A DNA stretch of 64,000 nt, taken from the IMG/VR virus record IMGVR_UViG_2863357390_000001; one strand, written 5' to 3'. The stretch is from a virus. Its lineage: Duplodnaviria; Caudoviricetes. This document shows positions 1 to 64,000 of the stretch, in pieces; position 1 is the first letter of the stretch; every line of letters begins with the position of its first letter. A program made the position numbers and the translations under genes. The notes under the pieces are model-generated. The model saw only the letters and a program-made list of their open reading frames with translations, ran no database searches and had not been told where the DNA came from.

Positions 1-3
1 GGG

Positions 4-240
4 GTGAGCTCCGTGCCGGACGGGATACGCCAGCCCGTCCGCCACGACCTCACCACCACAGAACTCGGCGCCCGCCTGCACGTGGTCGAACGCCCGGTCT
101 TCCCGTGCCCCCGGTGCGGCCGGGCCGGGTGGCTGGCCGTGCACCTGCACGGCGTGCGCCGGCCGTGCGGCCACACCCGCAGCCTCCCGCCCCTGACCCC
201 CACACCCGCACACCACCGCCACCACCGAGGAGCAGCATGA
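4..240 (+). CDS. Hypothetical Zn-ribbon-like protein
   Basis: CPRC...CGH motif; ATGA-coupled to the next gene. Confidence 0.5.
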   Translation: MSSVPDGIRQPVRHDLTTTELGARLHVVERPVFPCPRCGRAGWLAVHLHGVRRPCGHTRSLPPLTPTPAHHRHHRGAA

Positions 241-581
241 CCACCGATCCCCTCGCGTACTTCGAGGACGAGACCCTGCCCGACCACTGGTCCAACGGCG
301 ACCTCGCCGCCGAGATCACCAGGAACGACCCCGTCGCAGACGCCCGCGTCGTGTGGATCCTCGCCGCCCGCGTGGCAACGGCCGGCGCGGCGAACACCGA
401 CCCCTTGCACACCCTCCACGACCTCGGCCGCGCCGTCGCCGCGATCACCGTCACGGCCGACGCGATCATCCGAGACCGTTTCGACGACCTCGACGCCGAG
501 GAGACCACCGACTTCCGGTCCACGATCGACCACCTCGTCGCCGCCGCGAAGGGCCTGGACGACTTGTCGGGGTGGTTCTGA
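237..581 (+). CDS. Hypothetical phage protein
   Basis: GAGGAG RBS, ATG at 237, coupled stop/start with the next gene. Confidence 0.7.
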   Translation: MTTDPLAYFEDETLPDHWSNGDLAAEITRNDPVADARVVWILAARVATAGAANTDPLHTLHDLGRAVAAITVTADAIIRDRFDDLDAEETTDFRSTIDHLVAAAKGLDDLSGWF

Positions 582-1111
582 TGGACGCCGCCTCCGCGCG
601 CGGGAACGTCATCGGCCTGGACTTGTCCATCACCGCCACCGGGATCGCCTACCCCGACGGCTCCACCGCCACGGTGAAGACCCGGTCCGCCGACGGCGAC
701 CGCCGTCTGCTGGACATCGTCGTCGCCGTCAATCTCGCCCTCGGCTCCGAGCCCACGCTCGTGGTGATCGAGGACCTCCCGACCCACGCCCACGCCGCCG
801 GGATCACCGGCATGGTCCACGGCGCGGTCCGGGCCGCACTGCTCGACGCGGGCATCCCGTACGTCCTGGTGCCCCCGGCCACGCTCAAGGCGTACGCGAC
901 CGGGAGGGGCAACGCGGACAAGACCGCGATGGCCCTGGCCGCGTTCAAACGCGCCCAGGTCGAGTTCGGCGACGACAACCAGTGCGACGCGTGGTGGCTG
1001 CGCCATGCCGGTCTCGACCACCTCGGCGTCCCGCCGGTCGCGCTGCCCGAAGCCCAGCGGAACAGGCTGTCGGTGCTGCGCTGGCCCGACCTGCCGGCCC
1101 GGGTCGCGTGA
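581..1111 (+). CDS. ruvC: Phage RuvC-like Holliday junction resolvase
   Basis: VIGLDLSITATG, VVIED, LKAYATGRGNADK, DNQCDA acidic RuvC motifs. Confidence 0.9.
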   Translation: MDAASARGNVIGLDLSITATGIAYPDGSTATVKTRSADGDRRLLDIVVAVNLALGSEPTLVVIEDLPTHAHAAGITGMVHGAVRAALLDAGIPYVLVPPATLKAYATGRGNADKTAMALAAFKRAQVEFGDDNQCDAWWLRHAGLDHLGVPPVALPEAQRNRLSVLRWPDLPARVA

Positions 1112-1308
1112 TGAGCTCGGACAACCTGTTCATCCCGAGCGTGCACGCCCGCGTCCACGCGTGGGACCGCGACGACCAGGACGGCTACCTCCAAGACCAG
1201 CGGCACGCGGCCCGGCTGACCGTGGCCCGCCACGCCCACGACCGGGACGACTGCGTGGTCCTGCTCGACATGCTCGGCCTGCTCCCCGACACCAACCCCC
1301 GCCACTGA
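1111..1308 (+). CDS. Small hypothetical protein
   Basis: TGATG coupling to ruvC. Confidence 0.6.
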   Translation: MSSDNLFIPSVHARVHAWDRDDQDGYLQDQRHAARLTVARHAHDRDDCVVLLDMLGLLPDTNPRH

Positions 1309-1321
1309 CAGGAGACACCCC

Positions 1322-1663
1322 GTGACCGTGTTCCGCCGCTACGTGGAAGAGAACGACTGGGAGGGCGAGACCTGGACGTTCTGGCTCCAGGTCGACGGCA
1401 ACGAGGCCGGCCTCGACCGGCTCGCCAGTCTGCTCGCCGACCTCGACCCAAGCAGCCAGTACGACACCGAGGACTCGGAGGAGTCCCCCTACACCCTGGC
1501 CGACGAGGTCGAGCCGGAGCACGTCGTGGACAAGCTCGTCGAGTACTCCGACACCGGCTACATGGCCTCCCACACCAAGGTCCCCGGCCGCCTCGTGCTG
1601 CCCGAGGCGACCGTCGCCGAGACCCTCCACAAGGGCGGGATCAAGGACTTGTTCGTCGCATGA
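1322..1663 (+). CDS. Acidic hypothetical protein
   Basis: AGGAGA RBS, GTG start, coherent codon usage. Confidence 0.7.
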   Translation: MTVFRRYVEENDWEGETWTFWLQVDGNEAGLDRLASLLADLDPSSQYDTEDSEESPYTLADEVEPEHVVDKLVEYSDTGYMASHTKVPGRLVLPEATVAETLHKGGIKDLFVA

Positions 1664-2166
1664 CCGCCGGGACCACCGCGGCCCTGGTGTTCGTCGCGCT
1701 CTACACGGCCCACCACCTGGCCGACCACTGGGTACAGACCGACCACCAAGCCATCCACAAAGGACTCCCCGGTTGGCGGGGACGCCTGGCCTGTGCCCGG
1801 CACGTCGCCACCTACACCCTCACCACCCTCGCCGCCGTCCTGGCCGTGCTCTGGCTGCCGCTGGGCCTGCACGCCACCTGGACCGGCATCGCCGTGGGCC
1901 AGGCCGTGTCGGCGGTCACCCACTACGTGATCGACCGGCGCACCCCGCTGGCCCGACTCGCGCACGCCACCGGCAAAGGCGACTACCACGACCGCGGAAC
2001 CCCACGGCCGCACCGGGTGTTCGCGTACCGGCCGGACGTGGAGGACGACCCGACGGCCGACCTCCCGCTCGACCAGGCCCCGGTGGTGCGGGGCGCGTAC
2101 TTCCTGGACCAGTCTTTGCACATCGCCGTGCTGTTCGCGGCGGCCTTGATCACCGCCCTGCTCTGA
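1660..2166 (+). CDS. DUF3307-like membrane protein
   Basis: HxxADHWVQT, THYVIDRR and DQSLH motifs with hydrophobic helices. Confidence 0.8.
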   Translation: MTAGTTAALVFVALYTAHHLADHWVQTDHQAIHKGLPGWRGRLACARHVATYTLTTLAAVLAVLWLPLGLHATWTGIAVGQAVSAVTHYVIDRRTPLARLAHATGKGDYHDRGTPRPHRVFAYRPDVEDDPTADLPLDQAPVVRGAYFLDQSLHIAVLFAAALITALL

Positions 2167-2191
2167 CCCAACGCACCGAGGAGACCCGCCA

Positions 2192-2824
2192 GTGATCATG
2201 ACCAAGGTGGTGCTGGACCACCGCAACCCGCAGACCGTCGAGGATCTCCGAAACGCCTACCAAATGCACGTCCGCGTCCGGGAGATCGCCGAGGGCCTGC
2301 CCGACCCGGACGGCGGCAGGCTGCTGTGGGGCCTGCACGGCACGACCCTGCTCGTGCAGACCGGAGCGGCGGTGTCCCCGCTCGCCCTGCCCGCCGGGTA
2401 CGCCGTCTCGGTCCACTCCGCGAACCTGGCATCCCGCCTCGACCGGATCACCGCCGGTTCGGTCGTGCGGTGGGCGGTCATCGCCAACCCGACCCGGGCA
2501 CGGGCCAAGGCCACCGCCGTCGGCCCCGACGGCGTCCCGGTGCGCAAGTCGAGGGGCCAGCCCACCCCGGTCGCCCTGGGCGAACGCAACGAGTGGATCA
2601 CCCGCAGGCTCGCCCCGGCACTGGAGATCACCGCGCTGACCGGCAGGCCGCTGCCCGCCGCCGCCGGCACCCAGATCCGCACGAGGCACCGCGTGCACCA
2701 CTCCCGGCACCTGTGGCAGGGCACCGCGACCGTGGCCGACCCGGACGTCCTGCGCGGTCTGGTGTCGTCCGGGATCGGCCACGGCAAGGCGTTCGGCTGC
2801 GGCCTGCTGCTGGTGGCGTCGTGA
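2192..2824 (+). CDS. cas6e: Type I-E-like Cas6e (Cse3/CasE) crRNA-processing endonuclease
   Basis: N-terminal AYQMH, IANPT, C-terminal G-loop GIGHGKAFGCGLLLV. Confidence 0.9.
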   Translation: MIMTKVVLDHRNPQTVEDLRNAYQMHVRVREIAEGLPDPDGGRLLWGLHGTTLLVQTGAAVSPLALPAGYAVSVHSANLASRLDRITAGSVVRWAVIANPTRARAKATAVGPDGVPVRKSRGQPTPVALGERNEWITRRLAPALEITALTGRPLPAAAGTQIRTRHRVHHSRHLWQGTATVADPDVLRGLVSSGIGHGKAFGCGLLLVAS

Positions 2825-3579
2825 CCTCGCCGACCCGACTCGTCTGGGGACTGGCCGGACACCCCGAGCCGACCGGGGCCGTCGCGAACCTGTTCGCCGA
2901 CCGGCCCGGGATGTGCGTGATGTGCGGGCTGTCCGCCGACCGCACCGCCGACGCCGCCCGTGCGACCGGCGCGAACTTCACCGACCAGTACCTGTACCGC
3001 CGGCCGGACTCGGACCGGATCTGCCCGGCGTGCGTGTGGTGCTGCTCGGGGAAACCCCCGGCGACGCTGCGCATGTGGACGGTCGTCGCCGCGATCGGCG
3101 CGACCCTGCCCGACAACCACCCCAAGTGCTGGCTGCCCAGCCAACCAGGTTTGTGCCTGACCAACCGGGCCGCGCCCGGTGTCGTCGCCGACATCCTCGC
3201 CGCCCCACCGGAGGGGGCGTGGCTGGTCACCGTCGCGACCTCCGGGCAGAAACACGTCCTGCCCTACGGGAAAGTCAACCACGGCGGTCCCGAGTGGACG
3301 GTCCGAATGGAGAACACCACGATCACCTCCAACGCCCCCACGTGGCGCCGCGTCCTGGGCCACGCCGCCACACTGCGCGCGGCCCGCCACACCGGCGACG
3401 ACCTCGCCGCCGGGCGGCCCACCCTCGCCGCGATCCGCACCGCCGACGACCTCGACACGTGGAACCACCACCACGCCGGACTCGCCGACCACGTCGGCTC
3501 ACCACTACTCGACCTAGCCCTCTGGTGCCTGACCAAGGAGACGATCCATGACCACGCCCACGCCGCCCCCGTCGCCTGA
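2821..3579 (+). CDS. csf1: Type IV Csf1 (Cas8-like) subunit
   Basis: Zn-finger CVMCG...CPACVWC and SGQKHVL motif; first gene of the IV-B order. Confidence 0.8.
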   Translation: MTSPTRLVWGLAGHPEPTGAVANLFADRPGMCVMCGLSADRTADAARATGANFTDQYLYRRPDSDRICPACVWCCSGKPPATLRMWTVVAAIGATLPDNHPKCWLPSQPGLCLTNRAAPGVVADILAAPPEGAWLVTVATSGQKHVLPYGKVNHGGPEWTVRMENTTITSNAPTWRRVLGHAATLRAARHTGDDLAAGRPTLAAIRTADDLDTWNHHHAGLADHVGSPLLDLALWCLTKETIHDHAHAAPVA

Positions 3580-3907
3580 CGAGCTGATCCAGGCCACCGT
3601 CGCCTGGCTCAACGCGCTGCTCGACTCGGCCTCGGCCGACGTGCTCGGCGTCGCCCACTACTGGGACCGCGCCCAGTCCGCGCTGATCACCGCCGCCACC
3701 GCCGACACGGTCGGGGAGGCGGTCACCACCGCCGCCCGCAAACTCCAGATCGAGACCACCCAGGCCCGCACCGACACCGCGCTGCTGGAGGCGTGCGCGG
3801 TGATCGCCGCCGACTACCCCGCCTGGCAGGCGAGGGTGGAACGCGAAGCCGTCTACCTCGTCGCCCTCGCCCGTGTCGCCCGCACCGCCCGGAAGGCCAC
3901 CCGATGA
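3548..3907 (+). CDS. cas11: Type IV-B small subunit (Cas11-like)
   Basis: Small all-helical protein (YWDR...ARKLQI) between csf1 and csf2. Confidence 0.75.
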   Translation: MTTPTPPPSPDELIQATVAWLNALLDSASADVLGVAHYWDRAQSALITAATADTVGEAVTTAARKLQIETTQARTDTALLEACAVIAADYPAWQARVEREAVYLVALARVARTARKATR

Positions 3908-4794
3908 CCACCACGCTGACGATCCCGTTCACCGCCACCCTGGTGGCGCCGCTGCACCACGGCGCCGGCACCGCCGGCAACACCAGCCTCATCCGCACCC
4001 AGCGGATGGTCCGCCCCGACGGCACCGTAGCGCAGGTGCCGTTCGTGTCCGGGAACTCGCTGCGCCACGGCCTGCGCGCCGGCCTGGCCTGGCACGCCGT
4101 GCGCACCCTGGGCGTCGAGGACGGCGGCCTGTCCAAGGCCGTGGTCGACCTGCTGTGGTCCGGCGGCGCGATCACCCGCACCGGCTCCCAGACCGACCTC
4201 GCGCTGCTGCGCCGGGTCGAGCACCTGTACCCGCCGCTCGCCCTGATGGGGTACAGCGCCGCGGCCGACATGACCGCGGGCACCCTCGCCGTCGACCAGC
4301 TGCACCTGGTCTGCGCCGAGAACGCGTGGCGGCTGCCCGGGCGGCTGGCCGGCGACCCACGCGCCGCACGGCCGGCGTCGGCGTTCCGCGGCGAGGAATT
4401 CGGGACTCGCCACGACGTCGCCGGGACCCCGGTCGACCGGTACACCGCGCTGGCCGACGAGCTGGTCCCCACCACCACCCAGATGATCTACGAGCACCAG
4501 GTCGTGCTGCCCGGTGCCGCCCTGTACGGCGGGCTCGTGCTGACCCCGGCGGCCACCGACGCACAGCTCAGGGTCCTGCTCGTCGCCCTCGACGAGATCA
4601 TGCCCGCCGACCGGGACGGCGTCCGCGTCCTGCAACTTGCCGCGAAGCGCGGCGTCGGCTACGGCACCTGCCGGGTCGACCTCGACCTGCCGGACGGCCT
4701 GCCCACCCCCGCCGACGCCCGCGCCTGGTGGGAAGCCCACCTCGTCGAGCACGCCGAGGAGATCACCGCCCTGTGGCAGGAGATCGTCGCGTGA
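3904..4794 (+). CDS. csf2: Type IV Csf2 (Cas7-like backbone RAMP)
   Basis: TLVAPLHHG, VPFVSGNSLRHGLR, LLWSGG, G-rich AKRGVGYG. Confidence 0.9.
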   Translation: MTTTLTIPFTATLVAPLHHGAGTAGNTSLIRTQRMVRPDGTVAQVPFVSGNSLRHGLRAGLAWHAVRTLGVEDGGLSKAVVDLLWSGGAITRTGSQTDLALLRRVEHLYPPLALMGYSAAADMTAGTLAVDQLHLVCAENAWRLPGRLAGDPRAARPASAFRGEEFGTRHDVAGTPVDRYTALADELVPTTTQMIYEHQVVLPGAALYGGLVLTPAATDAQLRVLLVALDEIMPADRDGVRVLQLAAKRGVGYGTCRVDLDLPDGLPTPADARAWWEAHLVEHAEEITALWQEIVA

Positions 4795-5504
4795 GCCCGG
4801 TCGTCCCCGCCGGCACCGTGGTCGACACCACCGACGACCCGCGCTGGCAGCCACTGGTCGTCACCGCGACCCTGACCGAGCCGGTCGTCGGCCTGGACTC
4901 GCAGCCGCTGTGCCTGGACGGGCCGCTGGCGTGGTGCGCCGCGCAGCTCGCCCTGGCCGACGAGGCCGGCCTGCCGCCGCTGCGGCACGACTGGGCACCC
5001 GACCTCGCCCTGCCCCTGGCCACGTGGACCGCCGCGCCCTCCCGGCCCGACACCGACTCGCGGCTGCGCGCCGCCGACGGCGAACGGGTGTGGGGGTGGG
5101 CGTGCTCGGCCGCGTCGTGGACCGCGCTCGGCCACACCACCGTCGAGATCCGCCGCCGTCCCCCGGTCGGAGAGATGGCCCGGTTCACCGCGGACGGCAA
5201 GCACCACTCCGGGTTGGGCCCGTACAAGGCCCGGGACACGCCGATGGCCGCGACCTGGGTCGACACGGTCGTCTGGCACGCCCTGGGCGACCCCGACGCC
5301 GTCGCCGGGCTGCTCGCCCACCTGGGACACCTGGGCCGGGCGACCCGGCACGGCCACGGCCGCATCCAGACGATCACCGTCGAACCCGGCCGGGACCGGG
5401 ACGCGTGGCGGTCCCGGCCGCTGCCCGACCCGACCGGCCCGGCCGGGTCGATCCGCGCCCCCTACCACCACCACTCCCGGAGGATGCCGTGCCGCACCCC
5501 GTGA
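4791..5504 (+). CDS. csf3: Type IV Csf3 (Cas5-like RAMP)
   Basis: LDGPLAW, WACS, G-loop LGRATRHGHGRI. Confidence 0.85.
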   Translation: MSPVVPAGTVVDTTDDPRWQPLVVTATLTEPVVGLDSQPLCLDGPLAWCAAQLALADEAGLPPLRHDWAPDLALPLATWTAAPSRPDTDSRLRAADGERVWGWACSAASWTALGHTTVEIRRRPPVGEMARFTADGKHHSGLGPYKARDTPMAATWVDTVVWHALGDPDAVAGLLAHLGHLGRATRHGHGRIQTITVEPGRDRDAWRSRPLPDPTGPAGSIRAPYHHHSRRMPCRTP

Positions 5505-6394
5505 TCGCCTGGGACGGGCAGCCGGTCGGCGACCGCTACCCGGCGATGGACGTCGTCCCCGGCGTGCTGCCCTGGTCCACCCTGGACCAGGACTCCCGGC
5601 CGTGGCAGGACCGCAAGAAGCACTGGCACGACCTGGGCGTCCGCGACACCACGCCCCGCGACCACGCCGCGGGGATGATGACCACCGGACGGCACGGCGC
5701 CCTCTCGGGCGGGGTGTCGCGGTTCGACCCGGTGCTCGCCGAGGTCCTGTACCGGTGGTACTGCCCGCCGGGCGGGCGGGTGCTCGACCCGTGCGCGGGC
5801 GGACCCGTACGCGGCCTGGTCGCCTCCCACCTGGGCCTGGAGTACGTCGGCGTCGACCTGGACGCCGACCAGGTCGACGCGAACACCGCCGTCGCGGCGG
5901 GTTCGCCGTACCCGTCCCCGGCCTGGTTCGCCGGGGACGCGCTGACCTACGCCTGGCCGGTCTCCGACGGGGACGCGGACATGGTGCTGACCTGCCCGCC
6001 CTACCACGACCGGGAGCGCTACTCCGACGACCCCCGCGACCTGTCCACCATGGACTGGCCCGCGTTCCTCGACGCCCACCGCGCCGTGGTCGGCCGGGCC
6101 GCCGCGGCGCTGCGCGAGGACCGGTTCCTCGCGTGGGTGATCTCCGACGTCCGCGACCGGCACGGCCACCTGCGCGGCCTGCCCCGCCACGCCTGGCAGC
6201 ACCTGGAGGACGCCGGACTGCACGTCGTCAACGAGCACGTGCTGCGTGCCCCGGTCGGCACCGCGCACAAACGCATGCGCCCGCCGTGGCAGGCGTGCCG
6301 CACCGCGACCCGCCGCCACCAGATCGTCCTGGTCGCGGTCAAGGGCGACCGGCGTGCCGCGACCCGCGCCGTGTCCGGGGGTGGCGGGTGCTGA
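5501..6394 (+). CDS. Phage-type N4C/N6A DNA methyltransferase
   Basis: FDPVLAE, SAM-binding VLDPCAGG, catalytic TCPPY followed by ERYSDDPRDLS. Confidence 0.85.
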   Translation: MIAWDGQPVGDRYPAMDVVPGVLPWSTLDQDSRPWQDRKKHWHDLGVRDTTPRDHAAGMMTTGRHGALSGGVSRFDPVLAEVLYRWYCPPGGRVLDPCAGGPVRGLVASHLGLEYVGVDLDADQVDANTAVAAGSPYPSPAWFAGDALTYAWPVSDGDADMVLTCPPYHDRERYSDDPRDLSTMDWPAFLDAHRAVVGRAAAALREDRFLAWVISDVRDRHGHLRGLPRHAWQHLEDAGLHVVNEHVLRAPVGTAHKRMRPPWQACRTATRRHQIVLVAVKGDRRAATRAVSGGGGC

Positions 6395-7161
6395 TCGACT
6401 CGACCCGGATCACCGACCGCGACCGCGACCACTGGGACGCGCTGGAGCGCTACGACCGGATGCTCGCCGCCGACCCGGCCCTGGACCGCAAGGCCGAGAG
6501 CGCCGTCGCCGAGGTCCGGGCGTTCCTGGACGCGGGCGAGGCGTACGTGTCGGTGTCCTGGGGCAAGGACTCCGTCGTCGTCGCCCACCTGGCAGCCCTG
6601 GCCGAGCTGACGGTCCGGGTGGTGTGGGTCCGGTCGGTCCTGTTCGAGACCCCCGAGTGCGACGCGGTGCGCGACGCGTTCCTCGACGCCCACCCGCAGG
6701 TGCGCTACGAGGAGATCGCGGTCGAAATGCGGAACCCGAAACGCGGCGAACCGGGCTACGACACCCGGCACGCCGACCCGCACGCCGACCACCAGGACGT
6801 CCTCCGGGAGACCCTGACCGGCCGGTGGATCTCCGGGCTGCGCGGCGAGGAGTCCCGGATGCGCCGCATGTCCATCGCCCACCGGGGCCTGTCCACGAAG
6901 AACACGTGCCGGCCGATCGGCCGGTGGGACGCCACGCACGTGTTCGCCTACCTGTGGCGCGAGAAACTCCCGGTGCACCCGGTGTACGCGATGACCGCCG
7001 GCGGACACTACGACCGCCGCTGGCTGCGGGTGCACCCGCTGGGGTCGGCACCCCCGGCCCGGTCCGCCGTGCACGGCCGGGACATGGACTCGTGGGAGGA
7101 CGCCTACTACGGGGACGTGCTCGCCGCCGCGAGGCAGGCCCGCGCCCACCTGTGGCGGTGA
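6388..7161 (+). CDS. CysH-like (PAPS reductase / PP-loop) protein, type IV-B associated
   Basis: PP-loop VSWGKDS, GLRGEESRMR, PIGRW...VFAYL. Confidence 0.85.
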   Translation: MLIDSTRITDRDRDHWDALERYDRMLAADPALDRKAESAVAEVRAFLDAGEAYVSVSWGKDSVVVAHLAALAELTVRVVWVRSVLFETPECDAVRDAFLDAHPQVRYEEIAVEMRNPKRGEPGYDTRHADPHADHQDVLRETLTGRWISGLRGEESRMRRMSIAHRGLSTKNTCRPIGRWDATHVFAYLWREKLPVHPVYAMTAGGHYDRRWLRVHPLGSAPPARSAVHGRDMDSWEDAYYGDVLAAARQARAHLWR

Positions 7162-7174
7162 CCGGCTGAACGAC

Positions 7175-7207
7175 CAACGCCCCGCCCGACAACCGGGCGG
7201 GGCGTTG
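7175..7207. terminator. Intrinsic terminator closing the cas operon
   Basis: 13-bp inverted repeat CAACGCCCCGCCC/GGGCGGGGCGTTG between convergent genes. Confidence 0.8.
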
Positions 7208-7224
7208 CGCACGCCGGCGGAAGC

Positions 7225-7686
7225 TCAGGGGCCGTCGGGGTAGACGACGGCGCGGAGTGCCGCGGCACCGATCCTGTAGATGGCCTCGGCCGCGTCGTCG
7301 CTGTGGTCGATCCACCAGCGGGCATCGGTCCGACCGGTCAGCACCTCGCGCATGGCGTCGATCCAGACGTCGCAGAACGCCGGGGTGAATCCGTTGACGC
7401 CGATCGACGCGACCAGCTCTTCGACGTGGCGTTCGACAGCGGGCGCGGCCCTGCCTCGGATGGCTTCGGCCCAGGCGATCTGTTTGGTGCTGCCGGTGAG
7501 CGGGGGCAGGTCGAGGTCGGCGGTGACCCGGGCGCCGGCGCGGTGTTCGGCGGCGGTGTGGCAGGCGAGGCAGGCGCGGCGTTCCTGGCGGCGGACTTCG
7601 CCGCGGTGTTGGTTGCGGACGTTGGTGCCGGTGATGTTGATGGTGTCCTCGTGTCCGCAGGTGCGGGTGATCGTGTACTGGGCCAT
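7225..7686 (-). CDS. Hypothetical phage protein
   Basis: CGH...CLAC and LTGSTKQIAWAEAIR motif; GGAGG RBS. Confidence 0.75.
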   Translation of the reverse strand: MAQYTITRTCGHEDTINITGTNVRNQHRGEVRRQERRACLACHTAAEHRAGARVTADLDLPPLTGSTKQIAWAEAIRGRAAPAVERHVEELVASIGVNGFTPAFCDVWIDAMREVLTGRTDARWWIDHSDDAAEAIYRIGAAALRAVVYPDGP

Positions 7687-7709
7687 GGTGTCCTCCGTCG
7701 CTCACCCAA

Positions 7710-7754
7710 ACCGTACAAGTCATGCTTGCAATACACAAGTGGTGCTTGTACGGT
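7710..7754. promoter_or_regulatory. Palindromic divergent promoter pair
   Basis: + strand TTGCAA-17-TACGGT with ATG 6 nt later; - strand TTGTGT-17-TACGGT; 10-bp inverted repeat. Confidence 0.75.
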
Positions 7755-7760
7755 CGTGCC

Positions 7761-8345
7761 ATGCGATTCGACACCACCCGCCCCGCCGCCGCCTCGCCCC
7801 AGCACTACCACGCCACCCCACCCGAACGACCGTTGCCCGAGTACGCCGAGCTGACCGACGACGAGTTCACGGCGCTGTACCGCGACACCCTCGGCCAGGG
7901 CGAAGCCCCCGCCGAGTACTTCGCCGCCGAGCTGCTCCGCCGATTCCCCGGCCTGCAGTTCGCCCACCGCCAGTACAAGGACTCGTTTCGCCGCGACATG
8001 GACGAAACCACCGCGACCGAGAAGGCCGCCGGCACGTGGAACGTGATGAAGGTCGTCCCGGTCGAGCCGTCGGAGCAGACGCAGCGACTCGCCGAGGCGT
8101 TCGCCGCGCTGGTCCGGGCGACCGCCTACGACGACGACACCAGCCTGCGCGCCCGACCCACCATCACCCTCGACGAGATCCTGGAACGCGCGCAGATCAA
8201 GCGCGACACCTGGCACGGCTACATCAGCCGCGGGCAGGTCGGCGGCAGGATCGGCCACGACTGGCACACCGGAGAGCCGGTATGGGACCGGGACGTGGTC
8301 GAGTACTGGATGCGCCGGCGCCGTACCCCGGCCCGCAGCCGGTAG
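7761..8345 (+). CDS. Protein with C-terminal AlpA/MerR-like HTH, probably leaderless
   Basis: ITLDEILERAQIKRDTWHGYISRGQ...VWDRDVVEYW. Confidence 0.7.
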   Translation: MRFDTTRPAAASPQHYHATPPERPLPEYAELTDDEFTALYRDTLGQGEAPAEYFAAELLRRFPGLQFAHRQYKDSFRRDMDETTATEKAAGTWNVMKVVPVEPSEQTQRLAEAFAALVRATAYDDDTSLRARPTITLDEILERAQIKRDTWHGYISRGQVGGRIGHDWHTGEPVWDRDVVEYWMRRRRTPARSR

Positions 8346-8365
8346 CCGCGCCCGCGAACAGACCT

Positions 8366-8395
8366 GTGCCCCGCCACCTCCGGGTGGCGGGGCAC
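8366..8395. terminator. Intrinsic terminator
   Basis: 13-bp perfect stem followed by TTT. Confidence 0.8.
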
Positions 8396-8414
8396 TTTCG
8401 CTCGTCCCGATCCG

Positions 8415-8660
8415 TCAGTCGAGGGTGTCGCGCACCGATTCGGCGTGCTGGCGTGCCGACTGCTCGGCAACACTCGTCAGCCCGCCTCCGATAGCCGAGG
8501 CTTCGGCGTTCGTCAGCGAGATGGTGGCCCACTGCCCCCCGGCGTCGGAAATCCGAAGCCGCACGTCACCGCCGGCTTCGGGTGTGACCGAGAATTCGAT
8601 CGGGCCTTTCCACAAGACAGGGCAGCTCGGCGGCCCGTATGGCCGTGGCGTGTCGCACAT
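8415..8660 (-). CDS. Small hypothetical protein
   Basis: AGGAGG RBS before ATG. Confidence 0.6.
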   Translation of the reverse strand: MCDTPRPYGPPSCPVLWKGPIEFSVTPEAGGDVRLRISDAGGQWATISLTNAEASAIGGGLTSVAEQSARQHAESVRDTLD

Positions 8661-8691
8661 GGCGTCCTCCTGGTCCGAATCGGTCGTGCGG

Positions 8692-9216
8692 TCAAGCGCC
8701 CGAAACCTGTCCGGGGCGCGGAAAACTCCCCGGCACCGGCCAGTGCTCGATGTCCCCGCCGTCGATCAGCCACAGGTGCCCGTCGACGTCGGCGTAGTTG
8801 TCCCGACAGGTCTGCGGCGCGGCCTGGCGGATCGCGGCGAGCCGGGCGGGATCGACTTCCGCGCCGCTGTCGGGCAGGTACGGCATCGCCACGACGACAC
8901 ACTCGAAGCCCCACTCGTCCAGCACCGTCCACAGCGTGGTCGGCGGTGCCCACGGGGCACCCGCTTGACGCCACGCGGTCAGCGCCTCGTGCTCGTACCG
9001 GTTGCCGGCGTCGCGCCCGACCTTGTAGACGACTCCGTCGATCAGCCACGCCACGCACCGCTCGCCCCGGCCGATCAACCGCTTGTGCAGGCGCGGATCG
9101 TCCTCGTGCGCGTCGTCGTGGAGCATGAGCGAGATGTCGTGGTCGTCGTAGTCGTGGTAGCCCAGTGCCGCCGAGGCCGCGTCGCGCCGGTTTCCGACGG
9201 GGCGGTCAGACCTCAA
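8692..9216 (-). CDS. Minimal protein-kinase-like fold protein (putative)
   Basis: TTG start coupled to the upstream stop; IGRG, VYKV, YE, AMPYL, DN, WLIDGG in kinase order. Confidence 0.5.
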   Translation of the reverse strand: MRSDRPVGNRRDAASAALGYHDYDDHDISLMLHDDAHEDDPRLHKRLIGRGERCVAWLIDGVVYKVGRDAGNRYEHEALTAWRQAGAPWAPPTTLWTVLDEWGFECVVVAMPYLPDSGAEVDPARLAAIRQAAPQTCRDNYADVDGHLWLIDGGDIEHWPVPGSFPRPGQVSGA

Positions 9217-9938
9217 AGGATCTCCCCCCACAGGCTCTCCGCGGTCACCTCGTCGGTGATGTGGCCGTCGTTCCGCAGGCTGGTGCGGGCGGGGCTGGTC
9301 ATCGTCAGCACCAGCGGCTGCTGCTGCCGGACCTCCTCGACCGTCATCCCGGCCACCTCCGCGATCTGCTCCACGGTCAGCGGGCACGGCTCGAGCGTGC
9401 GTACCCGACGCACGGCGTACCGGCGGGCCGCGAAGGCCTCCAGCAGCCCGGTTCGGTCCGGACGCGCGTACGAGGAGGCGACCCGGTCGGCTTCCGCGCG
9501 CAGCAGTGCCAGCGAGTCGGCGTGGGCCTCGGCCCGCGCACGCTGTTCGGCCTCGCGTTCCCTCTCGTGGAGGGCCTGGTCCAGGCGGGCCCGGGCGACG
9601 ACCGTCACGAGCGCGTCCAGGACCTGGTCGGGGTCGGACAGGTCGAAGCCGTACTCCCAGCGGCGCGTCCCGTAGACGTACGGGTGGTCCGGGTCGTCGT
9701 TGTGGTTCTCCTCGGTCAGATGCGGCGCCGCGGCCTGCACCCAGTCCAGGCGTTCCGTGCCGACCACGCCGGCCTGGCCGGTCTCGACCAGCTCCTGCTG
9801 GTGCCAGGCGGCCAGGACGGTGACGCCGTCGGCCAGGGTCGCGCGCAGCCGCCACCGGGTGCGCGGGAGCGGTGCCTCCTCGACGATGCGGTGGGCGAGG
9901 GCGACGAGTTCGCCACGGCCCTCGGGCGTGTCGGTCAT
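9213..9938 (-). CDS. Hypothetical phage protein
   Basis: 241-aa ORF with RBS. Confidence 0.7.
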   Translation of the reverse strand: MTDTPEGRGELVALAHRIVEEAPLPRTRWRLRATLADGVTVLAAWHQQELVETGQAGVVGTERLDWVQAAAPHLTEENHNDDPDHPYVYGTRRWEYGFDLSDPDQVLDALVTVVARARLDQALHEREREAEQRARAEAHADSLALLRAEADRVASSYARPDRTGLLEAFAARRYAVRRVRTLEPCPLTVEQIAEVAGMTVEEVRQQQPLVLTMTSPARTSLRNDGHITDEVTAESLWGEIL

Positions 9939-9996
9939 GGAGTGTCCTCTCGGTGGTCGTCGGGGTGTCGGGTGGTGACGTCGGCGCGCGGCGCGG

Positions 9997-10092
9997 TCAC
10001 GCGGTCCTCTCGGCGGTGTCCTCGGCGCGGCCGCGGATGTCCACGTCGGCGCGCGCGTACTCCTGCTGGACGTCCGAGGACGCCAACGGCAT
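9997..10092 (-). CDS. Possible 31-aa peptide
   Basis: TGATG coupling to the upstream gene. Confidence 0.35.
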   Translation of the reverse strand: MPLASSDVQQEYARADVDIRGRAEDTAERTA

Positions 10093-10490
10093 CAGTTCGC
10101 CTCCAGCCAGCCGAGCACGGTGGACCGCTCCACCCCGGCCCGGCGGGCGAACGCGCCGGGCGAGTCCGGGTTGTGCCGCCCACGGACACCGACCCGGACG
10201 GTCATCACGGCGACTTGGCGCAGCGCGGCCAGCGCTTCGATCTCGGCCCGGCGTGCCCTGGTCCGCTCGGCCGCGAGGGTTTCGACGAGGTCGTCCTCGC
10301 CGAGCAGGACGCGGTAGGCGGCGGTGAGCGCGGCGGTGCGTTCGTCCTCGTTGTCGGGGTCGGGCCACGTGGCGGCGATCCGGTCGGCCTCGTCGCGCAG
10401 CCGTGCGAGCCGTTCGTCGTCGAGGCCGTGGTCGTCGCCGAGCCACGCCTCGATCTGGTAGTCCTGCACGGGTCGGGGGGTGTCAGTCAT
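10092..10490 (-). CDS. Actinophage protein with C-terminal HTH
   Basis: GAFARRAGVERSTVLGWL HTH; GAGGAAG RBS. Confidence 0.75.
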   Translation of the reverse strand: MTDTPRPVQDYQIEAWLGDDHGLDDERLARLRDEADRIAATWPDPDNEDERTAALTAAYRVLLGEDDLVETLAAERTRARRAEIEALAALRQVAVMTVRVGVRGRHNPDSPGAFARRAGVERSTVLGWLEAN

Positions 10491-10830
10491 CGTCTTCCTC
10501 GTCGTCGATGGTGTCGCAGGCGAAGCAGTCGCACGGGTAGTCGGCGACGGGGCCGCCGACCGCCCGTGCGAACGCGTCGCCCTCCTCGGTGCGGTGTCCG
10601 GCCGGGGCGTGGAAGACCCCGACCTGGGTGTCCGCGGCCCGATAGAGGGCGCGGGCGAGCCCTTCGCCGCGTCGGTCGGATCGGGTCTCGATGTTGGCGA
10701 TCTCGTGGGTGTCGACGAAGACGTACAGCTCGGCGGCGACACCTCGACCGTCGAGGATTTCCCAGATGAGGTACCGGCCCCCGTCTCCGAGGTAGTCGCC
10801 GGCGCGTCGGGCGATCGTCTCCGTCATCAT
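10483..10830 (-). CDS. GNAT-like acetyltransferase, probably leaderless
   Basis: IANIET...RRGEGLARALY motif A. Confidence 0.6.
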   Translation of the reverse strand: MMTETIARRAGDYLGDGGRYLIWEILDGRGVAAELYVFVDTHEIANIETRSDRRGEGLARALYRAADTQVGVFHAPAGHRTEEGDAFARAVGGPVADYPCDCFACDTIDDEEDDD

Positions 10831-10870
10831 GTTGTACACACTACATGACTCATGCGGTGTGCACAACATG
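10828..10870. promoter_or_regulatory. Palindromic promoter cassette
   Basis: 13/14-bp inverted repeat; - strand TTGTGC-17-TAGTGT, 7 nt before ATG 10830. Confidence 0.7.
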
Positions 10871-10971
10871 ATGGTTGCCGCTGGACGCAGCGTCCCGACC
10901 ACATCATTCGGTCTCCGGACGGCACTGGCCCACCATGGCTTCGAGGCCGGCGCGCGTCGGTGTGCAGAGAT

Positions 10972-11283
10972 CTACTCGCCGTCGCCGTTCCCGTGGTCGC
11001 GGTACCACCGCAGCCACGACCAGGGCCTCACCCACACACCCCACGGCATCATCGACTCCTCGGTCCCGGTCAACCCCGCGACCCCGACCTCGATCAGCCG
11101 CATCCCGCCCAGGACGACCACCACGACCGCGGGCGCGACGGCCGGGGCCAGCCACCACGGCCACCGGACGTCCCGGGCCACGTCGGACCACCTGTCCGCC
11201 TCGACCGCGACGACCACGCACCACCCCAGGCCCAAGGCCGCGCTGACGGTTTCCCTGAGCAGCTCCCGGTTCGTCTTCTTCAC
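10972..11283 (-). CDS. Small membrane protein
   Basis: GTGA coupling to cas8e; two hydrophobic segments. Confidence 0.6.
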   Translation of the reverse strand: MKKTNRELLRETVSAALGLGWCVVVAVEADRWSDVARDVRWPWWLAPAVAPAVVVVVLGGMRLIEVGVAGLTGTEESMMPWGVWVRPWSWLRWYRDHGNGDGE

Positions 11284-13151
11284 GACGACTCCTCTCCTTC
11301 CCGTTCCGTGTCGTCCGGTGCGGCGCCCGGAGCACGTCGCCCCGGCGTGGTCAGCGCCGCCTCGGGATCCCACCCGTTGATCAGCCGCGACCGCAGCGCC
11401 GACACCGAGACCACGCAGCGCTCGTCACGCGCCCACTGCGCCTGGGTCTTCTCCTCCCCGAACGCCACCAGCATCGGCGACGGCCTCCCCCCGCCCGCAC
11501 CGCGTCCGGACCCGGGCTTCCGCCCGCCGGACCGCCGGGCCCTCGCGCCCGCCGCCGCGGCGGCGAACGCCCGCGCCTGTACCGGGGTGACCTTTCTCGG
11601 ATAGGGCTTGGTGGGCAGGTCGGTGAAGTACGCCACGTACCGCTCCAACGCGACCCCGGCCTTCGCACGCATCAACATGCCCGACGAGCCGCCGAACGGC
11701 AGCCGGTCCAAGGCCTGCGCGCACAGCCCGACCAGTCGCCGGCCGTAGTCCAGGCACACCCCGGCCAGCTCCTCGTGGGACGGGTCGGTGTCCAGCGCGG
11801 CCAGCCGGCGGGTCGTGTCGGACCACAGCCGCTCCAGCGCGTAGGCGTCGGGCGTGAGCCTGTCGCCGAGGGTGACGTGCGGCAGCGCCTCGGCCGCGGC
11901 GACGGCCAGGCCGCGCAGCGTGGCCGCCGTCTGGTGGTCGAGGAACGCCACCACGCGCGCGGTGGGCTCGGCGGCGTGCACCCCGACCGGTCCCAGGTCG
12001 ACCCGGCCGTTGTGGTCGCCGACGGCCACGGAGCCGTGCGTGTTGTAGACGGCCTGGGACACCCACACCCGCAGCGGCAGGTCGGCGGGCAGCAGGCCGC
12101 GCCGGGCCGCGCCGACGGCGTGCACCAGTGCGCCGCTGTGCCAGCGGCGGGGGTCGGCGGCGGGCGGGACGTGCAACGGCCGGGTGAGCAGCCACCACCG
12201 GGGCTGGTGGCCGTACGGGTCGAACGCGTCGGGGTCCGCCGTGCCCTGGCCGTCCCGGGAGTCGCGGCACAGCAGGGTCGGGTCCAGGCGGTGGTAGTGG
12301 TTCCAGTACCCGGCGACCCGGTCCCCGTCGTGCCACGCCCACCGGGCCACCCGGCCGTCCCGGTCGGGGAACAGCCTCAGCCGGCGCGCGGGCATCGTGG
12401 CCAGCTCCAGCCGCCCGGCCGGGACGCGGTCGACGCGGATGCCCGCCGGCGGGCCCTCGTCGCGTTCCCACTCCGGGGCGTCGCCCGGCGCGCGGGGCGC
12501 GGGCGGCAGGTTGAGCAGCAGCGTGTCCTTGAGGGTGGCGCCGAGCACGACCAGCCGGACGGTGGCGCCCAGCGGGCCGATCCGGGACCCGTAGACCTTG
12601 TTCCCCTTCCCGGCGGGGTCGCCGGGCGCGGCGGGTTTGATCCCGCCGGTGTCGTAGGCCATGCGGACGAGCAGGTTCCGGGCCGCCTCGCCCGGCTCCC
12701 ACGGCGGGTGGTCCGCGCCCCGGTACAGGCCGGGGTGGAACCACGCCGCGCCCTGCCCGCCCAGCCAAGCGGGGTGCAGCTCGACCGCGCCCCGGTTCGG
12801 CTCGGCCAGGTGGGCGCACTGGGCGAAGGGCCGGTCGGGGTCGTACAGGTCGAACCGGTTCGCCCACCGGTCGAGGTAGTCGGCGATCCGGCCGTGCGGG
12901 TCCAGGGTCGGCGCCCGCCAGGCGGCGTCCCACCCGTCGTCGTCGACGGGTCCGGCGGCGGCCTCGTAGACGGCCAGCAGCAGCCGCAGCAGGACCAGGC
13001 CCTCGCCGGACAGGCCGAGGCGGGCGAGGTTGTGCCGGTGCGCGGACTGCAGCGCCTCGCGCAGTCCCACCTCCCGTTCGCCCTCGCCCCCGGTGGTGTA
13101 CACCGGGATCCAGGGCCGGGAGAGCAGGTCGTAGGACGGGGCGCCGGTCAC
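11280..13151 (-). CDS. cas8e: Orphan type I-E Cas8e (Cse1/CasA) homolog with C-terminal extension
   Basis: YDLLSRPWIPV, EVGLREAL, LLRLLLAV, RFDLYDPDRPFAQ, EAARNLL...AYDTGGIK, LGATLKDTLLLNL. Confidence 0.85.
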   Translation of the reverse strand: MTGAPSYDLLSRPWIPVYTTGGEGEREVGLREALQSAHRHNLARLGLSGEGLVLLRLLLAVYEAAAGPVDDDGWDAAWRAPTLDPHGRIADYLDRWANRFDLYDPDRPFAQCAHLAEPNRGAVELHPAWLGGQGAAWFHPGLYRGADHPPWEPGEAARNLLVRMAYDTGGIKPAAPGDPAGKGNKVYGSRIGPLGATVRLVVLGATLKDTLLLNLPPAPRAPGDAPEWERDEGPPAGIRVDRVPAGRLELATMPARRLRLFPDRDGRVARWAWHDGDRVAGYWNHYHRLDPTLLCRDSRDGQGTADPDAFDPYGHQPRWWLLTRPLHVPPAADPRRWHSGALVHAVGAARRGLLPADLPLRVWVSQAVYNTHGSVAVGDHNGRVDLGPVGVHAAEPTARVVAFLDHQTAATLRGLAVAAAEALPHVTLGDRLTPDAYALERLWSDTTRRLAALDTDPSHEELAGVCLDYGRRLVGLCAQALDRLPFGGSSGMLMRAKAGVALERYVAYFTDLPTKPYPRKVTPVQARAFAAAAAGARARRSGGRKPGSGRGAGGGRPSPMLVAFGEEKTQAQWARDERCVVSVSALRSRLINGWDPEAALTTPGRRAPGAAPDDTEREGEESS

Positions 13152-13864
13152 GCGTCGTCACCGGTGGGCCGGGCGGCGTGGACGGTGTCGTGGCCCTCGG
13201 TGGTGACGGTGACCACGAGGATCGGGTCGTCGCCGTCCCGGCGGACGGTGACGCGCACGGCGTCGTAGGCGGCGGTGTCGTCGAGGTCCCACTCGTCGAC
13301 GTACCGTCCGGCTAGGCGCAGCGCGGCGTCCTCGTGGTCCTCCTGCCCGCCGTACTCGTTCTCGCCCAGCATGTCGCGGTCGGATTCGACGCGCTGCCAG
13401 TCGCCGTCGATCTCGTGGGTCTCGATGGTGTAGGCGAACTTGCACTGGGGGACGCCGTCGACGTCGGTGCGGTGCCACCAGACGGTGCCCTGCTCGGCGC
13501 AGTCGGCGAGCTGGCGGACCTCGTACTCGTAGCGGGCGTCGGCTTCGGTCCGGTCGTCGGTGTCGGCGTAGTGGGTGCCGTTGTTGTCCATGGTGCGCAC
13601 GGCCCACCGGACGACCTGCTCGGCGTGTCCGCGTCGGGAGAGCACGGTGTCGGTGTTCGGGTCGGTCACGGGCGGCTCCTCGACCCAGACGCGGCCGGCG
13701 ACGTACTGGATGAGGTCGACGCCGAAGGTGGTCTGGCCGATCTTGTCGGTGCAGTCGGAGGAGCGCTTGACCGATCCCCGGTTGATGGTCTCGACGAGGG
13801 CGTCGACGGTCTCTTTCAGGGCTTCGACGACGGTGGTCTCGTAGTCGCTGCGGAGGATGCGCAT
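13148..13864 (-). CDS. Acidic hypothetical protein
   Basis: GGAG RBS; GTGA-coupled to cas8e. Confidence 0.7.
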   Translation of the reverse strand: MRILRSDYETTVVEALKETVDALVETINRGSVKRSSDCTDKIGQTTFGVDLIQYVAGRVWVEEPPVTDPNTDTVLSRRGHAEQVVRWAVRTMDNNGTHYADTDDRTEADARYEYEVRQLADCAEQGTVWWHRTDVDGVPQCKFAYTIETHEIDGDWQRVESDRDMLGENEYGGQEDHEDAALRLAGRYVDEWDLDDTAAYDAVRVTVRRDGDDPILVVTVTTEGHDTVHAARPTGDDA

Positions 13865-13894
13865 CGGGGCTCCGGTGGTGTGGCGGTCGGTTGT

Positions 13895-13974
13895 GTGCCA
13901 CCACCGTAGCCAAACCAACAAAACATAGTCAACTAATTGCGGAGGTTTTGTTGTTTGAACTAGGGTGGTGGCAC
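13895..13974. promoter_or_regulatory. Palindromic divergent promoter pair
   Basis: 25/30-bp inverted repeat; + strand TTGCGG-18-TAGGGT, - strand TTGACT-18-TACGGT. Confidence 0.8.
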
Positions 13975-13993
13975 GACAACCTCGGAGGCCCGC

Positions 13994-14332
13994 GTGATCA
14001 CCACCGACCTGGACACCGTCCTGGCCACCCTCGACCGCACCGACCTGCACTGCCGCTGCCCCCGCCCCGACACCTGCCGCGACGTCCACGCCGAGCACGA
14101 GGACCTCCCGCGCGGCGAGTACGGCCTGGCCTTCGTCCACCCCGACGGCCGCCTGCACCGCGCCGCCAACGCCGAGGCGTTCGGCCAGCAGGGCGCCCAG
14201 TACGCGACCCTGGCCGACGTGCTCGCCGCACTCGACGACTGGACCGAGTACCTGCACGAGCTGGTCGTGGTCCACCGCGACACCCGACAGACCCGCCCCG
14301 CCGCCGACGTCCACCGCGCCCGGGCCTGGTAA
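13994..14332 (+). CDS. Hypothetical phage protein
   Basis: GGAGG RBS, GTG start. Confidence 0.7.
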   Translation: MITTDLDTVLATLDRTDLHCRCPRPDTCRDVHAEHEDLPRGEYGLAFVHPDGRLHRAANAEAFGQQGAQYATLADVLAALDDWTEYLHELVVVHRDTRQTRPAADVHRARAW

Positions 14333-14376
14333 GCCCGACCCGGGGCCCGGGGGATGCGTCCGCGTCGCGGGGCGGT

Positions 14377-15102
14377 TCAGGGGGTGTGCGCCGGGTCCGG
14401 CGCGAACCCGTCTCGGTACGGCCTGCGCGGGGCGTAGGTGCGCCCGACGAGTCCGGCCAGCTCCCAGGGCACCTCCGCCTCGCTGATGCGCAGGTGGTAG
14501 CAGGGGCACCAGTGGTCGTGCACGGAGGACCTGAGGTCGGCGTCCGTGCACCGGTGCACGCCGTCCGCGTTGGCCGTGCACCGGTGGGTGTCCGACCACG
14601 CGGCCCAGCACTGGCCGGCCCGGTCGATCACCGCGCGCAGCAGGTCGACGACTGCGGTACGCGGGTGGAACTCGGCGCCGTACTCCACGCCGAGCGCGTA
14701 GCGGGCCCGGTCCGGGTCGTCACCGACCACGGCGGCGAGCGCGGCCAGGTCGACGACCTCCGGGTCGACAAGCAGGGCGGAAAGTTCGGCGACGATGTCG
14801 CCGGGGGCATGGGGGCGGGTGTCGGTCATCTGTCCTCCACGGGGGTCAGGGCCGCGCTGCCCGGTGATTCGCATCCCGGCCGTGTCGAGCACGTAGTAGA
14901 GACCGTGCTCGCCGCTGATGAAGTCGCTGTCGTCCAGGTCGTCACACCGTGCCAGGCGGTAGCCGCGAGGGAACGGGGCGCCTGGGTCCGGGTCGTCGAC
15001 GGCCCAGAGCCGCCACATGCTGCCCTCGGGGTCTGGTGCCTCGAAGACGCCGCTGCCGATGCCGCCGATCGGCTCCCATTGCGGGAGCGGCTTGGAATTC
15101 AT
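14377..15102 (-). CDS. Hypothetical protein (internal RBS and ATG at 14829)
   Basis: GGAGG RBS at both starts. Confidence 0.6.
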   Translation of the reverse strand: MNSKPLPQWEPIGGIGSGVFEAPDPEGSMWRLWAVDDPDPGAPFPRGYRLARCDDLDDSDFISGEHGLYYVLDTAGMRITGQRGPDPRGGQMTDTRPHAPGDIVAELSALLVDPEVVDLAALAAVVGDDPDRARYALGVEYGAEFHPRTAVVDLLRAVIDRAGQCWAAWSDTHRCTANADGVHRCTDADLRSSVHDHWCPCYHLRISEAEVPWELAGLVGRTYAPRRPYRDGFAPDPAHTP

Positions 15103-15193
15103 GAAACCTCCAGAGGGTTCGGGGTCAGATCGCGGTGGACCGCGCCCGATCGACGTCGAGTGGAGCAGATACGGAGATCTGCGGGTACATCGG

Positions 15194-15928
15194 TCATCGG
15201 GTGATCCAGGGCCACACGCCGGGCAGCAGCAGCACGGCGGCCACCACGCACACCGGCCACACCACCCACAGCTCGACCCGGCCCCCGGTGCGGAACCTCC
15301 ACCAGGGCGGCGGGCCGAGTTCGTACCACGTCTCCCCGAGGATCGGGACCGGCCAGAGGATCGGGCAGCCGGAGATGGTCATCGCGTCGCCCAGGCAGTG
15401 CACCAGGCAGCCCACGCCGACCGCGATCCCCAGCCAGCCGGTGATGGCGGCGAGTTCGGCGCCCGGGTCGCCGCGGCCGACCCACACCAGCCACACGGTG
15501 ACCACGGCGGCGGCGACCCAGTCGCCGAGGGCGTCGACCGCGAGCAGCACCGCGACCGCGAGCACGACCACCGCCGCCCACGTCCCGGACGAGGACACCC
15601 ACCACGTGGTGGCCGCGCCGACGAGTATGGCGAACGCGAGGGTGTGGGTGAGGTGGCGGTGGGTGCCGTCCAAGTCCTCGTCGCGCGGGCCCCGGGTGGC
15701 CCGGTAGGCCAGCCCGGACAGTCCTTGCACGATCCGGGACAGCAGCCGGGTGACCGGGGCGGCGAACCGGCTCGCGCGGGAGCCGGGGTGGTCGAGGTCG
15801 GGCAGGAGCGCGGACCCGGCGGTCACGGCGGCGACCGTGACGGCCTGGCCCAGGCCGTGGGCGCCGAGCAGCGGGGCGAGGGCCAGTCCGGCGCACCAGC
15901 CGGTGAGCGCGTGCGTGGAACCCAGCAT
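15194..15928 (-). CDS. YdjM-like membrane metal-dependent hydrolase
   Basis: THAL, LPDLDHP, HRHLTHT, HCLGD motifs. Confidence 0.85.
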   Translation of the reverse strand: MLGSTHALTGWCAGLALAPLLGAHGLGQAVTVAAVTAGSALLPDLDHPGSRASRFAAPVTRLLSRIVQGLSGLAYRATRGPRDEDLDGTHRHLTHTLAFAILVGAATTWWVSSSGTWAAVVVLAVAVLLAVDALGDWVAAAVVTVWLVWVGRGDPGAELAAITGWLGIAVGVGCLVHCLGDAMTISGCPILWPVPILGETWYELGPPPWWRFRTGGRVELWVVWPVCVVAAVLLLPGVWPWITR

Positions 15929-15942
15929 CAGGGGTCTCCCGG

Positions 15943-17115
15943 TCAGACGACGGCGCGCAGGCCGTGGCGCAGGTCGGCGTTGAGGGCTTCGCGGATCTCG
16001 CGGGCGCGGGCGGCTCCGACGGACAGGGCTTCACGGACGGCCTGCTCGGTGTAGCTGCCCCGCGCGCCGGGCTGGAGCCGACCCGACTCGATCAGTCGAC
16101 GGGCGGCGTCGAGCTGTCCGTCGAGAGTCGGGTCGGTCGGGTCGGCATCGGAGTCGGGTCGGGTCGGGTCGGGTTCGGTCGACTGCTTCTGAGTCGGGTC
16201 GGCCAGTCGGGTTGCCGGAGTCGGGTCGGCTTCCGGCTCGCCGGTCGGGTCGGGTGAGTCGGCTACCGGGTCGGGTCGGTCGGTCGGGCAGTCGGCTTGT
16301 CGGGTCGGGTCCGGTTCCCGCGCGGTCGGCAGGGTCGGCTTGCCCGACTCGACCGGTCGGGCCGGGTCGGGTCGACTACCCGACTCACCCGACTCTCGCA
16401 GGTCAGGCCCAGAGTCGGGTTCGAGTCGGGTACCCGACTCGGCCACGCGAGTCGGGTACCCGACCCGGCCCGTCGGGTCGGGTGGGACCGGCGAGTCGGC
16501 AGGTGAGTCGGCTACCGGGTCGGGTCGGGTCGGCTTCGCGGAGTCGGCCGGCTCGACGTGGGTCGGGTAGTCGGACAGGCGACCGGTCGGGTAGCCGACC
16601 GGCCCGACCGCGAGTCGGGTACCCGACCCGACCCGACCCGACCGGGAGTCGAGCCAGGCCCGCAGCACCGCGCCGAACGCATGCACCAGCACGCCGACCA
16701 TGATCGGCACGGCGACCGACAGCAGCATCACCACCAGATCCCACCGGCCCGGCAGGTGCCAGCCGGCCATCGAGTCGGGCATCACCGCCCGGGTCGTGCC
16801 GCCGGGCACCGCGATCGAGTGCCCGGCGAGGTTGACCACGACCGACAGGCCGGTGGCGCCGACCAGCAGGCCCAGTCCCCAGGCGCGGACCTGCCGGTCG
16901 CGGGCGACGACGTGCATCACCGCCCCCGCGGAGGCGGCGAGGTCGAGGACGACCGGCCCGAGCGGCGCGGTGCGGGGCCCCCAGCCGCCGAGCATCATCA
17001 CCGGCAACTGCTGCTCGAACGACAGGACGAACGCGCCGCCGGCCAGGGGCAGCAGCAGGGCGCCGAGGACGGCGACGAGCCATCCGGGCGTGGGGGTGGT
17101 GTGGGGTGCGGTCAC
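15943..17115 (-). CDS. Spd/DUF2637-like transfer-spreading membrane protein with C-terminal HTH
   Basis: Four TM helices (AFVLSF...LD...LSVVVN), low-complexity linker, terminal HTH; start could be ATG 17391. Confidence 0.7.
   Translation of the reverse strand: MTAPHTTPTPGWLVAVLGALLLPLAGGAFVLSFEQQLPVMMLGGWGPRTAPLGPVVLDLAASAGAVMHVVARDRQVRAWGLGLLVGATGLSVVVNLAGHSIAVPGGTTRAVMPDSMAGWHLPGRWDLVVMLLSVAVPIMVGVLVHAFGAVLRAWLDSRSGRVGSGTRLAVGPVGYPTGRLSDYPTHVEPADSAKPTRPDPVADSPADSPVPPDPTGRVGYPTRVAESGTRLEPDSGPDLRESGESGSRPDPARPVESGKPTLPTAREPDPTRQADCPTDRPDPVADSPDPTGEPEADPTPATRLADPTQKQSTEPDPTRPDSDADPTDPTLDGQLDAARRLIESGRLQPGARGSYTEQAVREALSVGAARAREIREALNADLRHGLRAVV
16081..16642. repeat. Dense GTCGG/CCGAC pentamer array with palindromes
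   Basis: Tandem (GTCGG)n; GTCGGGTACCCGAC palindrome three times. Confidence 0.85.
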
Positions 17116-17139
17116 GGCGTCTTCCTGGTGTTTTGCCTG

Positions 17140-17303
17140 GTGAATGGGGGTGTGAAGGGGGTGAATGCGAGGGTGAGTCGGTTCGGTGTCACCGGGTCTC
17201 ACTCCGCTCTCACTCCGCATCACTGCGGCTTTCACCCCCGTGTCACCCCGTATCACTGCGGTCTCACCTCCGGTCTCACCCCGCTTGTCACCCCCGCTCT
17301 CAC
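17140..17303. repeat. Helically phased TCAC/GTGA repeat array (clt-like candidate)
   Basis: 11 TCAC motifs spaced 10-12 nt plus 4 inverted GTGA motifs, directly downstream of traB. Confidence 0.7.
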
Positions 17304-17387
17304 CCCCTCCGACCTGTAACTGCGTGTCCGTCGGCCGGGGTGACGCGTCGACGGACGGACCGGCCGCCTCCGGGACTTCGGCGCGGA

Positions 17388-19400
17388 TCATGCCGGGACC
17401 AACTCGCGCACGAACCTGAACCCGGTGTCGGTGCGCTCCAGTTGCCCGGTGTCCACACGGCCGTTCAGCGACTTGTAGACCCACGCCGGGGACCGGACCG
17501 CCTTTCGGGCCACGTCGACCAAATCCCCGGCCCGGATCTCCTCCACGCCCTGGGCCTGGAGTTCGAGCAGCCGCTGCTCGAACAGCGCGGCGGCCTCGGC
17601 GGGCGTGGCTTTGGGTCCGGCGGGTCGCTCCCAGTCGCCGTCCGTGCCGCCGATGGGCAGCGGGTCGTCGATGCCCGGCTGCACGGAAGGGTCCGGGTCG
17701 TCGGCACCGGGCCGCCACGGCTCCTCGAAGTCGTCGCCGAGCAGATCCCGCACCGGCGCCTCGTCGTCTTCGTCGTCCACGACCGGCACCGGCACCGGGG
17801 TGGGCGGCACAACGGGTGCTGCGGGTGCGCTCGGGGCCGCGCCGACCATGCTCTCGACCGGAACCCGGGTGGTGTACAGCTCGCCGAACGCCGCCGTGGT
17901 CATCGCGTCCAAATCGTCGCCGTGCAGCCGTGCCCAGCGGGCCAGCATCCGGAGCTGGTCGTCGGAGATCCCCAGGGTCCGGCCAGGGGTGGTCCACAGC
18001 GCCCGGTCGACGCCGGGGGCGACCAGGTAGCAGCACGCGGGCCGTTCGTTCTTCCACCGTGACGGGTCGGCACCGGCCTCCAGGACCTCGTCGGGCATGG
18101 CGAACGCGGCGTCTTCCTGCTCGGCGACGCCGAAGCAGAGCACCGCGCCGAACTGCGCGCGCGCGGCCACGTCGAGCGACACGTACGAGGGCCTCTGCAT
18201 GGACAAGGTGAACTCGACGCCCACCGACCGGATGCGCTCCATGGACTGGACGAACGCCTTGTCGCCCAGGAACAGGCCGGATCCCTCCTCGATGTGCACG
18301 CGCAGCCGGGGAATGCCGCACCCGGGCTCCCAGTTCTTCAGGCCGCGGCGGCCGAGGTAGTCGGCCCGCGCCGGTACGACCTTGTCCCGCAGAGCCCGCA
18401 TCAGCGCGTGGGCCTCGGCCTCGGTGCGGATGACCCACCGGATCCCCTCGGCCAGCGGCCCCAGGGACTGCGCGCCCTTCACCGTGTCGACGTAGATCGT
18501 GTAGGTGTCCCGGCGGGTGAACTCCTCGGCGAAGATCACGTAGGCGCCGAAGGTCTTGCCCGCACCGGTCATTCCCATGATCAGGAGCGCGGTCTCGCCC
18601 CATCCGGGTCGGTGCAACGGCAGCATCATCGGCCGCCCGTCCTCGTACACCCCGATCCGGTACGGCTGCGCCGGCGTGCCGCCCAGCGCGGACGGTTCGG
18701 TGTACGGGGTGGACTCGCGCAGCATGTCCCGGCGGACCAGGGTCAGCTCGGCCTGCGACGAGTCGTCCGGGGACGGGGTGATGCGCGCACCGCCCGGCGG
18801 GAGCCGGAGCACCGACTCGAGCTTGGACAGGGAGCGCTGGGCGTCGTCGACGGTCTCGCCGCCCTCCAGCGACAGCGGCCCGGCCAGCCGGTCCTCCGAC
18901 TTCTCCTTCGGCGTGTAGGCCGAGCCCTCGAGCGCACCGCCGACCTTGGTGGACACCTCGTCCCACAGCGACCGGCGGGCGCCCTCGGTCGCGTCCTGGG
19001 TGCGGCGCAGCACCCGGCGTACGATCCACGCCCCGGTCACCGACGCCCCCGCCCACCCCCACACGCCCAGCAGCGGCTGCGACACCGGCCCGGCCATCAC
19101 CGCGGCGATCTGGTGGGCGCCGACCAGGATCGGCGTGCCCAGCGCGAACACCCGGCCCAGCATGTTGCGCCGTCGGTCCAGGTGGTGGACCAGGACGACC
19201 ATGCCCGCGGTCGTGGCCCCGATGCCCAGGGTCATCCACGGCAGCGACTCCGGCGTGGCCAGTCCCCACAGGGTGCACGACAACGCGAAGTCGCCGGCCA
19301 GTCCGGCGACGGGCGCGGCGGCCACGGCCAGGCGGGACGCGGCGTGCTTGGCCACCCGGCCCCCGGCGTCCTTCGACGCTCTGATCAGCGGGTTAACCAC
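17388..19400 (-). CDS. traB: FtsK/SpoIIIE-like TraB plasmid-transfer DNA translocase
   Basis: N-terminal TM region, Walker A GMTGAGKT, Walker B VHIEEG, SMQRPS, C-terminal wHTH. Confidence 0.85.
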   Translation of the reverse strand: MVNPLIRASKDAGGRVAKHAASRLAVAAAPVAGLAGDFALSCTLWGLATPESLPWMTLGIGATTAGMVVLVHHLDRRRNMLGRVFALGTPILVGAHQIAAVMAGPVSQPLLGVWGWAGASVTGAWIVRRVLRRTQDATEGARRSLWDEVSTKVGGALEGSAYTPKEKSEDRLAGPLSLEGGETVDDAQRSLSKLESVLRLPPGGARITPSPDDSSQAELTLVRRDMLRESTPYTEPSALGGTPAQPYRIGVYEDGRPMMLPLHRPGWGETALLIMGMTGAGKTFGAYVIFAEEFTRRDTYTIYVDTVKGAQSLGPLAEGIRWVIRTEAEAHALMRALRDKVVPARADYLGRRGLKNWEPGCGIPRLRVHIEEGSGLFLGDKAFVQSMERIRSVGVEFTLSMQRPSYVSLDVAARAQFGAVLCFGVAEQEDAAFAMPDEVLEAGADPSRWKNERPACCYLVAPGVDRALWTTPGRTLGISDDQLRMLARWARLHGDDLDAMTTAAFGELYTTRVPVESMVGAAPSAPAAPVVPPTPVPVPVVDDEDDEAPVRDLLGDDFEEPWRPGADDPDPSVQPGIDDPLPIGGTDGDWERPAGPKATPAEAAALFEQRLLELQAQGVEEIRAGDLVDVARKAVRSPAWVYKSLNGRVDTGQLERTDTGFRFVRELVPA

Positions 19401-19401
19401 G

Positions 19402-19782
19402 TCACCCCTCCCACGTCGTCTTCTTGCGCTTCTGCTCCGGGGTCATGCCGCGTTTGAAGTACTTGAAGTACAGGGCGTACGACTTGACGGCCATGCGTCC
19501 GGCGTGCAGCACCGCGTCGGCGGACTGCCGCAGCGCCCAGGCGACGATCTTCGCCCGGGCCTTGGCGGTCAGGCGGCCGAACGGGTCGCTGATCTGGCGG
19601 CCCTCCTCGTCGTAGCGGCGGAACTGGAAGGTCGCCAGGCTCACCTGGACCTGGTCGGCCTGGTAGGAGAGCAGGAACGCGAACTCCCGGCACGCGTCGC
19701 GTACCACCACGGTGAATGCCTCCAGGCTGGCGCCGGATTGCAGTTCCACCCGGTACAGGTCGTCGAAGCGGTCGTCACTCAC
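19402..19782 (-). CDS. TraA-like plasmid transfer protein
   Basis: Basic helical protein (AKARAKIVAWAL...YFK) directly upstream of traB. Confidence 0.55.
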   Translation of the reverse strand: MSDDRFDDLYRVELQSGASLEAFTVVVRDACREFAFLLSYQADQVQVSLATFQFRRYDEEGRQISDPFGRLTAKARAKIVAWALRQSADAVLHAGRMAVKSYALYFKYFKRGMTPEQKRKKTTWEG

Positions 19783-20051
19783 CGCTGGTCCTTTCCGGTG
19801 TCGAGCGCGGGGGAATGGGGAGGGAAGAACTCGGGGTCGTCGGGATGCGGGTCGCGGCCGAAGTCGCGGACGGCGAGGATCGTGTGCACGGCCTGGGCAC
19901 GTCCGGCGCACCACCGGCCGGCCCGCTCGACCACGGCCACGGCGGCCAGCAGCACGGCCCGTGTCGTGGCCAGCACGAGCACGGCGGCCAGCCACCCGTG
20001 GTAGGAAGCCAGCCACCACGCCGTGACCAGACGGATGCGCATTCCGATCAC
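19779..20051 (-). CDS. Small hypothetical membrane protein
   Basis: Coupled within the transfer operon. Confidence 0.55.
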   Translation of the reverse strand: MIGMRIRLVTAWWLASYHGWLAAVLVLATTRAVLLAAVAVVERAGRWCAGRAQAVHTILAVRDFGRDPHPDDPEFFPPHSPALDTGKDQR

Positions 20052-20551
20052 CGGGTCAGCCGATCCAGGTCACGGCGCTCCAACCGGCCGTGGTCACGCA
20101 ACGCGGCGGCCACGGCGGTCACCGCGTCCCAGTTGAGGTCGAGCAGACCCTCGACCTCGACGTCGAGCCCGGCCGCGTCCAACTCGGACTCCCGATCGCG
20201 CAGCGCCGCGGCGACCTCCCGGAAATCGCCGCGGTTGCACCGGGCCCGGTGCACCTGGCGGCGGGCGGCCGAGGGCCGGACGCCCCGGGCGACGCGGCAG
20301 CGGATCTCGGCGGCCGGTCCGACCGCGGCGACCACGGCGGCGACGTCGGGGTGCTCGTCCACGCGGCGGGACAGCTCGCTGCGGCCCTGCACGTGCCAGT
20401 CGGACAGCCACGGCTTGCGCCAGGCCAGCCATACTCGGGCGACGGGCAGCCCGAGCAGTATGCCGATCACGGCGTGCGCGGCCTCGTGGACGGAGATCGC
20501 GTGCAAGTCGTCGGCGAGGCGTTCGGCGACGGCGGCGGGCGGGGCGGTCAC
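20048..20551 (-). CDS. HExxH zinc-metalloprotease-like protein (M41/M50-like)
   Basis: VHEAAHAVI, AVGPAAE, GDF motifs. Confidence 0.7.
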   Translation of the reverse strand: MTAPPAAVAERLADDLHAISVHEAAHAVIGILLGLPVARVWLAWRKPWLSDWHVQGRSELSRRVDEHPDVAAVVAAVGPAAEIRCRVARGVRPSAARRQVHRARCNRGDFREVAAALRDRESELDAAGLDVEVEGLLDLNWDAVTAVAAALRDHGRLERRDLDRLTR

Positions 20552-21159
20552 CGGTCGTCCCCGGTCTGCGGGGTGGACAGCCAGTCGGCGAGCCGGGTGA
20601 TCACGACGGGGTCGTTCGAGCCGGACAGCCGCCGGGCCTGCTCGTAGCGGTCGGTGTTCTCGGCGGACACGGGGGCGAGGACGGGAGCGGCGAGCCGTTT
20701 GGCCGTCTTGATCGCGTCGCGCACGATCCGGGCGTGGTCGAACCCGAGCCGGTCGTACAGGCCGTCGTCGACGCGCCGCCATTCGGCGGTGGCCGCGTCG
20801 TCCCCGGCGACCGGGACGGGCAGGAACGTGGCCACGGTGACGTAGGCGAGGGTGGCGTAGTCGCCCCGGGGGTCGCGGCCCGGGTCGGCGTAGCCGCCGA
20901 CGTGGTGCCAGCGGCCGGGCACGACGATCCCGGTCTCCTCGGCGAGTTCGCGGATCGCGGCGGCCAGCGGGGTCTCGTCGGGGTGGACGTGCCCGCCGGG
21001 CAGCGCGGGTTGGCCCTGGTAGGGGTCCTTGCCGCGGGCGACGGTGAGCACCCACCAGTCGTGGCCGACGCGGTGCAGGACGACGGCGTCGGCGGTGAGC
21101 GCGGGATGCCGGCGGTCCGGCCGGTCCGGGTTGTGGGGTGTGCTGGTACCCGGGAGCAT
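20548..21159 (-). CDS. NUDIX hydrolase
   Basis: ALPGGHVHPDETPLAAAIRELAEETG, RDPRG, GDDA, LGFDH. Confidence 0.93.
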   Translation of the reverse strand: MLPGTSTPHNPDRPDRRHPALTADAVVLHRVGHDWWVLTVARGKDPYQGQPALPGGHVHPDETPLAAAIRELAEETGIVVPGRWHHVGGYADPGRDPRGDYATLAYVTVATFLPVPVAGDDAATAEWRRVDDGLYDRLGFDHARIVRDAIKTAKRLAAPVLAPVSAENTDRYEQARRLSGSNDPVVITRLADWLSTPQTGDDR

Positions 21160-21212
21160 CGGGGTCCCTCCTGGCTGTCGGTGGCGTTGCGGTTGTCGTG
21201 GTCGGGGTGGGG

Positions 21213-21264
21213 CCCGGTCGGGGCGGGGACGTGCCGGTCAGCGTGTCGACCCGCCCCGACCGGG
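21213..21264. terminator. 15-bp inverted repeat (terminator or RNA stem)
   Basis: CCCGGTCGGGGCGGG / CCCGCCCCGACCGGG. Confidence 0.6.
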
Positions 21265-21276
21265 GGCATGGCGGGG

Positions 21277-21717
21277 TCAGCCGGGGATCAGCCCGGCATC
21301 GACCAGGTAGGTGCGGCGGTCCTGTGCGGATTCGGCGTAGGCGTGGCCGATGGTCACGATCCGGTCCGGCAGGTCCAGGTAGTCGGCGACCGGGCGGACG
21401 AGGACCCACTCCTGCCCGTCCGGCTCGGCCGAGTCCAGCGTGATCCGCCCGCCGAGTTCCGGGTGCTCGCCCAGGAGGGGCCGTGCCTGGGCGGTGTGGG
21501 CCTCCCGCACGATGTCCCGGAGGGCCTTGACGAGGCGCTGGGCGGCTTTGCCGAGGTGGTGGTGCTGGTCGCGGTGCCGCAGCAGGCTCTGCTGCCACGG
21601 GCGGGTCGGGTCGCGCAGGTCCTGCCAGGCCTGGTTGGACTCGGTGGCTTCCTTGGCGAGCGCCCGCCAGGCCGTGGCCACGGCCTCGACGGCGGTCTGC
21701 GCTGCGACGATCGTCAT
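21277..21717 (-). CDS. Hypothetical protein
   Basis: AGGAG RBS. Confidence 0.65.
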   Translation of the reverse strand: MTIVAAQTAVEAVATAWRALAKEATESNQAWQDLRDPTRPWQQSLLRHRDQHHHLGKAAQRLVKALRDIVREAHTAQARPLLGEHPELGGRITLDSAEPDGQEWVLVRPVADYLDLPDRIVTIGHAYAESAQDRRTYLVDAGLIPG

Positions 21718-21788
21718 GACTGCTCCTGGATCAGGTACGGGTCGGCGGGCGATTTCGGTGCCGGTACCGGTGGTCACGGGTGGTCTGC

Positions 21789-22748
21789 TCACGGCAGCAG
21801 GCGGTGGTCTTCGAACATGTCGGTGGCGTGAAACTGGCCGAGGACCATGCAGCGCAGGTCCGCGTCCCGCTCCATGACCGGCGGCACCCCGAACACGACC
21901 GCGCCGACCACCACCAGGAACGTCCGGATCACCGCGTCGGACCCCTTCTTGGTGCGCGGGGACTGGTAGAGCAGGAACCGGGCCCACTGCCAGGCGCGCA
22001 AGGCCTTGTCGGGGTGGTCGAGGTAGGCCTGGGCGAGCAGGTCCAGGGCGGCGGTGAACATCCGGTCGGCGTGGTCGGGGTCGGCGGTGACGCAGTACAT
22101 CGGGTCGCCGCCGGTCTCGACCTGTCCGGTGTCGGCGCGGCGCGCGCGGATGCGGGCGTACAGGTGTTCGGCGACTTCGCGGGCCGCCGCGCCGCGCACG
22201 ATCCGGTTGCCGGGCAGGGTGGCCCCGCCGGGCAGGGTGACCGTGGTGACCAGCTCGTCGGCACGCGGCGCCTCGGCGGCGAACCTGCGCTCGGCCTGCT
22301 CGCCGTAGTGCTCCATGATCTCGCTGGCCGGGGTCGACAGCCCGCCGTCGAACGTCCGCGTGGCCGGGCTCCACACGGCCGCGTCGCGCAGCCGGCCGAA
22401 CGCGCCGATCCGGTCGTAGTTCGGCCCGCCCGCGCGCAGCGACAGCCGGTAGCGGCCGTGGTCGGCGGGCAGCAGGTAGCCCGGCCGGACCGTGTCCCCG
22501 CCGGTGCGGGCCCGGTCGAACTCCAACTCCCACCGCCAGCGGATCAGGTCGGCGTACAGGTCGTGCAGGTACGCGATCCGGGCGGCGTGGTCGTGCCCGG
22601 CACGCTCGAACTCGTCGGCGAGGCGGACCCGCATGTGCTCGGCGACCGCTGCCTGGAGGCAGGCGAACGCGTGCACGTCGGCCCGCTTGGCGGCGTTGTT
22701 GGTGCGCAGGGCGAGGTGGGGGGTGGGGAACGAGTCGGCGGTGATCAC
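21789..22748 (-). CDS. Hypothetical protein, possible degenerate Fic/fido-like C-terminus
   Basis: FLLYQSPRTKKGSDAVIRTFL resembles a Fic loop between helices. Confidence 0.5.
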   Translation of the reverse strand: MITADSFPTPHLALRTNNAAKRADVHAFACLQAAVAEHMRVRLADEFERAGHDHAARIAYLHDLYADLIRWRWELEFDRARTGGDTVRPGYLLPADHGRYRLSLRAGGPNYDRIGAFGRLRDAAVWSPATRTFDGGLSTPASEIMEHYGEQAERRFAAEAPRADELVTTVTLPGGATLPGNRIVRGAAAREVAEHLYARIRARRADTGQVETGGDPMYCVTADPDHADRMFTAALDLLAQAYLDHPDKALRAWQWARFLLYQSPRTKKGSDAVIRTFLVVVGAVVFGVPPVMERDADLRCMVLGQFHATDMFEDHRLLP

Positions 22749-22945
22749 GGGTTCCTCCGGGCGTGCTGGGCGGCCAGGGCGGCGGTGAGCTGGGCGTTGA
22801 GCGCGTGGACCTGTCCGGCCTTGTCGTACTGGATGCTGGCGATGCCGTTGCAGGTGTTGCAGTAGCGCACGGCGTCCTTGTTGTGTACGCGCCAGTCGCT
22901 GTCGGCTCCGTGCCCGGTGGACCCGGGGCAGGTGGTGTTGGTCAT
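22745..22945 (-). CDS. Small Cys-containing hypothetical protein
   Basis: CxxC; AAAGGG RBS; coupled to the next gene. Confidence 0.55.
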   Translation of the reverse strand: MTNTTCPGSTGHGADSDWRVHNKDAVRYCNTCNGIASIQYDKAGQVHALNAQLTAALAAQHARRNP

Positions 22946-22962
22946 CGGCTGAGTCCCTTTCG

Positions 22963-23319
22963 TTACTGCCAGGTGGAGTGGATGAGGAGGTCGGGGAGTC
23001 GGGTGTCGTCGAGGTGGTCGACGGCGGCGGTGAGCGCGGCGATGAGGGTGCGGGCCTGGTCGGCGGTGACGGTGAGGTCGTGCCAGCCCTCGCCGTCGAC
23101 GTGGGCGAGGTTGATCCAGGCGTGGACGCCGTCGTCGGGGTCGGCGGTGCGGGTCACGGAGACGCACACCGCGTTCGGGTTGGTGTTGGTCTCGTGCGGG
23201 GTGCGGCCGAACACGCGGGTGGCGGTGCACTCGCCGGGGCCGAGGTCAGGGGTTTCGAGGTGGCGGCCGTCACAGCCACGGAGGCACTGGGGGATGACGG
23301 TGATGAGAGACTGGGACAC
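22963..23319 (-). CDS. Hypothetical protein
   Basis: AGGAG RBS; CxxGCxGxH N-terminus. Confidence 0.65.
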   Translation of the reverse strand: MSQSLITVIPQCLRGCDGRHLETPDLGPGECTATRVFGRTPHETNTNPNAVCVSVTRTADPDDGVHAWINLAHVDGEGWHDLTVTADQARTLIAALTAAVDHLDDTRLPDLLIHSTWQ

Positions 23320-23353
23320 AGGTCCGCTCCTGGTGATGCAGGTGGTGGGCTGA

Positions 23354-23389
23354 GAAGGGCCGTTCGGGGTGCTGTCCCGGCGGCCCTTC
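23354..23389. terminator. Hairpin/terminator
   Basis: 9-bp stem GAAGGGCCG/CGGCCCTTC. Confidence 0.5.
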
Positions 23390-23403
23390 GTCCATCGCGG
23401 GGG

Positions 23404-23727
23404 TCAGTGGTCGTGGTCGGGTTCGGGTTGGGGTTCGGGTAGGGCCAGGAGGCCGGCCACGGCGTCGGCGAGCGTTCCGTCGTGGTGCCAGGTGGCGTGT
23501 TCGCCGTCGCGGCGGTGGGCGGTGGCGTCGTCCGGGCCTCGGGTGGCCATGACGTCCACTACCGCCGTGCCGGGCCACACGCGCATGCCGGAGAAGCCGC
23601 ATTTGCCGTCCTCGTAGGCGATACGCAGCGGGAACCACTTCCACGGGCCTTGTGTGGCGAGCAGGTCGAGGTCGGGTACGTCGGCTAGCCATTCGGCGAG
23701 CGCTTCGGGGGTCAGGTCGTCGGCCAC
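23404..23727 (-). CDS. Hypothetical protein
   Basis: GGAG RBS before GTG. Confidence 0.65.
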   Translation of the reverse strand: MADDLTPEALAEWLADVPDLDLLATQGPWKWFPLRIAYEDGKCGFSGMRVWPGTAVVDVMATRGPDDATAHRRDGEHATWHHDGTLADAVAGLLALPEPQPEPDHDH

Positions 23728-23894
23728 GGCGTCGGCTCCGTTTTCGCGTGGGTCGGGTGGTTCTGGGGTGGTGCGGCGGCGGGGTCCCGGTGGGGGGTGT
23801 CCGGGTCCGCCGCCGCACCCGCCGCCCTGTCGGGGGAGGCTCGGGCGGCGCCCACACGCGGCGCGTACCACGTGCGAGTTCTCGGGGCTGGGTG

Positions 23895-24119
23895 TCAGGA
23901 ACCGCTTCGCTTCGACTCTGTCGACCCGCCGAACGCCAAGTGCTGGCGGCACTTACGCAGGGCATCGATTAGCTGGTCCAGCTGAGCTAGATCGAAGTGA
24001 CCTGCGGTAGGGGACGGGGTGTGCACGGTCACGTACCGCATGTCCAAGTTGACCGCCACGACGGCGGTTCCTCTGCGATCGGATGGGATGCGGCACGGGA
24101 TCGCGGCTCGGTACTTCAT
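23895..24119 (-). CDS. Small protein divergent from the XRE regulator
   Basis: 74-aa ORF in a typical position opposite XRE/DUF5753. Confidence 0.5.
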   Translation of the reverse strand: MKYRAAIPCRIPSDRRGTAVVAVNLDMRYVTVHTPSPTAGHFDLAQLDQLIDALRKCRQHLAFGGSTESKRSGS

Positions 24120-24268
24120 TGCGGATCGAACCCGCTGGTGCCAGCGGCTTGTTTCCACGCTATCGTGTCTGTTGCCGTCAGGGCGTCTTGTTTCCGAAAC
24201 ACGCCGGAACCATCGCACTGTTTCGACAACGCCGCAAGGCGCGATCGGGTGAAGCGGGAGGGCACTAC

Positions 24269-25144
24269 ATGCCAAGAAGGTCACCGGGCCCACGCGAGCG
24301 GGCGCTCGGCGCCAAGCTGCGGACACTGCGTGAAGCAATCGAGCCTCGTATGACGCTCGGTCACGCGGCGCAGCGGGCCGGGCTCTCCAAAGGCGTCATG
24401 TCGAAGCTGGAGAACGGCTTGCGCTTCATCCGCAGCGACGAGGTGCGAGCGCTGTGCACGCTCTACGGCGTGCCCTCGGACGTCCAGGAGCAACTCGTCA
24501 AAGAGGCATCCGACGAGTCCTCAGCCCATCTCGAGAAGAGCCTGCCCGGCGTCCCGAAGGAGTCAAACACGCTCGCCTCCTACGAAGGCGACGCGTGCCG
24601 CATGACGAGCTGGCAGCCTCTGTTGGTTCCGGGACTGCTTCAGACGTTCAGGTACACCGAAGCGTTCATGGCTGCAGACGGCATACCGGCAGACGAGATC
24701 GAGGCACGCGCGGTGGCGCGCCTACGCAGACAGGAGGTCCTGAAGAGCCGCGTCAGGTACACCGCGTACATCGGGGAGTTCGCCCTCGGGGTACCTGTGG
24801 GCGGACCGGCCGTCATGGCTCAGCAGCTACGGGAGCTGATCATCGCTGGCCAACGGCCGAATGTCACCATCCGGGTCGTCCCGTCCGACGCGGTGCATTC
24901 AGGGCTTCTCGGTCAGTGGTTGCTGCTGGAGTTCCCGCACGCCCGGCCTGTCGCCCACGTGGAGCAGCTCAGAAGTGCCCTGTTCCTTGCCGGGCCCGAC
25001 GCTCAGCCGTATGCCGATGCCGCCGCCCGCCTCGTGGATGTTTCGATGAACGCGACAGATTCGGTGCGGATCATCGAACAGATGGCCGAGACGATGGAGG
25101 GTCGAGCAGGTGGAGGCACAGCGACGGTGGAGGAAGTCGACTAG
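24269..25144 (+). CDS. XRE-HTH + DUF5753 transcriptional regulator
   Basis: ALGAKLRTLRE HTH; WQPLLVPGLLQT, IGEFAL, QQLREL, YADAAARL. Confidence 0.92.
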   Translation: MPRRSPGPRERALGAKLRTLREAIEPRMTLGHAAQRAGLSKGVMSKLENGLRFIRSDEVRALCTLYGVPSDVQEQLVKEASDESSAHLEKSLPGVPKESNTLASYEGDACRMTSWQPLLVPGLLQTFRYTEAFMAADGIPADEIEARAVARLRRQEVLKSRVRYTAYIGEFALGVPVGGPAVMAQQLRELIIAGQRPNVTIRVVPSDAVHSGLLGQWLLLEFPHARPVAHVEQLRSALFLAGPDAQPYADAAARLVDVSMNATDSVRIIEQMAETMEGRAGGGTATVEEVD

Positions 25145-25301
25145 ATCGGGCTCAACGTCTGACTGCGTAGAGGTCAGCCGGTCCGAGGGCCAAGCCGGCA
25201 TCCGGGACAGCAAGCGCCCCGGACCCGAGTTGGCGTTCACCCCAGGCGGCATGGACGCATTCCTCGCGGCCATTCGTGGGGGGAACTTCGACCGCCGGTG
25301 A
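25110..25301 (+). CDS. DUF397 protein 1
   Basis: WRKSTRS...CVEV...IRDSK. Confidence 0.92.
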   Translation: MEAQRRWRKSTRSGSTSDCVEVSRSEGQAGIRDSKRPGPELAFTPGGMDAFLAAIRGGNFDRR

Positions 25302-25303
25302 TA

Positions 25304-25352
25304 CAGAAGGCCGCGCCCACCGTTACTGGGCGCGGTCTCCGCGCTAGTGTGG
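25304..25352. repeat. 49-nt hairpin cassette, copy 1
   Basis: Near-identical to 25612-25660; stem plus TAGTGT. Confidence 0.8.
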
Positions 25353-25420
25353 TGCCGGTCACTTCCGCCGCTCAAGCACACCCGACGAGGAAACCAGCCC
25401 CGACCCAAGGCAGGTCCACG

Positions 25421-25600
25421 ATGAGCAAGGACGAAGCGCCGGACTGGCGTGTCAGCAGTTGGAGCGCGTCGGAGTCGAACTGCGTCGAGATCCACCGTGA
25501 CCTTGGCGCGGTGCGCGATTCGAAGAACCGAATGGGCCCGGAGTTGAGGTTCCGCCCCGGCGCCCTGGCGGCGTTCGTGCAGGGGGTCCGGCAGCAGTAG
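25421..25600 (+). CDS. DUF397 protein 2
   Basis: WRVSSWS...NCVEI...VRDSKN. Confidence 0.92.
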   Translation: MSKDEAPDWRVSSWSASESNCVEIHRDLGAVRDSKNRMGPELRFRPGALAAFVQGVRQQ

Positions 25601-25611
25601 GCCGGACGTGT

Positions 25612-25660
25612 CAGAAGGCCGCGCCCAGGGCTGTTGGGCGCGGCCTTCGCGCTAGTGTGG
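25612..25660. repeat. 49-nt hairpin cassette, copy 2
   Basis: Near-identical to 25304-25352. Confidence 0.8.
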
Positions 25661-25743
25661 CCGCGATCACCTCAGGCTTCACCCCCCTGTCGCCCCCTCG
25701 ACGGATGCGAGCGTTCGTTTCGATCGGAAGGTGCTCCCAGGCG

Positions 25744-25911
25744 ATGATCAAACCCGAATGGCGAAAATCAAGTCGCAGCACCAACACGGACTCCTGCGTC
25801 GAGGTCCGCAACGATCTCGCTGCCGTCAGGGACAGCAAGAACCCGAGCGGACCGCAGTTGGAGTTCACGCCACGATCACTGAAGGCGTTCGTGGCGGCAG
25901 TACGCCGCTGA
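25744..25911 (+). CDS. DUF397 protein 3
   Basis: WRKSSRS...CVEV...VRDSKNP. Confidence 0.92.
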   Translation: MIKPEWRKSSRSTNTDSCVEVRNDLAAVRDSKNPSGPQLEFTPRSLKAFVAAVRR

Positions 25912-25939
25912 CCACCCTGTCGAAGGAGCATGAACGACG

Positions 25940-26110
25940 ATGCCCAAACTCCGATGGAAGAAGTCCAGCAAGTCCGGCTCGAACACCGGCTGCGTGGAGA
26001 TCAGCAACCGGTTCGACGCCGTCCGCGACTCGAAGAACCCCGGCGGTCCCGCACTGGAGTTCCCGGCCGGCGCGGTGAAGTCCTTCGTCGCGGCGCTCCG
26101 GCAGAGCTAG
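25940..26110 (+). CDS. DUF397 protein 4 (56 aa, absent from the ORF track)
   Basis: Manual translation MPKLRWKKSSKSGSNTGCVEISNRFDAVRDSKNP. Confidence 0.9.
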   Translation: MPKLRWKKSSKSGSNTGCVEISNRFDAVRDSKNPGGPALEFPAGAVKSFVAALRQS

Positions 26111-26116
26111 CCGCCC

Positions 26117-26572
26117 ATGGACGAAGACCCCGACGCCGACCGGCTGACCGCGCTCACCCGCCGCCTCCACGACCTCCACCCCGCCCACGACCACGCCACG
26201 ATCGAGAGCATCGCCCACGCGATCGACCGCGACGGCCACGGCGGCTCGGGCCTCGTGCCCGACCCGCTCTACTGGGACCCCCGGTACCGGGACCAGCCCG
26301 AGCTGTGGGACTGGCTGGAGTCCGACTACCAGGTGTACGACTCGGCCGACCCCCGCCGGCTGTGGCGCATCCCCACCACACCGGACACCCCGACGGTCCG
26401 CGCGCCGCGTCCCCGCTTCCGGTTGGAGAAAAGGTTGCGCGTCCGGCCGGCGCCGTACGTGGGCCGGGCGTTCGTGTACGCGTGGTACGTCGGCGTGTCC
26501 CTGGCGGGCCGGTGCGTCGCCAGCGAGGTGTGGAGGGAGTACCAGGACCGAGGGCAGCCGACCCCGGCTTGA
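26117..26572 (+). CDS. Hypothetical protein
   Basis: 151-aa ORF. Confidence 0.6.
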   Translation: MDEDPDADRLTALTRRLHDLHPAHDHATIESIAHAIDRDGHGGSGLVPDPLYWDPRYRDQPELWDWLESDYQVYDSADPRRLWRIPTTPDTPTVRAPRPRFRLEKRLRVRPAPYVGRAFVYAWYVGVSLAGRCVASEVWREYQDRGQPTPA

Positions 26573-26603
26573 CGGTGTCCCTTCCGGACGCAAAGCTGTC
26601 GCC

Positions 26604-26747
26604 GTCGAACGCCGTTCAGCGCGGGTACCCCACGCGGGGTTGGCGGGTGGCACTCCGGTCAACGGCCCGCCAGCGGCTGTGACACCGGCTCAGGCGCCCG
26701 GCGGGAACCGCTGGCACTGGTCCCCCTCGCGCTGATCGACGTTCGAC
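26604..26747. ncRNA. Candidate structured ncRNA
   Basis: Nested closing stems 26604-11/26740-47 and 26616-23/26728-35 with internal hairpins, followed by a terminator. Confidence 0.5.
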
Positions 26748-26750
26748 AGT

Positions 26751-26785
26751 GAAGCCCCGGCCGCCTGACATACGGCCGGGGCTTC
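26751..26785. terminator. Intrinsic terminator
   Basis: 13-bp perfect stem. Confidence 0.8.
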
Positions 26786-26977
26786 GTCATTGTGTGAACG
26801 GCTCGGCGGGTTGTCCACACAGGACCGTACCGGCCTGGCAAACGCTTGACCGTACTGGCAGACAGCCAGATCACATTCCCGTCACCACCACCCCCGCCCA
26901 TGCCCTCCCACATGGATACCCCCGCCCACCCCACCTACCCTGCGGGCACGCTCCCCATCCGCCGTAGGGAGGACCAC

Positions 26978-27175
26978 GTGACCACCCCAACACCCCACGC
27001 CACCACCGCACTGATCACCACCACCGACGACGTCTACAACCTGCACGCCGAGATCGCCTCGATCCTCGACCGCAGACTCGCCACGATCACCACTCGGACC
27101 CGCACCGACATCGCCGACGACCTCGACGCCGCCGGCTACACCGAAGCCGCCGCGTACCTCCGCTCCCAGCCGTGA
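26978..27175 (+). CDS. Small hypothetical protein
   Basis: GGGAGG RBS, GTG start. Confidence 0.6.
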   Translation: MTTPTPHATTALITTTDDVYNLHAEIASILDRRLATITTRTRTDIADDLDAAGYTEAAAYLRSQP

Positions 27176-27999
27176 CCGGCATGGACATCGTCGCCGCGAT
27201 CGACCAGGCGATCGGCTGCGAACAGTGCGGCCGGCCCCTCGACGACTCCCCGTCGGACCTGTGGTGCAGCGAGGGATGCCAGCAGGCGTGGCAGTCCGCG
27301 CGCACCACGCCGCTCACCGGCTACCGCGAGCCGTGGGGCGGGTACTACCCGGAGGATTACGAGACCGGCCGCGTTCCTCGGTCGGCAGCAGAGAACCGAG
27401 TCGGCGTGTCCGTGTCGGCGTGGTTCTCGGCGTACCACGCCGGCATTGTCGGCGTCGCGGACGCGTTCACAGCGATGGGCTACTCCGAGTCCGAGGCGCA
27501 GCGGTTGTCCCAGCGGTTCTCGGAACGCCGCGACGCTTCACTCGCACCTCGGGTGTTGGTGCACGACGCGGGCACGTTGTTCACCGGCTCCGTCGACGGC
27601 TGGCGTGAGATCGGCGCTGTGGCAGGGTCGGTGCTCGTGGACGTCGCCGCGTCCACCCCTGGGACCGACGTCGACCAAAGGCGCGGTCTGGACGCGCTCC
27701 GCGAGCACGGCGCGGACTTGGACGTCGAGGACGTCGAGTTCCTGAGCCACCACGGCCACGAGATCCGCACTCGCCTGTCCGACACGATCCGCGGTGTCGA
27801 GTTCACCGCGGCGTTCGTCGACGAGGCGTTCGTGGACAGCCTGTTCCGGGCGTCCGAGGGGATGGCCGAACTCGCCGCCGTCGTGCGCGAGGTGGACGAC
27901 CGGCAGGCCAGGGCGTTGGAGGCCCGGCGTAACCGCAACACCGGGCCCCGACGAACACCGCGTCCACCTCGGTCGATCAACGCCAACAAGGCGCGTTGA
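27172..27999 (+). CDS. Hypothetical protein with N-terminal Zn finger
   Basis: CEQC...WCSEGC. Confidence 0.65.
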   Translation: MTGMDIVAAIDQAIGCEQCGRPLDDSPSDLWCSEGCQQAWQSARTTPLTGYREPWGGYYPEDYETGRVPRSAAENRVGVSVSAWFSAYHAGIVGVADAFTAMGYSESEAQRLSQRFSERRDASLAPRVLVHDAGTLFTGSVDGWREIGAVAGSVLVDVAASTPGTDVDQRRGLDALREHGADLDVEDVEFLSHHGHEIRTRLSDTIRGVEFTAAFVDEAFVDSLFRASEGMAELAAVVREVDDRQARALEARRNRNTGPRRTPRPPRSINANKAR

Positions 28000-28000
28000 C

Positions 28001-28186
28001 ATGCCCCGCTTCCTTGCCACCGTGCTCAGGACCTGTTTCGTGGTCGTGGTCGTGTTCAACGTCGTCGGCGCGGTCGGCAACCTGGTCACCGGCCAGCCGA
28101 CCACCGGCTACATCGCGAACCTGGCGTTCGCACTGAGTGTGTACAACCTCGCCCGCCCCGGCGACCCGCACTGGGCGCGAGCATGA
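28001..28186 (+). CDS. Small membrane protein
   Basis: Two hydrophobic segments. Confidence 0.5.
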   Translation: MPRFLATVLRTCFVVVVVFNVVGAVGNLVTGQPTTGYIANLAFALSVYNLARPGDPHWARA

Positions 28187-28290
28187 CCGCCCCGCCCCCA
28201 CCGGACCCGTTGGACCCCGCCGCCTGGGTCCTGCTGGTCGTGGCCCTGCTGTTGATCCTGCTCGCTGTCGGAGTCGCCGCCGTCCACTAG
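28183..28290 (+). CDS. 35-aa membrane peptide
   Basis: ATGA coupling; single TM helix. Confidence 0.45.
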   Translation: MTAPPPPDPLDPAAWVLLVVALLLILLAVGVAAVH

Positions 28291-28300
28291 GGAGCCGCGC

Positions 28301-28525
28301 ATGAAGCCGTTCCTGTTCCTCCTGCTCGTCCTGGCCGTGCTCGCGTTGCTCGCCTTGGCCGTGTGGGCTGCCCACCACCGGACCGGGGTGCGCAGCCGCA
28401 CGCTGGCCCGCTACCGGGCGGCGGTGCGCGACATCGAGGCCAAGGCCGACCTGTACCGGGACATCGACTCCGTACTCGCCACCGAAGTCCGCGCCATCCT
28501 CCGCACTCTCAGGGAGCACACGTGA
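28301..28525 (+). CDS. Small membrane protein
   Basis: GGGAG RBS; N-terminal TM helix. Confidence 0.6.
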   Translation: MKPFLFLLLVLAVLALLALAVWAAHHRTGVRSRTLARYRAAVRDIEAKADLYRDIDSVLATEVRAILRTLREHT

Positions 28526-29418
28526 TCCGCCCTCTCACGCTCGCCGTCCTGCTGTTCCTGGCCGCCGCCGTGCTCCTGCTGTCGGGGTGTTCGATCGCGA
28601 ACACCACCGCGTCCGAGGTCGCGTTGCAGTACGGAGGCGGCCCGTTCGACTCGCGTGTGTTCGTGCAGTGTGTGCCGAACGGCACCCGCGAGGTCAACGA
28701 CGTCGCGGACGACCACTTCTACTACCCGGCCGGGCAGCGGGACTTCACCTTCGGCCCCGACCAGGGGTTGGACTCGGCGCCGCTGACGTCCACGACCGGC
28801 GACGCGCAGGAGATCAGCGTCTCGGGCACGGTCAAGTTCACGGTGAACACCGACTGCTCGGAGTTCGTCGACCCGTCCGGCAAGAGGTGGCCGGGCGGGA
28901 AGTTGCAGATGTTCCACGAGCTGATCGCCGCCAAGTACGACGCCGCCCCGACCGACGGCGGCGAGTCGATGCCGAACGGGTGGAAGACGCTGCTGCGCAA
29001 CTACATCGGCGCCGCCGTCGACCGGGCAACGGACAACGAGGCGCTCAAGTACGGGTGGCAGGACCTGTACACGGACACGGCGAAGAAGGCCCAGTGGGAG
29101 AAGGACGTGCTCGCGCAGCTCCCGGCGATCCTGTCCACGCTGACGCAGGGCGTCGACCTGATCCAGATCAACGCGGTCCTGCTGCAGAAGCCCGGCATCC
29201 AACCGGCCCTGGTGTCGGGGCTGACGGACAAGCAGGCCGCCGAACTGCGCAACCAGGCCGCCGAGGTGGACAAGAAGGCCGCGGAGAACTTCCCGGGCGG
29301 ACTGGCCGGGTATCAGGCGTACCAGCAGCAGCAGGCGATCAACCAGGCGATCAAGGACGGCAAGGTCCAGGTGCTGCCGGTGCCGCAGGGCTCGCCGGTG
29401 ATCGTCGGCGGCAAGTGA
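28522..29418 (+). CDS. SPFH/Band-7 domain lipoprotein
   Basis: Lipobox LSGC, SPFH-like core and coiled-coil tail. Confidence 0.75.
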   Translation: MIRPLTLAVLLFLAAAVLLLSGCSIANTTASEVALQYGGGPFDSRVFVQCVPNGTREVNDVADDHFYYPAGQRDFTFGPDQGLDSAPLTSTTGDAQEISVSGTVKFTVNTDCSEFVDPSGKRWPGGKLQMFHELIAAKYDAAPTDGGESMPNGWKTLLRNYIGAAVDRATDNEALKYGWQDLYTDTAKKAQWEKDVLAQLPAILSTLTQGVDLIQINAVLLQKPGIQPALVSGLTDKQAAELRNQAAEVDKKAAENFPGGLAGYQAYQQQQAINQAIKDGKVQVLPVPQGSPVIVGGK

Positions 29419-29681
29419 TGGCCGCCGCCGTCGTGTCCCTGGTCCTGGCCGTGGCCGCGCTGGTGGTGGTGCAGCGGAACTGGCTGACTCTCGCCGACAC
29501 CGAACGCATCCTGGGCGACAACGCCAGGACGTTGGCGTCGGTGACCGGGGATCGGGAGACGTGGATGGCGTCCGCCGTGCGCCACTACGCGCGGGCCCGT
29601 GCGTTCGAGCGCCGCGCCTGGCCGTTCAGGCCGAAGCGGCGCGGGGTCCGTGAGTCCGATCCGTCCACAGAGGAGGCGTGA
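29418..29681 (+). CDS. Small membrane-anchored protein
   Basis: TGATG coupling. Confidence 0.55.
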   Translation: MAAAVVSLVLAVAALVVVQRNWLTLADTERILGDNARTLASVTGDRETWMASAVRHYARARAFERRAWPFRPKRRGVRESDPSTEEA

Positions 29682-30304
29682 TGACCGACTTCTGCTCGAC
29701 CCCGACCTGTGCGTCCCGTGACACCCCGCCCTGGGCGGCCGAAGGGGCGACCGTGTGCGCCCGGTGCGTCACCCGGCTCCGGGAGGACTGCACCGCCATC
29801 CCCACGCTGTGGAGACCCTGGACGGCCACCGCCGCGCTCTACCCCACCCGTGCCGCATCCGGCCGGCGCGCTCCGGGCGTGGCCCCGGCCGCACCGGCCA
29901 ACTTGGTGGCCCTGGTCATGACCGACGTGCGCACGTCGTGGGACGAGCCCGGTGACCTGCTCAACCCTCAGCGGGCGTTGGCCGAGGTGTCCGCGCGCAT
30001 CCTCCGCGACGGCGCAGGCCAAGCGCGGGCGTTGGGGTCGCTGTCGGTGGCCGAGTCCTGTGCGGTCATCGGCGTCGGCCCGCTGCACTGGTGGGCGCTG
30101 GCGCAGGAGTGGGCGGGGGCGATGTGCTGGACGGTCCGCCTGGTCCGCCACCAGCTCGGCGGCCTGGCGCACGAGGTCCGGCCGCGCCCGGTCGGGACGT
30201 GCGAAGGGTGTCAGGGTCCGTTGTGGGTGTCGGGCATGTCGGTGGTGTGCCGGGCGTGCCGCACGGACAGGTCGGGGTTCGAGCTGCTCGGGCTGTCGGC
30301 ATGA
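29678..30304 (+). CDS. Cys-rich hypothetical phage protein
   Basis: N-terminal and C-terminal CxxC pairs. Confidence 0.7.
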   Translation: MMTDFCSTPTCASRDTPPWAAEGATVCARCVTRLREDCTAIPTLWRPWTATAALYPTRAASGRRAPGVAPAAPANLVALVMTDVRTSWDEPGDLLNPQRALAEVSARILRDGAGQARALGSLSVAESCAVIGVGPLHWWALAQEWAGAMCWTVRLVRHQLGGLAHEVRPRPVGTCEGCQGPLWVSGMSVVCRACRTDRSGFELLGLSA

Positions 30305-30435
30305 GCGGCGACGACGCGGGCTTGCGCCGCCACGCCGCGAGAACCGTCATGTCCGAGTGGTGGCCTGGAACCGCATGGTTCCAGTACGGCAACGTCGGCG
30401 CCTTGCCATCGGAGGTAGGTAGCGCCCGTGCATGA
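30301..30435 (+). CDS. Small hypothetical protein
   Basis: ATGA coupling. Confidence 0.4.
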   Translation: MSGDDAGLRRHAARTVMSEWWPGTAWFQYGNVGALPSEVGSARA

Positions 30436-30682
30436 CATCGCCAGGTGGCTTCGTGACCAGATCTCGGCCGACGCCGACGTGCTCGCCATGTGCGACGCGC
30501 ACGCCGCAATCCTTGCCGTCCACTACGTCGACGAGAAGGACCCTGCCAGCGAATGCGTAGGCTGCCTCACCACCCGCTGGCGTGAGCCCTGGGCGCCCAA
30601 CATCAACGAGTGCCCCACTCTGCGAGCGCTCGCTTTGGCCTACCAGCACCGCCCCGGCTACCGCGAGGAGTGGAGGCCATGA
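30428..30682 (+). CDS. DUF6221-like protein
   Basis: LRALALAYQHRPGYREEWRP C-terminus. Confidence 0.75.
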   Translation: MHDIARWLRDQISADADVLAMCDAHAAILAVHYVDEKDPASECVGCLTTRWREPWAPNINECPTLRALALAYQHRPGYREEWRP

Positions 30683-31413
30683 CGGGCGAGGTGTACGTCC
30701 TGGTCTCCGATGACGAGGCCGGGTTGCAGGTGCACGGTGTGTTCGAGGCCGAAGCCGACGCCCGCCGTATCGCCAACGAACTCGACGAGGACGGTGACTG
30801 CGGCTACGACGTCCGCCCGCTCGGATACTGGCCGTCGGGGACCGCGCCCACGGTCTACGAGGAGTGGGAAGTCGCCATCATCCGCGACTCCCCGGACGGC
30901 CAGAGCATCTACACGGAGGCCCGACGCTGCCTCGAATCCGACCTGCGGCCGGGCCGGGCCACCGTCGAACGCGACGAGTCCGGCCGCGTTCTCTCGATCA
31001 CTGCGACCGCTGCCACCAAAGCCGCCGCGCTCGCCAAGGCCGAGGCCACCGCCGACGCATACCGCGGCCCGCGCTGTCTGGCCCACCGCCAGGACGGCCC
31101 CTGCTGGTCCGACCGAAACTGGTGTCTCCTGCCTGCGGCACACGGCGAAGACTGCGAGTTCGGCGCTTTCCCCGAGCCGGTGGTCGTGGACAGCGACTCC
31201 GACGTCCTGTACTTCAGGTTGTTCGACCAGCGCCATCGGGTGCCCCGGAACGGCGGGGGCGTGGTCGCCCTCGCCGACGCCGGTCCGTATCTGGTGTACG
31301 AGCCGTCCCTGCCGCGGATGTGGTACCCGTGCGTCGACGAGGCCGAGGCGCGGGTGGTCCAGGCGAGCCGTCAGGTGCAACGGGGTCGCATACCGCGCGG
31401 CGACGGCGGGTGA
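30679..31413 (+). CDS. Hypothetical phage protein
   Basis: GGAGG RBS; coupled. Confidence 0.65.
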   Translation: MTGEVYVLVSDDEAGLQVHGVFEAEADARRIANELDEDGDCGYDVRPLGYWPSGTAPTVYEEWEVAIIRDSPDGQSIYTEARRCLESDLRPGRATVERDESGRVLSITATAATKAAALAKAEATADAYRGPRCLAHRQDGPCWSDRNWCLLPAAHGEDCEFGAFPEPVVVDSDSDVLYFRLFDQRHRVPRNGGGVVALADAGPYLVYEPSLPRMWYPCVDEAEARVVQASRQVQRGRIPRGDGG

Positions 31414-31420
31414 CCCGGCT

Positions 31421-31669
31421 GTGCCGCCCGCCAGAGACCGGCCGTCCCGTGAGGACGTGTGGCTGCCCGCCGACCTGCTGCTCGTGCTGCTCACCCAGGA
31501 AGCGGTCCGGACCGGCGACAGGCGCCTGCGCGTGACCCGCAAGGCCATCAACACGTGGGTGCGCCGGCGGCACGTGCGGTACGAACGCGGCCGGGGCTAC
31601 CACGTCGCCTCGGTGATCGACTACCTGACCAACCGGGGACGACGCGGCCTGCACCGCCGGTCGTCTTGA
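31421..31669 (+). CDS. Small HTH protein, putative late-gene regulator
   Basis: VTRKAINTWVRRRHV...YHVASV; last gene before the late promoter. Confidence 0.55.
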   Translation: MPPARDRPSREDVWLPADLLLVLLTQEAVRTGDRRLRVTRKAINTWVRRRHVRYERGRGYHVASVIDYLTNRGRRGLHRRSS

Positions 31670-31695
31670 CCAGCGGCGACGCGATGTGTCACCAT
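31666..31695 (+). promoter_or_regulatory. Putative late promoter
   Basis: TTGACC-18-CACCAT. Confidence 0.45.
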
Positions 31696-31942
31696 CCGTG
31701 ACAGCGCCACACGTGTGCCCACCGCACCACACGACGCGCGCGAAACCCCCTTGAGGCCCCGGCATCCACCCGCCGGGGCCTCACCCATGTCTTCCCCGGA
31801 AAACGGGCCTGGGCGGCCCTGTGTGGCGGGCCGGGGAACAACGCGGTCGGGAAGCACCTGCCGGGAACTCCACCCCCGGCGCTTCCCGACCGCCCCCATC
31901 CGAACCGCACCCCCGAACAGCAGGAAAGGGGGGTGAGACCCC

Positions 31943-32161
31943 GTGGCCGACACCCGACTGCTGCGCACCTGCATCGGCTGCGCGCAGACCGACGACCACC
32001 CCCGCCACGTGGTGTGGCAGCCCGGTGACGTCGAGGTCACCTGGCACATGGACTGCCACGTCATCGCCACCGGCTGCCCCGTCTGCGAGGGGCAGTTGGC
32101 CGGGGCGGACGGGCTCACCGGGGACGCACTCCGCGCCCACCTGACCACAAAGGACGGATGA
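31943..32161 (+). CDS. Small Cys/His-rich phage protein
   Basis: CIGC...DHPRH...HMDC...CPVC. Confidence 0.7.
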   Translation: MADTRLLRTCIGCAQTDDHPRHVVWQPGDVEVTWHMDCHVIATGCPVCEGQLAGADGLTGDALRAHLTTKDG

Positions 32162-32165
32162 CACG

Positions 32166-32549
32166 ATGCCCGCTCTGGTCACCACCGAGGCCAACAGGTT
32201 GCTGGACGCGAGCCTCGGCGTCGCCACGTACACCGCGCCCACCGGCTCCATGAAGGTCGCACTCGCCACCTCCGCGTCCAGCGCTTCGGCCGCGGGCACC
32301 GAGGTGTCCGGCGGTTCCTACGCCCGCCAGAACGTCACCTTCGGGTCGGCGTCGGCGGGCTCCACGAGCAACACCGGCGCGGTCACGTTCACGAGCATGC
32401 CCGCGGCGACCGTGACGCACGTGGACATCTACGACTCCAACGGCACGCCGCGCCGCGCCTGGTACGGCGCGCTGACCGCCAGCAAGACCACTGCCAGTGG
32501 CGACACGCTCAGCTTCGCCATCGGCGCGCTCACGATCAGCCTGTCCTGA
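32166..32549 (+). CDS. Phage fibre-associated structural protein
   Basis: EVSGGSYARQNVTF...GAVTF...SKT...GDT motif. Confidence 0.75.
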   Translation: MPALVTTEANRLLDASLGVATYTAPTGSMKVALATSASSASAAGTEVSGGSYARQNVTFGSASAGSTSNTGAVTFTSMPAATVTHVDIYDSNGTPRRAWYGALTASKTTASGDTLSFAIGALTISLS

Positions 32550-32577
32550 CCGACACACGACATTCCGGGGGAACGAG

Positions 32578-32874
32578 TTGGCCGGCTTACAGCCCACCAG
32601 CGGAAACGACGTCAACACCCAGCTCGGGGTTATCGCGCGCAACGTGTTCGCGGCCCTGGCCGACGTCAAGCAGGCCAAGGACTGGCTCGACACCATGCCC
32701 GACAACACCCTCACCTCCCCGCCGTTCAACATGACGTCGGGTGACGTCGCGGTCCTCAAGTCCGCTTTCGCCGACCTGGCCAAGCTCGCCGCGGTCTTCG
32801 AGGGGACCCAGCCGCACAGCCCGGCGGCTGACCTCCGCGGGTTCGCCCGGCAGACGATCGGCATCAACTCCTGA
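32578..32874 (+). CDS. Hypothetical protein
   Basis: TTG start after GGGGGA. Confidence 0.55.
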   Translation: MAGLQPTSGNDVNTQLGVIARNVFAALADVKQAKDWLDTMPDNTLTSPPFNMTSGDVAVLKSAFADLAKLAAVFEGTQPHSPAADLRGFARQTIGINS

Positions 32875-32888
32875 CGAGGTAGGTCGCG

Positions 32889-34766
32889 ATGGCGGCTCCC
32901 GCGTACGGCAGCGCCGGCACCTACTACAACCCCGGCGGCACCGGCACCTCGGCGGTGGTGGCGGTGCCGTCCGGCGTGGTCTCCGGCGACGTCGTCCTGG
33001 TCGCGCTCTACAAGGAGAACAGCGCCACGGTCACCCCGCCGTCGGGTTTCACCGAGGTGTCGTCCACCCCGGTCACGACCACGTCGTCGGGCGTGCACAC
33101 GCTGCACGTGTTCTGGAAGCGGGCGACCGGCGCCGACTCGGGCACCTACACGTTCTCGTGGACCGGCGCGGTCTACCGCGAGGGGTCCGCGCAGCGATAC
33201 ACCGGCGTCGTCACCAGCGGAAACCCTTTCGACGTCCAGAACTCGGCGCAGCGCTCCAGCAACGGCACCGCCACCCCTGCGGTCACTGTCACCACCACGG
33301 GCGCCGACCGGCTGCTCGTCTGGGCCGCGACGAGCTGGGCCGGTGGCGCGTGGACCCCGCCGACCGGGTACACCGAGCGCGTCGACACCTCGGCCGACCT
33401 CACCGTGGCCACGGTGGTGCAGGCGTCGTCCGGGTCGTCGGGCAGCGTCACGGGCACGTGTGCCGGGTCCAGTGCGCAGACCGCGTGGCTGGGAGCGCTG
33501 CTCCCGGTCTCGGGTGCGTCCACGGTGGACGCCACCGCCACGCTGGCCGCGTCGTCCACGCTGGCCGCCGCGGGGACGGTCACCACGCCGGCCACTGCCG
33601 CGCTCGTCGCGTCGAGCACCCTGTCCGCCGCGGCGACCACGACCACGAGTGCCACGGCCACGCTCGCGGCCGACTCGGCGTTCACCGCTGCGGCGGCGAT
33701 CGCCCGCCCGGCCGCCGTGACCTTGGCGGCGGACTCCGCGCTGACCGCCGTCGGAACGGTCGACCGGCCTGCGACCGCGACGCTGCCCGCCGAGTCGACG
33801 CTCACCGCGATCGTCGACCGCACCGCCGTCACCACGACGCTCCTGGCCGGAACCGCAACGCTTACGGCGGACGCGGTCGCGACCCGCACCACGGGCGCCA
33901 CGCTGACCGCGTCGTCCTCGCTCAGCTCGGGCGCGGACCGCACGGCCACCACAACCGTGGGCCTGTCCGCCACGTCGACCGTCACCGCCGACCCGACCGT
34001 GGTTCGGCCTGCGGCAGCCACGCTGACCGCGACCGGCACCCTCACGGCCGGCGCCGACCGCACCGCCGTCACGTCCGCCGTCCTCGCCGGTACCAGTGGT
34101 CTCACCGCGGACGCCGCCGTCACCCGGCCCGCGACGGCTGTCCTCACCGGCACGTCGACGCTCACGGCCGACCCCGGCGGCGCACTCCCGGCCACGGCCG
34201 GCCTGACCGGCTCCACGACCCTGGCCGCGACCGCCGTCCGGTCCACGCACCCCGACGCCCAACTCGCCGCCACGTCCACCCTGACCACGACGGCGACACG
34301 CACCACGACCGGCGCTGCCCAGGCGGTGGCCGACAGCCAGCTCGCCGCGACCGCCGGCCTCACCACTACCGCCTCGGGAACGCTCACCGCGAGTTCGAGC
34401 CTCACCGCGGCGGCGGTGGTCTCGGCGGGTGGTGTCGGGGCGTCGCTGACCGGCGGGTCGTCGCTGACCGCGACCGCCGTGCGCGACGCACCCGCCCTGG
34501 CCGTGCTCGTCGGCGCGGCCACGCTCACCACCTCCGGAGCCGTCCACGCCCCGGCCGTCGCACTCCTGGCCGGAACGTCCGCGCTGGCCGCGTCCACGAC
34601 CTCGACCCACACGGCCACCGCGACCCTGACCGCGACGAGCGCCCTGGCCGCCACGGCCACGGGTGAGAGCGGTGAGCTGGACGACGTGTTCGCTCTCGGC
34701 CGAATCGGCACCGGGTGGACGCTCGGCCGGTTCGGGAGCGGGTGGCGGGCCGGACGCGTCGACTGA
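32889..34766 (+). CDS. Ala/Thr-rich fibre/adhesin-like virion protein
   Basis: N-terminal beta domain plus about 19 repeats of 20 aa. Confidence 0.75.
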   Translation: MAAPAYGSAGTYYNPGGTGTSAVVAVPSGVVSGDVVLVALYKENSATVTPPSGFTEVSSTPVTTTSSGVHTLHVFWKRATGADSGTYTFSWTGAVYREGSAQRYTGVVTSGNPFDVQNSAQRSSNGTATPAVTVTTTGADRLLVWAATSWAGGAWTPPTGYTERVDTSADLTVATVVQASSGSSGSVTGTCAGSSAQTAWLGALLPVSGASTVDATATLAASSTLAAAGTVTTPATAALVASSTLSAAATTTTSATATLAADSAFTAAAAIARPAAVTLAADSALTAVGTVDRPATATLPAESTLTAIVDRTAVTTTLLAGTATLTADAVATRTTGATLTASSSLSSGADRTATTTVGLSATSTVTADPTVVRPAAATLTATGTLTAGADRTAVTSAVLAGTSGLTADAAVTRPATAVLTGTSTLTADPGGALPATAGLTGSTTLAATAVRSTHPDAQLAATSTLTTTATRTTTGAAQAVADSQLAATAGLTTTASGTLTASSSLTAAAVVSAGGVGASLTGGSSLTATAVRDAPALAVLVGAATLTTSGAVHAPAVALLAGTSALAASTTSTHTATATLTATSALAATATGESGELDDVFALGRIGTGWTLGRFGSGWRAGRVD

Positions 34767-34781
34767 GGAAAGGGGACATCG

Positions 34782-35105
34782 GTGGACAAGCGCCTGTCCC
34801 GTGACTCGGTCGAGCTGCTGCGCGTCGAGGTCCTCCACACCAGACCCGACGGCACCCCGGCCGACCCGACGATCTACCCGGTCGCCGTCGCGGTCACCCC
34901 GGCCGACGTGCGCTACGTGCTGTCCACCGACTTCAAGCCTGCCCAGTGGCAGCACGGCCCGGCCGGTCCGGTGGCGGTGGTGCTCGTGGGTACCGGGTCG
35001 GACGTCGGCACCCTCGCGCTCGGCCGCAACGCCGTGTGGGTACGGGTGCAGGCAGACCCGGAGATCCCGGTGATGCGCGCCGACATGACCCTCGTCGTCT
35101 ACTGA
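34782..35105 (+). CDS. Phage adaptor-like (BppU-like) small beta protein
   Basis: GAGGAAAGGGG RBS; VWVRVQADPEIPV. Confidence 0.55.
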   Translation: MDKRLSRDSVELLRVEVLHTRPDGTPADPTIYPVAVAVTPADVRYVLSTDFKPAQWQHGPAGPVAVVLVGTGSDVGTLALGRNAVWVRVQADPEIPVMRADMTLVVY

Positions 35106-35192
35106 CCGGACGTGACGCTGCGTGGTCGAGGTGTCGGAAAACACCGGGCCGAGACCCGTACCAGCCAGTAACTCCGGTGGACGGAGAGTGAC

Positions 35193-35555
35193 ATGCCCCA
35201 GCGTGCGGGCAAACGCTGCCCCACCCCCGGCTGCACCAACCCCACCGGCCCCGACGGCTACTGCGCCGAACGCTGCGCACGCCGCCGCAACGCCGCCGCC
35301 CACCGCACCACACCCACCAAGGTCGCCAGGGCCAGCCGCGAGGTCCGCCGCCACCGCGCCGAAGCGGTCCGAGCCCACCTCGACCAGCACGACGACGGCA
35401 TGGGCCACTGCCCCGGCTACGGCCGCGAACCACACGACGTGTTCCCGGGCGAACTCACCGCCGACGACCCGGTCCCGATCGCGCGCGGCGGCGACCCGCT
35501 TCAGCAGATGGCCGTCCTGTGCAGGTCGTGCAACAGCCGCAAGGGAGCCCGATGA
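35193..35555 (+). CDS. HNH endonuclease (packaging-associated)
   Basis: CPGY...ADDPVP...MAVLCRSCNSRK. Confidence 0.85.
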   Translation: MPQRAGKRCPTPGCTNPTGPDGYCAERCARRRNAAAHRTTPTKVARASREVRRHRAEAVRAHLDQHDDGMGHCPGYGREPHDVFPGELTADDPVPIARGGDPLQQMAVLCRSCNSRKGAR

Positions 35556-35932
35556 CCGCCGCCATCACGCCCACCGACAGCAACCTCGTCGCCCACGCCC
35601 GACGCGAACTCCAGCGCCTCGGCGAGGACCCTGACACCATCGACGGCATCGTCGCCGTGGTCCAGGCTTTCGCCGACTGCGGCCACTCCGGTGGCTCCGC
35701 TCCGCACGCGATCGCCTACCTCGAACGCCTGCTTCGCTTCGAGCCCCTGTCCCCGATCACGGACGACCCCGACGAGTGGATCGACCGCTCGGAGATGAGT
35801 GGGATGCCGTGCTGGCAGAACCTTCGCCACTCCCGTGCCATGTCCCACGACGGGGGCAAAACCTACTGGCTGGTCGAGGACAACGTTCCCGTCGACGGCG
35901 TCACCCCGACCTACGTGAGCGAACCGGCGTAA
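35552..35932 (+). CDS. Conserved hypothetical phage protein
   Basis: HARREL...GHSGGSA...PLSPITDDPDEW. Confidence 0.75.
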   Translation: MTAAITPTDSNLVAHARRELQRLGEDPDTIDGIVAVVQAFADCGHSGGSAPHAIAYLERLLRFEPLSPITDDPDEWIDRSEMSGMPCWQNLRHSRAMSHDGGKTYWLVEDNVPVDGVTPTYVSEPA

Positions 35933-35947
35933 GGGGGCAGTATCCGG

Positions 35948-36023
35948 ATCATCAAGGGCGTGAAGGGCGAGTTCTACCCGTGAAGCCGAGGGGTTCACCG
36001 CGACCTACGAAGCCGTCCGGTAG
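35948..36023 (+). pseudogene. Remnant of a small phage PGDxII-GEFYP family gene
   Basis: IIKGVKGEFYP then frameshifts then FTATYEAV; no start codon. Confidence 0.6.
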
Positions 36024-36045
36024 AGCCCAAACGAGAGGACCCGCA

Positions 36046-36177
36046 GTGTACGAGCACGAGTCTTGGCCCGAGGTCATAGCCGACGCCCTCGCCGGACTGT
36101 TCGGGTTCGTGTTCTTCTTCGCCGTGCAGTTCTTGTTCATGTGGGGTCTTCTAGAACTGGTGGAGGCGGTGGCATGA
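36046..36177 (+). CDS. Small membrane peptide
   Basis: GAGGA RBS; TM helix; coupled to the next gene. Confidence 0.45.
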   Translation: MYEHESWPEVIADALAGLFGFVFFFAVQFLFMWGLLELVEAVA

Positions 36178-36740
36178 GGTACTGGTACGACACCGAATTC
36201 TTGGAGGACGGCCGCACGATCGACCTGATCTCCATCGGGATCGTCGCCGAGGACGGCCGCGAGTACTACGCGGTCAACGAGGACGCCACGTACGGCAAGC
36301 TCAACCGGCGCATCCGCCGCCACCAGTGGCTGATGGACAACGTCGTGCCCGGCCTGCCGAAGCCGCACGGCGACCGGATTCTCCACATGCCCGACCGGTG
36401 GCTGTTCGACTACCACGCGCCCGAGGTCAAGCCGCACCACCGCATCGCCGACGAGGTACGCGACTTCCTCCTTGCCACCGACAGCCCGGTGTTGTGGGCC
36501 GACTACGGCGCCTACGACCACGTCGTCCTGTGCCAGTTGTGGGGGCCCATGGTCGACCTTCCGAAGGGCCTGCCGATGTTCACCCGTGACATCCAGCAGG
36601 AAGCCGCCCGGCTCGGCATCGGCTGGGATGAACTGCCCCAGCAGGAGTCCGGCCACCACAACGCGCTCGCCGACGCCAGGCACTGCCGACTCAGGTGGCG
36701 GTATCTGGACGAGGTCCGTAGTGCCGAAGGGACCCGATGA
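36174..36740 (+). CDS. DEDDh 3'-5' exoribonuclease (RNase AS/DUF5051-like)
   Basis: YDTEF, SIGIV, AYDHV, HNALADA. Confidence 0.9.
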   Translation: MRYWYDTEFLEDGRTIDLISIGIVAEDGREYYAVNEDATYGKLNRRIRRHQWLMDNVVPGLPKPHGDRILHMPDRWLFDYHAPEVKPHHRIADEVRDFLLATDSPVLWADYGAYDHVVLCQLWGPMVDLPKGLPMFTRDIQQEAARLGIGWDELPQQESGHHNALADARHCRLRWRYLDEVRSAEGTR

Positions 36741-37267
36741 CCGCGCCCGACGAGACCCGGTGCATGCCCGGCTCCACAGTCCCGGAACTGCGAGACCGGA
36801 TCGCCCAGCTCACCGCCGGCGCCGACCCCACCCCGTACGACCCGGGCGTATGGCCCACCCCGGCCCAGTACGTGCACCGCTGGAACCTGATGACCGGCCC
36901 CGAACGCCTCGCCGAGGCAGACCGGACGATCAGCCTGCTCAAAGAACTCGGGCCGCCCAACTGGCTCGACATCCGAGGCAGGGTCGTCGATCCGGAATCC
37001 GCGCCGCTCGGCACGACGCTGCTGTTCCCGGAGCAGCAGGACGAGCACCACTGGCCCGAGATCGCCATCCGCTGGTCCCCGCCCGGGGCATCGGACGAGC
37101 CTTACCCGTGGCTGATCGTCGGCAGCGAAGGCCCGCAGAAGCTGAGCCACGACGTCGTCGTCGGCTGCACCGTCCTCACCGGACGGCTCACCACCCTGTG
37201 CCAAGCGGTGGAGGCAGAGACCCAAGCGCGGGCGTCACGACACGGAGATCGCGGTACGGTCGCCTGA
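36737..37267 (+). CDS. Hypothetical protein
   Basis: ATGA coupling. Confidence 0.6.
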   Translation: MTAPDETRCMPGSTVPELRDRIAQLTAGADPTPYDPGVWPTPAQYVHRWNLMTGPERLAEADRTISLLKELGPPNWLDIRGRVVDPESAPLGTTLLFPEQQDEHHWPEIAIRWSPPGASDEPYPWLIVGSEGPQKLSHDVVVGCTVLTGRLTTLCQAVEAETQARASRHGDRGTVA

Positions 37268-37301
37268 TAGACGCCCCCACACTTCCATCGGAGCCGCCCC
37301 G

Positions 37302-37649
37302 ATGAACGAGTACCCCTACGCCACGTGCACGCGCTCGATCCCGTCGTGGGTGATGTTCGGCGTCGAGCGCCCTGGGCATGTCGTCCTGTTCGCCAGCAAC
37401 GAACTCACCCAGGCCGAGCTTCGATCGCACGTCCTGGGGGAACCGCTGCTCTGGGAGTCGTCGCCGGTCGAGTGGGAGTACGTGCTCACGACGACCACGA
37501 GTTCGTTCGTGAAGATCCTCGCTCCGGACTGGCCGGCTGCGTTCAAGGGCCCCTTCGCACGCTGGTCGCCCGACGCGCAGAACCGGGACACCACCAACCC
37601 GGCTGGCCTCTTGGGACACGACATGGCACAGGCCCAGCTCCCGCAGTGA
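37302..37649 (+). CDS. Hypothetical protein
   Basis: GGAG RBS. Confidence 0.55.
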   Translation: MNEYPYATCTRSIPSWVMFGVERPGHVVLFASNELTQAELRSHVLGEPLLWESSPVEWEYVLTTTTSSFVKILAPDWPAAFKGPFARWSPDAQNRDTTNPAGLLGHDMAQAQLPQ

Positions 37650-37712
37650 CCGACGGCAGCACGGGAGCCCCGAGGTTTGGACGGCACGAAGTCACGCGAG
37701 AAGCGGGTGGGG

Positions 37713-37943
37713 ATGATGGACAGCCCCAAAGACGTCACCGTTCAGGAGTTCCTCGACGACCTGTGTGACGCCCTCGCCCACATCGACGTGGTCCAACCCG
37801 CAGACCTCCGCGAGCCCTTGAGCCTGTGGCTCCGCGCCACCGAGGAACGCGCACTCCGTGACGGTTGGACGCACCTGCTGGGCCGGTCGGTCACCGCCGA
37901 GTGGAACGCGACCCGAGCGATCCTCCGCGCCGCAAGAGAGTGA
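37713..37943 (+). CDS. Hypothetical protein
   Basis: Short ORF in the + strand run. Confidence 0.5.
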   Translation: MMDSPKDVTVQEFLDDLCDALAHIDVVQPADLREPLSLWLRATEERALRDGWTHLLGRSVTAEWNATRAILRAARE

Positions 37944-37950
37944 GGCGTCG

Positions 37951-38127
37951 ATGCGCTGCATCATGCAGAACCCCGGCGTCAACGAACACGAACCTGCAGT
38001 TGCGGTCATCGTCACCCACGTCGAAGACGGCAACCGCATCCCGATCTGCAAGCGGGACCTGGACTGGTGGCTGGACGACGCCGACGACAATCCCGGCATG
38101 GAACCGGCAGACCTCGTTTTCCTCTGA
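37951..38127 (+). CDS. Small hypothetical protein
   Basis: GAGG RBS. Confidence 0.45.
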   Translation: MRCIMQNPGVNEHEPAVAVIVTHVEDGNRIPICKRDLDWWLDDADDNPGMEPADLVFL

Positions 38128-38145
38128 TCTCGACGGAGATGCCCG

Positions 38146-38613
38146 ATGTCTGACCTCCCGCGCAACCTCGTGATCCGCGACCCCGGCGAGGAATTCACGT
38201 TCCGGATCGGCGACCACGACCTCACCGACCTCCCGATCGCCCAGCACGGGCCGATCATCGAGAACCTCACGCCCGGCCACGCCAACCCGCTTTACCGCGC
38301 GTGGGTGCCGTTCATGGTCGAGGGCACGATCGAGGACCCGCAGGGCCTGTGCCGTCTCGTCCACGACGGAGAAGCCGAACTCGTGGGCCTGCCCAGCGGC
38401 GAGCAGGAACTGACCCTGCGCCTACCCGCCGAGCCACCCGAGGGCTGGCACGCCATACCCCGAGGCGGACCCCACGCCCGACGTACCTTCACCCGAGCCG
38501 GCAGCCGCTGGGCCCACACCACCGATGGTGACAAGCCGACGTGGCCGGAACTTCTCGCATCGGCTGGCAGCGCGGGCGTCGCGGTCATAAGCCCCTTGGT
38601 CCCCGGCATCTGA
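38146..38613 (+). CDS. Hypothetical protein
   Basis: GGAG RBS. Confidence 0.6.
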   Translation: MSDLPRNLVIRDPGEEFTFRIGDHDLTDLPIAQHGPIIENLTPGHANPLYRAWVPFMVEGTIEDPQGLCRLVHDGEAELVGLPSGEQELTLRLPAEPPEGWHAIPRGGPHARRTFTRAGSRWAHTTDGDKPTWPELLASAGSAGVAVISPLVPGI

Positions 38614-38634
38614 CCCGACAGGGAGGGTGACAGC

Positions 38635-38859
38635 GTGGGCACCTTCACCGTTCCCTGCCCGGACTGCGGCCACTCGTTCCCCATGACCACGACCACCACG
38701 CGACGCGGCGTCGATACCGACGGGCACCCGGTCGTCAACCTCACCCTCGACCTCACCGACGCGAAGACCCGCTTCGCCGCACACGTCCTGCTCAACCCCG
38801 ACCAACATCCCACCTTCACCATCGACACCCAGCCCGACAGCAGGGAGACGGCCACGTGA
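38635..38859 (+). CDS. Small Zn-ribbon protein
   Basis: CPDCGH; GGGAGG RBS. Confidence 0.55.
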   Translation: MGTFTVPCPDCGHSFPMTTTTTRRGVDTDGHPVVNLTLDLTDAKTRFAAHVLLNPDQHPTFTIDTQPDSRETAT

Positions 38860-39110
38860 CCGGCCAGCCCCGACCCATCGGCGATCTGCTCGACGCACTC
38901 GGCGTCACCGCCCAGCTCGGCGACCACGACCGCATCACCGAAGCAGTCGTCATCGCCAAGGTCGTCGAACTCGACAGCTCCACAGGAGACCCACTGCTGG
39001 GCGTCTACACCGCTGCCGGTACGGACTGGATCGCACAGCGGGGACTGGTGCACGCGGCACGCGAGGTGCTGGAGGCCACGCCACCGGTCGGGTCGGACGA
39101 CCCCGACTGA
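38856..39110 (+). CDS. Hypothetical phage protein
   Basis: GTGA coupling. Confidence 0.6.
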   Translation: MTGQPRPIGDLLDALGVTAQLGDHDRITEAVVIAKVVELDSSTGDPLLGVYTAAGTDWIAQRGLVHAAREVLEATPPVGSDDPD

Positions 39111-39159
39111 CCGGACGGCACCCACACCAGCACCCTCAAAACGATCAAGACAACGACCA

Positions 39160-39260
39160 TACCCCCAGGGGTAGTCCCCCGTACCGGGGGTGTTTCCGCA
39201 GGTCGCCTCGGGCAAGGGCCGCGCAGGTGCCGGCAGAAGTTCGGAAGACCCTTTGAGGCG
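39160..39260. other. Possible cos/packaging region
   Basis: Non-coding G/C-run region immediately upstream of a P27-type terS in a phage with an HNH gene. Confidence 0.35.
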
Positions 39261-39269
39261 GTGATCGTG

Positions 39270-39761
39270 ATGGGTCGTGGAGGTCAGGGAAGGCCGAGGA
39301 TGCCGACCGCGGTGGCCGAACTGAACGGCTACCGCAAGGACCGGATCAACCACGACGAGCCAGTCCCGGCCGCGGGTGAGGTGGAGCCGCCGGCCTGGAT
39401 GGTCGCCGTGCATCAGTTGGCCGACGACGGTGAGGAGTCGGCACTGCAGGTGTGGCGCCGGCTGGCCCCGGACCTGATCGCGAAGAAGGTCCTCACGCCG
39501 TGGGACGTCGAGGCGTTCGCCGTGTACTGCACCTCGGTGGTCGGCTACCGGCGGGCTGCGATCGAGGTGGCCGTGGAGGGCATGACGACCCGGGGGTCGC
39601 AGGGGGTCGTGAAGAACCCGGCGGTGACGGCGATGAAGGACTGCGCGGACCTGATGAACCGGTACGGCGCGAAGTTCGGTCTGACCCCCTCGGACCGGGC
39701 GGCGTTGGCGATCAAGCCCGACGAGGGCAAGGGCAAGGGGGCGGAACGCCTGCTCGGCTGA
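39270..39761 (+). CDS. Terminase small subunit (P27 family)
   Basis: GRPRMPT...PPAW...KNPAV...KFGLTPSDR. Confidence 0.9.
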   Translation: MGRGGQGRPRMPTAVAELNGYRKDRINHDEPVPAAGEVEPPAWMVAVHQLADDGEESALQVWRRLAPDLIAKKVLTPWDVEAFAVYCTSVVGYRRAAIEVAVEGMTTRGSQGVVKNPAVTAMKDCADLMNRYGAKFGLTPSDRAALAIKPDEGKGKGAERLLG

Positions 39762-39771
39762 GGAGGGCGCG

Positions 39772-41451
39772 GTGGCTCTCCCGAGATGCGGGTACGTCCT
39801 GGACGACCTGGAGTGCCGGGAGCGCGGGGACCACTTCTGCGAGCCGCGGGCGTTGCACGCGAAGGCGTTTTTCGAGGAGATCCTGGTCCACACCAAGGGC
39901 ACGTGGGCGCGGAAAAGGTTCGTCCTGTCGGCGTGGCAGGACACCGAGATCATCGCCCCGATCTTCGGTCCGGTGCGGTGGTCGGAGGAGTTCGGCTGCT
40001 ACGTGCGCGTGATCCGGATCGTGTGGATCGAGCTGGCGCGCAAGCAGGGCAAGTCCGAGATCCTGGCCGGGATCGCGCTGTACATGCTGTGCGCGGACGG
40101 CGAGGAGCAGGCCGAGGTCTACGGGGCGGCGTGCGACAAGGACCAGGCGCGGAAGGTGTTCGACGTCGCGGCGCGGATGGTGCAGTTGTCACCGGTGCTG
40201 TCGAAGCGGCTGGTGGTCAAGCAGCACGAGAAGCGGATCGTGGACGAGCGGACGGGTTCGTACTACGAGGTGATCGCGGCGGACGCGGCGGGCAACCTGG
40301 GGCACAACCCGCACTGCATCGTGTTCGACGAGGTGTTGACGCAGAAGAACGGTGCGCTGTGGGACTCGCTGCGCACGGCGATGGGCACGCGGACGCAGGC
40401 GTTGATGGTCGCGGCGACCACGCCGGGGGACGATCCGTCGTCGTGGTGCGGCGGGATGCACGACGAGATGCAGCGCGTCGCGGACCAGCCGGAGCGGGCT
40501 CCGCACATCCACGTGTTCCTGCGCAACACGCCGCCGGACGCGGACCCGTGGGACGAGACCCTGTGGGGTTACGCGAATCCGGCGCTCGGCGAGTTCCTGT
40601 CGATCCAGGCGTTGCGGGACGAGGCGGTCGAGGCGCGCAACGACCCGTCGAAGGAGAACTCGTTCCGCCAGTACCGGCTCGCGCAGTGGGTGCGGCAGTC
40701 GCATCGGTGGATGCCGATGCACCTGTACGAGGACTGCGTCGGCGAGCCGTGGCTGGCCCCGGACTACCGGCGGCGGGAGTTGTCGGGGCGGGTGGCGTGG
40801 GCCGGGTTCGACCTCGCCGCGAAGTTCGACCTCGTCTCGTGGTGCCTGCTGGTGCCCGATGGCCACGAGGTGCACGCGTTGTGGCGGTTCTGGCTCCCGG
40901 AGTCGGGACTGGCCTTTTTGGACAAGCACAACGAGGGGAAGTTCTCCCGGTGGGCGCGTGAGGGCTGGTTGACGGTGACCGAAGGGGACGTCGTCGACTA
41001 CGACCGCGTCTACACCGACATCGAAACGGACGCCCGGGACTTCGACATTCGCGCGTCGGACGCGGACCAGTGGTCGATGGCGCCGGTGATCCAGGAGATC
41101 GAGAAGCGCACCGGGGTGTGGGAGATCGATGCCTACAACAACACCTACCAGCGCATGTCCCCGGGGATGACGGAGCTGATGGCGCTGGTGAAAGCGCGCC
41201 GATTCCGGCACCACGGGAACCCGGTCGCCCGGTTCTGCTTCGACGCGGTCGAGGTGCGCAAGGCCCCGTACGACCCGGAGCTGATCCGGCCGGACAAGCC
41301 CGAGCGTGACAAGTCCGGGAAGCGGATCGACGCGGTGCCGTCGGCGGCGATGGCGGTGTCGGCGTGGAAACGGGACCCGCTGCCCGAGACGAAACCGACC
41401 GAGCCTGGTCGGCGGATCGTGGTGTCGTCGCGGAGAGGGAGGTCCGCGTGA
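39772..41451 (+). CDS. Terminase large subunit
   Basis: ARKQGKS Walker A, FDEV Walker B, AGFDLA, KRIDAV. Confidence 0.95.
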   Translation: MALPRCGYVLDDLECRERGDHFCEPRALHAKAFFEEILVHTKGTWARKRFVLSAWQDTEIIAPIFGPVRWSEEFGCYVRVIRIVWIELARKQGKSEILAGIALYMLCADGEEQAEVYGAACDKDQARKVFDVAARMVQLSPVLSKRLVVKQHEKRIVDERTGSYYEVIAADAAGNLGHNPHCIVFDEVLTQKNGALWDSLRTAMGTRTQALMVAATTPGDDPSSWCGGMHDEMQRVADQPERAPHIHVFLRNTPPDADPWDETLWGYANPALGEFLSIQALRDEAVEARNDPSKENSFRQYRLAQWVRQSHRWMPMHLYEDCVGEPWLAPDYRRRELSGRVAWAGFDLAAKFDLVSWCLLVPDGHEVHALWRFWLPESGLAFLDKHNEGKFSRWAREGWLTVTEGDVVDYDRVYTDIETDARDFDIRASDADQWSMAPVIQEIEKRTGVWEIDAYNNTYQRMSPGMTELMALVKARRFRHHGNPVARFCFDAVEVRKAPYDPELIRPDKPERDKSGKRIDAVPSAAMAVSAWKRDPLPETKPTEPGRRIVVSSRRGRSA

Positions 41452-42878
41452 AGCTGTCCGACCTCACCCCCGAGGAGTGGTACGCGCGGCTGACCACGAA
41501 GACGCTGCACCAACGCAGGACCGCGTTGAAGTGGTGGCAGTACATGAACCTCGAACAGGAACTCGTGTACGTCGCCCGGATCATCGCCGAGCAGGACGAC
41601 CGGTTCCCGCCGCTGTTGCTGCCGTGGGCTGAACTGGTCGTCGAGTCGGTGATCGAACGCCTGCGGCTGGAGAGCTTCCTGTCCGGTGAGGCGCCGGTCG
41701 ACGCGCTGGTGAAGTCGTGGAACGACAACGACCTAGCCGTCAACAGCGACGAGGCGCACAAGGCGTCGAGTGTCTCCGGCCTGCACTTCCTGATGGTCGG
41801 TCCGGACGGGGCCGGTGGTTCGCCGATGGTGACCACCGAGTACTGCGACCAGGTCGCGGTCGAGTTGGACCCGCGGACCCGGCAGCCGCTGGTGGGGCTG
41901 AAGTTGTGGACCGAGGACCTCGATGGCTTCGGAGAGGGGCACGCGGCTCTCTACATCCCCGAGGTGCCGACGTTGACCCAGCGGAGGCCTGGCCGGTGCA
42001 GGGTATTCGAGCTGGACGAGAACGGCGCCCTGTTCGAGACGGAGCCGCTGGGCGACTGGTCGCGGGTGATCGCCGAGGACCCGTCGTTGCCGAGTGTTCC
42101 GTTCGTGCCGATGCTCACCAACCCGGTGCGAGGCCATGGCACCTCCGACCTGCTGCAGCTCAAGCCGACGCTGGACGGGGCGAACCAGATCGCCACGAAC
42201 ATGATGGCGGCGGTGGAGCATCACGCGGTGGGCCGGAAGTGGGTCGTCGGCGCGTCGGAGAAGGACTTCGTCGACGAGAACGGGAACCAGATCCCGTTGT
42301 GGCGGATCGCGATGGGCGACGTGTGGGCGATCCCGCATGCGAAACAGGAACAGCGCAACGAGAAGCCGCCGGAGACCAAGGTCGGCCAGTTCGCGGCGTC
42401 GGACCTGCGGAACTTCCACGAGTCCCTGAAGACCCTGGCGCAGGTCGCGGCCTCGAAGTACGGGCTGCCGCCGCTGTACATGGGCTACTCCAGCGACAAC
42501 CCGGCGTCGGCCGAGGCCATCCAGTTCTCGCTGGAGCGGCTCGTGCTACGCGCGGAGAAGCGGCAGTTGTGGTACGGCGGCGCGTGGGAACGCGCGGGAC
42601 GTATCCAGTGGGCGATCCTCGGTAAGGACCCGACGGAGATTTCCGGCATGGAGTCGAAGTGGCGCAACGCGGCCACGCCGACGATGGCGTCCAAGATGGA
42701 CGCGGCGGTGAAGGCGGTCGGTGGTCCGGTGATCGACCAGGAGCAGGCGTGGAACGACATCGGCTACTCCGAGGCGGCCAAGGCCGGGATGCGCGAGCGG
42801 ATGCGTCTGCGTGGTGTGACAGCGGCCCAGTCGCTGCGTGACCTCGATGCCACGGCGACACCCCGCGGGGGTGCCTAG
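41448..42878 (+). CDS. Portal protein (SPP1 Gp6-like)
   Basis: Position after terL; portal-like length and motifs (SSDNPASAEAI). Confidence 0.9.
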   Translation: MKLSDLTPEEWYARLTTKTLHQRRTALKWWQYMNLEQELVYVARIIAEQDDRFPPLLLPWAELVVESVIERLRLESFLSGEAPVDALVKSWNDNDLAVNSDEAHKASSVSGLHFLMVGPDGAGGSPMVTTEYCDQVAVELDPRTRQPLVGLKLWTEDLDGFGEGHAALYIPEVPTLTQRRPGRCRVFELDENGALFETEPLGDWSRVIAEDPSLPSVPFVPMLTNPVRGHGTSDLLQLKPTLDGANQIATNMMAAVEHHAVGRKWVVGASEKDFVDENGNQIPLWRIAMGDVWAIPHAKQEQRNEKPPETKVGQFAASDLRNFHESLKTLAQVAASKYGLPPLYMGYSSDNPASAEAIQFSLERLVLRAEKRQLWYGGAWERAGRIQWAILGKDPTEISGMESKWRNAATPTMASKMDAAVKAVGGPVIDQEQAWNDIGYSEAAKAGMRERMRLRGVTAAQSLRDLDATATPRGGA

Positions 42879-43804
42879 TGCTCCCGTCCTCCGTAGCTGA
42901 GGTCGCCGGCACCTACAGCCGCCTGGTGGACGAGCTTGTGGTCGAGGCGATGGCAGTGCTGGACCAGGCGCTGTCGCGTGGCCGGTCGTCACCGGAGGCG
43001 TGGCGGGACGCGGTGCAGGCGATCGGTGACCGGCTACTCGCACTGCAGGTGACGGCCGCGTCGTACGCGGACCCGTACCTCAACGACGTGCTCGACGCCC
43101 AGGACACCGACCCTGTCGCGGATGCCGTGGTGCAGCCGGCGGCGTTCGCGGACACAACAGACGGCGGCGGGTCCTGGCTGCAGGGGCTGGTGTTCGCGCC
43201 GAACTCGGTGCGGGAGCCGGGTGTGGAGTGGGCGTCGCGGTTCGCTTTCGTGGCCCGGTCGATCACGGCGACGGGGATCACCGACGTCGCGCGCGGGTCG
43301 GTGCAGGCGGGCATGCAGGCCCGTCCGGCGACCCGCTGGTACGTGCGGATGCTGACCGGCAAATCCTGTGCGCGGTGCGCGATCCTCGCGGGCCGCCAGT
43401 ACCGGTCCTCGGTGGCGTTCAAACGCCACAGGCGCTGTGACTGCCGGGTGGTGCCCGCGGCCGAGTCCGTGCGGGACTGGACGGTCGACCCCGACGAGTA
43501 CTTCCGCTCCCTGACCACGGAGGAGCAGGACGAGCGGTTCGGCAAGGCCAACGCGGAGGCGATCCGGCTGGGTGCGGACGTCGCGCAGGTCGTCAACGCC
43601 GAGTCCGGGGTGTACGTGGCCTCGGCGCACGGCCGCGAGTACCTGGCGACCACCACCGGTACGACCCGACGAGGTCTGGCCGGGCAGCGGCTCGATGGCG
43701 CCGCCCGCCTGCTACCGGACGAGATCTTCCTCCAGGCCGAGCGGCTTGGTTGGGACCGCGAGGAGATCCTCGCGCAGCTCAGGCGTAACGCCTACCTCAT
43801 CTGA
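42878..43804 (+). CDS. MuF-like minor head / maturation protein
   Basis: CARCAILAG...FKRHRRCDC. Confidence 0.8.
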   Translation: MLPSSVAEVAGTYSRLVDELVVEAMAVLDQALSRGRSSPEAWRDAVQAIGDRLLALQVTAASYADPYLNDVLDAQDTDPVADAVVQPAAFADTTDGGGSWLQGLVFAPNSVREPGVEWASRFAFVARSITATGITDVARGSVQAGMQARPATRWYVRMLTGKSCARCAILAGRQYRSSVAFKRHRRCDCRVVPAAESVRDWTVDPDEYFRSLTTEEQDERFGKANAEAIRLGADVAQVVNAESGVYVASAHGREYLATTTGTTRRGLAGQRLDGAARLLPDEIFLQAERLGWDREEILAQLRRNAYLI

Positions 43805-43893
43805 CCTACTCGAACAGTCCTGTGTGGACGTGCCGGACGACGGCGGCACACCCGGTTCGAGGTTTCCGTCGGTACTCCGCTCCGGAGGATGCA

Positions 43894-44517
43894 GTGACCC
43901 AGCCCCAGGCTGTTCCGTCCGACCCTGCCCAGACCACGCCGCCGGCCCCCGGACCGACGACTGGGTCTCCCGCTCCCGCGACGACCGACTCGCCGTCTGC
44001 GAAGACGTTCACGCAGGAGCAGGTGAACGAGATGTTCGCCCGGGAGAAGCGGCGGCTGGCGGACAAGTACGCCGACTACGACACCGCGAAGACCAAGGCC
44101 GCGGAGCTGGACAGGCTCCAGGAAGCCAGCGCCACCGAGTTGGAGAAGGCGGTCAAGGCCGCGGACGCGGCGGCGCGTGCCGACGTGACCGCGAAGACCA
44201 ACGCCCGCCTGGTCGGCGCGGAGGTCAAGGCGGCGGCGGCGCACGCCGGGTTCAACGACCCCGGTGACGCGGTGATCCAGCTCGGCGCGCAGATCGCGGG
44301 CGTGAAGGTCGGCGACGACGGCCAGGTCGACGAGGACGCCGTGAAGGCACTCGTAGCCGAGTTGGCGCAGGCCAAGCCGTACCTGGTGAAGCAGGCGGAC
44401 GCCAGGCAGCAGCCACTTCCCGGGCAGGGACTGCACCAGCCATCACGCACTGCGGGCAGTGACGAGGGCAAGGCCGAAGCCGCACGCCGGTTCGGCAAGC
44501 CACCGGCCCGCCCCTGA
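43894..44517 (+). CDS. Capsid scaffolding protein
   Basis: KTFTQEQVNE...KYADYD...ELEKA. Confidence 0.85.
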   Translation: MTQPQAVPSDPAQTTPPAPGPTTGSPAPATTDSPSAKTFTQEQVNEMFAREKRRLADKYADYDTAKTKAAELDRLQEASATELEKAVKAADAAARADVTAKTNARLVGAEVKAAAAHAGFNDPGDAVIQLGAQIAGVKVGDDGQVDEDAVKALVAELAQAKPYLVKQADARQQPLPGQGLHQPSRTAGSDEGKAEAARRFGKPPARP

Positions 44518-44533
44518 CGATGAAAGGCAACCC

Positions 44534-45238
44534 ATGACCGACATCTCGGTCCGCTGGAACGACTACCAGGTCGAGAAGCGGGACTGGTTGGCGGGCGAGC
44601 ACGGAACCGGCCCGGGCGACAACCCGTCCGTCGTGCTCGACGTCTCCCTGTTCACGCAGAACATCCACTACCCCAACGGTTACATCCCGTCGGGCACCCC
44701 GCTGGCGAAGGTGACGGCGACCGGATTGTACGGGCCGTACAGCGTCACCGACGAGGTGCAGACCATCACCGAGGGCGGCTCCGGTCTCACCTCGTTCACG
44801 TTGACCCTGTCGGGTCAGACCACGGGGTCCATCGCCGCCGCGGCGACCGCGGACACGGTGAAGGCCGCGATCGAGGCCCTGTCGAACGTCGGCGCGGGCA
44901 ACGTCGCGGTCACCGGCAACGCGGGCGGGCCGTACACGGTGACGTTCACCGGCGCGTTGGCGGACACCAACGTCGCGCAGATGACCGCAACCCCGACCGG
45001 TGGCACCGGCACCGTCACGATCGCCACGACCACCGGCGGCGGCACCGAGGGCACCGGCGGCCTGGAGACCTGTGCGGGTCTGCTGTTCGGCTTCGCCACG
45101 GTCGTACGCGGGACCACCACGCTGGCCAAGGTCGGCGGGGCGCTGTTCGTGCACGGGTTCGTGCGCCGCTCACGGCTGCCGTTCACGTTGGACACCAACG
45201 GGCAGAACGACCTCAAGCTGATCCACTTCACCGACTGA
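44534..45238 (+). CDS. Head decoration protein with inserted Ig-like domain
   Basis: NGYIPSGTPLAK...GLYGPY...GLLF, interrupted by an EVQTIT...YTVTF module. Confidence 0.75.
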   Translation: MTDISVRWNDYQVEKRDWLAGEHGTGPGDNPSVVLDVSLFTQNIHYPNGYIPSGTPLAKVTATGLYGPYSVTDEVQTITEGGSGLTSFTLTLSGQTTGSIAAAATADTVKAAIEALSNVGAGNVAVTGNAGGPYTVTFTGALADTNVAQMTATPTGGTGTVTIATTTGGGTEGTGGLETCAGLLFGFATVVRGTTTLAKVGGALFVHGFVRRSRLPFTLDTNGQNDLKLIHFTD

Positions 45239-45253
45239 TCGGAGGGACTGATC

Positions 45254-46300
45254 ATGGCTATCGTCTTCGACGGCCCGGTTTCCCCCGACGCCGTCACGAG
45301 TTTCATCCGTCTGGTCCCGGCCACCACCGGGTTCATCCTCAACGAACTCCTGCCCGACAAGGAGTTCCAGGACATCGAAGTCGACTTCGAGGAACTGGTC
45401 CTCACCAACCGGGTGGCCCGGTTCCGCAGCTACGACGGCCGAGTGCACGTCTCCCAGCGGGACGGCATGCGGTCGGGCAAGGTCAGGCTGCCCCCCGTGT
45501 CCTCGTCGCTGAACATGGGCGAGTACGAACGGCTGCTGCTGGAGTTCGAGCGCATCGGCGGTACCCGCACCGACGCGCTCAAGCAGGCGATCTACAACGA
45601 CGCCCTGCGCCTGGTCCGCGAGGTCCGCAACCGCATGGAGTTGGCGCGCGGGGACGTGCTCACCGACTTCAAGCTGTCGATGCTCGCAGGCGGCAACGAG
45701 CCCGCCGGTCTGGAGGCCGACTACGGCGCCCCGGCCGGGCACCTCGTCGCCCCCTCCACGCTGTGGAGCAACACCACCACGGCCACGCCGCTGAGCGACC
45801 TGGTCGCCTGGTGCGACCGGTGGAAGACCGACAACGGCGGCGCCGGAGCCGGTGCGCTGTGGACCTCCAACCGTGTGCTGCGTCTGGCGCAGCGCAACAA
45901 GGAGATCATCGACGCGGTCTACGGAGCCACCCAGGGACGTACCCGGGTCACCGTGGAGGAGCTGAACAACCTCCTGGAGTCCGAGGGCATCCCGACCATC
46001 CGTACCTACGACGCGTCGGTGGACGTGGACGGGGTCACCACGCCGATCATCCCGGACGACCGGTTGCTGATCGCTCCCGCCAACGGCGAGGAGCTGGGCT
46101 TCACGGCCTGGGGCATCTCGGCGACCGCGCTGGAGCTGGTCCGATCGAACGAAGCGGAGATGAACTTCGCCATCGCACCCGGTGTCGTCGGCCTGGTCGT
46201 CAAGGAAGGTCCGCCGTTCCGGGAGTTCACCTACGTCGACGCGGTCGGCATGCCCGTGATCTCCAACCCGCGCGCGCTGATCGTCGCCGACGTCCTGTGA
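45254..46300 (+). CDS. Major capsid protein (lambda gpE-like)
   Basis: Follows the decoration protein; ELARGDVL, GMPVISNP. Confidence 0.9.
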   Translation: MAIVFDGPVSPDAVTSFIRLVPATTGFILNELLPDKEFQDIEVDFEELVLTNRVARFRSYDGRVHVSQRDGMRSGKVRLPPVSSSLNMGEYERLLLEFERIGGTRTDALKQAIYNDALRLVREVRNRMELARGDVLTDFKLSMLAGGNEPAGLEADYGAPAGHLVAPSTLWSNTTTATPLSDLVAWCDRWKTDNGGAGAGALWTSNRVLRLAQRNKEIIDAVYGATQGRTRVTVEELNNLLESEGIPTIRTYDASVDVDGVTTPIIPDDRLLIAPANGEELGFTAWGISATALELVRSNEAEMNFAIAPGVVGLVVKEGPPFREFTYVDAVGMPVISNPRALIVADVL

Positions 46301-46313
46301 GGAGGGTGACCGT

Positions 46314-46643
46314 ATGGCACGGCTGAACACGCACGTGTCCGTGAACGGCGACTGGTACGGGCCCGACGACGACGTGCCGGACGAGGTGGCGGACCGGATC
46401 ACCAACCCGGACGTGTGGTCCGAGCCGCCTTCCCGACGCGTCCAGGAGTCGGAGCCCGACGCCGAGGGTGAGGGCGAAGGGCCGGCCGACATGCCGGTTC
46501 CGCCTCCTCGGCGTGGCCCGGGTTCGGGAGGCCCGGCGTGGATCGAGTACGCCCGACAGGTCGGCGTCACCGGCGAGTTCGACTCCAAGGACGCGCTGAT
46601 CGGCGAGCTGGAACGGCGCGGCCTGCTGCCGAAGGAGGCGTGA
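46314..46643 (+). CDS. Head-associated protein with C-terminal helix-turn module
   Basis: WIEYARQVGV...KDALI. Confidence 0.7.
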   Translation: MARLNTHVSVNGDWYGPDDDVPDEVADRITNPDVWSEPPSRRVQESEPDAEGEGEGPADMPVPPPRRGPGSGGPAWIEYARQVGVTGEFDSKDALIGELERRGLLPKEA

Positions 46644-46647
46644 CGCG

Positions 46648-47037
46648 GTGGCCACGTACGCCCTCCCGTCGGACGTGGCCACCCGCCTCGGCCTCGGTGG
46701 CAGCGGTTTCGACGAGGACGAGGAATCCCAGGCGCTCGCGCTGCTGGAGGACGTGTCTGCGGTCATGCGGTCACGTCTGCCGCTGCTGGACACGTGGATC
46801 ACGGCCGGGCTGGTCGGCGCCGACACCGCCAAGGCCGTGGCCTGCTGGCTGGCGATGGAGTGCATCACCGTCGCCACCACCGGCGTCGGCAAATCCGGCG
46901 AGACCCACCCGGAGCACGCGGTGACGATCCGCTCGGCCGCAGGGCTGGACCTCTCCGACGCCCAGGTCGCCCAGCTCACCCCCGCCGGCGCGCGGGGCAG
47001 CGGGAGGCCGTTCTCGATCCGACCCGGAGGTGACTGA
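46648..47037 (+). CDS. Head-to-tail adaptor
   Basis: YALPSDVATRL...ALLED; position. Confidence 0.75.
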   Translation: MATYALPSDVATRLGLGGSGFDEDEESQALALLEDVSAVMRSRLPLLDTWITAGLVGADTAKAVACWLAMECITVATTGVGKSGETHPEHAVTIRSAAGLDLSDAQVAQLTPAGARGSGRPFSIRPGGD

Positions 47038-47040
47038 CTG

Positions 47041-47298
47041 GTGAGCATCATCCGACTCAGGGACGTCGACGGCGACGTCCACTACACCGAGCAGGGTTCG
47101 CAGGCCGCGCGGCGGCTGCTGGACGAAGGCGCGGTCGACCTGGACGCGCCGACCACCGGAGGGGAGGTGGCGGCCGATGCCGCACCTGCCGGACCGGGTG
47201 ACGATCACGACCCCGCGCCCGCCGACGACGGACCCGGACAGCGGAAACGAGCTGCCCGGACCGCCGATCGTGGAGCGGAACCGCCCGGCGCGGCTTAG
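47041..47298 (+). CDS. Hypothetical protein overlapping the head-closure gene
   Basis: GGAGG RBS; acidic. Confidence 0.45.
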   Translation: MSIIRLRDVDGDVHYTEQGSQAARRLLDEGAVDLDAPTTGGEVAADAAPAGPGDDHDPAPADDGPGQRKRAARTADRGAEPPGAA

Positions 47299-47533
47299 CC
47301 AGCAGCCGGTCGCGAACGTCGGCGGCCAGACCGAACTCGTTGCGGCACAGGACACCACGGTGTCGCTGTGGACGATCCTCGTCGGCCCTCGCACCACGCT
47401 GACGGCCGAGTCCGTCGTGGTCGACGAGGCCACCAAACGCAAGTGGGTCGTCGTCGGCGCCGTGGCCCGCCGGCCCGAACATCACCCCAAGTACTTGGCC
47501 GCCGGCGCGCGGCTCATCTCCGACATGCAGTAG
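47177..47533 (+). CDS. Head closure/stopper protein
   Basis: GGAGG RBS; DRVTI...W.VVG... Confidence 0.7.
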   Translation: MPHLPDRVTITTPRPPTTDPDSGNELPGPPIVERNRPARLSQQPVANVGGQTELVAAQDTTVSLWTILVGPRTTLTAESVVVDEATKRKWVVVGAVARRPEHHPKYLAAGARLISDMQ

Positions 47534-47544
47534 GGAGCCCACGC

Positions 47545-48051
47545 ATGCCGCTCCAGACCAACCTCGGCGCCGCGATCACGGCGCTGCTGACCGGCACCAC
47601 AGACCTCGGACCCGCGTCCACCCCGCAGAACCTGTCCTACGCGCGTACCTGGACCAGCGGTACCGCAGCCGGACAGGCAGACCTCGTGTGGGGCGACACC
47701 AACACGCTGGCCGCGTCGGCGACCACCGACGTCGACCTGGCCGGGTCGCTGACCGGACCGCTCGGCGGGACGATCACGTTCGCCCGGGTCAAGGCGATCC
47801 TGTTGACCGCCGACGCCGGGAACGCCAACAACGTCGTGCTGGGCGCGGCGGCGTCGAACGCGTTCGTCGGCCCGTTCGGGGCGTCGACGCACACCGTCGC
47901 CGTCCAGCCCGGCGGCAGCGTCCTGCTGGTCGCGCCCGGCGCCACGGCGTGGCCGGTCACCGCGTCGACCGCGGACCTGCTCCGGGTGGCGAACTCCGGC
48001 GCGGGCACGGCCGTCACCTACAGCCTGCTGATCGTCGGCGCGAGCGCCTGA
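47545..48051 (+). CDS. Structural hypothetical protein
   Basis: GGGAG RBS; beta-rich. Confidence 0.65.
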   Translation: MPLQTNLGAAITALLTGTTDLGPASTPQNLSYARTWTSGTAAGQADLVWGDTNTLAASATTDVDLAGSLTGPLGGTITFARVKAILLTADAGNANNVVLGAAASNAFVGPFGASTHTVAVQPGGSVLLVAPGATAWPVTASTADLLRVANSGAGTAVTYSLLIVGASA

Positions 48052-48356
48052 TGGGCGCGAAGGTCACCGTCTACTCGGGACAGGCCGTCGCGGAGGCGAA
48101 CCGCATCTCCACCGAGTATCGGCGGCGGATCGCCGAGCGGATCGCCGCCGACGCCCGCGCCGAAGCACCGGTGCGCACGGGCGAGTACCGCGAGGGCATC
48201 GGCACACGCTCGGACGGCGACCGGGTGTTCGTCGAGGACACCGACCCCGAGTCCGTGTTCAAGGAGTACGGCACGGTCGACACCCCGCCTCATGCCGTGG
48301 TCACCGACGCGGCACGCCGGTACGGCCGGTACAGCGGGTGGCAGCCTCGGGGGTGA
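48051..48356 (+). CDS. HK97 gp10-like neck protein
   Basis: APVRTGEY...EYGT. Confidence 0.8.
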   Translation: MGAKVTVYSGQAVAEANRISTEYRRRIAERIAADARAEAPVRTGEYREGIGTRSDGDRVFVEDTDPESVFKEYGTVDTPPHAVVTDAARRYGRYSGWQPRG

Positions 48357-48359
48357 GCC

Positions 48360-48788
48360 GTGGAATCGGTGCTCCCGTGGATACCGCCGGCGATCCGACG
48401 CCTGCTGCTGGCCGACCCACTCTTCGCCGCGGCGGTGCCCGGTGGCCGGGTGTCCACACGCGCCCCCGGCGACGTGACCACGCCGTTCGTCACCATCCAA
48501 CTGCCGACACCTCTCGGTGCGATGGGCGGCGGCGGGTACAAGCCCCTCGTCCAGGTCGACGCGTGGTCCGCGACGGTCGGCGGTGACGACCCGGAGGGCG
48601 TGGTGTGGCGGATCGCCATGACCGCGAAGAACACGCTGGAGCGGGCGCGGAACGTGCCGTACCAGTCGATGCACTACTCGTGCCGGGTCCTGGACGCCGG
48701 CCCGCTTCCCCCGGATACCTCGCGCGGCACCTCGTCGCCGCTGTACCGGGCGATGGTCCGCGTCGAGATGACCGTGCACAACACCTGA
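48360..48788 (+). CDS. Tail terminator
   Basis: Position; VQVDAW. Confidence 0.75.
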   Translation: MESVLPWIPPAIRRLLLADPLFAAAVPGGRVSTRAPGDVTTPFVTIQLPTPLGAMGGGGYKPLVQVDAWSATVGGDDPEGVVWRIAMTAKNTLERARNVPYQSMHYSCRVLDAGPLPPDTSRGTSSPLYRAMVRVEMTVHNT

Positions 48789-48917
48789 CCCCGGCCCGCC
48801 GTGGGCTGGCCGCCTTGCGCGGCGGGCCGGACCTCCCTGCGGCGGCCACGAGATGACACCTCCAAGGCGGCCGGCCATCAACGAGCCCGACTGACGGGCC
48901 TTGAGTAGGAGGTTGCA

Positions 48918-49466
48918 GTGAGCACCTACGCAGACCCGTCCAAGGCGGTCGTGTGGCTGGACGGAGACGCTTTCCGCGCACCCGCCGGTACCGCGCTGCC
49001 GGCCGACATTTTCGCCGCCAGCCTTTCCGGCTGGGAGGCGTTCGGCGGCATCAAGGCCGGTTTTACCGTCCAGCGCACGCAGGAAATCACCAAGTTCACG
49101 ATCTTCAACGCCAACGGCACTTACCTGTCGGTCAAGGGCGACGAGGACGGAACGATCAAGATGCGCCCGGTGGACATGTCCAAGGCCACCGCGCTCACCC
49201 TGCTCACCGGTGGTTCCATCGTGGCCGCCGCCGGCGGCTACGAGTGGGTCAAGGGTGACGACGAGAAGTTCGCCTACATCTGCCGGGTGTCCGCCGGAAC
49301 CAGGCGAAAGGCGTACTTCCTCAAGAAGTCCGAGCTGGCCAACATTCCCGACGACGTGCTCAACGACGAAGACCTCGCCGGTTGGGACATGGAGATCAGT
49401 CCGTTGATCCCCGACGACGGGTCCCGGTTCATCCGCGTGTTCACCGAATCCAACCCTCTCGCCTAG
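48918..49466 (+). CDS. Major tail protein
   Basis: AGGAGG RBS; position before the chaperones. Confidence 0.85.
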   Translation: MSTYADPSKAVVWLDGDAFRAPAGTALPADIFAASLSGWEAFGGIKAGFTVQRTQEITKFTIFNANGTYLSVKGDEDGTIKMRPVDMSKATALTLLTGGSIVAAAGGYEWVKGDDEKFAYICRVSAGTRRKAYFLKKSELANIPDDVLNDEDLAGWDMEISPLIPDDGSRFIRVFTESNPLA

Positions 49467-49475
49467 GAGTGAGAC

Positions 49476-49883
49476 ATGACGCAAGGCGGCCACGACGTGC
49501 TCGACCTCGACGACGACACCCCCATCCCGCTGGCACCGATCGAGGTCTCGGTGTTCGGTCGCGTGTGGACCGTGCGACGGGAGTGGACCCCGGCCGACGC
49601 CATGCGGTACTGGGTACTGGCCCATCGGCGTAAGGACGCCGAGGCGATGGCGCTGCTGGTCGGCGACGGCGACGCGGCGGCGTTCGCCGAGATCATCGCC
49701 GCGGTGCCGTTGGAACGCAGCCAGGGCAAGCTCCGCCGACTGCTCAAGATCGCCGGGCTGCTCGCGCGTGACGCGCAGGACGAGGAGTCGGAGGGAAAAT
49801 CCTCGGCTACCTCGCCGCCGCCCGGGGAGGATGGCGGGACGCACTCATCGCCGACTTCCGACAGTGGTACCGGGTCTCCCTGA
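49476..49883 (+). CDS. Tail assembly chaperone (gpG)
   Basis: Position; contains slippery GGGAAAA. Confidence 0.8.
   Translation: MTQGGHDVLDLDDDTPIPLAPIEVSVFGRVWTVRREWTPADAMRYWVLAHRRKDAEAMALLVGDGDAAAFAEIIAAVPLERSQGKLRRLLKIAGLLARDAQDEESEGKSSATSPPPGEDGGTHSSPTSDSGTGSP
49793..49799 (+). other. Programmed -1 frameshift site GGGAAAA
   Basis: The -1 frame stays open to 50302. Confidence 0.85.
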
Positions 49884-50302
49884 ACGCGGCGTGGACGTCG
49901 TGGCCGGTCGCCGAGTTCGTGGCGTGCGTCGACAGCCTGCTGCACCGACCGGATTCGGCGCTGGCCCGACATCTCGGCCTGGACTGGTCCGCGCACGAGG
50001 AGAACACCGCGCGGCTGTACGAGGTGCTGCACTACGGCCTGCAGCTGACGTGGGCTGACCGGACCGTCGATCCCGACGATCCCGAGGTGCGCCGCCGTCG
50101 CATGCAGGACGAACGCAACGGTGTCCGCCCGCCGAAGGCCCCGATCCTGCCGCCGGTCGCCGTGCGTCCCGCCGCTGCCGCAGAGCGTGCCCGCGAGTCG
50201 TATCTGGCGGAACTGGCCGCGTGGACCGCTCCCGTCGCGTCCGAGCGGGTGATGGTCGACTCGGACGAGTTCGACCGCATCCTCGGCCTGGACTCGGAAT
50301 AG
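49799..50302 (+). CDS. Tail assembly chaperone frameshift extension (gpGT)
   Basis: ILGYL...WRDALIADFRQWYRV...DSALAR. Confidence 0.8.
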   Translation: MLGYLAAARGGWRDALIADFRQWYRVSLNAAWTSWPVAEFVACVDSLLHRPDSALARHLGLDWSAHEENTARLYEVLHYGLQLTWADRTVDPDDPEVRRRRMQDERNGVRPPKAPILPPVAVRPAAAAERARESYLAELAAWTAPVASERVMVDSDEFDRILGLDSE

Positions 50303-50324
50303 CCGGGTGAGGGGGTGACCCCTC

Positions 50325-53300
50325 GTGGCCGGTGGCCGGATCGACATCGAGGTCGCTCCAGACCTGTCCAGGTTCCCAGGGGACCTGTCGTCCGGGCTGA
50401 AAGCGCAGACCGGACTGGCGTCATCGCTGGGCCGGGGACTGGGGCTCGCAGTCGCCGCCGGAGCCACCGTCGCCGCGGTCGGCCTGAAGAAGGTCATCGA
50501 CCTCGGAGTCCAGTACACCGCGAACCTGAACGAGTTGCAGGCGGTCACGTCCGCGACCGGGTTCGAGATGGCCCGGGTCGGCGAGACCGCCAAGGCGTTG
50601 GGCGCGGACATCTCCCTGCCGGGCACCAGTGCGGCCGACGCCGCTGCGGCGATGAAGGAGCTGGCCAAGGGCGGCTTGGACGTCAACGAGGCCATGACGG
50701 CGGCCAAGGGGACGCTGCAACTGGCCGCCGCCGCCCAGGTCGAGGCCGCGCAGGCCGCGGAGATCCAGTCCGACGCGCTCAACCAGTTCGGCCTCGCAGC
50801 CGACCAGGCCGGGCACGTCGCCGACGTGCTGGCCAACACCGCGAACGCCGCCTCGGGCGAGATCACCGACGTCGCCAACGCCCTGAAATATGTGGGTCCG
50901 GTCGCCAAGACGGTCGGCGTGGACATCGACAACGTCGCCACGGCGATCGGCGTGGTCGCCACCCAGGGCATTCGCGGCGAGCAGGCCGGTACGTCGCTGC
51001 GTGGCGTGCTGGCGTCGCTGGCGGCACCGTCCAAACCGGCCGCCGAGGGCCTCAAGGCACTCGGGATCGAGGCGTTCACCGCCGAGGGCAAGTTCGTCGG
51101 CCTGCGGGCGATCACCGAACAGCTCGCCGCCGCCAAGGGTCGGTTGTCCGAAGCGGAGTTCACCGCAGCGGCAGCGACCGCGTTCGGCAACGAAGGCCTG
51201 ACGGTCGCGTCGGCGCTGGCGTCGTCGGGCGCGGCGGCGTTCGACTCGATGGCCGGGGCCGTCACACGTGCCGGGGGGGCGGCGGACGTCGCCGCCGCGA
51301 AGACCAAGGGTCTGGGCGGGGCGTGGGAGGGGTTCAAGTCCCAGGCCGAGACCTTCGGAATCGAGATTTTCGAGGCGATCGACGGGCCGTTGGAGCAGGC
51401 CGTGCGCGCGGCCACAGACCAGCTTTCCAAGCTGGGCCCGGCCATCGCGGACGGCATCGACACTGCGGTCGCGGTCGGCGAGCTGTACGGACCTCGGATC
51501 GCGGCGGCGATCGAGGCCCGCGCGGACGTGGTGGCGCAGGCAGGTCGGGACGTGCTCGGTCCGCTGGTCGAGGGCGCGATCGGCCCGCTCAACGCGGCCG
51601 TGAACACCGCACTAGGCCTGTGGGGCAACTTCACCGGTGTCCTGGACAACGCGGTCGACGCAGCCGCTCCGGCCGCCCAGGGCCTGGGCGCGGTGGCACA
51701 GGCTGCGGCCGATGGGGACGGGCCGGTGTCGGCGCTGGCGTCCGGTCTCGGGCTGGTCGGTGACGCGGCCCAGGCCGCGTCGGGTCTGCTGGTCCCGATC
51801 GGCGAGATCGTCGGGGTGATCGCGGCCGGATTCGCCGCCCTGCCCGGCCCGGTCCAGAGCGCGGCCGTGGCGATGGGCTTGGTCGCCGCGTTCCGCGGCC
51901 CACTGACCAACCTGGGCACCACGGTCCGGGACCGGGTCACCATGCCGTTCCAGCGGCTCAACGAAACCGTCCGGCTCCAGCAGGCACTGCTGACCGGGTC
52001 GACACAGATCGCTACGACCCAGGTCGGCCGTCTGGGGTTGGCGTTCGCCGCGCTGGAGGCCCGTGTCCCGGTCATCGGGCGCATGGCCGACTCGTACCGG
52101 ACTGCGTCGACGGCCGCGCAGGGGTTCGTGACCCAGCAGTCTGCGGTCGCGCAGGTCGCGGCCGGGATCAGTGGCCAGTACACGGGTGTCGCGAACGTCA
52201 TCCAGCGCACCGAAGGGGCGCTTCGGGCCACGGCCGGTGCCGCCGCCGGCACGGCGGCGGCGCTCGGGACGGGGCTCCAGTCCGCTGCGACGGGCCTGGT
52301 CGGCGCGCTCGGCGGCCCGTTCGGGGTCGCGATCGCCGCCGCGTCCGTAGGGCTGTCCCTCATCGCGGACCGGCAGGCCAAGGCCGCGCAGCAGGCGCAG
52401 CAGCACGCGAGCCAGGTGGACAGCCTTACGGCCGCGCTGGTCGAGTCCAACGGCGCCATCACCGAGTCGGTTCGTGCCGCGCAGGCGAAGACGTTGCAGG
52501 GCACGAAGGTGGCCGACACCGACCGGAACGTGGCCGACGCCGCCCGTGAAGCGGGGATCAGTCTGTCCGACCTGACGGACGCGACGCTCGGCAACGGCAC
52601 CGCGCTCGACGGTCTACGCCACAAGCTGGAAGAGGTCGTCAAGGCCGGTACCAAGTATCAGGACACGGCGACGGGCTGGAAGTCCGGGCAGGTCGAGACC
52701 GTCAAGACCATGTCGGACGAGGCACGGGCCGCGGAGTCCCTGCTCGGTGAGATCAACAAATTGGCCGACGTCTACGGCGAGTCCAAGCGCAAGCAGGAGG
52801 AGTTCGACCGGGCCGTCCGCGAAGGTCGTGCGTCCATAGTGGATGCGACGTCGTCCGGACGCGCGTTGGCCGGGGCGATGACGACGCTGTCGGACGCGAC
52901 CGCGTCCGCCGACGACAAGGCCCGCGCGCTCAAGAACGCGCTCGACGCGCTGTCCGGCGGACAGATCGACCTCGAGGAGGCCACGTTCCAGGTCGAGGAG
53001 GTACTCGACCGGCTCGGCGAGACGTTCAACAAGAACACGGACAAAAGCAAAGGGTGGGGCACCGAACTCAACAACGCCGGCGCCGCCCTGATCAAAGCGG
53101 ACGGGTCGATCAACGGAGCGACGCAGAACGGCCGGCTGCTGCGGGACACGCTCGAAAGCCTGACCGAGGCAAGCGCTTCGGTCGCGCAGAGCACCTACGA
53201 CATGGCCATCGCCCAGGGCGACTCGGTGCCTACGGCGACGGCGAAAGCCACTGCCGCGGTCAAGCATTCCCGCGACGCTTTCATCGCTCTCGCCGAGGAC

Positions 53301-54095
53301 ATGGGTCTGAGCGCGACCGAGGCGGCCAACCTCGCGACGAAAGCCGGGTTGATCCCGGAGAACGTGGCGATTCTGGTGTCCACGCCGGGCAGTGACAAGA
53401 CCCGTCAGGAACTGATCATGGTCAAGGGGCTGGCCGACGCCCTCCCTCCGGACAAGCCGATCACGGTGAGATCGCTGTCCGACGAGGCCAAGGCCAAGTT
53501 GATCGAACTCGGCTACACCGTGGTCACCACGCCGAACAGCGTGACGATCACCGCCAACTCCGACAAGGCCCAGCAACAACTCAACGCGTGGCTCAGCACA
53601 CCCGCGACGAAAACCGTCTACGTCAACTACGTCCTACCGGGCAACGCGGGTTCGACCGAGCGGATCGGTACGCCCGGCACCGGCGGACTCGCGGCGGGCG
53701 GCATCGTGGCCGCGGCCTACGCCTCGGGTGGCGTGCACAAGCTGACGCCGATGCGCGCCGGATTGGCGCGGATCGTCCCGCCGAACACCTGGCGCATCGT
53801 CGGTGACCGGGTGGTCGACGACGAGGCGTACATCCCGATCAACAGCTCGGTGCGGTCGGCGTCGCTGCTCGCGGAGACCGCGTCACGCATGGGCTACGAC
53901 CTGATCCGCAGGTTCGCAGTCGGCGGCTTCGCCCGCGGCGGCGAGGGAAGCGGGTCGGCCCCGGTTCTGCCCGGTGTGGACGGATGGCGGATCTCCGGCG
54001 AGCTGCGGGTCAACGGCCTGGACGGGCACATCGACGGCCGGATCGGCACGGCCATGGACCGCGCGGGCACCGCGCTCACCAGAAGGACGAGGTAA
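50325..54095 (+). CDS. Tape measure protein (TP901-like)
   Basis: 1256 aa, Ala-rich; GTLQLAAA, ADVLA, AGTSLR motifs. Confidence 0.95.
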   Translation: MAGGRIDIEVAPDLSRFPGDLSSGLKAQTGLASSLGRGLGLAVAAGATVAAVGLKKVIDLGVQYTANLNELQAVTSATGFEMARVGETAKALGADISLPGTSAADAAAAMKELAKGGLDVNEAMTAAKGTLQLAAAAQVEAAQAAEIQSDALNQFGLAADQAGHVADVLANTANAASGEITDVANALKYVGPVAKTVGVDIDNVATAIGVVATQGIRGEQAGTSLRGVLASLAAPSKPAAEGLKALGIEAFTAEGKFVGLRAITEQLAAAKGRLSEAEFTAAAATAFGNEGLTVASALASSGAAAFDSMAGAVTRAGGAADVAAAKTKGLGGAWEGFKSQAETFGIEIFEAIDGPLEQAVRAATDQLSKLGPAIADGIDTAVAVGELYGPRIAAAIEARADVVAQAGRDVLGPLVEGAIGPLNAAVNTALGLWGNFTGVLDNAVDAAAPAAQGLGAVAQAAADGDGPVSALASGLGLVGDAAQAASGLLVPIGEIVGVIAAGFAALPGPVQSAAVAMGLVAAFRGPLTNLGTTVRDRVTMPFQRLNETVRLQQALLTGSTQIATTQVGRLGLAFAALEARVPVIGRMADSYRTASTAAQGFVTQQSAVAQVAAGISGQYTGVANVIQRTEGALRATAGAAAGTAAALGTGLQSAATGLVGALGGPFGVAIAAASVGLSLIADRQAKAAQQAQQHASQVDSLTAALVESNGAITESVRAAQAKTLQGTKVADTDRNVADAAREAGISLSDLTDATLGNGTALDGLRHKLEEVVKAGTKYQDTATGWKSGQVETVKTMSDEARAAESLLGEINKLADVYGESKRKQEEFDRAVREGRASIVDATSSGRALAGAMTTLSDATASADDKARALKNALDALSGGQIDLEEATFQVEEVLDRLGETFNKNTDKSKGWGTELNNAGAALIKADGSINGATQNGRLLRDTLESLTEASASVAQSTYDMAIAQGDSVPTATAKATAAVKHSRDAFIALAEDMGLSATEAANLATKAGLIPENVAILVSTPGSDKTRQELIMVKGLADALPPDKPITVRSLSDEAKAKLIELGYTVVTTPNSVTITANSDKAQQQLNAWLSTPATKTVYVNYVLPGNAGSTERIGTPGTGGLAAGGIVAAAYASGGVHKLTPMRAGLARIVPPNTWRIVGDRVVDDEAYIPINSSVRSASLLAETASRMGYDLIRRFAVGGFARGGEGSGSAPVLPGVDGWRISGELRVNGLDGHIDGRIGTAMDRAGTALTRRTR

Positions 54096-54098
54096 CCG

Positions 54099-54845
54099 AT
54101 GCCCACCTATCGCGCGCCCAAGGACTACCTTTTCGGACAACTGTCCGCGTCGGCGACGAACTCCACGACCACGTTGACCAGCAACGACTTCACGAATCTG
54201 CCCACCACGTACAGCTCGACCTACGTGCTGCCGCTGGCGCTGTCGGACGACACGCTCAAGGTCTACGAGGTCGTGTGGGTCACCGGACACGCCTCCAGCT
54301 CCAACCAAGTCACCGTGGTCCGCGGCAAGGAAGGCAGCACGGCACAGACGTGGTCGTCGGGTACGCGATGGCAGTGCGCGCCGATGCAGTACGACGGCCT
54401 GGGGGTCACGTCGCGGGCCGGCCTGAACGCGGATCCGCACGTCGGTCAGCGGCGCATGCTCAACGACGAGGGCTTCGTGGTCCAGTCAACGTATGCGCAA
54501 GGCTGGCAGGCTGATGTCGGCCTGGCGAACCCTTCGGAGTACGGCAAGACCATCGCCGGCGGCGCGATACCGACCTGGGCTTCGGTGATCGCCCGGGGAA
54601 ACATCGTCAACGGCACCACCAACGGCTCCGGTCAGATCCCGGTCACCTACACCACGCCGTTCCCCACCGCGACGCTGACCGTGGTGACGACGTGGATCAC
54701 CGGCTCGGCGTCCTGTGACACGCGCCTGTATCCGGGCTCTCAGACCGCGAGCGGGTTCAGCGTGTACGTGGTCGCGATGGCCACCGGCAGCACGGTCGGC
54801 TCGGGCATCACGGCGACGTTCAACTACATCGCCCACGGCTACTAG
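54099..54845 (+). CDS. Minor tail protein
   Basis: VTVVRGKEGSTA; beta-rich. Confidence 0.75.
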   Translation: MPTYRAPKDYLFGQLSASATNSTTTLTSNDFTNLPTTYSSTYVLPLALSDDTLKVYEVVWVTGHASSSNQVTVVRGKEGSTAQTWSSGTRWQCAPMQYDGLGVTSRAGLNADPHVGQRRMLNDEGFVVQSTYAQGWQADVGLANPSEYGKTIAGGAIPTWASVIARGNIVNGTTNGSGQIPVTYTTPFPTATLTVVTTWITGSASCDTRLYPGSQTASGFSVYVVAMATGSTVGSGITATFNYIAHGY

Positions 54846-54859
54846 GAGCGGGGGGCGGC

Positions 54860-56284
54860 ATGGGCTGGGCTTCCGACGCCTACGGACTCGCTCCCTGGGC
54901 GGGCGGCTACATACCGAACGTGCTGCCGCCGGGCTGGACTCCGGTTCCGCCGCCGGTACCGGGCGCGACGACGGTCTACACCGTCGCCGCGCCGACCGGC
55001 ACCGGTCCGTGGGGGGTGCGGACGTGGGGCGGGGCGATGCCGTCGGTGGCATCGCTGCCCGGCGGGGTCAGCGTCGCCCCCGATCCCGAGGCCGGGGTGG
55101 TGCGGGTGTGGGCGTGGTGGCCGGACGCGGCGACTCTGCAACTGGTCCGGGTCGGCGAGGACGGCGTCCGCACCCCGGTGCGTGGCGCGTACGGGCTGAC
55201 CGTCACCGAGCAGACCCGGCGCAACCTGGTCCCCAACCCGTCGATGGAGGCCGGGCTCAACGGCTACCTGCCCGTCGACGGCAACACGACGCTGTCCTCG
55301 GTCGTCGACCCTGTGTGGGCGGCGGCGGGCACGGTCGCGCTGCGCATGGCGTCCACCACCACGACCACCGGCGTGGTCGTGCCCGGCACGCTGCCCGGCA
55401 CGGGCGGCTACACCCTCGCCCTCAACCTGGGCCTGACCGCCGTGCCGTCGACGGTGACCGTGACAGTGGCCTGGCTCAACGCCGCCGGGACGTCGGCCGG
55501 TACCACCACGCTGACCGCGACGGCCGATCAGATCGCGGCCAGTGTGAACCGCACCAACCGTCTGGTGTGGACGTTCTCCGCGCCGGGTACGGCGGTCACC
55601 GGCGCCGCGACCCTCACGATCACCGGCCTGACCGTCGGCCAGTACGCCCACCTCGACGCCGTCGTCGCCGAACGCGGCACCACGGCGGGCGACTACTACG
55701 ACGGCGACACGCTCGGCGGACTGTGGACCGGGACCGCGGAGCTGTCCACGTCCGTCCTGTCCCCGGTGCGGCAGATCGTGGACGGCGAGTGCCCGCTGGA
55801 CGTGCCCGTCCGCTACGAGGTGGCCTCCCCGGCGATCATCGGCGGCAGGGCCACGTCCACCCCGGTGATCCTGGAGTCCGGCGACCGGACGTGGCTCACC
55901 CACCCCGAGTACCCCGAGTCCCCGGTCCAGGCGCACGCCACCGCCACACCGACACGTGACCACGTGCTGCGCCAGGCGCTGCACCCGATCCTCGACTCGC
56001 CCTATCCGGTGGCGGTGTCGGCCGCCCAGCGGTCCGCGCCCGGCGGCGAGATCCAGCTCGTCACCTCGACCTTCGAGAAGCGCGACCAGGCTTTGGCGCT
56101 GCTCGGGTCGGGCACGCCGGTGCTGTGGCGCACCCCGGCCGGGTTCGGCGACGGCGACGGCCAGTGGATCACGCTCGGCACGGTCGTCGAGGATCCCGTC
56201 GGCCAGAAAGGCTGGGGGTCCGTGCGTCTGCTCACCGCGCCCTACCAGGTCGTCGAGGCCCCGGCCGACGTGCTGGTGGCCTGA
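54860..56284 (+). CDS. Minor tail protein with carbohydrate-binding-like domain
   Basis: RRNLVPNPSMEAG; DGECPLDVPVRY. Confidence 0.8.
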   Translation: MGWASDAYGLAPWAGGYIPNVLPPGWTPVPPPVPGATTVYTVAAPTGTGPWGVRTWGGAMPSVASLPGGVSVAPDPEAGVVRVWAWWPDAATLQLVRVGEDGVRTPVRGAYGLTVTEQTRRNLVPNPSMEAGLNGYLPVDGNTTLSSVVDPVWAAAGTVALRMASTTTTTGVVVPGTLPGTGGYTLALNLGLTAVPSTVTVTVAWLNAAGTSAGTTTLTATADQIAASVNRTNRLVWTFSAPGTAVTGAATLTITGLTVGQYAHLDAVVAERGTTAGDYYDGDTLGGLWTGTAELSTSVLSPVRQIVDGECPLDVPVRYEVASPAIIGGRATSTPVILESGDRTWLTHPEYPESPVQAHATATPTRDHVLRQALHPILDSPYPVAVSAAQRSAPGGEIQLVTSTFEKRDQALALLGSGTPVLWRTPAGFGDGDGQWITLGTVVEDPVGQKGWGSVRLLTAPYQVVEAPADVLVA

Positions 56285-57384
56285 TGTGGGCCCAGTCCAC
56301 CCGGGCCGCCGCGACGATCACCCGGTCGCACTCGGTCCGGGTCCGGGCCACCGCCTACGGCCGCACGATCGGCACCCTGGCCGGGCTGCCCGTGGTGGAC
56401 GGCGAGGTGACGGTGGACTCCGGCTCCCAGGTCCGCCGGACCGGCACGGTCGAGCTGGCCTCGCCGTCGCTGTGGCCGTACGACCCGGCGGACATCCTGG
56501 CCCCCTACGGCACCGAGGTGCTCGTCGAGTACGGCATCGTCGTGTCCCGCACGGTCACCGAGTGGGTGCCGATCATCCGGGGCCTGATCACCCAGGCCAC
56601 GCGCACCCGCGGCGCCGGGGGCAGCGGGCCGATCACGCTGTCGCTGGCGGACCGGTCGATCAGGGTCGCCGAGGACCGGTTGGACGCACCGGCCCAGACC
56701 GTGTCCGGCGCGACCACCGTCGCCGAGATCACCCGGCTGATCCAGGAGAGCATCCCGACCGCGACCGTGGTCGACCGGACCGGGTCCACCCAGGTGGCGG
56801 CCGTGCTCGAAATCGAGCGGGAGCGGTGGGCCGACGGCGTCGAGAAGCTCGCCGACAGCATCGGCGCGGAGGTGTACGCCGATCCGATCGGGACGTTCGT
56901 GATCCGCCCGCAGCCGCTGCTCACCGATCCGGTGGTGTGGCAGGTCGCCTCCGGACGCGGCGGCATCCTCGTGGAGCGCACGGACGACCTCACCCGCGAG
57001 CGGGTCTACAACCGGGTGGTGGCCACCGGGGAACGCACCGACGGCACCCCGCCGGTCCGCGCCGTGGTCTCCGACACCGACACCACCAGCCCCACCTACT
57101 ACGGCGGCGATTTCGGCAAAAAGCCGTACTTCTACACCTCGCCGCTGCTGACCAGCACGGGCATGGCCACGACCGCGGCGACCACGATCCTCGCCCGCGC
57201 CCGCGGCATGCAGGCGTCGGTCACCCTCGACGCGATCGTCAACCCGGCCCTGGACGCCGGGGACGTGATCCGCGTGGTCGACGAAGGCCGCACCACCACC
57301 CACATCGTCGACAAGCTCACCGTCCCGCTGGGGGTGGGCGGCGTGCAGACGATCTCCACCCGCTCGGTCGACCTGGAGCCGTGA
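56284..57384 (+). CDS. Minor tail protein (DUF5047-like)
   Basis: VTVDSGSQVRRT...VYNRVVATG. Confidence 0.8.
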   Translation: MWAQSTRAAATITRSHSVRVRATAYGRTIGTLAGLPVVDGEVTVDSGSQVRRTGTVELASPSLWPYDPADILAPYGTEVLVEYGIVVSRTVTEWVPIIRGLITQATRTRGAGGSGPITLSLADRSIRVAEDRLDAPAQTVSGATTVAEITRLIQESIPTATVVDRTGSTQVAAVLEIERERWADGVEKLADSIGAEVYADPIGTFVIRPQPLLTDPVVWQVASGRGGILVERTDDLTRERVYNRVVATGERTDGTPPVRAVVSDTDTTSPTYYGGDFGKKPYFYTSPLLTSTGMATTAATTILARARGMQASVTLDAIVNPALDAGDVIRVVDEGRTTTHIVDKLTVPLGVGGVQTISTRSVDLEP

Positions 57385-57608
57385 TGGACCTGCACGCCGC
57401 GATCGACATCGCCTTGGCCGAGCTGCGCCGGTCCGCGCGCGCGACCGGGACCGTGTCCGGCACGTCGGGCACCAAGGTCGTGGTCGCCGTCTCGGGCGGC
57501 ACGCTCACCCTGCCCCGGCTCGCCTCCTACACGCCGACCGTCGGGGACGTGGTCGTCATCGACACCCTCCAACCCGGCGCGTGGCTCGTGCTGGGAAAAC
57601 CCGCCTGA
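57384..57608 (+). CDS. Small tail protein
   Basis: LASYTPTVGDVV. Confidence 0.7.
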   Translation: MDLHAAIDIALAELRRSARATGTVSGTSGTKVVVAVSGGTLTLPRLASYTPTVGDVVVIDTLQPGAWLVLGKPA

Positions 57609-57624
57609 CGAAAGGGGAAATCCC

Positions 57625-57942
57625 GTGGCCGCGACCCTGGCCGAGTCCTACACCCTGACCCGTGTGGCCTCGTTCGTCGAACGTGTCGCTGTGGCGGTGG
57701 CCAACGCCGCCGTCGCGGTCGCCACCGAGACCCCGGAGAACACCGAGCGGTCCCGGCTGCGCCGGGCACTCGCCGCGCGGATCGCCGAGAACCGCGACGG
57801 CCTGGACTACGCCGCCCGGTTCGCGCTCCTGGTCGCCCGCAACCCGGCCATCGTCCTGGGCTCGTCCGACAACGACATCCAGTTCACCGTGAACTCGGTG
57901 TGGGACGCGGTCGCCGGCGCCGAACCCCCGCCGCAGCCCTGA
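57625..57942 (+). CDS. Hypothetical phage protein
   Basis: DNDIQFTVNSVWD motif. Confidence 0.7.
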   Translation: MAATLAESYTLTRVASFVERVAVAVANAAVAVATETPENTERSRLRRALAARIAENRDGLDYAARFALLVARNPAIVLGSSDNDIQFTVNSVWDAVAGAEPPPQP

Positions 57943-57965
57943 CCGACGAGACGAGGACGGCACCG

Positions 57966-58388
57966 ATGATCGTGATACCCAGCGGCCGGCACCCGCACGA
58001 AATCCTCCTGATGGCCGTGTTCGTCCTCGCCGGGGTCGCCGGGCTCATCGCTCCGCGGCGCTTCAGCGGGCAGACCCTCCAGGCGCTGCCGCACTCGACC
58101 CTGCTGCTGTTCTACGGCGTGCTCGCCGCAGGCGGACTGCTCGCCCTGGTCGGCGTTTTCCTGCCCGGTCTGCGCGGGCCGACGGTGGAGATGTACGGGC
58201 TGACGCTGCTCGCGGTCGTGCTGATCGGCTACGGCGCCGCCGTGTGGTGGGCGTTCGGCGCACGAGGCTTTTTCTTCGCGCTGATCACGATCGGGATCGG
58301 CGCCGCGAACGTGTGGAGGGCCGCGCAGATCAACGCCAGCATCGCCGCCGCCCGCAGGACCCTCAGAGCGCTCGGTGACGCCCCGTGA
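57966..58388 (+). CDS. Four-TM membrane protein (lysis region)
   Basis: Hydrophobic helices. Confidence 0.7.
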   Translation: MIVIPSGRHPHEILLMAVFVLAGVAGLIAPRRFSGQTLQALPHSTLLLFYGVLAAGGLLALVGVFLPGLRGPTVEMYGLTLLAVVLIGYGAAVWWAFGARGFFFALITIGIGAANVWRAAQINASIAAARRTLRALGDAP

Positions 58389-58741
58389 GCGCCGCCGTCC
58401 TGCTCCAGTGGGCCAGCGCGATCGGAGGCATCGGGGCGGTCGGCACCGCCGTGGCCCTGCCCCTGACCCTGCGCCGGATGCGCGCCGAGGTCCGCAAGGC
58501 CGAGACCGAGAGCGACAAGGTCGAGGCCGAGGTCGCCCAGGTGCTCTCCAGCACCGCCTTGGCACTGCTGGCACCGGCCCGCGCCGAGATCGAGGAGCTG
58601 GAGCGTCGGCTGCGCCTGGCCACCGACCGCGCCACGGCGTTGGAGGCCGAGGTGCAGACGCTGCGCGGCCAGGTCACGGCCATGTCCCGCGAGATCACCG
58701 GCCTGCGCGAGGAGAACACCGCCCTGCGCTCACATCACTGA
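58385..58741 (+). CDS. Membrane-anchored coiled-coil protein (lysis region)
   Basis: N-terminal TM helix and long heptad repeat. Confidence 0.7.
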   Translation: MSAAVLLQWASAIGGIGAVGTAVALPLTLRRMRAEVRKAETESDKVEAEVAQVLSSTALALLAPARAEIEELERRLRLATDRATALEAEVQTLRGQVTAMSREITGLREENTALRSHH

Positions 58742-58783
58742 CCACTCTCCCAACCCCCCCACCCACACCTCCGAGGAGGTGGC

Positions 58784-59875
58784 ATGGCCCAAGTCCTCGA
58801 CTACTCCGCAGGCATCCCCGGCGGCGCCGCGATCAAGGCCGCCGGTTACGCGGGCGCGGTCCGCTACATCGGACTGCCCGGCTACACCAAGAGCACCACA
58901 CGGTCCGAACTGGACGACTTCACCGCGCACGGCCTTGGCATGGCTTTGGTGTTCGAGCACCTGGCCAGCGACTGGCGGGGTGGCTACCTCGCCGGGTCCG
59001 AGAACTACCGGCGTGCACGACAGCACGCGACCGCCATCGGATTCCCCGCCGACAGGCCGATCTACATGGCCGTCGACCAGGACGTGGTCACCAACGCCGA
59101 GTTCGGTGTCGCGCTGGCCTACATCCGGGGCGCCCGCGACGCGGCCGGAGGCGATCCCGGCCTGGTCGGGGTGTACGGCGAGTACGACGTGTGCGCGGCC
59201 GTGGCCGCGTGGCGCGGACCGACCGGCGACCGGCTGTGCGACTGGTACTGGCAGTGCCGGGCCTGGTCCGGCACACCCGTACGGCTGCTCGACGCACGAC
59301 ACCTGTACCAGCGTGTCGGCACCGTCACCGTGGGCGGCGTCGACTGCGACATCAACGACGTGCTCCAGGACGACTGGGGCCAGCACCTGGAGGACTCCGT
59401 GGGCGTGAACGACTCGCTCGGCGAGGTGACGGTCGGAGGCAACACGTTCTCCCTCACCCTCGCCAAGGCGGTGAAGGAGCTGTACCTCGGCGCCTACGAG
59501 GGGGGCGGGGACGCGGGCAGGCTGCCCGCCTACATCGCGGCGAACACCGCCGCAGCGGCGTGGGACACGCCGCTCGACAACAGATACGGCGGCCAGGTCA
59601 CCGCGAAGACGATGCTCGCCTACATCGACCAGCACGTGAACGACGTGCGCGCCGAGCAGGCCGCGCAGCGCGAGATCCTGGCCCAGCTCGCCCAGCACCC
59701 GGACATCACCCCGGAACGGCTGGAGCAGGTCGTCCGGGACGCGGTCCAGGCAGCGAACACCGCCCACCTGGCCGAGGTGACCGCCGTGGTCCGTGAGATC
59801 GTCGGCGCCCGCGACGAGAACCTGGCGGACGAGGTCGTCGACGAGATCGGCCGCCGTACCGCGAGGGCTGCCTGA
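58784..59875 (+). CDS. Endolysin, DUF1906/GH25-like
   Basis: VLDYS, GAVRYI, IYMAVD, GVYG, WQCRAWS, DCDIN. Confidence 0.85.
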   Translation: MAQVLDYSAGIPGGAAIKAAGYAGAVRYIGLPGYTKSTTRSELDDFTAHGLGMALVFEHLASDWRGGYLAGSENYRRARQHATAIGFPADRPIYMAVDQDVVTNAEFGVALAYIRGARDAAGGDPGLVGVYGEYDVCAAVAAWRGPTGDRLCDWYWQCRAWSGTPVRLLDARHLYQRVGTVTVGGVDCDINDVLQDDWGQHLEDSVGVNDSLGEVTVGGNTFSLTLAKAVKELYLGAYEGGGDAGRLPAYIAANTAAAAWDTPLDNRYGGQVTAKTMLAYIDQHVNDVRAEQAAQREILAQLAQHPDITPERLEQVVRDAVQAANTAHLAEVTAVVREIVGARDENLADEVVDEIGRRTARAA

Positions 59876-60273
59876 TGCGCGTGCTCGGCCGGGAGCCGGC
59901 CTACTGGATGAGCCTGTGCGCCGCGCTGCTCGCGCTGGCCGGTGCGTTCGGGTTGCCGCTGACCGTGGAGCAGCAGGGCCTGCTCAACGCCTTGTTGGCT
60001 GCGGTGTTCGGCGCGATCACCGCCGCGCTGGTGGCCGCCGAGAAGTCGGTGCCTGCCTTGGTGGGCGTGTTCAAGGCCGCGATCGCCGTCGGGTTGGCAT
60101 TCGGCCTGCGCCTAGCCCCTGAGGTCCAGGCGTCCGCGCTGGTCGTGGTCGAGCTGGTGTTGACCGGTCTTCTGGTGCGGCCCAACGTGGTCGCGTCCGT
60201 GCCGCCGTCGGAGAGGCTGGCCATGGTCGGCCCGGACGGTGTCCAGCACGCGACGTTCGGGTTGCGCGGCTAG
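59875..60273 (+). CDS. Holin
   Basis: GREPAYW; multiple TM helices; follows the endolysin. Confidence 0.8.
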   Translation: MRVLGREPAYWMSLCAALLALAGAFGLPLTVEQQGLLNALLAAVFGAITAALVAAEKSVPALVGVFKAAIAVGLAFGLRLAPEVQASALVVVELVLTGLLVRPNVVASVPPSERLAMVGPDGVQHATFGLRG

Positions 60274-60319
60274 CCTCATCCCTACGTCCACGGGTTTACG
60301 TCTCGTGTCCGTCTCGCAG

Positions 60320-60354
60320 CAACGCCCCGTCCACCTCTGGTGGGCGGGGCGTTG
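60320..60354. terminator. Terminator after the lysis cassette
   Basis: CAACGCCCCG...CGGGGCGTTG hairpin, similar to 7175-7207. Confidence 0.75.
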
Positions 60355-60365
60355 TCGTGTATCGG

Positions 60366-60393
60366 TTGACACCGGTCCGCCCCCGGGTACAGT
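60366..60393 (+). promoter_or_regulatory. Housekeeping-type promoter for the Y RNA-rsr unit
   Basis: TTGACA-16-TACAGT. Confidence 0.65.
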
Positions 60394-60403
60394 GAAGTCC
60401 GCA

Positions 60404-60469
60404 CTCCCGGTGCGCAGCTGGCGGTTACTTCATGGCGTTGAACACCGCAGGCGACTTTGATCTCGGGAG
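60404..60469 (+). ncRNA. Short Y RNA (YrlB-like)
   Basis: 5' CTCCCGGTGCGCAG pairs with 3' GACTTTGATCTCGGGAG; same termini as the neighbouring RNA; upstream of Ro60. Confidence 0.75.
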
Positions 60470-60486
60470 CCCACAACTCCACACGT

Positions 60487-60618
60487 GCCCGGTGCGCAGG
60501 CGAGGGTTACTTCCACTACTAATGGGCGGTCGCAGGTTCGAGTCCTGCCAGCGGCTTCGGCCGTTGTAGCTCAGTTGGCCAGAGCAGCTACGTCACCTTC
60601 GCCGACTTGATCTCGGGC
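60487..60618 (+). ncRNA. yrlA: YrlA-like Y RNA with permuted tRNA-like domain
   Basis: T arm GCAGGTTCGAGTCCTGC (60532-48), cUUCGg stem, D arm TAGCTCAGTTGGCCAGAGC (60567-85), Ro-binding stem. Confidence 0.85.
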
Positions 60619-60659
60619 CGTGTGGGGCTGTATCTCCCTCTCCGTAGAGAGGTCGAGCA

Positions 60660-62237
60660 GTGTCCAGGTTCAACACCGCCACGGCACGCCCGGTCGGCTC
60701 GGGTCCGATCCACACGGAGTCGACGCCGTCGACCCTCACCCACGAGGGCGCCCCCGGGTACGCGCGGGACACCAAGTCCGCGCTGTTCCTGCTCGCGGTG
60801 TCCAACATGGCCGGCGAGGACACCTACTACGAGAAGGCCGGCGACCGCGACGCGCGGTACGCGGACCTCGTTCACGCCGCTGCCCTGGAAGACCCGAAAT
60901 GGACGGCGCGTTTCCTGGCGTGGCTGCGGTCGGAGGCGAACATGCGCTCCGCGCCGCTGGTCGGTGCCTGCGAGTTCGTCCGCGCACGCCTGACCGCGCA
61001 GCGGCGACGGCGTGGTGCCAACCGGGCCGTGATCGCGTCCGTGCTCCAGCGCGCCGACGAGCCGGGTGAACTGCTCGCGTACTGGACCTCCCGGTACGGA
61101 CGGGCGATTCCGAAGCCGGTGAAGCGCGGGGTCGCGGACGCCGTGCTGCGTCTGTACGACGAGCGCTCTCTGTCCAAGTGGGACTCCGCTGGGCGCGGGT
61201 TCCGGTTCGGTGACGTGCTCAACCTCGTCCACCCGACCCCTCGCGCGGACTGGCAGGGCGACCTGTTCCGGTACGCGCTCGACCGCAGGCACGGCAACGC
61301 AGAGGAGATCCCCGAGTCGCTGACAGTGCTTCGTCAGCGCGGCGACATGCTGTCGTGGCCGGTGGAACAGCGACGCGCCCTGTTCGCCAACGACGTCGTT
61401 GCCTCCTCGGTCCTGCGTACGGCGGGGATGACGTGGGAGTCGGTCGCCGGGTGGTTGCAAGGACCGCTCGACGCGCGCGTGTGGGAAGCGCTGATCCCGT
61501 CCATGGGCTACATGGCCCTGCTGCGCAACCTGCGCAACTTCGACGAGGCAGGGGTGTCCGACCAGGTCGCGGCGTCCGTGTCGGCGCGGCTGGCCGACCC
61601 GGGCCAGGTGGCGAGGTCGAGGCAGTTCCCGTTCCGGTTCCTGTCCGCGTACGAGGCCGCGCCGAGCCTGCGCTGGGGCCACGCCCTCGACCAGGCGCTG
61701 CAAGCCTCGCTCGCGCAGCTGCCCGCGCTGCCCGGCCGGTCGTTGATCCTGATCGACACGTCCGCGTCGATGACCGGCACGTCGTTGTCCGCCAGGTCCA
61801 AGGTCACTCCCGCCAAGGCTGCGGCGGTGTTCGGCGTCGCACTGGCCGCCAAGGGTGTCGACGTGGACCTGCGCGGGTTCGCCTCCGGCGAGTTCGTGCA
61901 CACCGTCCCGCGCGGCGGGTCGGTGATCCGCGAGGTCGACCGGTTCCTGTCCCGGATCGGCGAGGTCGGCCACGGCACCGACATCGCCGGCGCCGTCCGC
62001 CGCAGCTACAACGGCCACGACCGGGTGGTCATCGTCTCCGACATGCAGACCATGACCGGCGGCGTCGACACTGCAGTCCCCGGGCACGTGCCGGTCTACG
62101 GGTTCAACCTCGGCGGCTACCGGGCGGCGGCCATGGCCACCGTCGGGAACAGGCACGAGTTCGGCGGGCTGACCGACGCGACGTTCCGCATGGTCCCGCT
62201 GCTCGAAGCAGGCCGGAACGCGGACTGGCCGTTCTGA
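60660..62237 (+). CDS. rsr: Ro60/Rsr TROVE-vWA RNA-binding protein
   Basis: LLAVSN, MGYMALLRNLRN, PFRFLSAY, LIDTSASM, GTD, VSDMQ. Confidence 0.93.
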   Translation: MSRFNTATARPVGSGPIHTESTPSTLTHEGAPGYARDTKSALFLLAVSNMAGEDTYYEKAGDRDARYADLVHAAALEDPKWTARFLAWLRSEANMRSAPLVGACEFVRARLTAQRRRRGANRAVIASVLQRADEPGELLAYWTSRYGRAIPKPVKRGVADAVLRLYDERSLSKWDSAGRGFRFGDVLNLVHPTPRADWQGDLFRYALDRRHGNAEEIPESLTVLRQRGDMLSWPVEQRRALFANDVVASSVLRTAGMTWESVAGWLQGPLDARVWEALIPSMGYMALLRNLRNFDEAGVSDQVAASVSARLADPGQVARSRQFPFRFLSAYEAAPSLRWGHALDQALQASLAQLPALPGRSLILIDTSASMTGTSLSARSKVTPAKAAAVFGVALAAKGVDVDLRGFASGEFVHTVPRGGSVIREVDRFLSRIGEVGHGTDIAGAVRRSYNGHDRVVIVSDMQTMTGGVDTAVPGHVPVYGFNLGGYRAAAMATVGNRHEFGGLTDATFRMVPLLEAGRNADWPF

Positions 62238-62240
62238 CCG

Positions 62241-62279
62241 CCCGGTGCCCGCCCGCGAATCCCGCTGGCGGGCACCGGG
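62241..62279. terminator. Bidirectional terminator
   Basis: 13-bp stem between convergent genes. Confidence 0.75.
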
Positions 62280-62744
62280 TCAGCCGCCCAAGTCCCCGAG
62301 CTGCAGGTCGACCGGCAGCGTCGCCCCGCCCCCGATCAGGATGGTCGTGACGTGCGGCAGACAGTCGACGCCCGAGCACGTCTCGTAGGCGTCGTACGCG
62401 CTTTTGACCTCCCCGATCAAGGCCGTGGCCTTGGCGTAGTGGTCGGGGTTCGGCTGCGATTCGATCGCCTGCTCCACCGCGTACGCCACGTTGACGATCC
62501 AGATCAGCAGAGCAGCGCAGTTCTCCGACTTGACCACAGCCGGGGCGCAAGCGCTCGGCGGTGCGCTGTCGGTGGCCTGCTTGAACAGCGGCCCGTAGCG
62601 GGTGTACAGGTCCCCGGTCGTGGCACTGGAGGTCACGACCGAGGACGTAGTCGCCGAACTAGGTGGTGGGCTCGCGGTGGGCTCGTTCGGTGCGGTGGAG
62701 CAGCCGGCGAGCAGGAGGGCGGCGGCGACAGCGGCGGTACGCAT
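62280..62744 (-). CDS. Lipoprotein
   Basis: Lipobox LLAGC with Ser/Pro linker. Confidence 0.8.
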   Translation of the reverse strand: MRTAAVAAALLLAGCSTAPNEPTASPPPSSATTSSVVTSSATTGDLYTRYGPLFKQATDSAPPSACAPAVVKSENCAALLIWIVNVAYAVEQAIESQPNPDHYAKATALIGEVKSAYDAYETCSGVDCLPHVTTILIGGGATLPVDLQLGDLGG

Positions 62745-62800
62745 GCCTGCCTGTCGCCACCACCGGCCCCGGTCGTTACTCCGCTCACTCGATCAGGGCT

Positions 62801-64000
62801 TCACGCCGAATGCAGGCGGTGGATCGTCGCTGCCGCCCGCCTATTCGGCTCCCCCTTCGCCATGTAGATGTTCTGGGTCATCGACGGGTTGGCGTGCCGC
62901 AAGATGCCCGCGATCTCGCGCGCGGAATGCCCGCCACGGTCCAGTGCCGTGGCGACCGTCTTGCGACCCAGGTGCGTGGTGAATCGCGGATAGCCGATCC
63001 GGATCCGCATCCGCCGCACCGCCCGCTGCACGTTGGACGGCGTGCGCCAGCCTCCCAGAGCCGACGGAAAAATCGCCGTTCCCGGAAAGACCTGGTCGGG
63101 TTTCCGCGCCCGCAGCAGATCGACCAGGAACTCGGGCATCACCACGACGCCGCGCGAAGTCGCGGTCTTGCCCTCGTGGCGGACCACTCCCTTGCCCGTC
63201 ACGGACACCAGGTTCGCGTGGAACCAGACGCCACCGGCTGGAACGACGACCTCCTCTTCGGAGTCGCGCATCCGGATCGCGTCCGAGCCGAGGTTGACGT
63301 CGCCCCATTGCAGGGCCAGCGCCTCGCCGAAACGCGCGCCCGTGCCGAAAAGAAGCCGGATCAGGTCCCGCAGGTCCGCTCGTGCCGAGTACCGGTCGCC
63401 GTCGAGCCGCGCCAGGAAATCCACGAGCTGCTTGTCGTCGTAGGCGGCGACCGCTTTCTTGCGCCCGTCGTCTTTGATCTGTCCCATGTCGCGCACAGGA
63501 TTGCGGCCGAGCAGCCCGCGGTCGACGGCCTCCTGCAGGACTCCGGACAGCACGGTGCGCACGCCGCGGCGAGTGGGGGCGGACAGGCCGTTGGCCTTCA
63601 TCGCGGACAGCACGCGCCCGAGCCTGCCGGGTGTGCACTCGCGTAGGTACAGGTCTCCGATCGCTGGCAGCACGTGGCCTTCGAGGCGGCCCTTGTAGCG
63701 GTCGTAGGTGGTACCGACGTGCTCGGTCCTGATCCGATCGAGCCAGACGGCGGCGACCGCGCGGAACTTGGTGTCCGCCCCGGCCGGGAGGTCCTCGTTG
63801 AGGATTTCGGCGAGGGCGGCCTTCAGTGCGGCCTTGGCCTTGGCCTCGGTGGTCGCACGGCGTTCGAGTCGTCCGACCTTGCCCGCGTAGTCGCGGTAGC
63901 GGCAGTCGGCACGCCATTTGGCGGGCGTGACGTCGCCGGGGGTGAGTCGGGTGGTGTTGATCTCGCCGTAGGTGCCGATTCGGAGCGGTGGGCGTGGCAT
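62801..64000 (-). CDS. int: Tyrosine recombinase/integrase
   Basis: GARFGEAL, HLGRKT, LRH, Y catalytic motifs. Confidence 0.93.
   Translation of the reverse strand: MPRPPLRIGTYGEINTTRLTPGDVTPAKWRADCRYRDYAGKVGRLERRATTEAKAKAALKAALAEILNEDLPAGADTKFRAVAAVWLDRIRTEHVGTTYDRYKGRLEGHVLPAIGDLYLRECTPGRLGRVLSAMKANGLSAPTRRGVRTVLSGVLQEAVDRGLLGRNPVRDMGQIKDDGRKKAVAAYDDKQLVDFLARLDGDRYSARADLRDLIRLLFGTGARFGEALALQWGDVNLGSDAIRMRDSEEEVVVPAGGVWFHANLVSVTGKGVVRHEGKTATSRGVVVMPEFLVDLLRARKPDQVFPGTAIFPSALGGWRTPSNVQRAVRRMRIRIGYPRFTTHLGRKTVATALDRGGHSAREIAGILRHANPSMTQNIYMAKGEPNRRAAATIHRLHSA

Follow-up and report, generated by a model that had tools for sequence, protein, structure and literature searches.

A prophage gene in the 64,000-nt stretch of DNA analysed here (the window) encodes what its predicted structure indicates to be a structurally complete Cas8e, located outside any Cascade operon. 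The protein is extended by a DNA-binding module of homing-endonuclease type, and its gene is paired with one for a very acidic protein. No solo large subunit that is full-length, conserved and equipped with a DNA-binding module and a partner was described in the literature searched, and we regard the pair as a candidate anti-CRISPR of a new kind. The gene, its parts and its neighbours are located in the window as follows:

11280..13151, minus strand: Cas8e-like gene, 623 aa plus stop, GTG start
11628..13151, minus strand: Cas8e body, aa 1-508, from the structural model, Foldseek matches to Cse1 structures and a profile match to 3WVO
11487..11627, minus strand: basic Gly/Ala/Arg-rich linker, aa 509-555, net charge +9, low pLDDT
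11337..11486, minus strand: tail module, aa 556-605, DNA-binding module of homing-endonuclease type, lacking a nuclease domain
10972..11283, minus strand: g19, small protein containing a membrane-like hydrophobic segment, start overlapping the Cas8e-like stop by 4 nt
13148..13864, minus strand: g21, acidic partner gene, 238 aa, pI 4.4, net charge -27, ATG start with GGAG upstream
13895..13974, unstranded: 30-nt inverted repeat, 83% complementary, 20-nt spacer, with the AT-rich g21/g22 intergenic region between the arms
13994..14332, plus strand: g22, divergent, 112 aa, no family match

The HMM search against Cse1 that had been proposed as a check of the original prediction gave a match of the Cas8e-like protein to PF09481 from Pfam (E 1.6e-47, 163 bits), above the curated cut-off of 24.7. 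TIGR02547 likewise matched above its curated cut-off of 70.05 (E 7e-27, 94.4 bits), and the Cas8e model of PADLOC matched at 2e-47. These single-sequence HMM matches to Cse1 span aa 8-305 only, and the BLAST alignment with the two Cas8e proteins of the host ends at about aa 280, with an identity of about 35% to either. A profile of the subfamily matched solved Cse1 structures across profile positions 2-462 (3WVO, E 1.8e-58), and the AlphaFold model (pLDDT 85.5) was matched by Foldseek to the Cse1 crystal structures 4H3T (4e-25), 3WVO and 4AN8 over 515-580 columns with a target TM of 0.70-0.81. According to the model and Foldseek, the body consists of an N-terminal globular domain followed by a C-terminal four-helix bundle, which is the two-domain fold of Cse1. 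On the evidence of the subfamily profile and the AlphaFold superposition, the claim that Cse1 extends over about 530 aa holds. The fold and the significant HMM matches are shared with canonical Cas8e (Cse1, the CasA of type I-E Cascade), as are the core motifs GIK...GDP..KG, LLLNLPP and TWP.RR.RL. Unlike canonical Cas8e, the protein is prophage-encoded, outside a cas operon and without adjacent cse2, cas7, cas5 or cas3, and its C-terminal half has diverged beyond the reach of pairwise comparison. Added to the Cse1 body are the basic linker and the DNA-binding tail, and the gene has a dedicated acidic partner. The ORF is intact, and its GC3 is 0.96. Cse1 was the sole Pfam domain match at E <= 1, with no HNH domain, and no enzymatic domain was found in either this protein or g21. 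The full-length protein had no tblastn match among 50,697 phage records, and its C-terminal half matched nothing in the PLSDB plasmids except one tail-only sequence.

The orphan state of the gene was borne out, as Cas7e, Cas3-HD and a second Cse1 are absent from the window and were found only at two loci elsewhere in the host genome. None of the neighbouring genes gave a cas match, so that the gene does not lie within a cas3-cas8e-cse2-cas7e-cas5e-cas6e operon, and from the minimal cas3-less I-E gene set (cas8e-cse2-cas7-cas5-cas6e) the window holds the Cas8e-like gene only. The sole other I-E gene in the prophage is a divergent cas6e-like gene, at the distance of about 8.5 kb that had been predicted, and it is unrelated to the Cas6e of the Cas8e-like lineage:

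2192-2824: cas6e-like gene (g6), head of a type IV-B cassette, 8.46 kb from the Cas8e-like gene

The cassette that it heads, cas6e-csf1-cas11-csf2-csf3-MTase-cysH, comes to within about 4 kb of the Cas8e-like gene. All of these genes are carried by a prophage, for which TerL, portal, MCP, TMP and integrase were identified. A search for an att site, comparing the integrase flank with 40 kb to the left of the window, found no direct repeat of >= 18 bp. Spacer matches reach 14.7 kb beyond the left end of the window, and the prophage region is roughly 75 kb.

The region joining body and tail is the basic, Gly-rich linker that had been predicted, with a pI of 12. The 50-aa tail is predicted to fold into a beta-hairpin and three helices (pLDDT about 90-95) and resembles parts of phage genes that carry an HNH or homing endonuclease annotation (tblastn, E 6e-7 to 4e-3), in agreement with the original prediction; the match to phrog_3377 ('HNH endonuclease') is weak, at E 0.006. 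This likeness to phage HNH genes is limited to the 50 aa of the tail. Thousands of multi-repeat proteins also contain the module, for which Pfam has no model, and the host genome yielded no second copy at E < 0.01.

The end of g21 and the start of the Cas8e-like gene overlap by 4 nt (GTGA), and a g21 homolog is encoded directly upstream of the Cas8e-like gene in eight of the nine tailed solo loci. A search for homologs of g21 returned only 4 further members, and every member of the family is acidic (net charge -21 to -41). The protein gave no Pfam or PHROG match, and its model gave no Foldseek match in the PDB at E <= 0.001; the WGR-domain and other VIA-align rows were rejected as not credible, the best Z of 6.0 being within noise. 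The inverted repeat at 13895..13974 is a putative operator/promoter of the g21-Cas8e-like operon, and a sigma-70 consensus scan for a promoter found none. When the region was checked for an aca-like regulator, the repeat was found to be operator-like and the divergent g22 to be without a detectable HTH. Gene g19 is not kept beside relatives of the Cas8e-like gene, and many small unannotated genes lie nearby.

Homologs of the Cas8e-like protein, about 27 in number, are of actinomycete origin and align across 96-98% of its length, and the tail is carried by 23 of the 28 family members. The protein is a member of a rare actinomycete lineage on mobile elements, not a one-off fusion. Among 400 family-level genomes, the subfamily occurs in at least 3, of which two have the full-length form and one the tail only; the count is to be read as a floor, and the order level added none. 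Neither this family nor the acidic partner g21 had been noticed in the original prediction. In the tree, the family forms a clade with an SH-aLRT of 99 in which the tailed solo forms are sister to tail-less forms, and the lineage sits on a long branch; across genera, its members retain full length at 37-47% identity, together with tail and partner. The protein is no recent capture adapted to the Cascade of this host. Two tail-less relatives (loci L012 and L022) lie, on a plasmid or in variable regions, at the head of cas8e-cse2-cas7-cas5-cas6e operons that lack cas3 and cas1/2, and the tail-less relatives adjoin PAPS-reductase-family genes (PAPS_reduct+DUF3440). The tailed solo loci have prophage-like, conjugative or defence-island contexts, and some relatives are found amid defence-type genes such as NACHT/STAND and GmrSD. 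One locus, L011, encodes a solo Cas8c-like large subunit, a g21-like protein and a Cas8e-tail in one gene string; no Cas8c-like gene was found in the prophage of the window. One genome of about 100% completeness, G220, contains the gene pair and showed no Cas7e match and no I-E arrays.

The tail-less sister loci resemble the 'minimal type I-E variants' of Streptomyces without cas1, cas2 and cas3 (Shmakov et al. 2018, summarised in PMC12231136) in gene set, and STAND-type neighbours occur at some loci. The tail-less loci may be the 2018 variant, and they adjoin PAPS_reduct+DUF3440 genes; the gene in the window differs from those variants in that none of the Cascade backbone is left and that the tail and g21 have been acquired. 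The evolutionary path would run from canonical I-E through a cas3-less Cascade on mobile elements to a solo Cas8e, with a protein domain in place of the crRNA to supply its targeting.

The host carries two I-E loci and one I-C locus, all intact-looking and including cas3, so that the Cas8e-like gene is on a prophage whose host has the cognate I-E system, as would be expected of an anti-CRISPR. The host genome has 10 arrays with 172 spacers, 21 of which match the prophage region: 16 from I-E arrays (6 perfect) and five from I-C arrays. An AA is found directly 5' of the protospacer in 13 of the 16 I-E matches (background 1.6%, P about 3e-21), so these self-targets are PAM-flanked, again as expected for an element that carries an anti-CRISPR. 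Perfect protospacers include:

10087..10119, plus strand: spacer 1 of the I-E array at 949 kb, CAA flank, the self-target nearest the Cas8e-like gene
23596..23628, plus strand: spacer 28 of the I-E array at 3.16 Mb, GAA flank
28028..28062, plus strand: spacer 6 of the I-C-type array at 918 kb, CTC flank
30188..30220, minus strand: spacer 13 of the I-E array at 97 kb, CAA flank
40561..40593, minus strand: spacer 21 of the I-E array at 2.557 Mb, GAA flank
49136..49168, plus strand: spacer 19 of the I-E array at 2.557 Mb, CAA flank

The array at 2.557 Mb adjoins the first of the host I-E loci. With intact-looking I-E systems and PAM-flanked self-targets in one genome, some inhibition or silencing of I-E must exist, and the self-targeting does not single out the Cas8e-like gene as the inhibitor. 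In the only other genome open to this comparison (G351), one of 77 spacers has a near-perfect match, 52 kb from the gene. Because apparently intact I-E and I-C systems target the prophage 21 times, the strain is a natural and directly testable system.

We tentatively favour, at somewhat less than even odds, a reading in which g21 and the Cas8e-like protein are a counter-defence module acting through unproductive engagement of host I-E components. A Cas8e lineage on mobile elements, which has no cas3, cas1 or cas2, would have lost cse2, cas7, cas5 and cas6 and gained the DNA-binding module of homing-endonuclease type, joined through a flexible linker that is basic. The two genes would be co-transcribed, from a promoter flanked by the operator-like inverted repeat, and translationally coupled. 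The Cas8e body would stand in for the large subunit and engage either the Cas5e/Cas7e/Cse2 backbone or Cas3 unproductively, and interference at the PAM-flanked protospacers of the prophage would therefore fail; the tail and the acidic, possibly DNA-mimicking g21 may modulate or localise this activity. The Cascade-poisoning decoy of the original prediction has circumstantial support from the 16 I-E self-targets and the two intact-looking I-E systems, and the solo Cas8c-like subunit at L011 is a suggestive parallel to the two type I systems of the host, I-C and I-E. Against it, the protein aligns with the host Cas8e over the N-terminal 280 aa only, at about 35% identity, and its lineage is on a long branch; the pair is present in G220, where neither Cas7e nor I-E arrays were detected; and a plain decoy requires neither a sequence-reading tail nor a partner. 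The I-C self-targets call for a separate explanation.

Nearly as likely as counter-defence, though itself doubtful, is Cascade-independent DNA targeting, in which the tail has replaced RNA-guided recognition and the Cas8e body acts with g21 at sites read by the tail. It might, for instance, keep out competing elements, have a regulatory role or recruit a host helicase-nuclease; its purpose would be element competition or defence, not anti-CRISPR. Such a role accords with the use of the tail module by homing endonucleases and multi-repeat proteins, with the retention of a dedicated partner, with the NACHT/STAND and GmrSD neighbours of relatives and with the occurrence of the pair in G220, where I-E was not detected. 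The sister clade includes Cascades without cas3, which presumably do not act by Cas3 cleavage, and minimal I-E variants have been proposed to signal rather than cleave (PMC12231136). However, neither protein has a recognisable enzymatic domain, and the striking self-targeting context is left unused. Protection could also come from elsewhere in the prophage or host, through the IV-B/cas6e cassette as a crRNA sink, small acr genes or transcriptionally silent host cas operons; the Cas8e-like gene would then be left over from a minimal I-E system, either decaying or neutral. The self-targeting implicates no particular gene, a Cas8e cannot account for the I-C self-targets, and the IV-B/cas6e cassette and any small unrecognised acr genes of the prophage are equally placed to act. 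Decay of the Cas8e-like gene does not fit, because the ORF is intact with high GC3, full length, tail and partner are conserved across the family and the predicted fold is confident, and we consider this explanation improbable.

Least probable of all, and by our estimate very unlikely, is the proposal that the protein serves the IV-B complex of the prophage as accessory or alternative large subunit and, with the cas6e-like protein, would let Csf use host I-E crRNAs. The cassette is in the same prophage, and the tail-less relatives adjoin PAPS-reductase-family genes much as IV-B adjoins cysH. Yet the co-occurrence of solo cas8e with cas6e-IV-B loci, which had been proposed as a check, was found in the prophage of the window alone: csf genes were near none of the nine other tailed solo loci, as judged by tblastn with the window genes on six loci with 10-kb flanks and by Pfam gene lists on seven, two of the loci having short flanks only. 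The cassette moreover has its own csf1, its cas6e is not of the Cas8e-like lineage, and the Cas8e-like gene is on the opposite strand in an operon of its own with its own partner.

Precedent for counter-defence comes from AcrIB4, a homolog of the Cas8b C-terminus/Cas11 that is proposed to poison Cascade (10.1101/2025.06.06.658234). AcrIF3, reported to mimic the helical bundle of Cas8f (10.1101/453720), is comparable. Both are mobile-element proteins that originate from a portion of a Cascade large subunit, or imitate one, and hinder the same system. So far, the known Cas-derived inhibitors are fragments or mimics of small size, these two corresponding to one sub-domain, whereas the candidate inhibitor in the window is a full-length Cas8e-like protein with a DNA-binding module and a partner. 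Full-length large subunits of actinomycete mobile elements (Cas8e, and Cas8c in L011) may more generally be 'Trojan' anti-CRISPRs, a possibility that we consider rather unlikely. A Cas8e gone from its own Cascade would plug into that of the host or capture Cas3, assisted by an acidic DNA-mimic partner, and the DNA-reading tail would park the disabled complex. If true, the mechanism would be new among anti-CRISPRs, with its origin in a mobile-element Cascade that lacks cas3. The CasPR proteins are phage DNA-binding anti-CRISPRs, small AP2-domain proteins that block cas transcription (10.64898/2026.02.23.707548); they counter CRISPR by binding specific DNA with a domain common in homing endonucleases, and the Cas8e-like tail differs in not being AP2. 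The CasPR and telomeric I-E CAST papers do not cover the Cas8e-like plus tail architecture. Whichever function proves right, this architecture could reveal activities of Cas8e that survive outside Cascade. Among the structural matches of the Cas8e-like model are the Cas8-HNH/Cas5-HNH type I variants (such as PDB 8YB6, 8ZLU and 8Z0L), which are cas3-less and also have a Cascade subunit fused to a homing-endonuclease-derived part; they keep the HNH nuclease and a crRNA-guided Cascade, whereas the Cas8e-like protein has the DNA-binding module only and no Cascade.

The window has a GC content of 72% and occupies positions 1,106,492-1,170,491 in an actinomycete genome of 7.35 Mb assembled as a single contig. 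It belongs to a temperate siphovirus-type prophage encoding TerL, a portal, a major head protein, and a tape measure protein, with a tyrosine integrase at the right edge. The cas8e-like gene lies within a leftward operon between g21, which encodes an acidic partner, and g19, which encodes a small, hydrophobic product; both junctions are GTGA overlaps. The features discussed here are:

2192-7161, plus strand: type IV-B cassette (csf1, cas11, csf2, csf3, and a cysH-like gene), with a cas6e-like gene ahead
11280-13151, minus strand: cas8e-like ORF, 623 aa, GC3 0.96
13148-13864, leftward: g21, directly upstream of the cas8e-like gene
13895-13974: 30-nt inverted repeat bracketing the AT-rich intergenic region upstream of g21

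The original prediction of an orphan Cse1 was upheld on both counts. The window contains no Cas7e, Cas3-HD, or second Cse1, and HMM searches of the protein matched Pfam CRISPR_Cse1 (1.6e-47), TIGR02547 (7e-27), and four PADLOC Cas8e models. These matches were limited to residues 8-305, and the two Cas8e proteins of the host aligned by BLAST with the first 280 residues only (~35% identity). The remainder is also Cas8e, as positions 2-462 of a profile built from the protein's own subfamily aligned with sequences of solved Cse1 structures (3WVO, 1.8e-58) and Cse1 crystal structures (4H3T, 4e-25; 3WVO; 4AN8) superpose on the AlphaFold model (pLDDT 85.5, pTM 0.81) over 515-580 columns. The four-helix bundle is followed by a basic linker (aa 509-555, net charge +9) modelled with low confidence, and then by a separately folded tail consisting of a beta-hairpin and three helices (aa 556-605, pLDDT ~90-95).

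The proposed likeness of this tail to a module of HNH endonucleases was borne out in annotated phage genomes, where it aligned (E 6e-7 to 4e-3) with parts of annotated HNH or homing endonuclease genes from phages of Bacillus, Salmonella, Vibrio, and Thalassomonas, and by a weak match to phrog_3377. Based on these similarities, the tail is a short DNA-binding module of the type carried by homing endonucleases; a Pfam search found no HNH domain in the cas8e-like protein, and Pfam has no model for the tail module. A tail profile built from six sequences retrieved 8,863 cluster representatives (E <= 0.001) among 1.8 billion proteins, many with tandem copies (up to 28 in one protein) and a few with a weak REase_MTES_1575 domain. 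The module, 45-50 aa in length (matches P0125-P0274), is a repeat of very wide distribution, occasionally alongside an REase_MTES_1575-like domain.

A search of 5.8 billion proteins returned ~27 actinomycete relatives aligned over 96-98% of the length at 37-47% identity, from genera including Actinosynnema, Amycolatopsis, Nocardia, Streptomyces, and Kitasatospora, whereas matches to canonical Cas8e proteins covered only the N-terminal 42%. Of the 28 members, 23 have the tail, with two copies in one, and three carry further Cys-rich extensions. In a maximum-likelihood tree, with the tail columns left out through a fill filter, all 28 members form a single clade (SH-aLRT 99) that a long branch separates from canonical Cas8e, divided into sister groups of tail-less (97) and tailed (84) members. 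Three tail-less loci were inspected. At L012 (a Streptomyces plasmid) and L022, cas8e is the first gene of a cas8e-cse2-cas7-cas5-cas6e operon missing cas3 and cas1/2, and at L021 it is solo. The tail-less members are probably equivalent to what PMC12231136 summarises as "minimal type I-E variants" of Streptomyces. Upstream of each of the three lies a divergent gene encoding PAPS_reduct and DUF3440 domains, an IbrA-like architecture (L012:4578-5780, L021:5466-6704, and L022:4226-5449), which parallels the association of IV-B with cysH. Tailed members are solo at every locus inspected (L006/G351, an Actinosynnema sp. assembly of the same genus as the host; L007; L009; L010; L011; L013; L023; G220; and the window), in prophage-like, conjugative, or defence-island regions. 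The tailed lineage is sister to Cascades that lack cas3 and are carried by mobile elements.

Homologs of g21 were found by tblastn directly upstream of the cas8e-like gene at L006, L007, L009, L010, and G220, and the upstream gene at L011 is also a homolog (hhalign, 97.6%). The partner is present at eight of the nine tailed solo loci judged, counting the window and leaving out L023; L013 and the operon-type locus L012 lack it. The family is strongly acidic throughout (net charge -21 to -41), with a conserved core in the N-terminal ~140 aa. The predicted g21 model has a confident helix-sheet-helix core, for which structure comparison and family searches gave no credible match. These analyses show a solo prophage gene whose product has the complete Cas8e fold and a tail of the homing-endonuclease type, next to a conserved acidic partner; the searchable literature yielded no account of solo Cas8e proteins that have both a DNA-binding tail and an acidic partner.

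The host encodes two I-E loci with canonical gene order and one I-C locus, and all three cas3 genes are long, uninterrupted ORFs with an HD domain. Its 10 CRISPR arrays (at 97059, 846462, 918640, 923078, 949142, 2455333, 2556862, 3161277, 5448897, and 6232559), seven with I-E repeats and three with 37-nt repeats, hold 172 spacers. Of these, 21 match one ~75-kb region corresponding to the prophage (1,091,830-1,167,097), 13 of them within the window. I-E arrays supply 16 of the 21 (six perfect, most others with 1-2 mismatches), and AA lies directly 5' of the protospacer in 13 of the 16, against a background of 1.6% (binomial P ~3e-21); as the next base is the terminal repeat base, this indicates an AAG-type PAM. 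I-C arrays supply the other five (two perfect), four with a 5'-TTC flank. The host thus targets its own prophage heavily and with proficient PAMs, and for a lysogen to stay viable under so many spacers, its cas operons must be silent or its CRISPR systems inhibited. Self-targeting is extensive outside the prophage too: perfect or near-perfect spacer matches occur at 1576384, 1708121, 2381685, 5606408, 6846656, and 6850157, sites that presumably belong to other mobile elements.

Because this context demands a I-E inhibitor, the likeliest, if still tentative, function of the pair is counter-defence against I-E. In line with this, the prophage protein is a copy of the Cascade subunit responsible for recruiting Cas3, which docks on the backbone and, in the E. 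coli system, is bound more loosely than any other. The gene string at L011, where a solo Cas8c-like gene accompanies the pair, also favours counter-defence, as does the precedent of the Cas-derived inhibitor AcrIB4 (10.1101/2025.06.06.658234). However, the protein has low identity to the host subunits, its lineage is old, and the pair occurs in G220, a genome where searches gave neither Cas7e nor I-E arrays. Counter-defence also accounts for neither the tail nor the acidic partner, and the same prophage contains other inhibitor candidates, including the IV-B/cas6e cassette. Cascade-independent DNA targeting, with the tail in place of crRNA guidance, is an uncertain but nearly as likely function. 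The suggestion that the protein is a large subunit of the IV-B complex found no support in co-occurrence: csf genes were not found near any of the other tailed solo loci inspected.

The IV-B cassette follows a very divergent cas6e-like gene and has a DNA methyltransferase inserted before the cysH-like gene; the window contains no CRISPR array. With 16 host I-E spacers matching the prophage, Cas6e and a nuclease-less Csf complex are a candidate crRNA sink. Homologs of g13 and g14 (7225-8345, function not assigned) recur in Nocardia at L010:15904-16846, where the Cas8e-tail gene lies ~4-5 kb upstream of them, which suggests that the window and L010 draw on a common accessory gene pool. A leftward block (15194-21159, minus strand) encodes a NUDIX protein, a membrane protein of the YdjM family, and a product of 670 aa that matches phrog_24831 and, weakly, FtsK/SpoIIIE (TraB-like); the block looks like a conjugation-type module within the prophage. 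An ARAGORN tRNA-SeC call (63788-63883, plus strand) within the integrase coding region is probably a false positive. At L011, a Streptomyces xiamenensis contig, the solo divergent Cas8c/Csd1-like gene (7162-8595, plus strand; 477 aa; Pfam 9e-17, PADLOC 3e-15) immediately precedes the pair of g21-like and Cas8e-tail genes, so that a single gene string contains orphan large subunits of two subtypes. In two distant matches, P0103 (1034 aa) and P0041 (709 aa), a Cse1 of canonical type is fused to Cas3 C-terminal domains (PF18395, with or without PF22590, together with PF09481).
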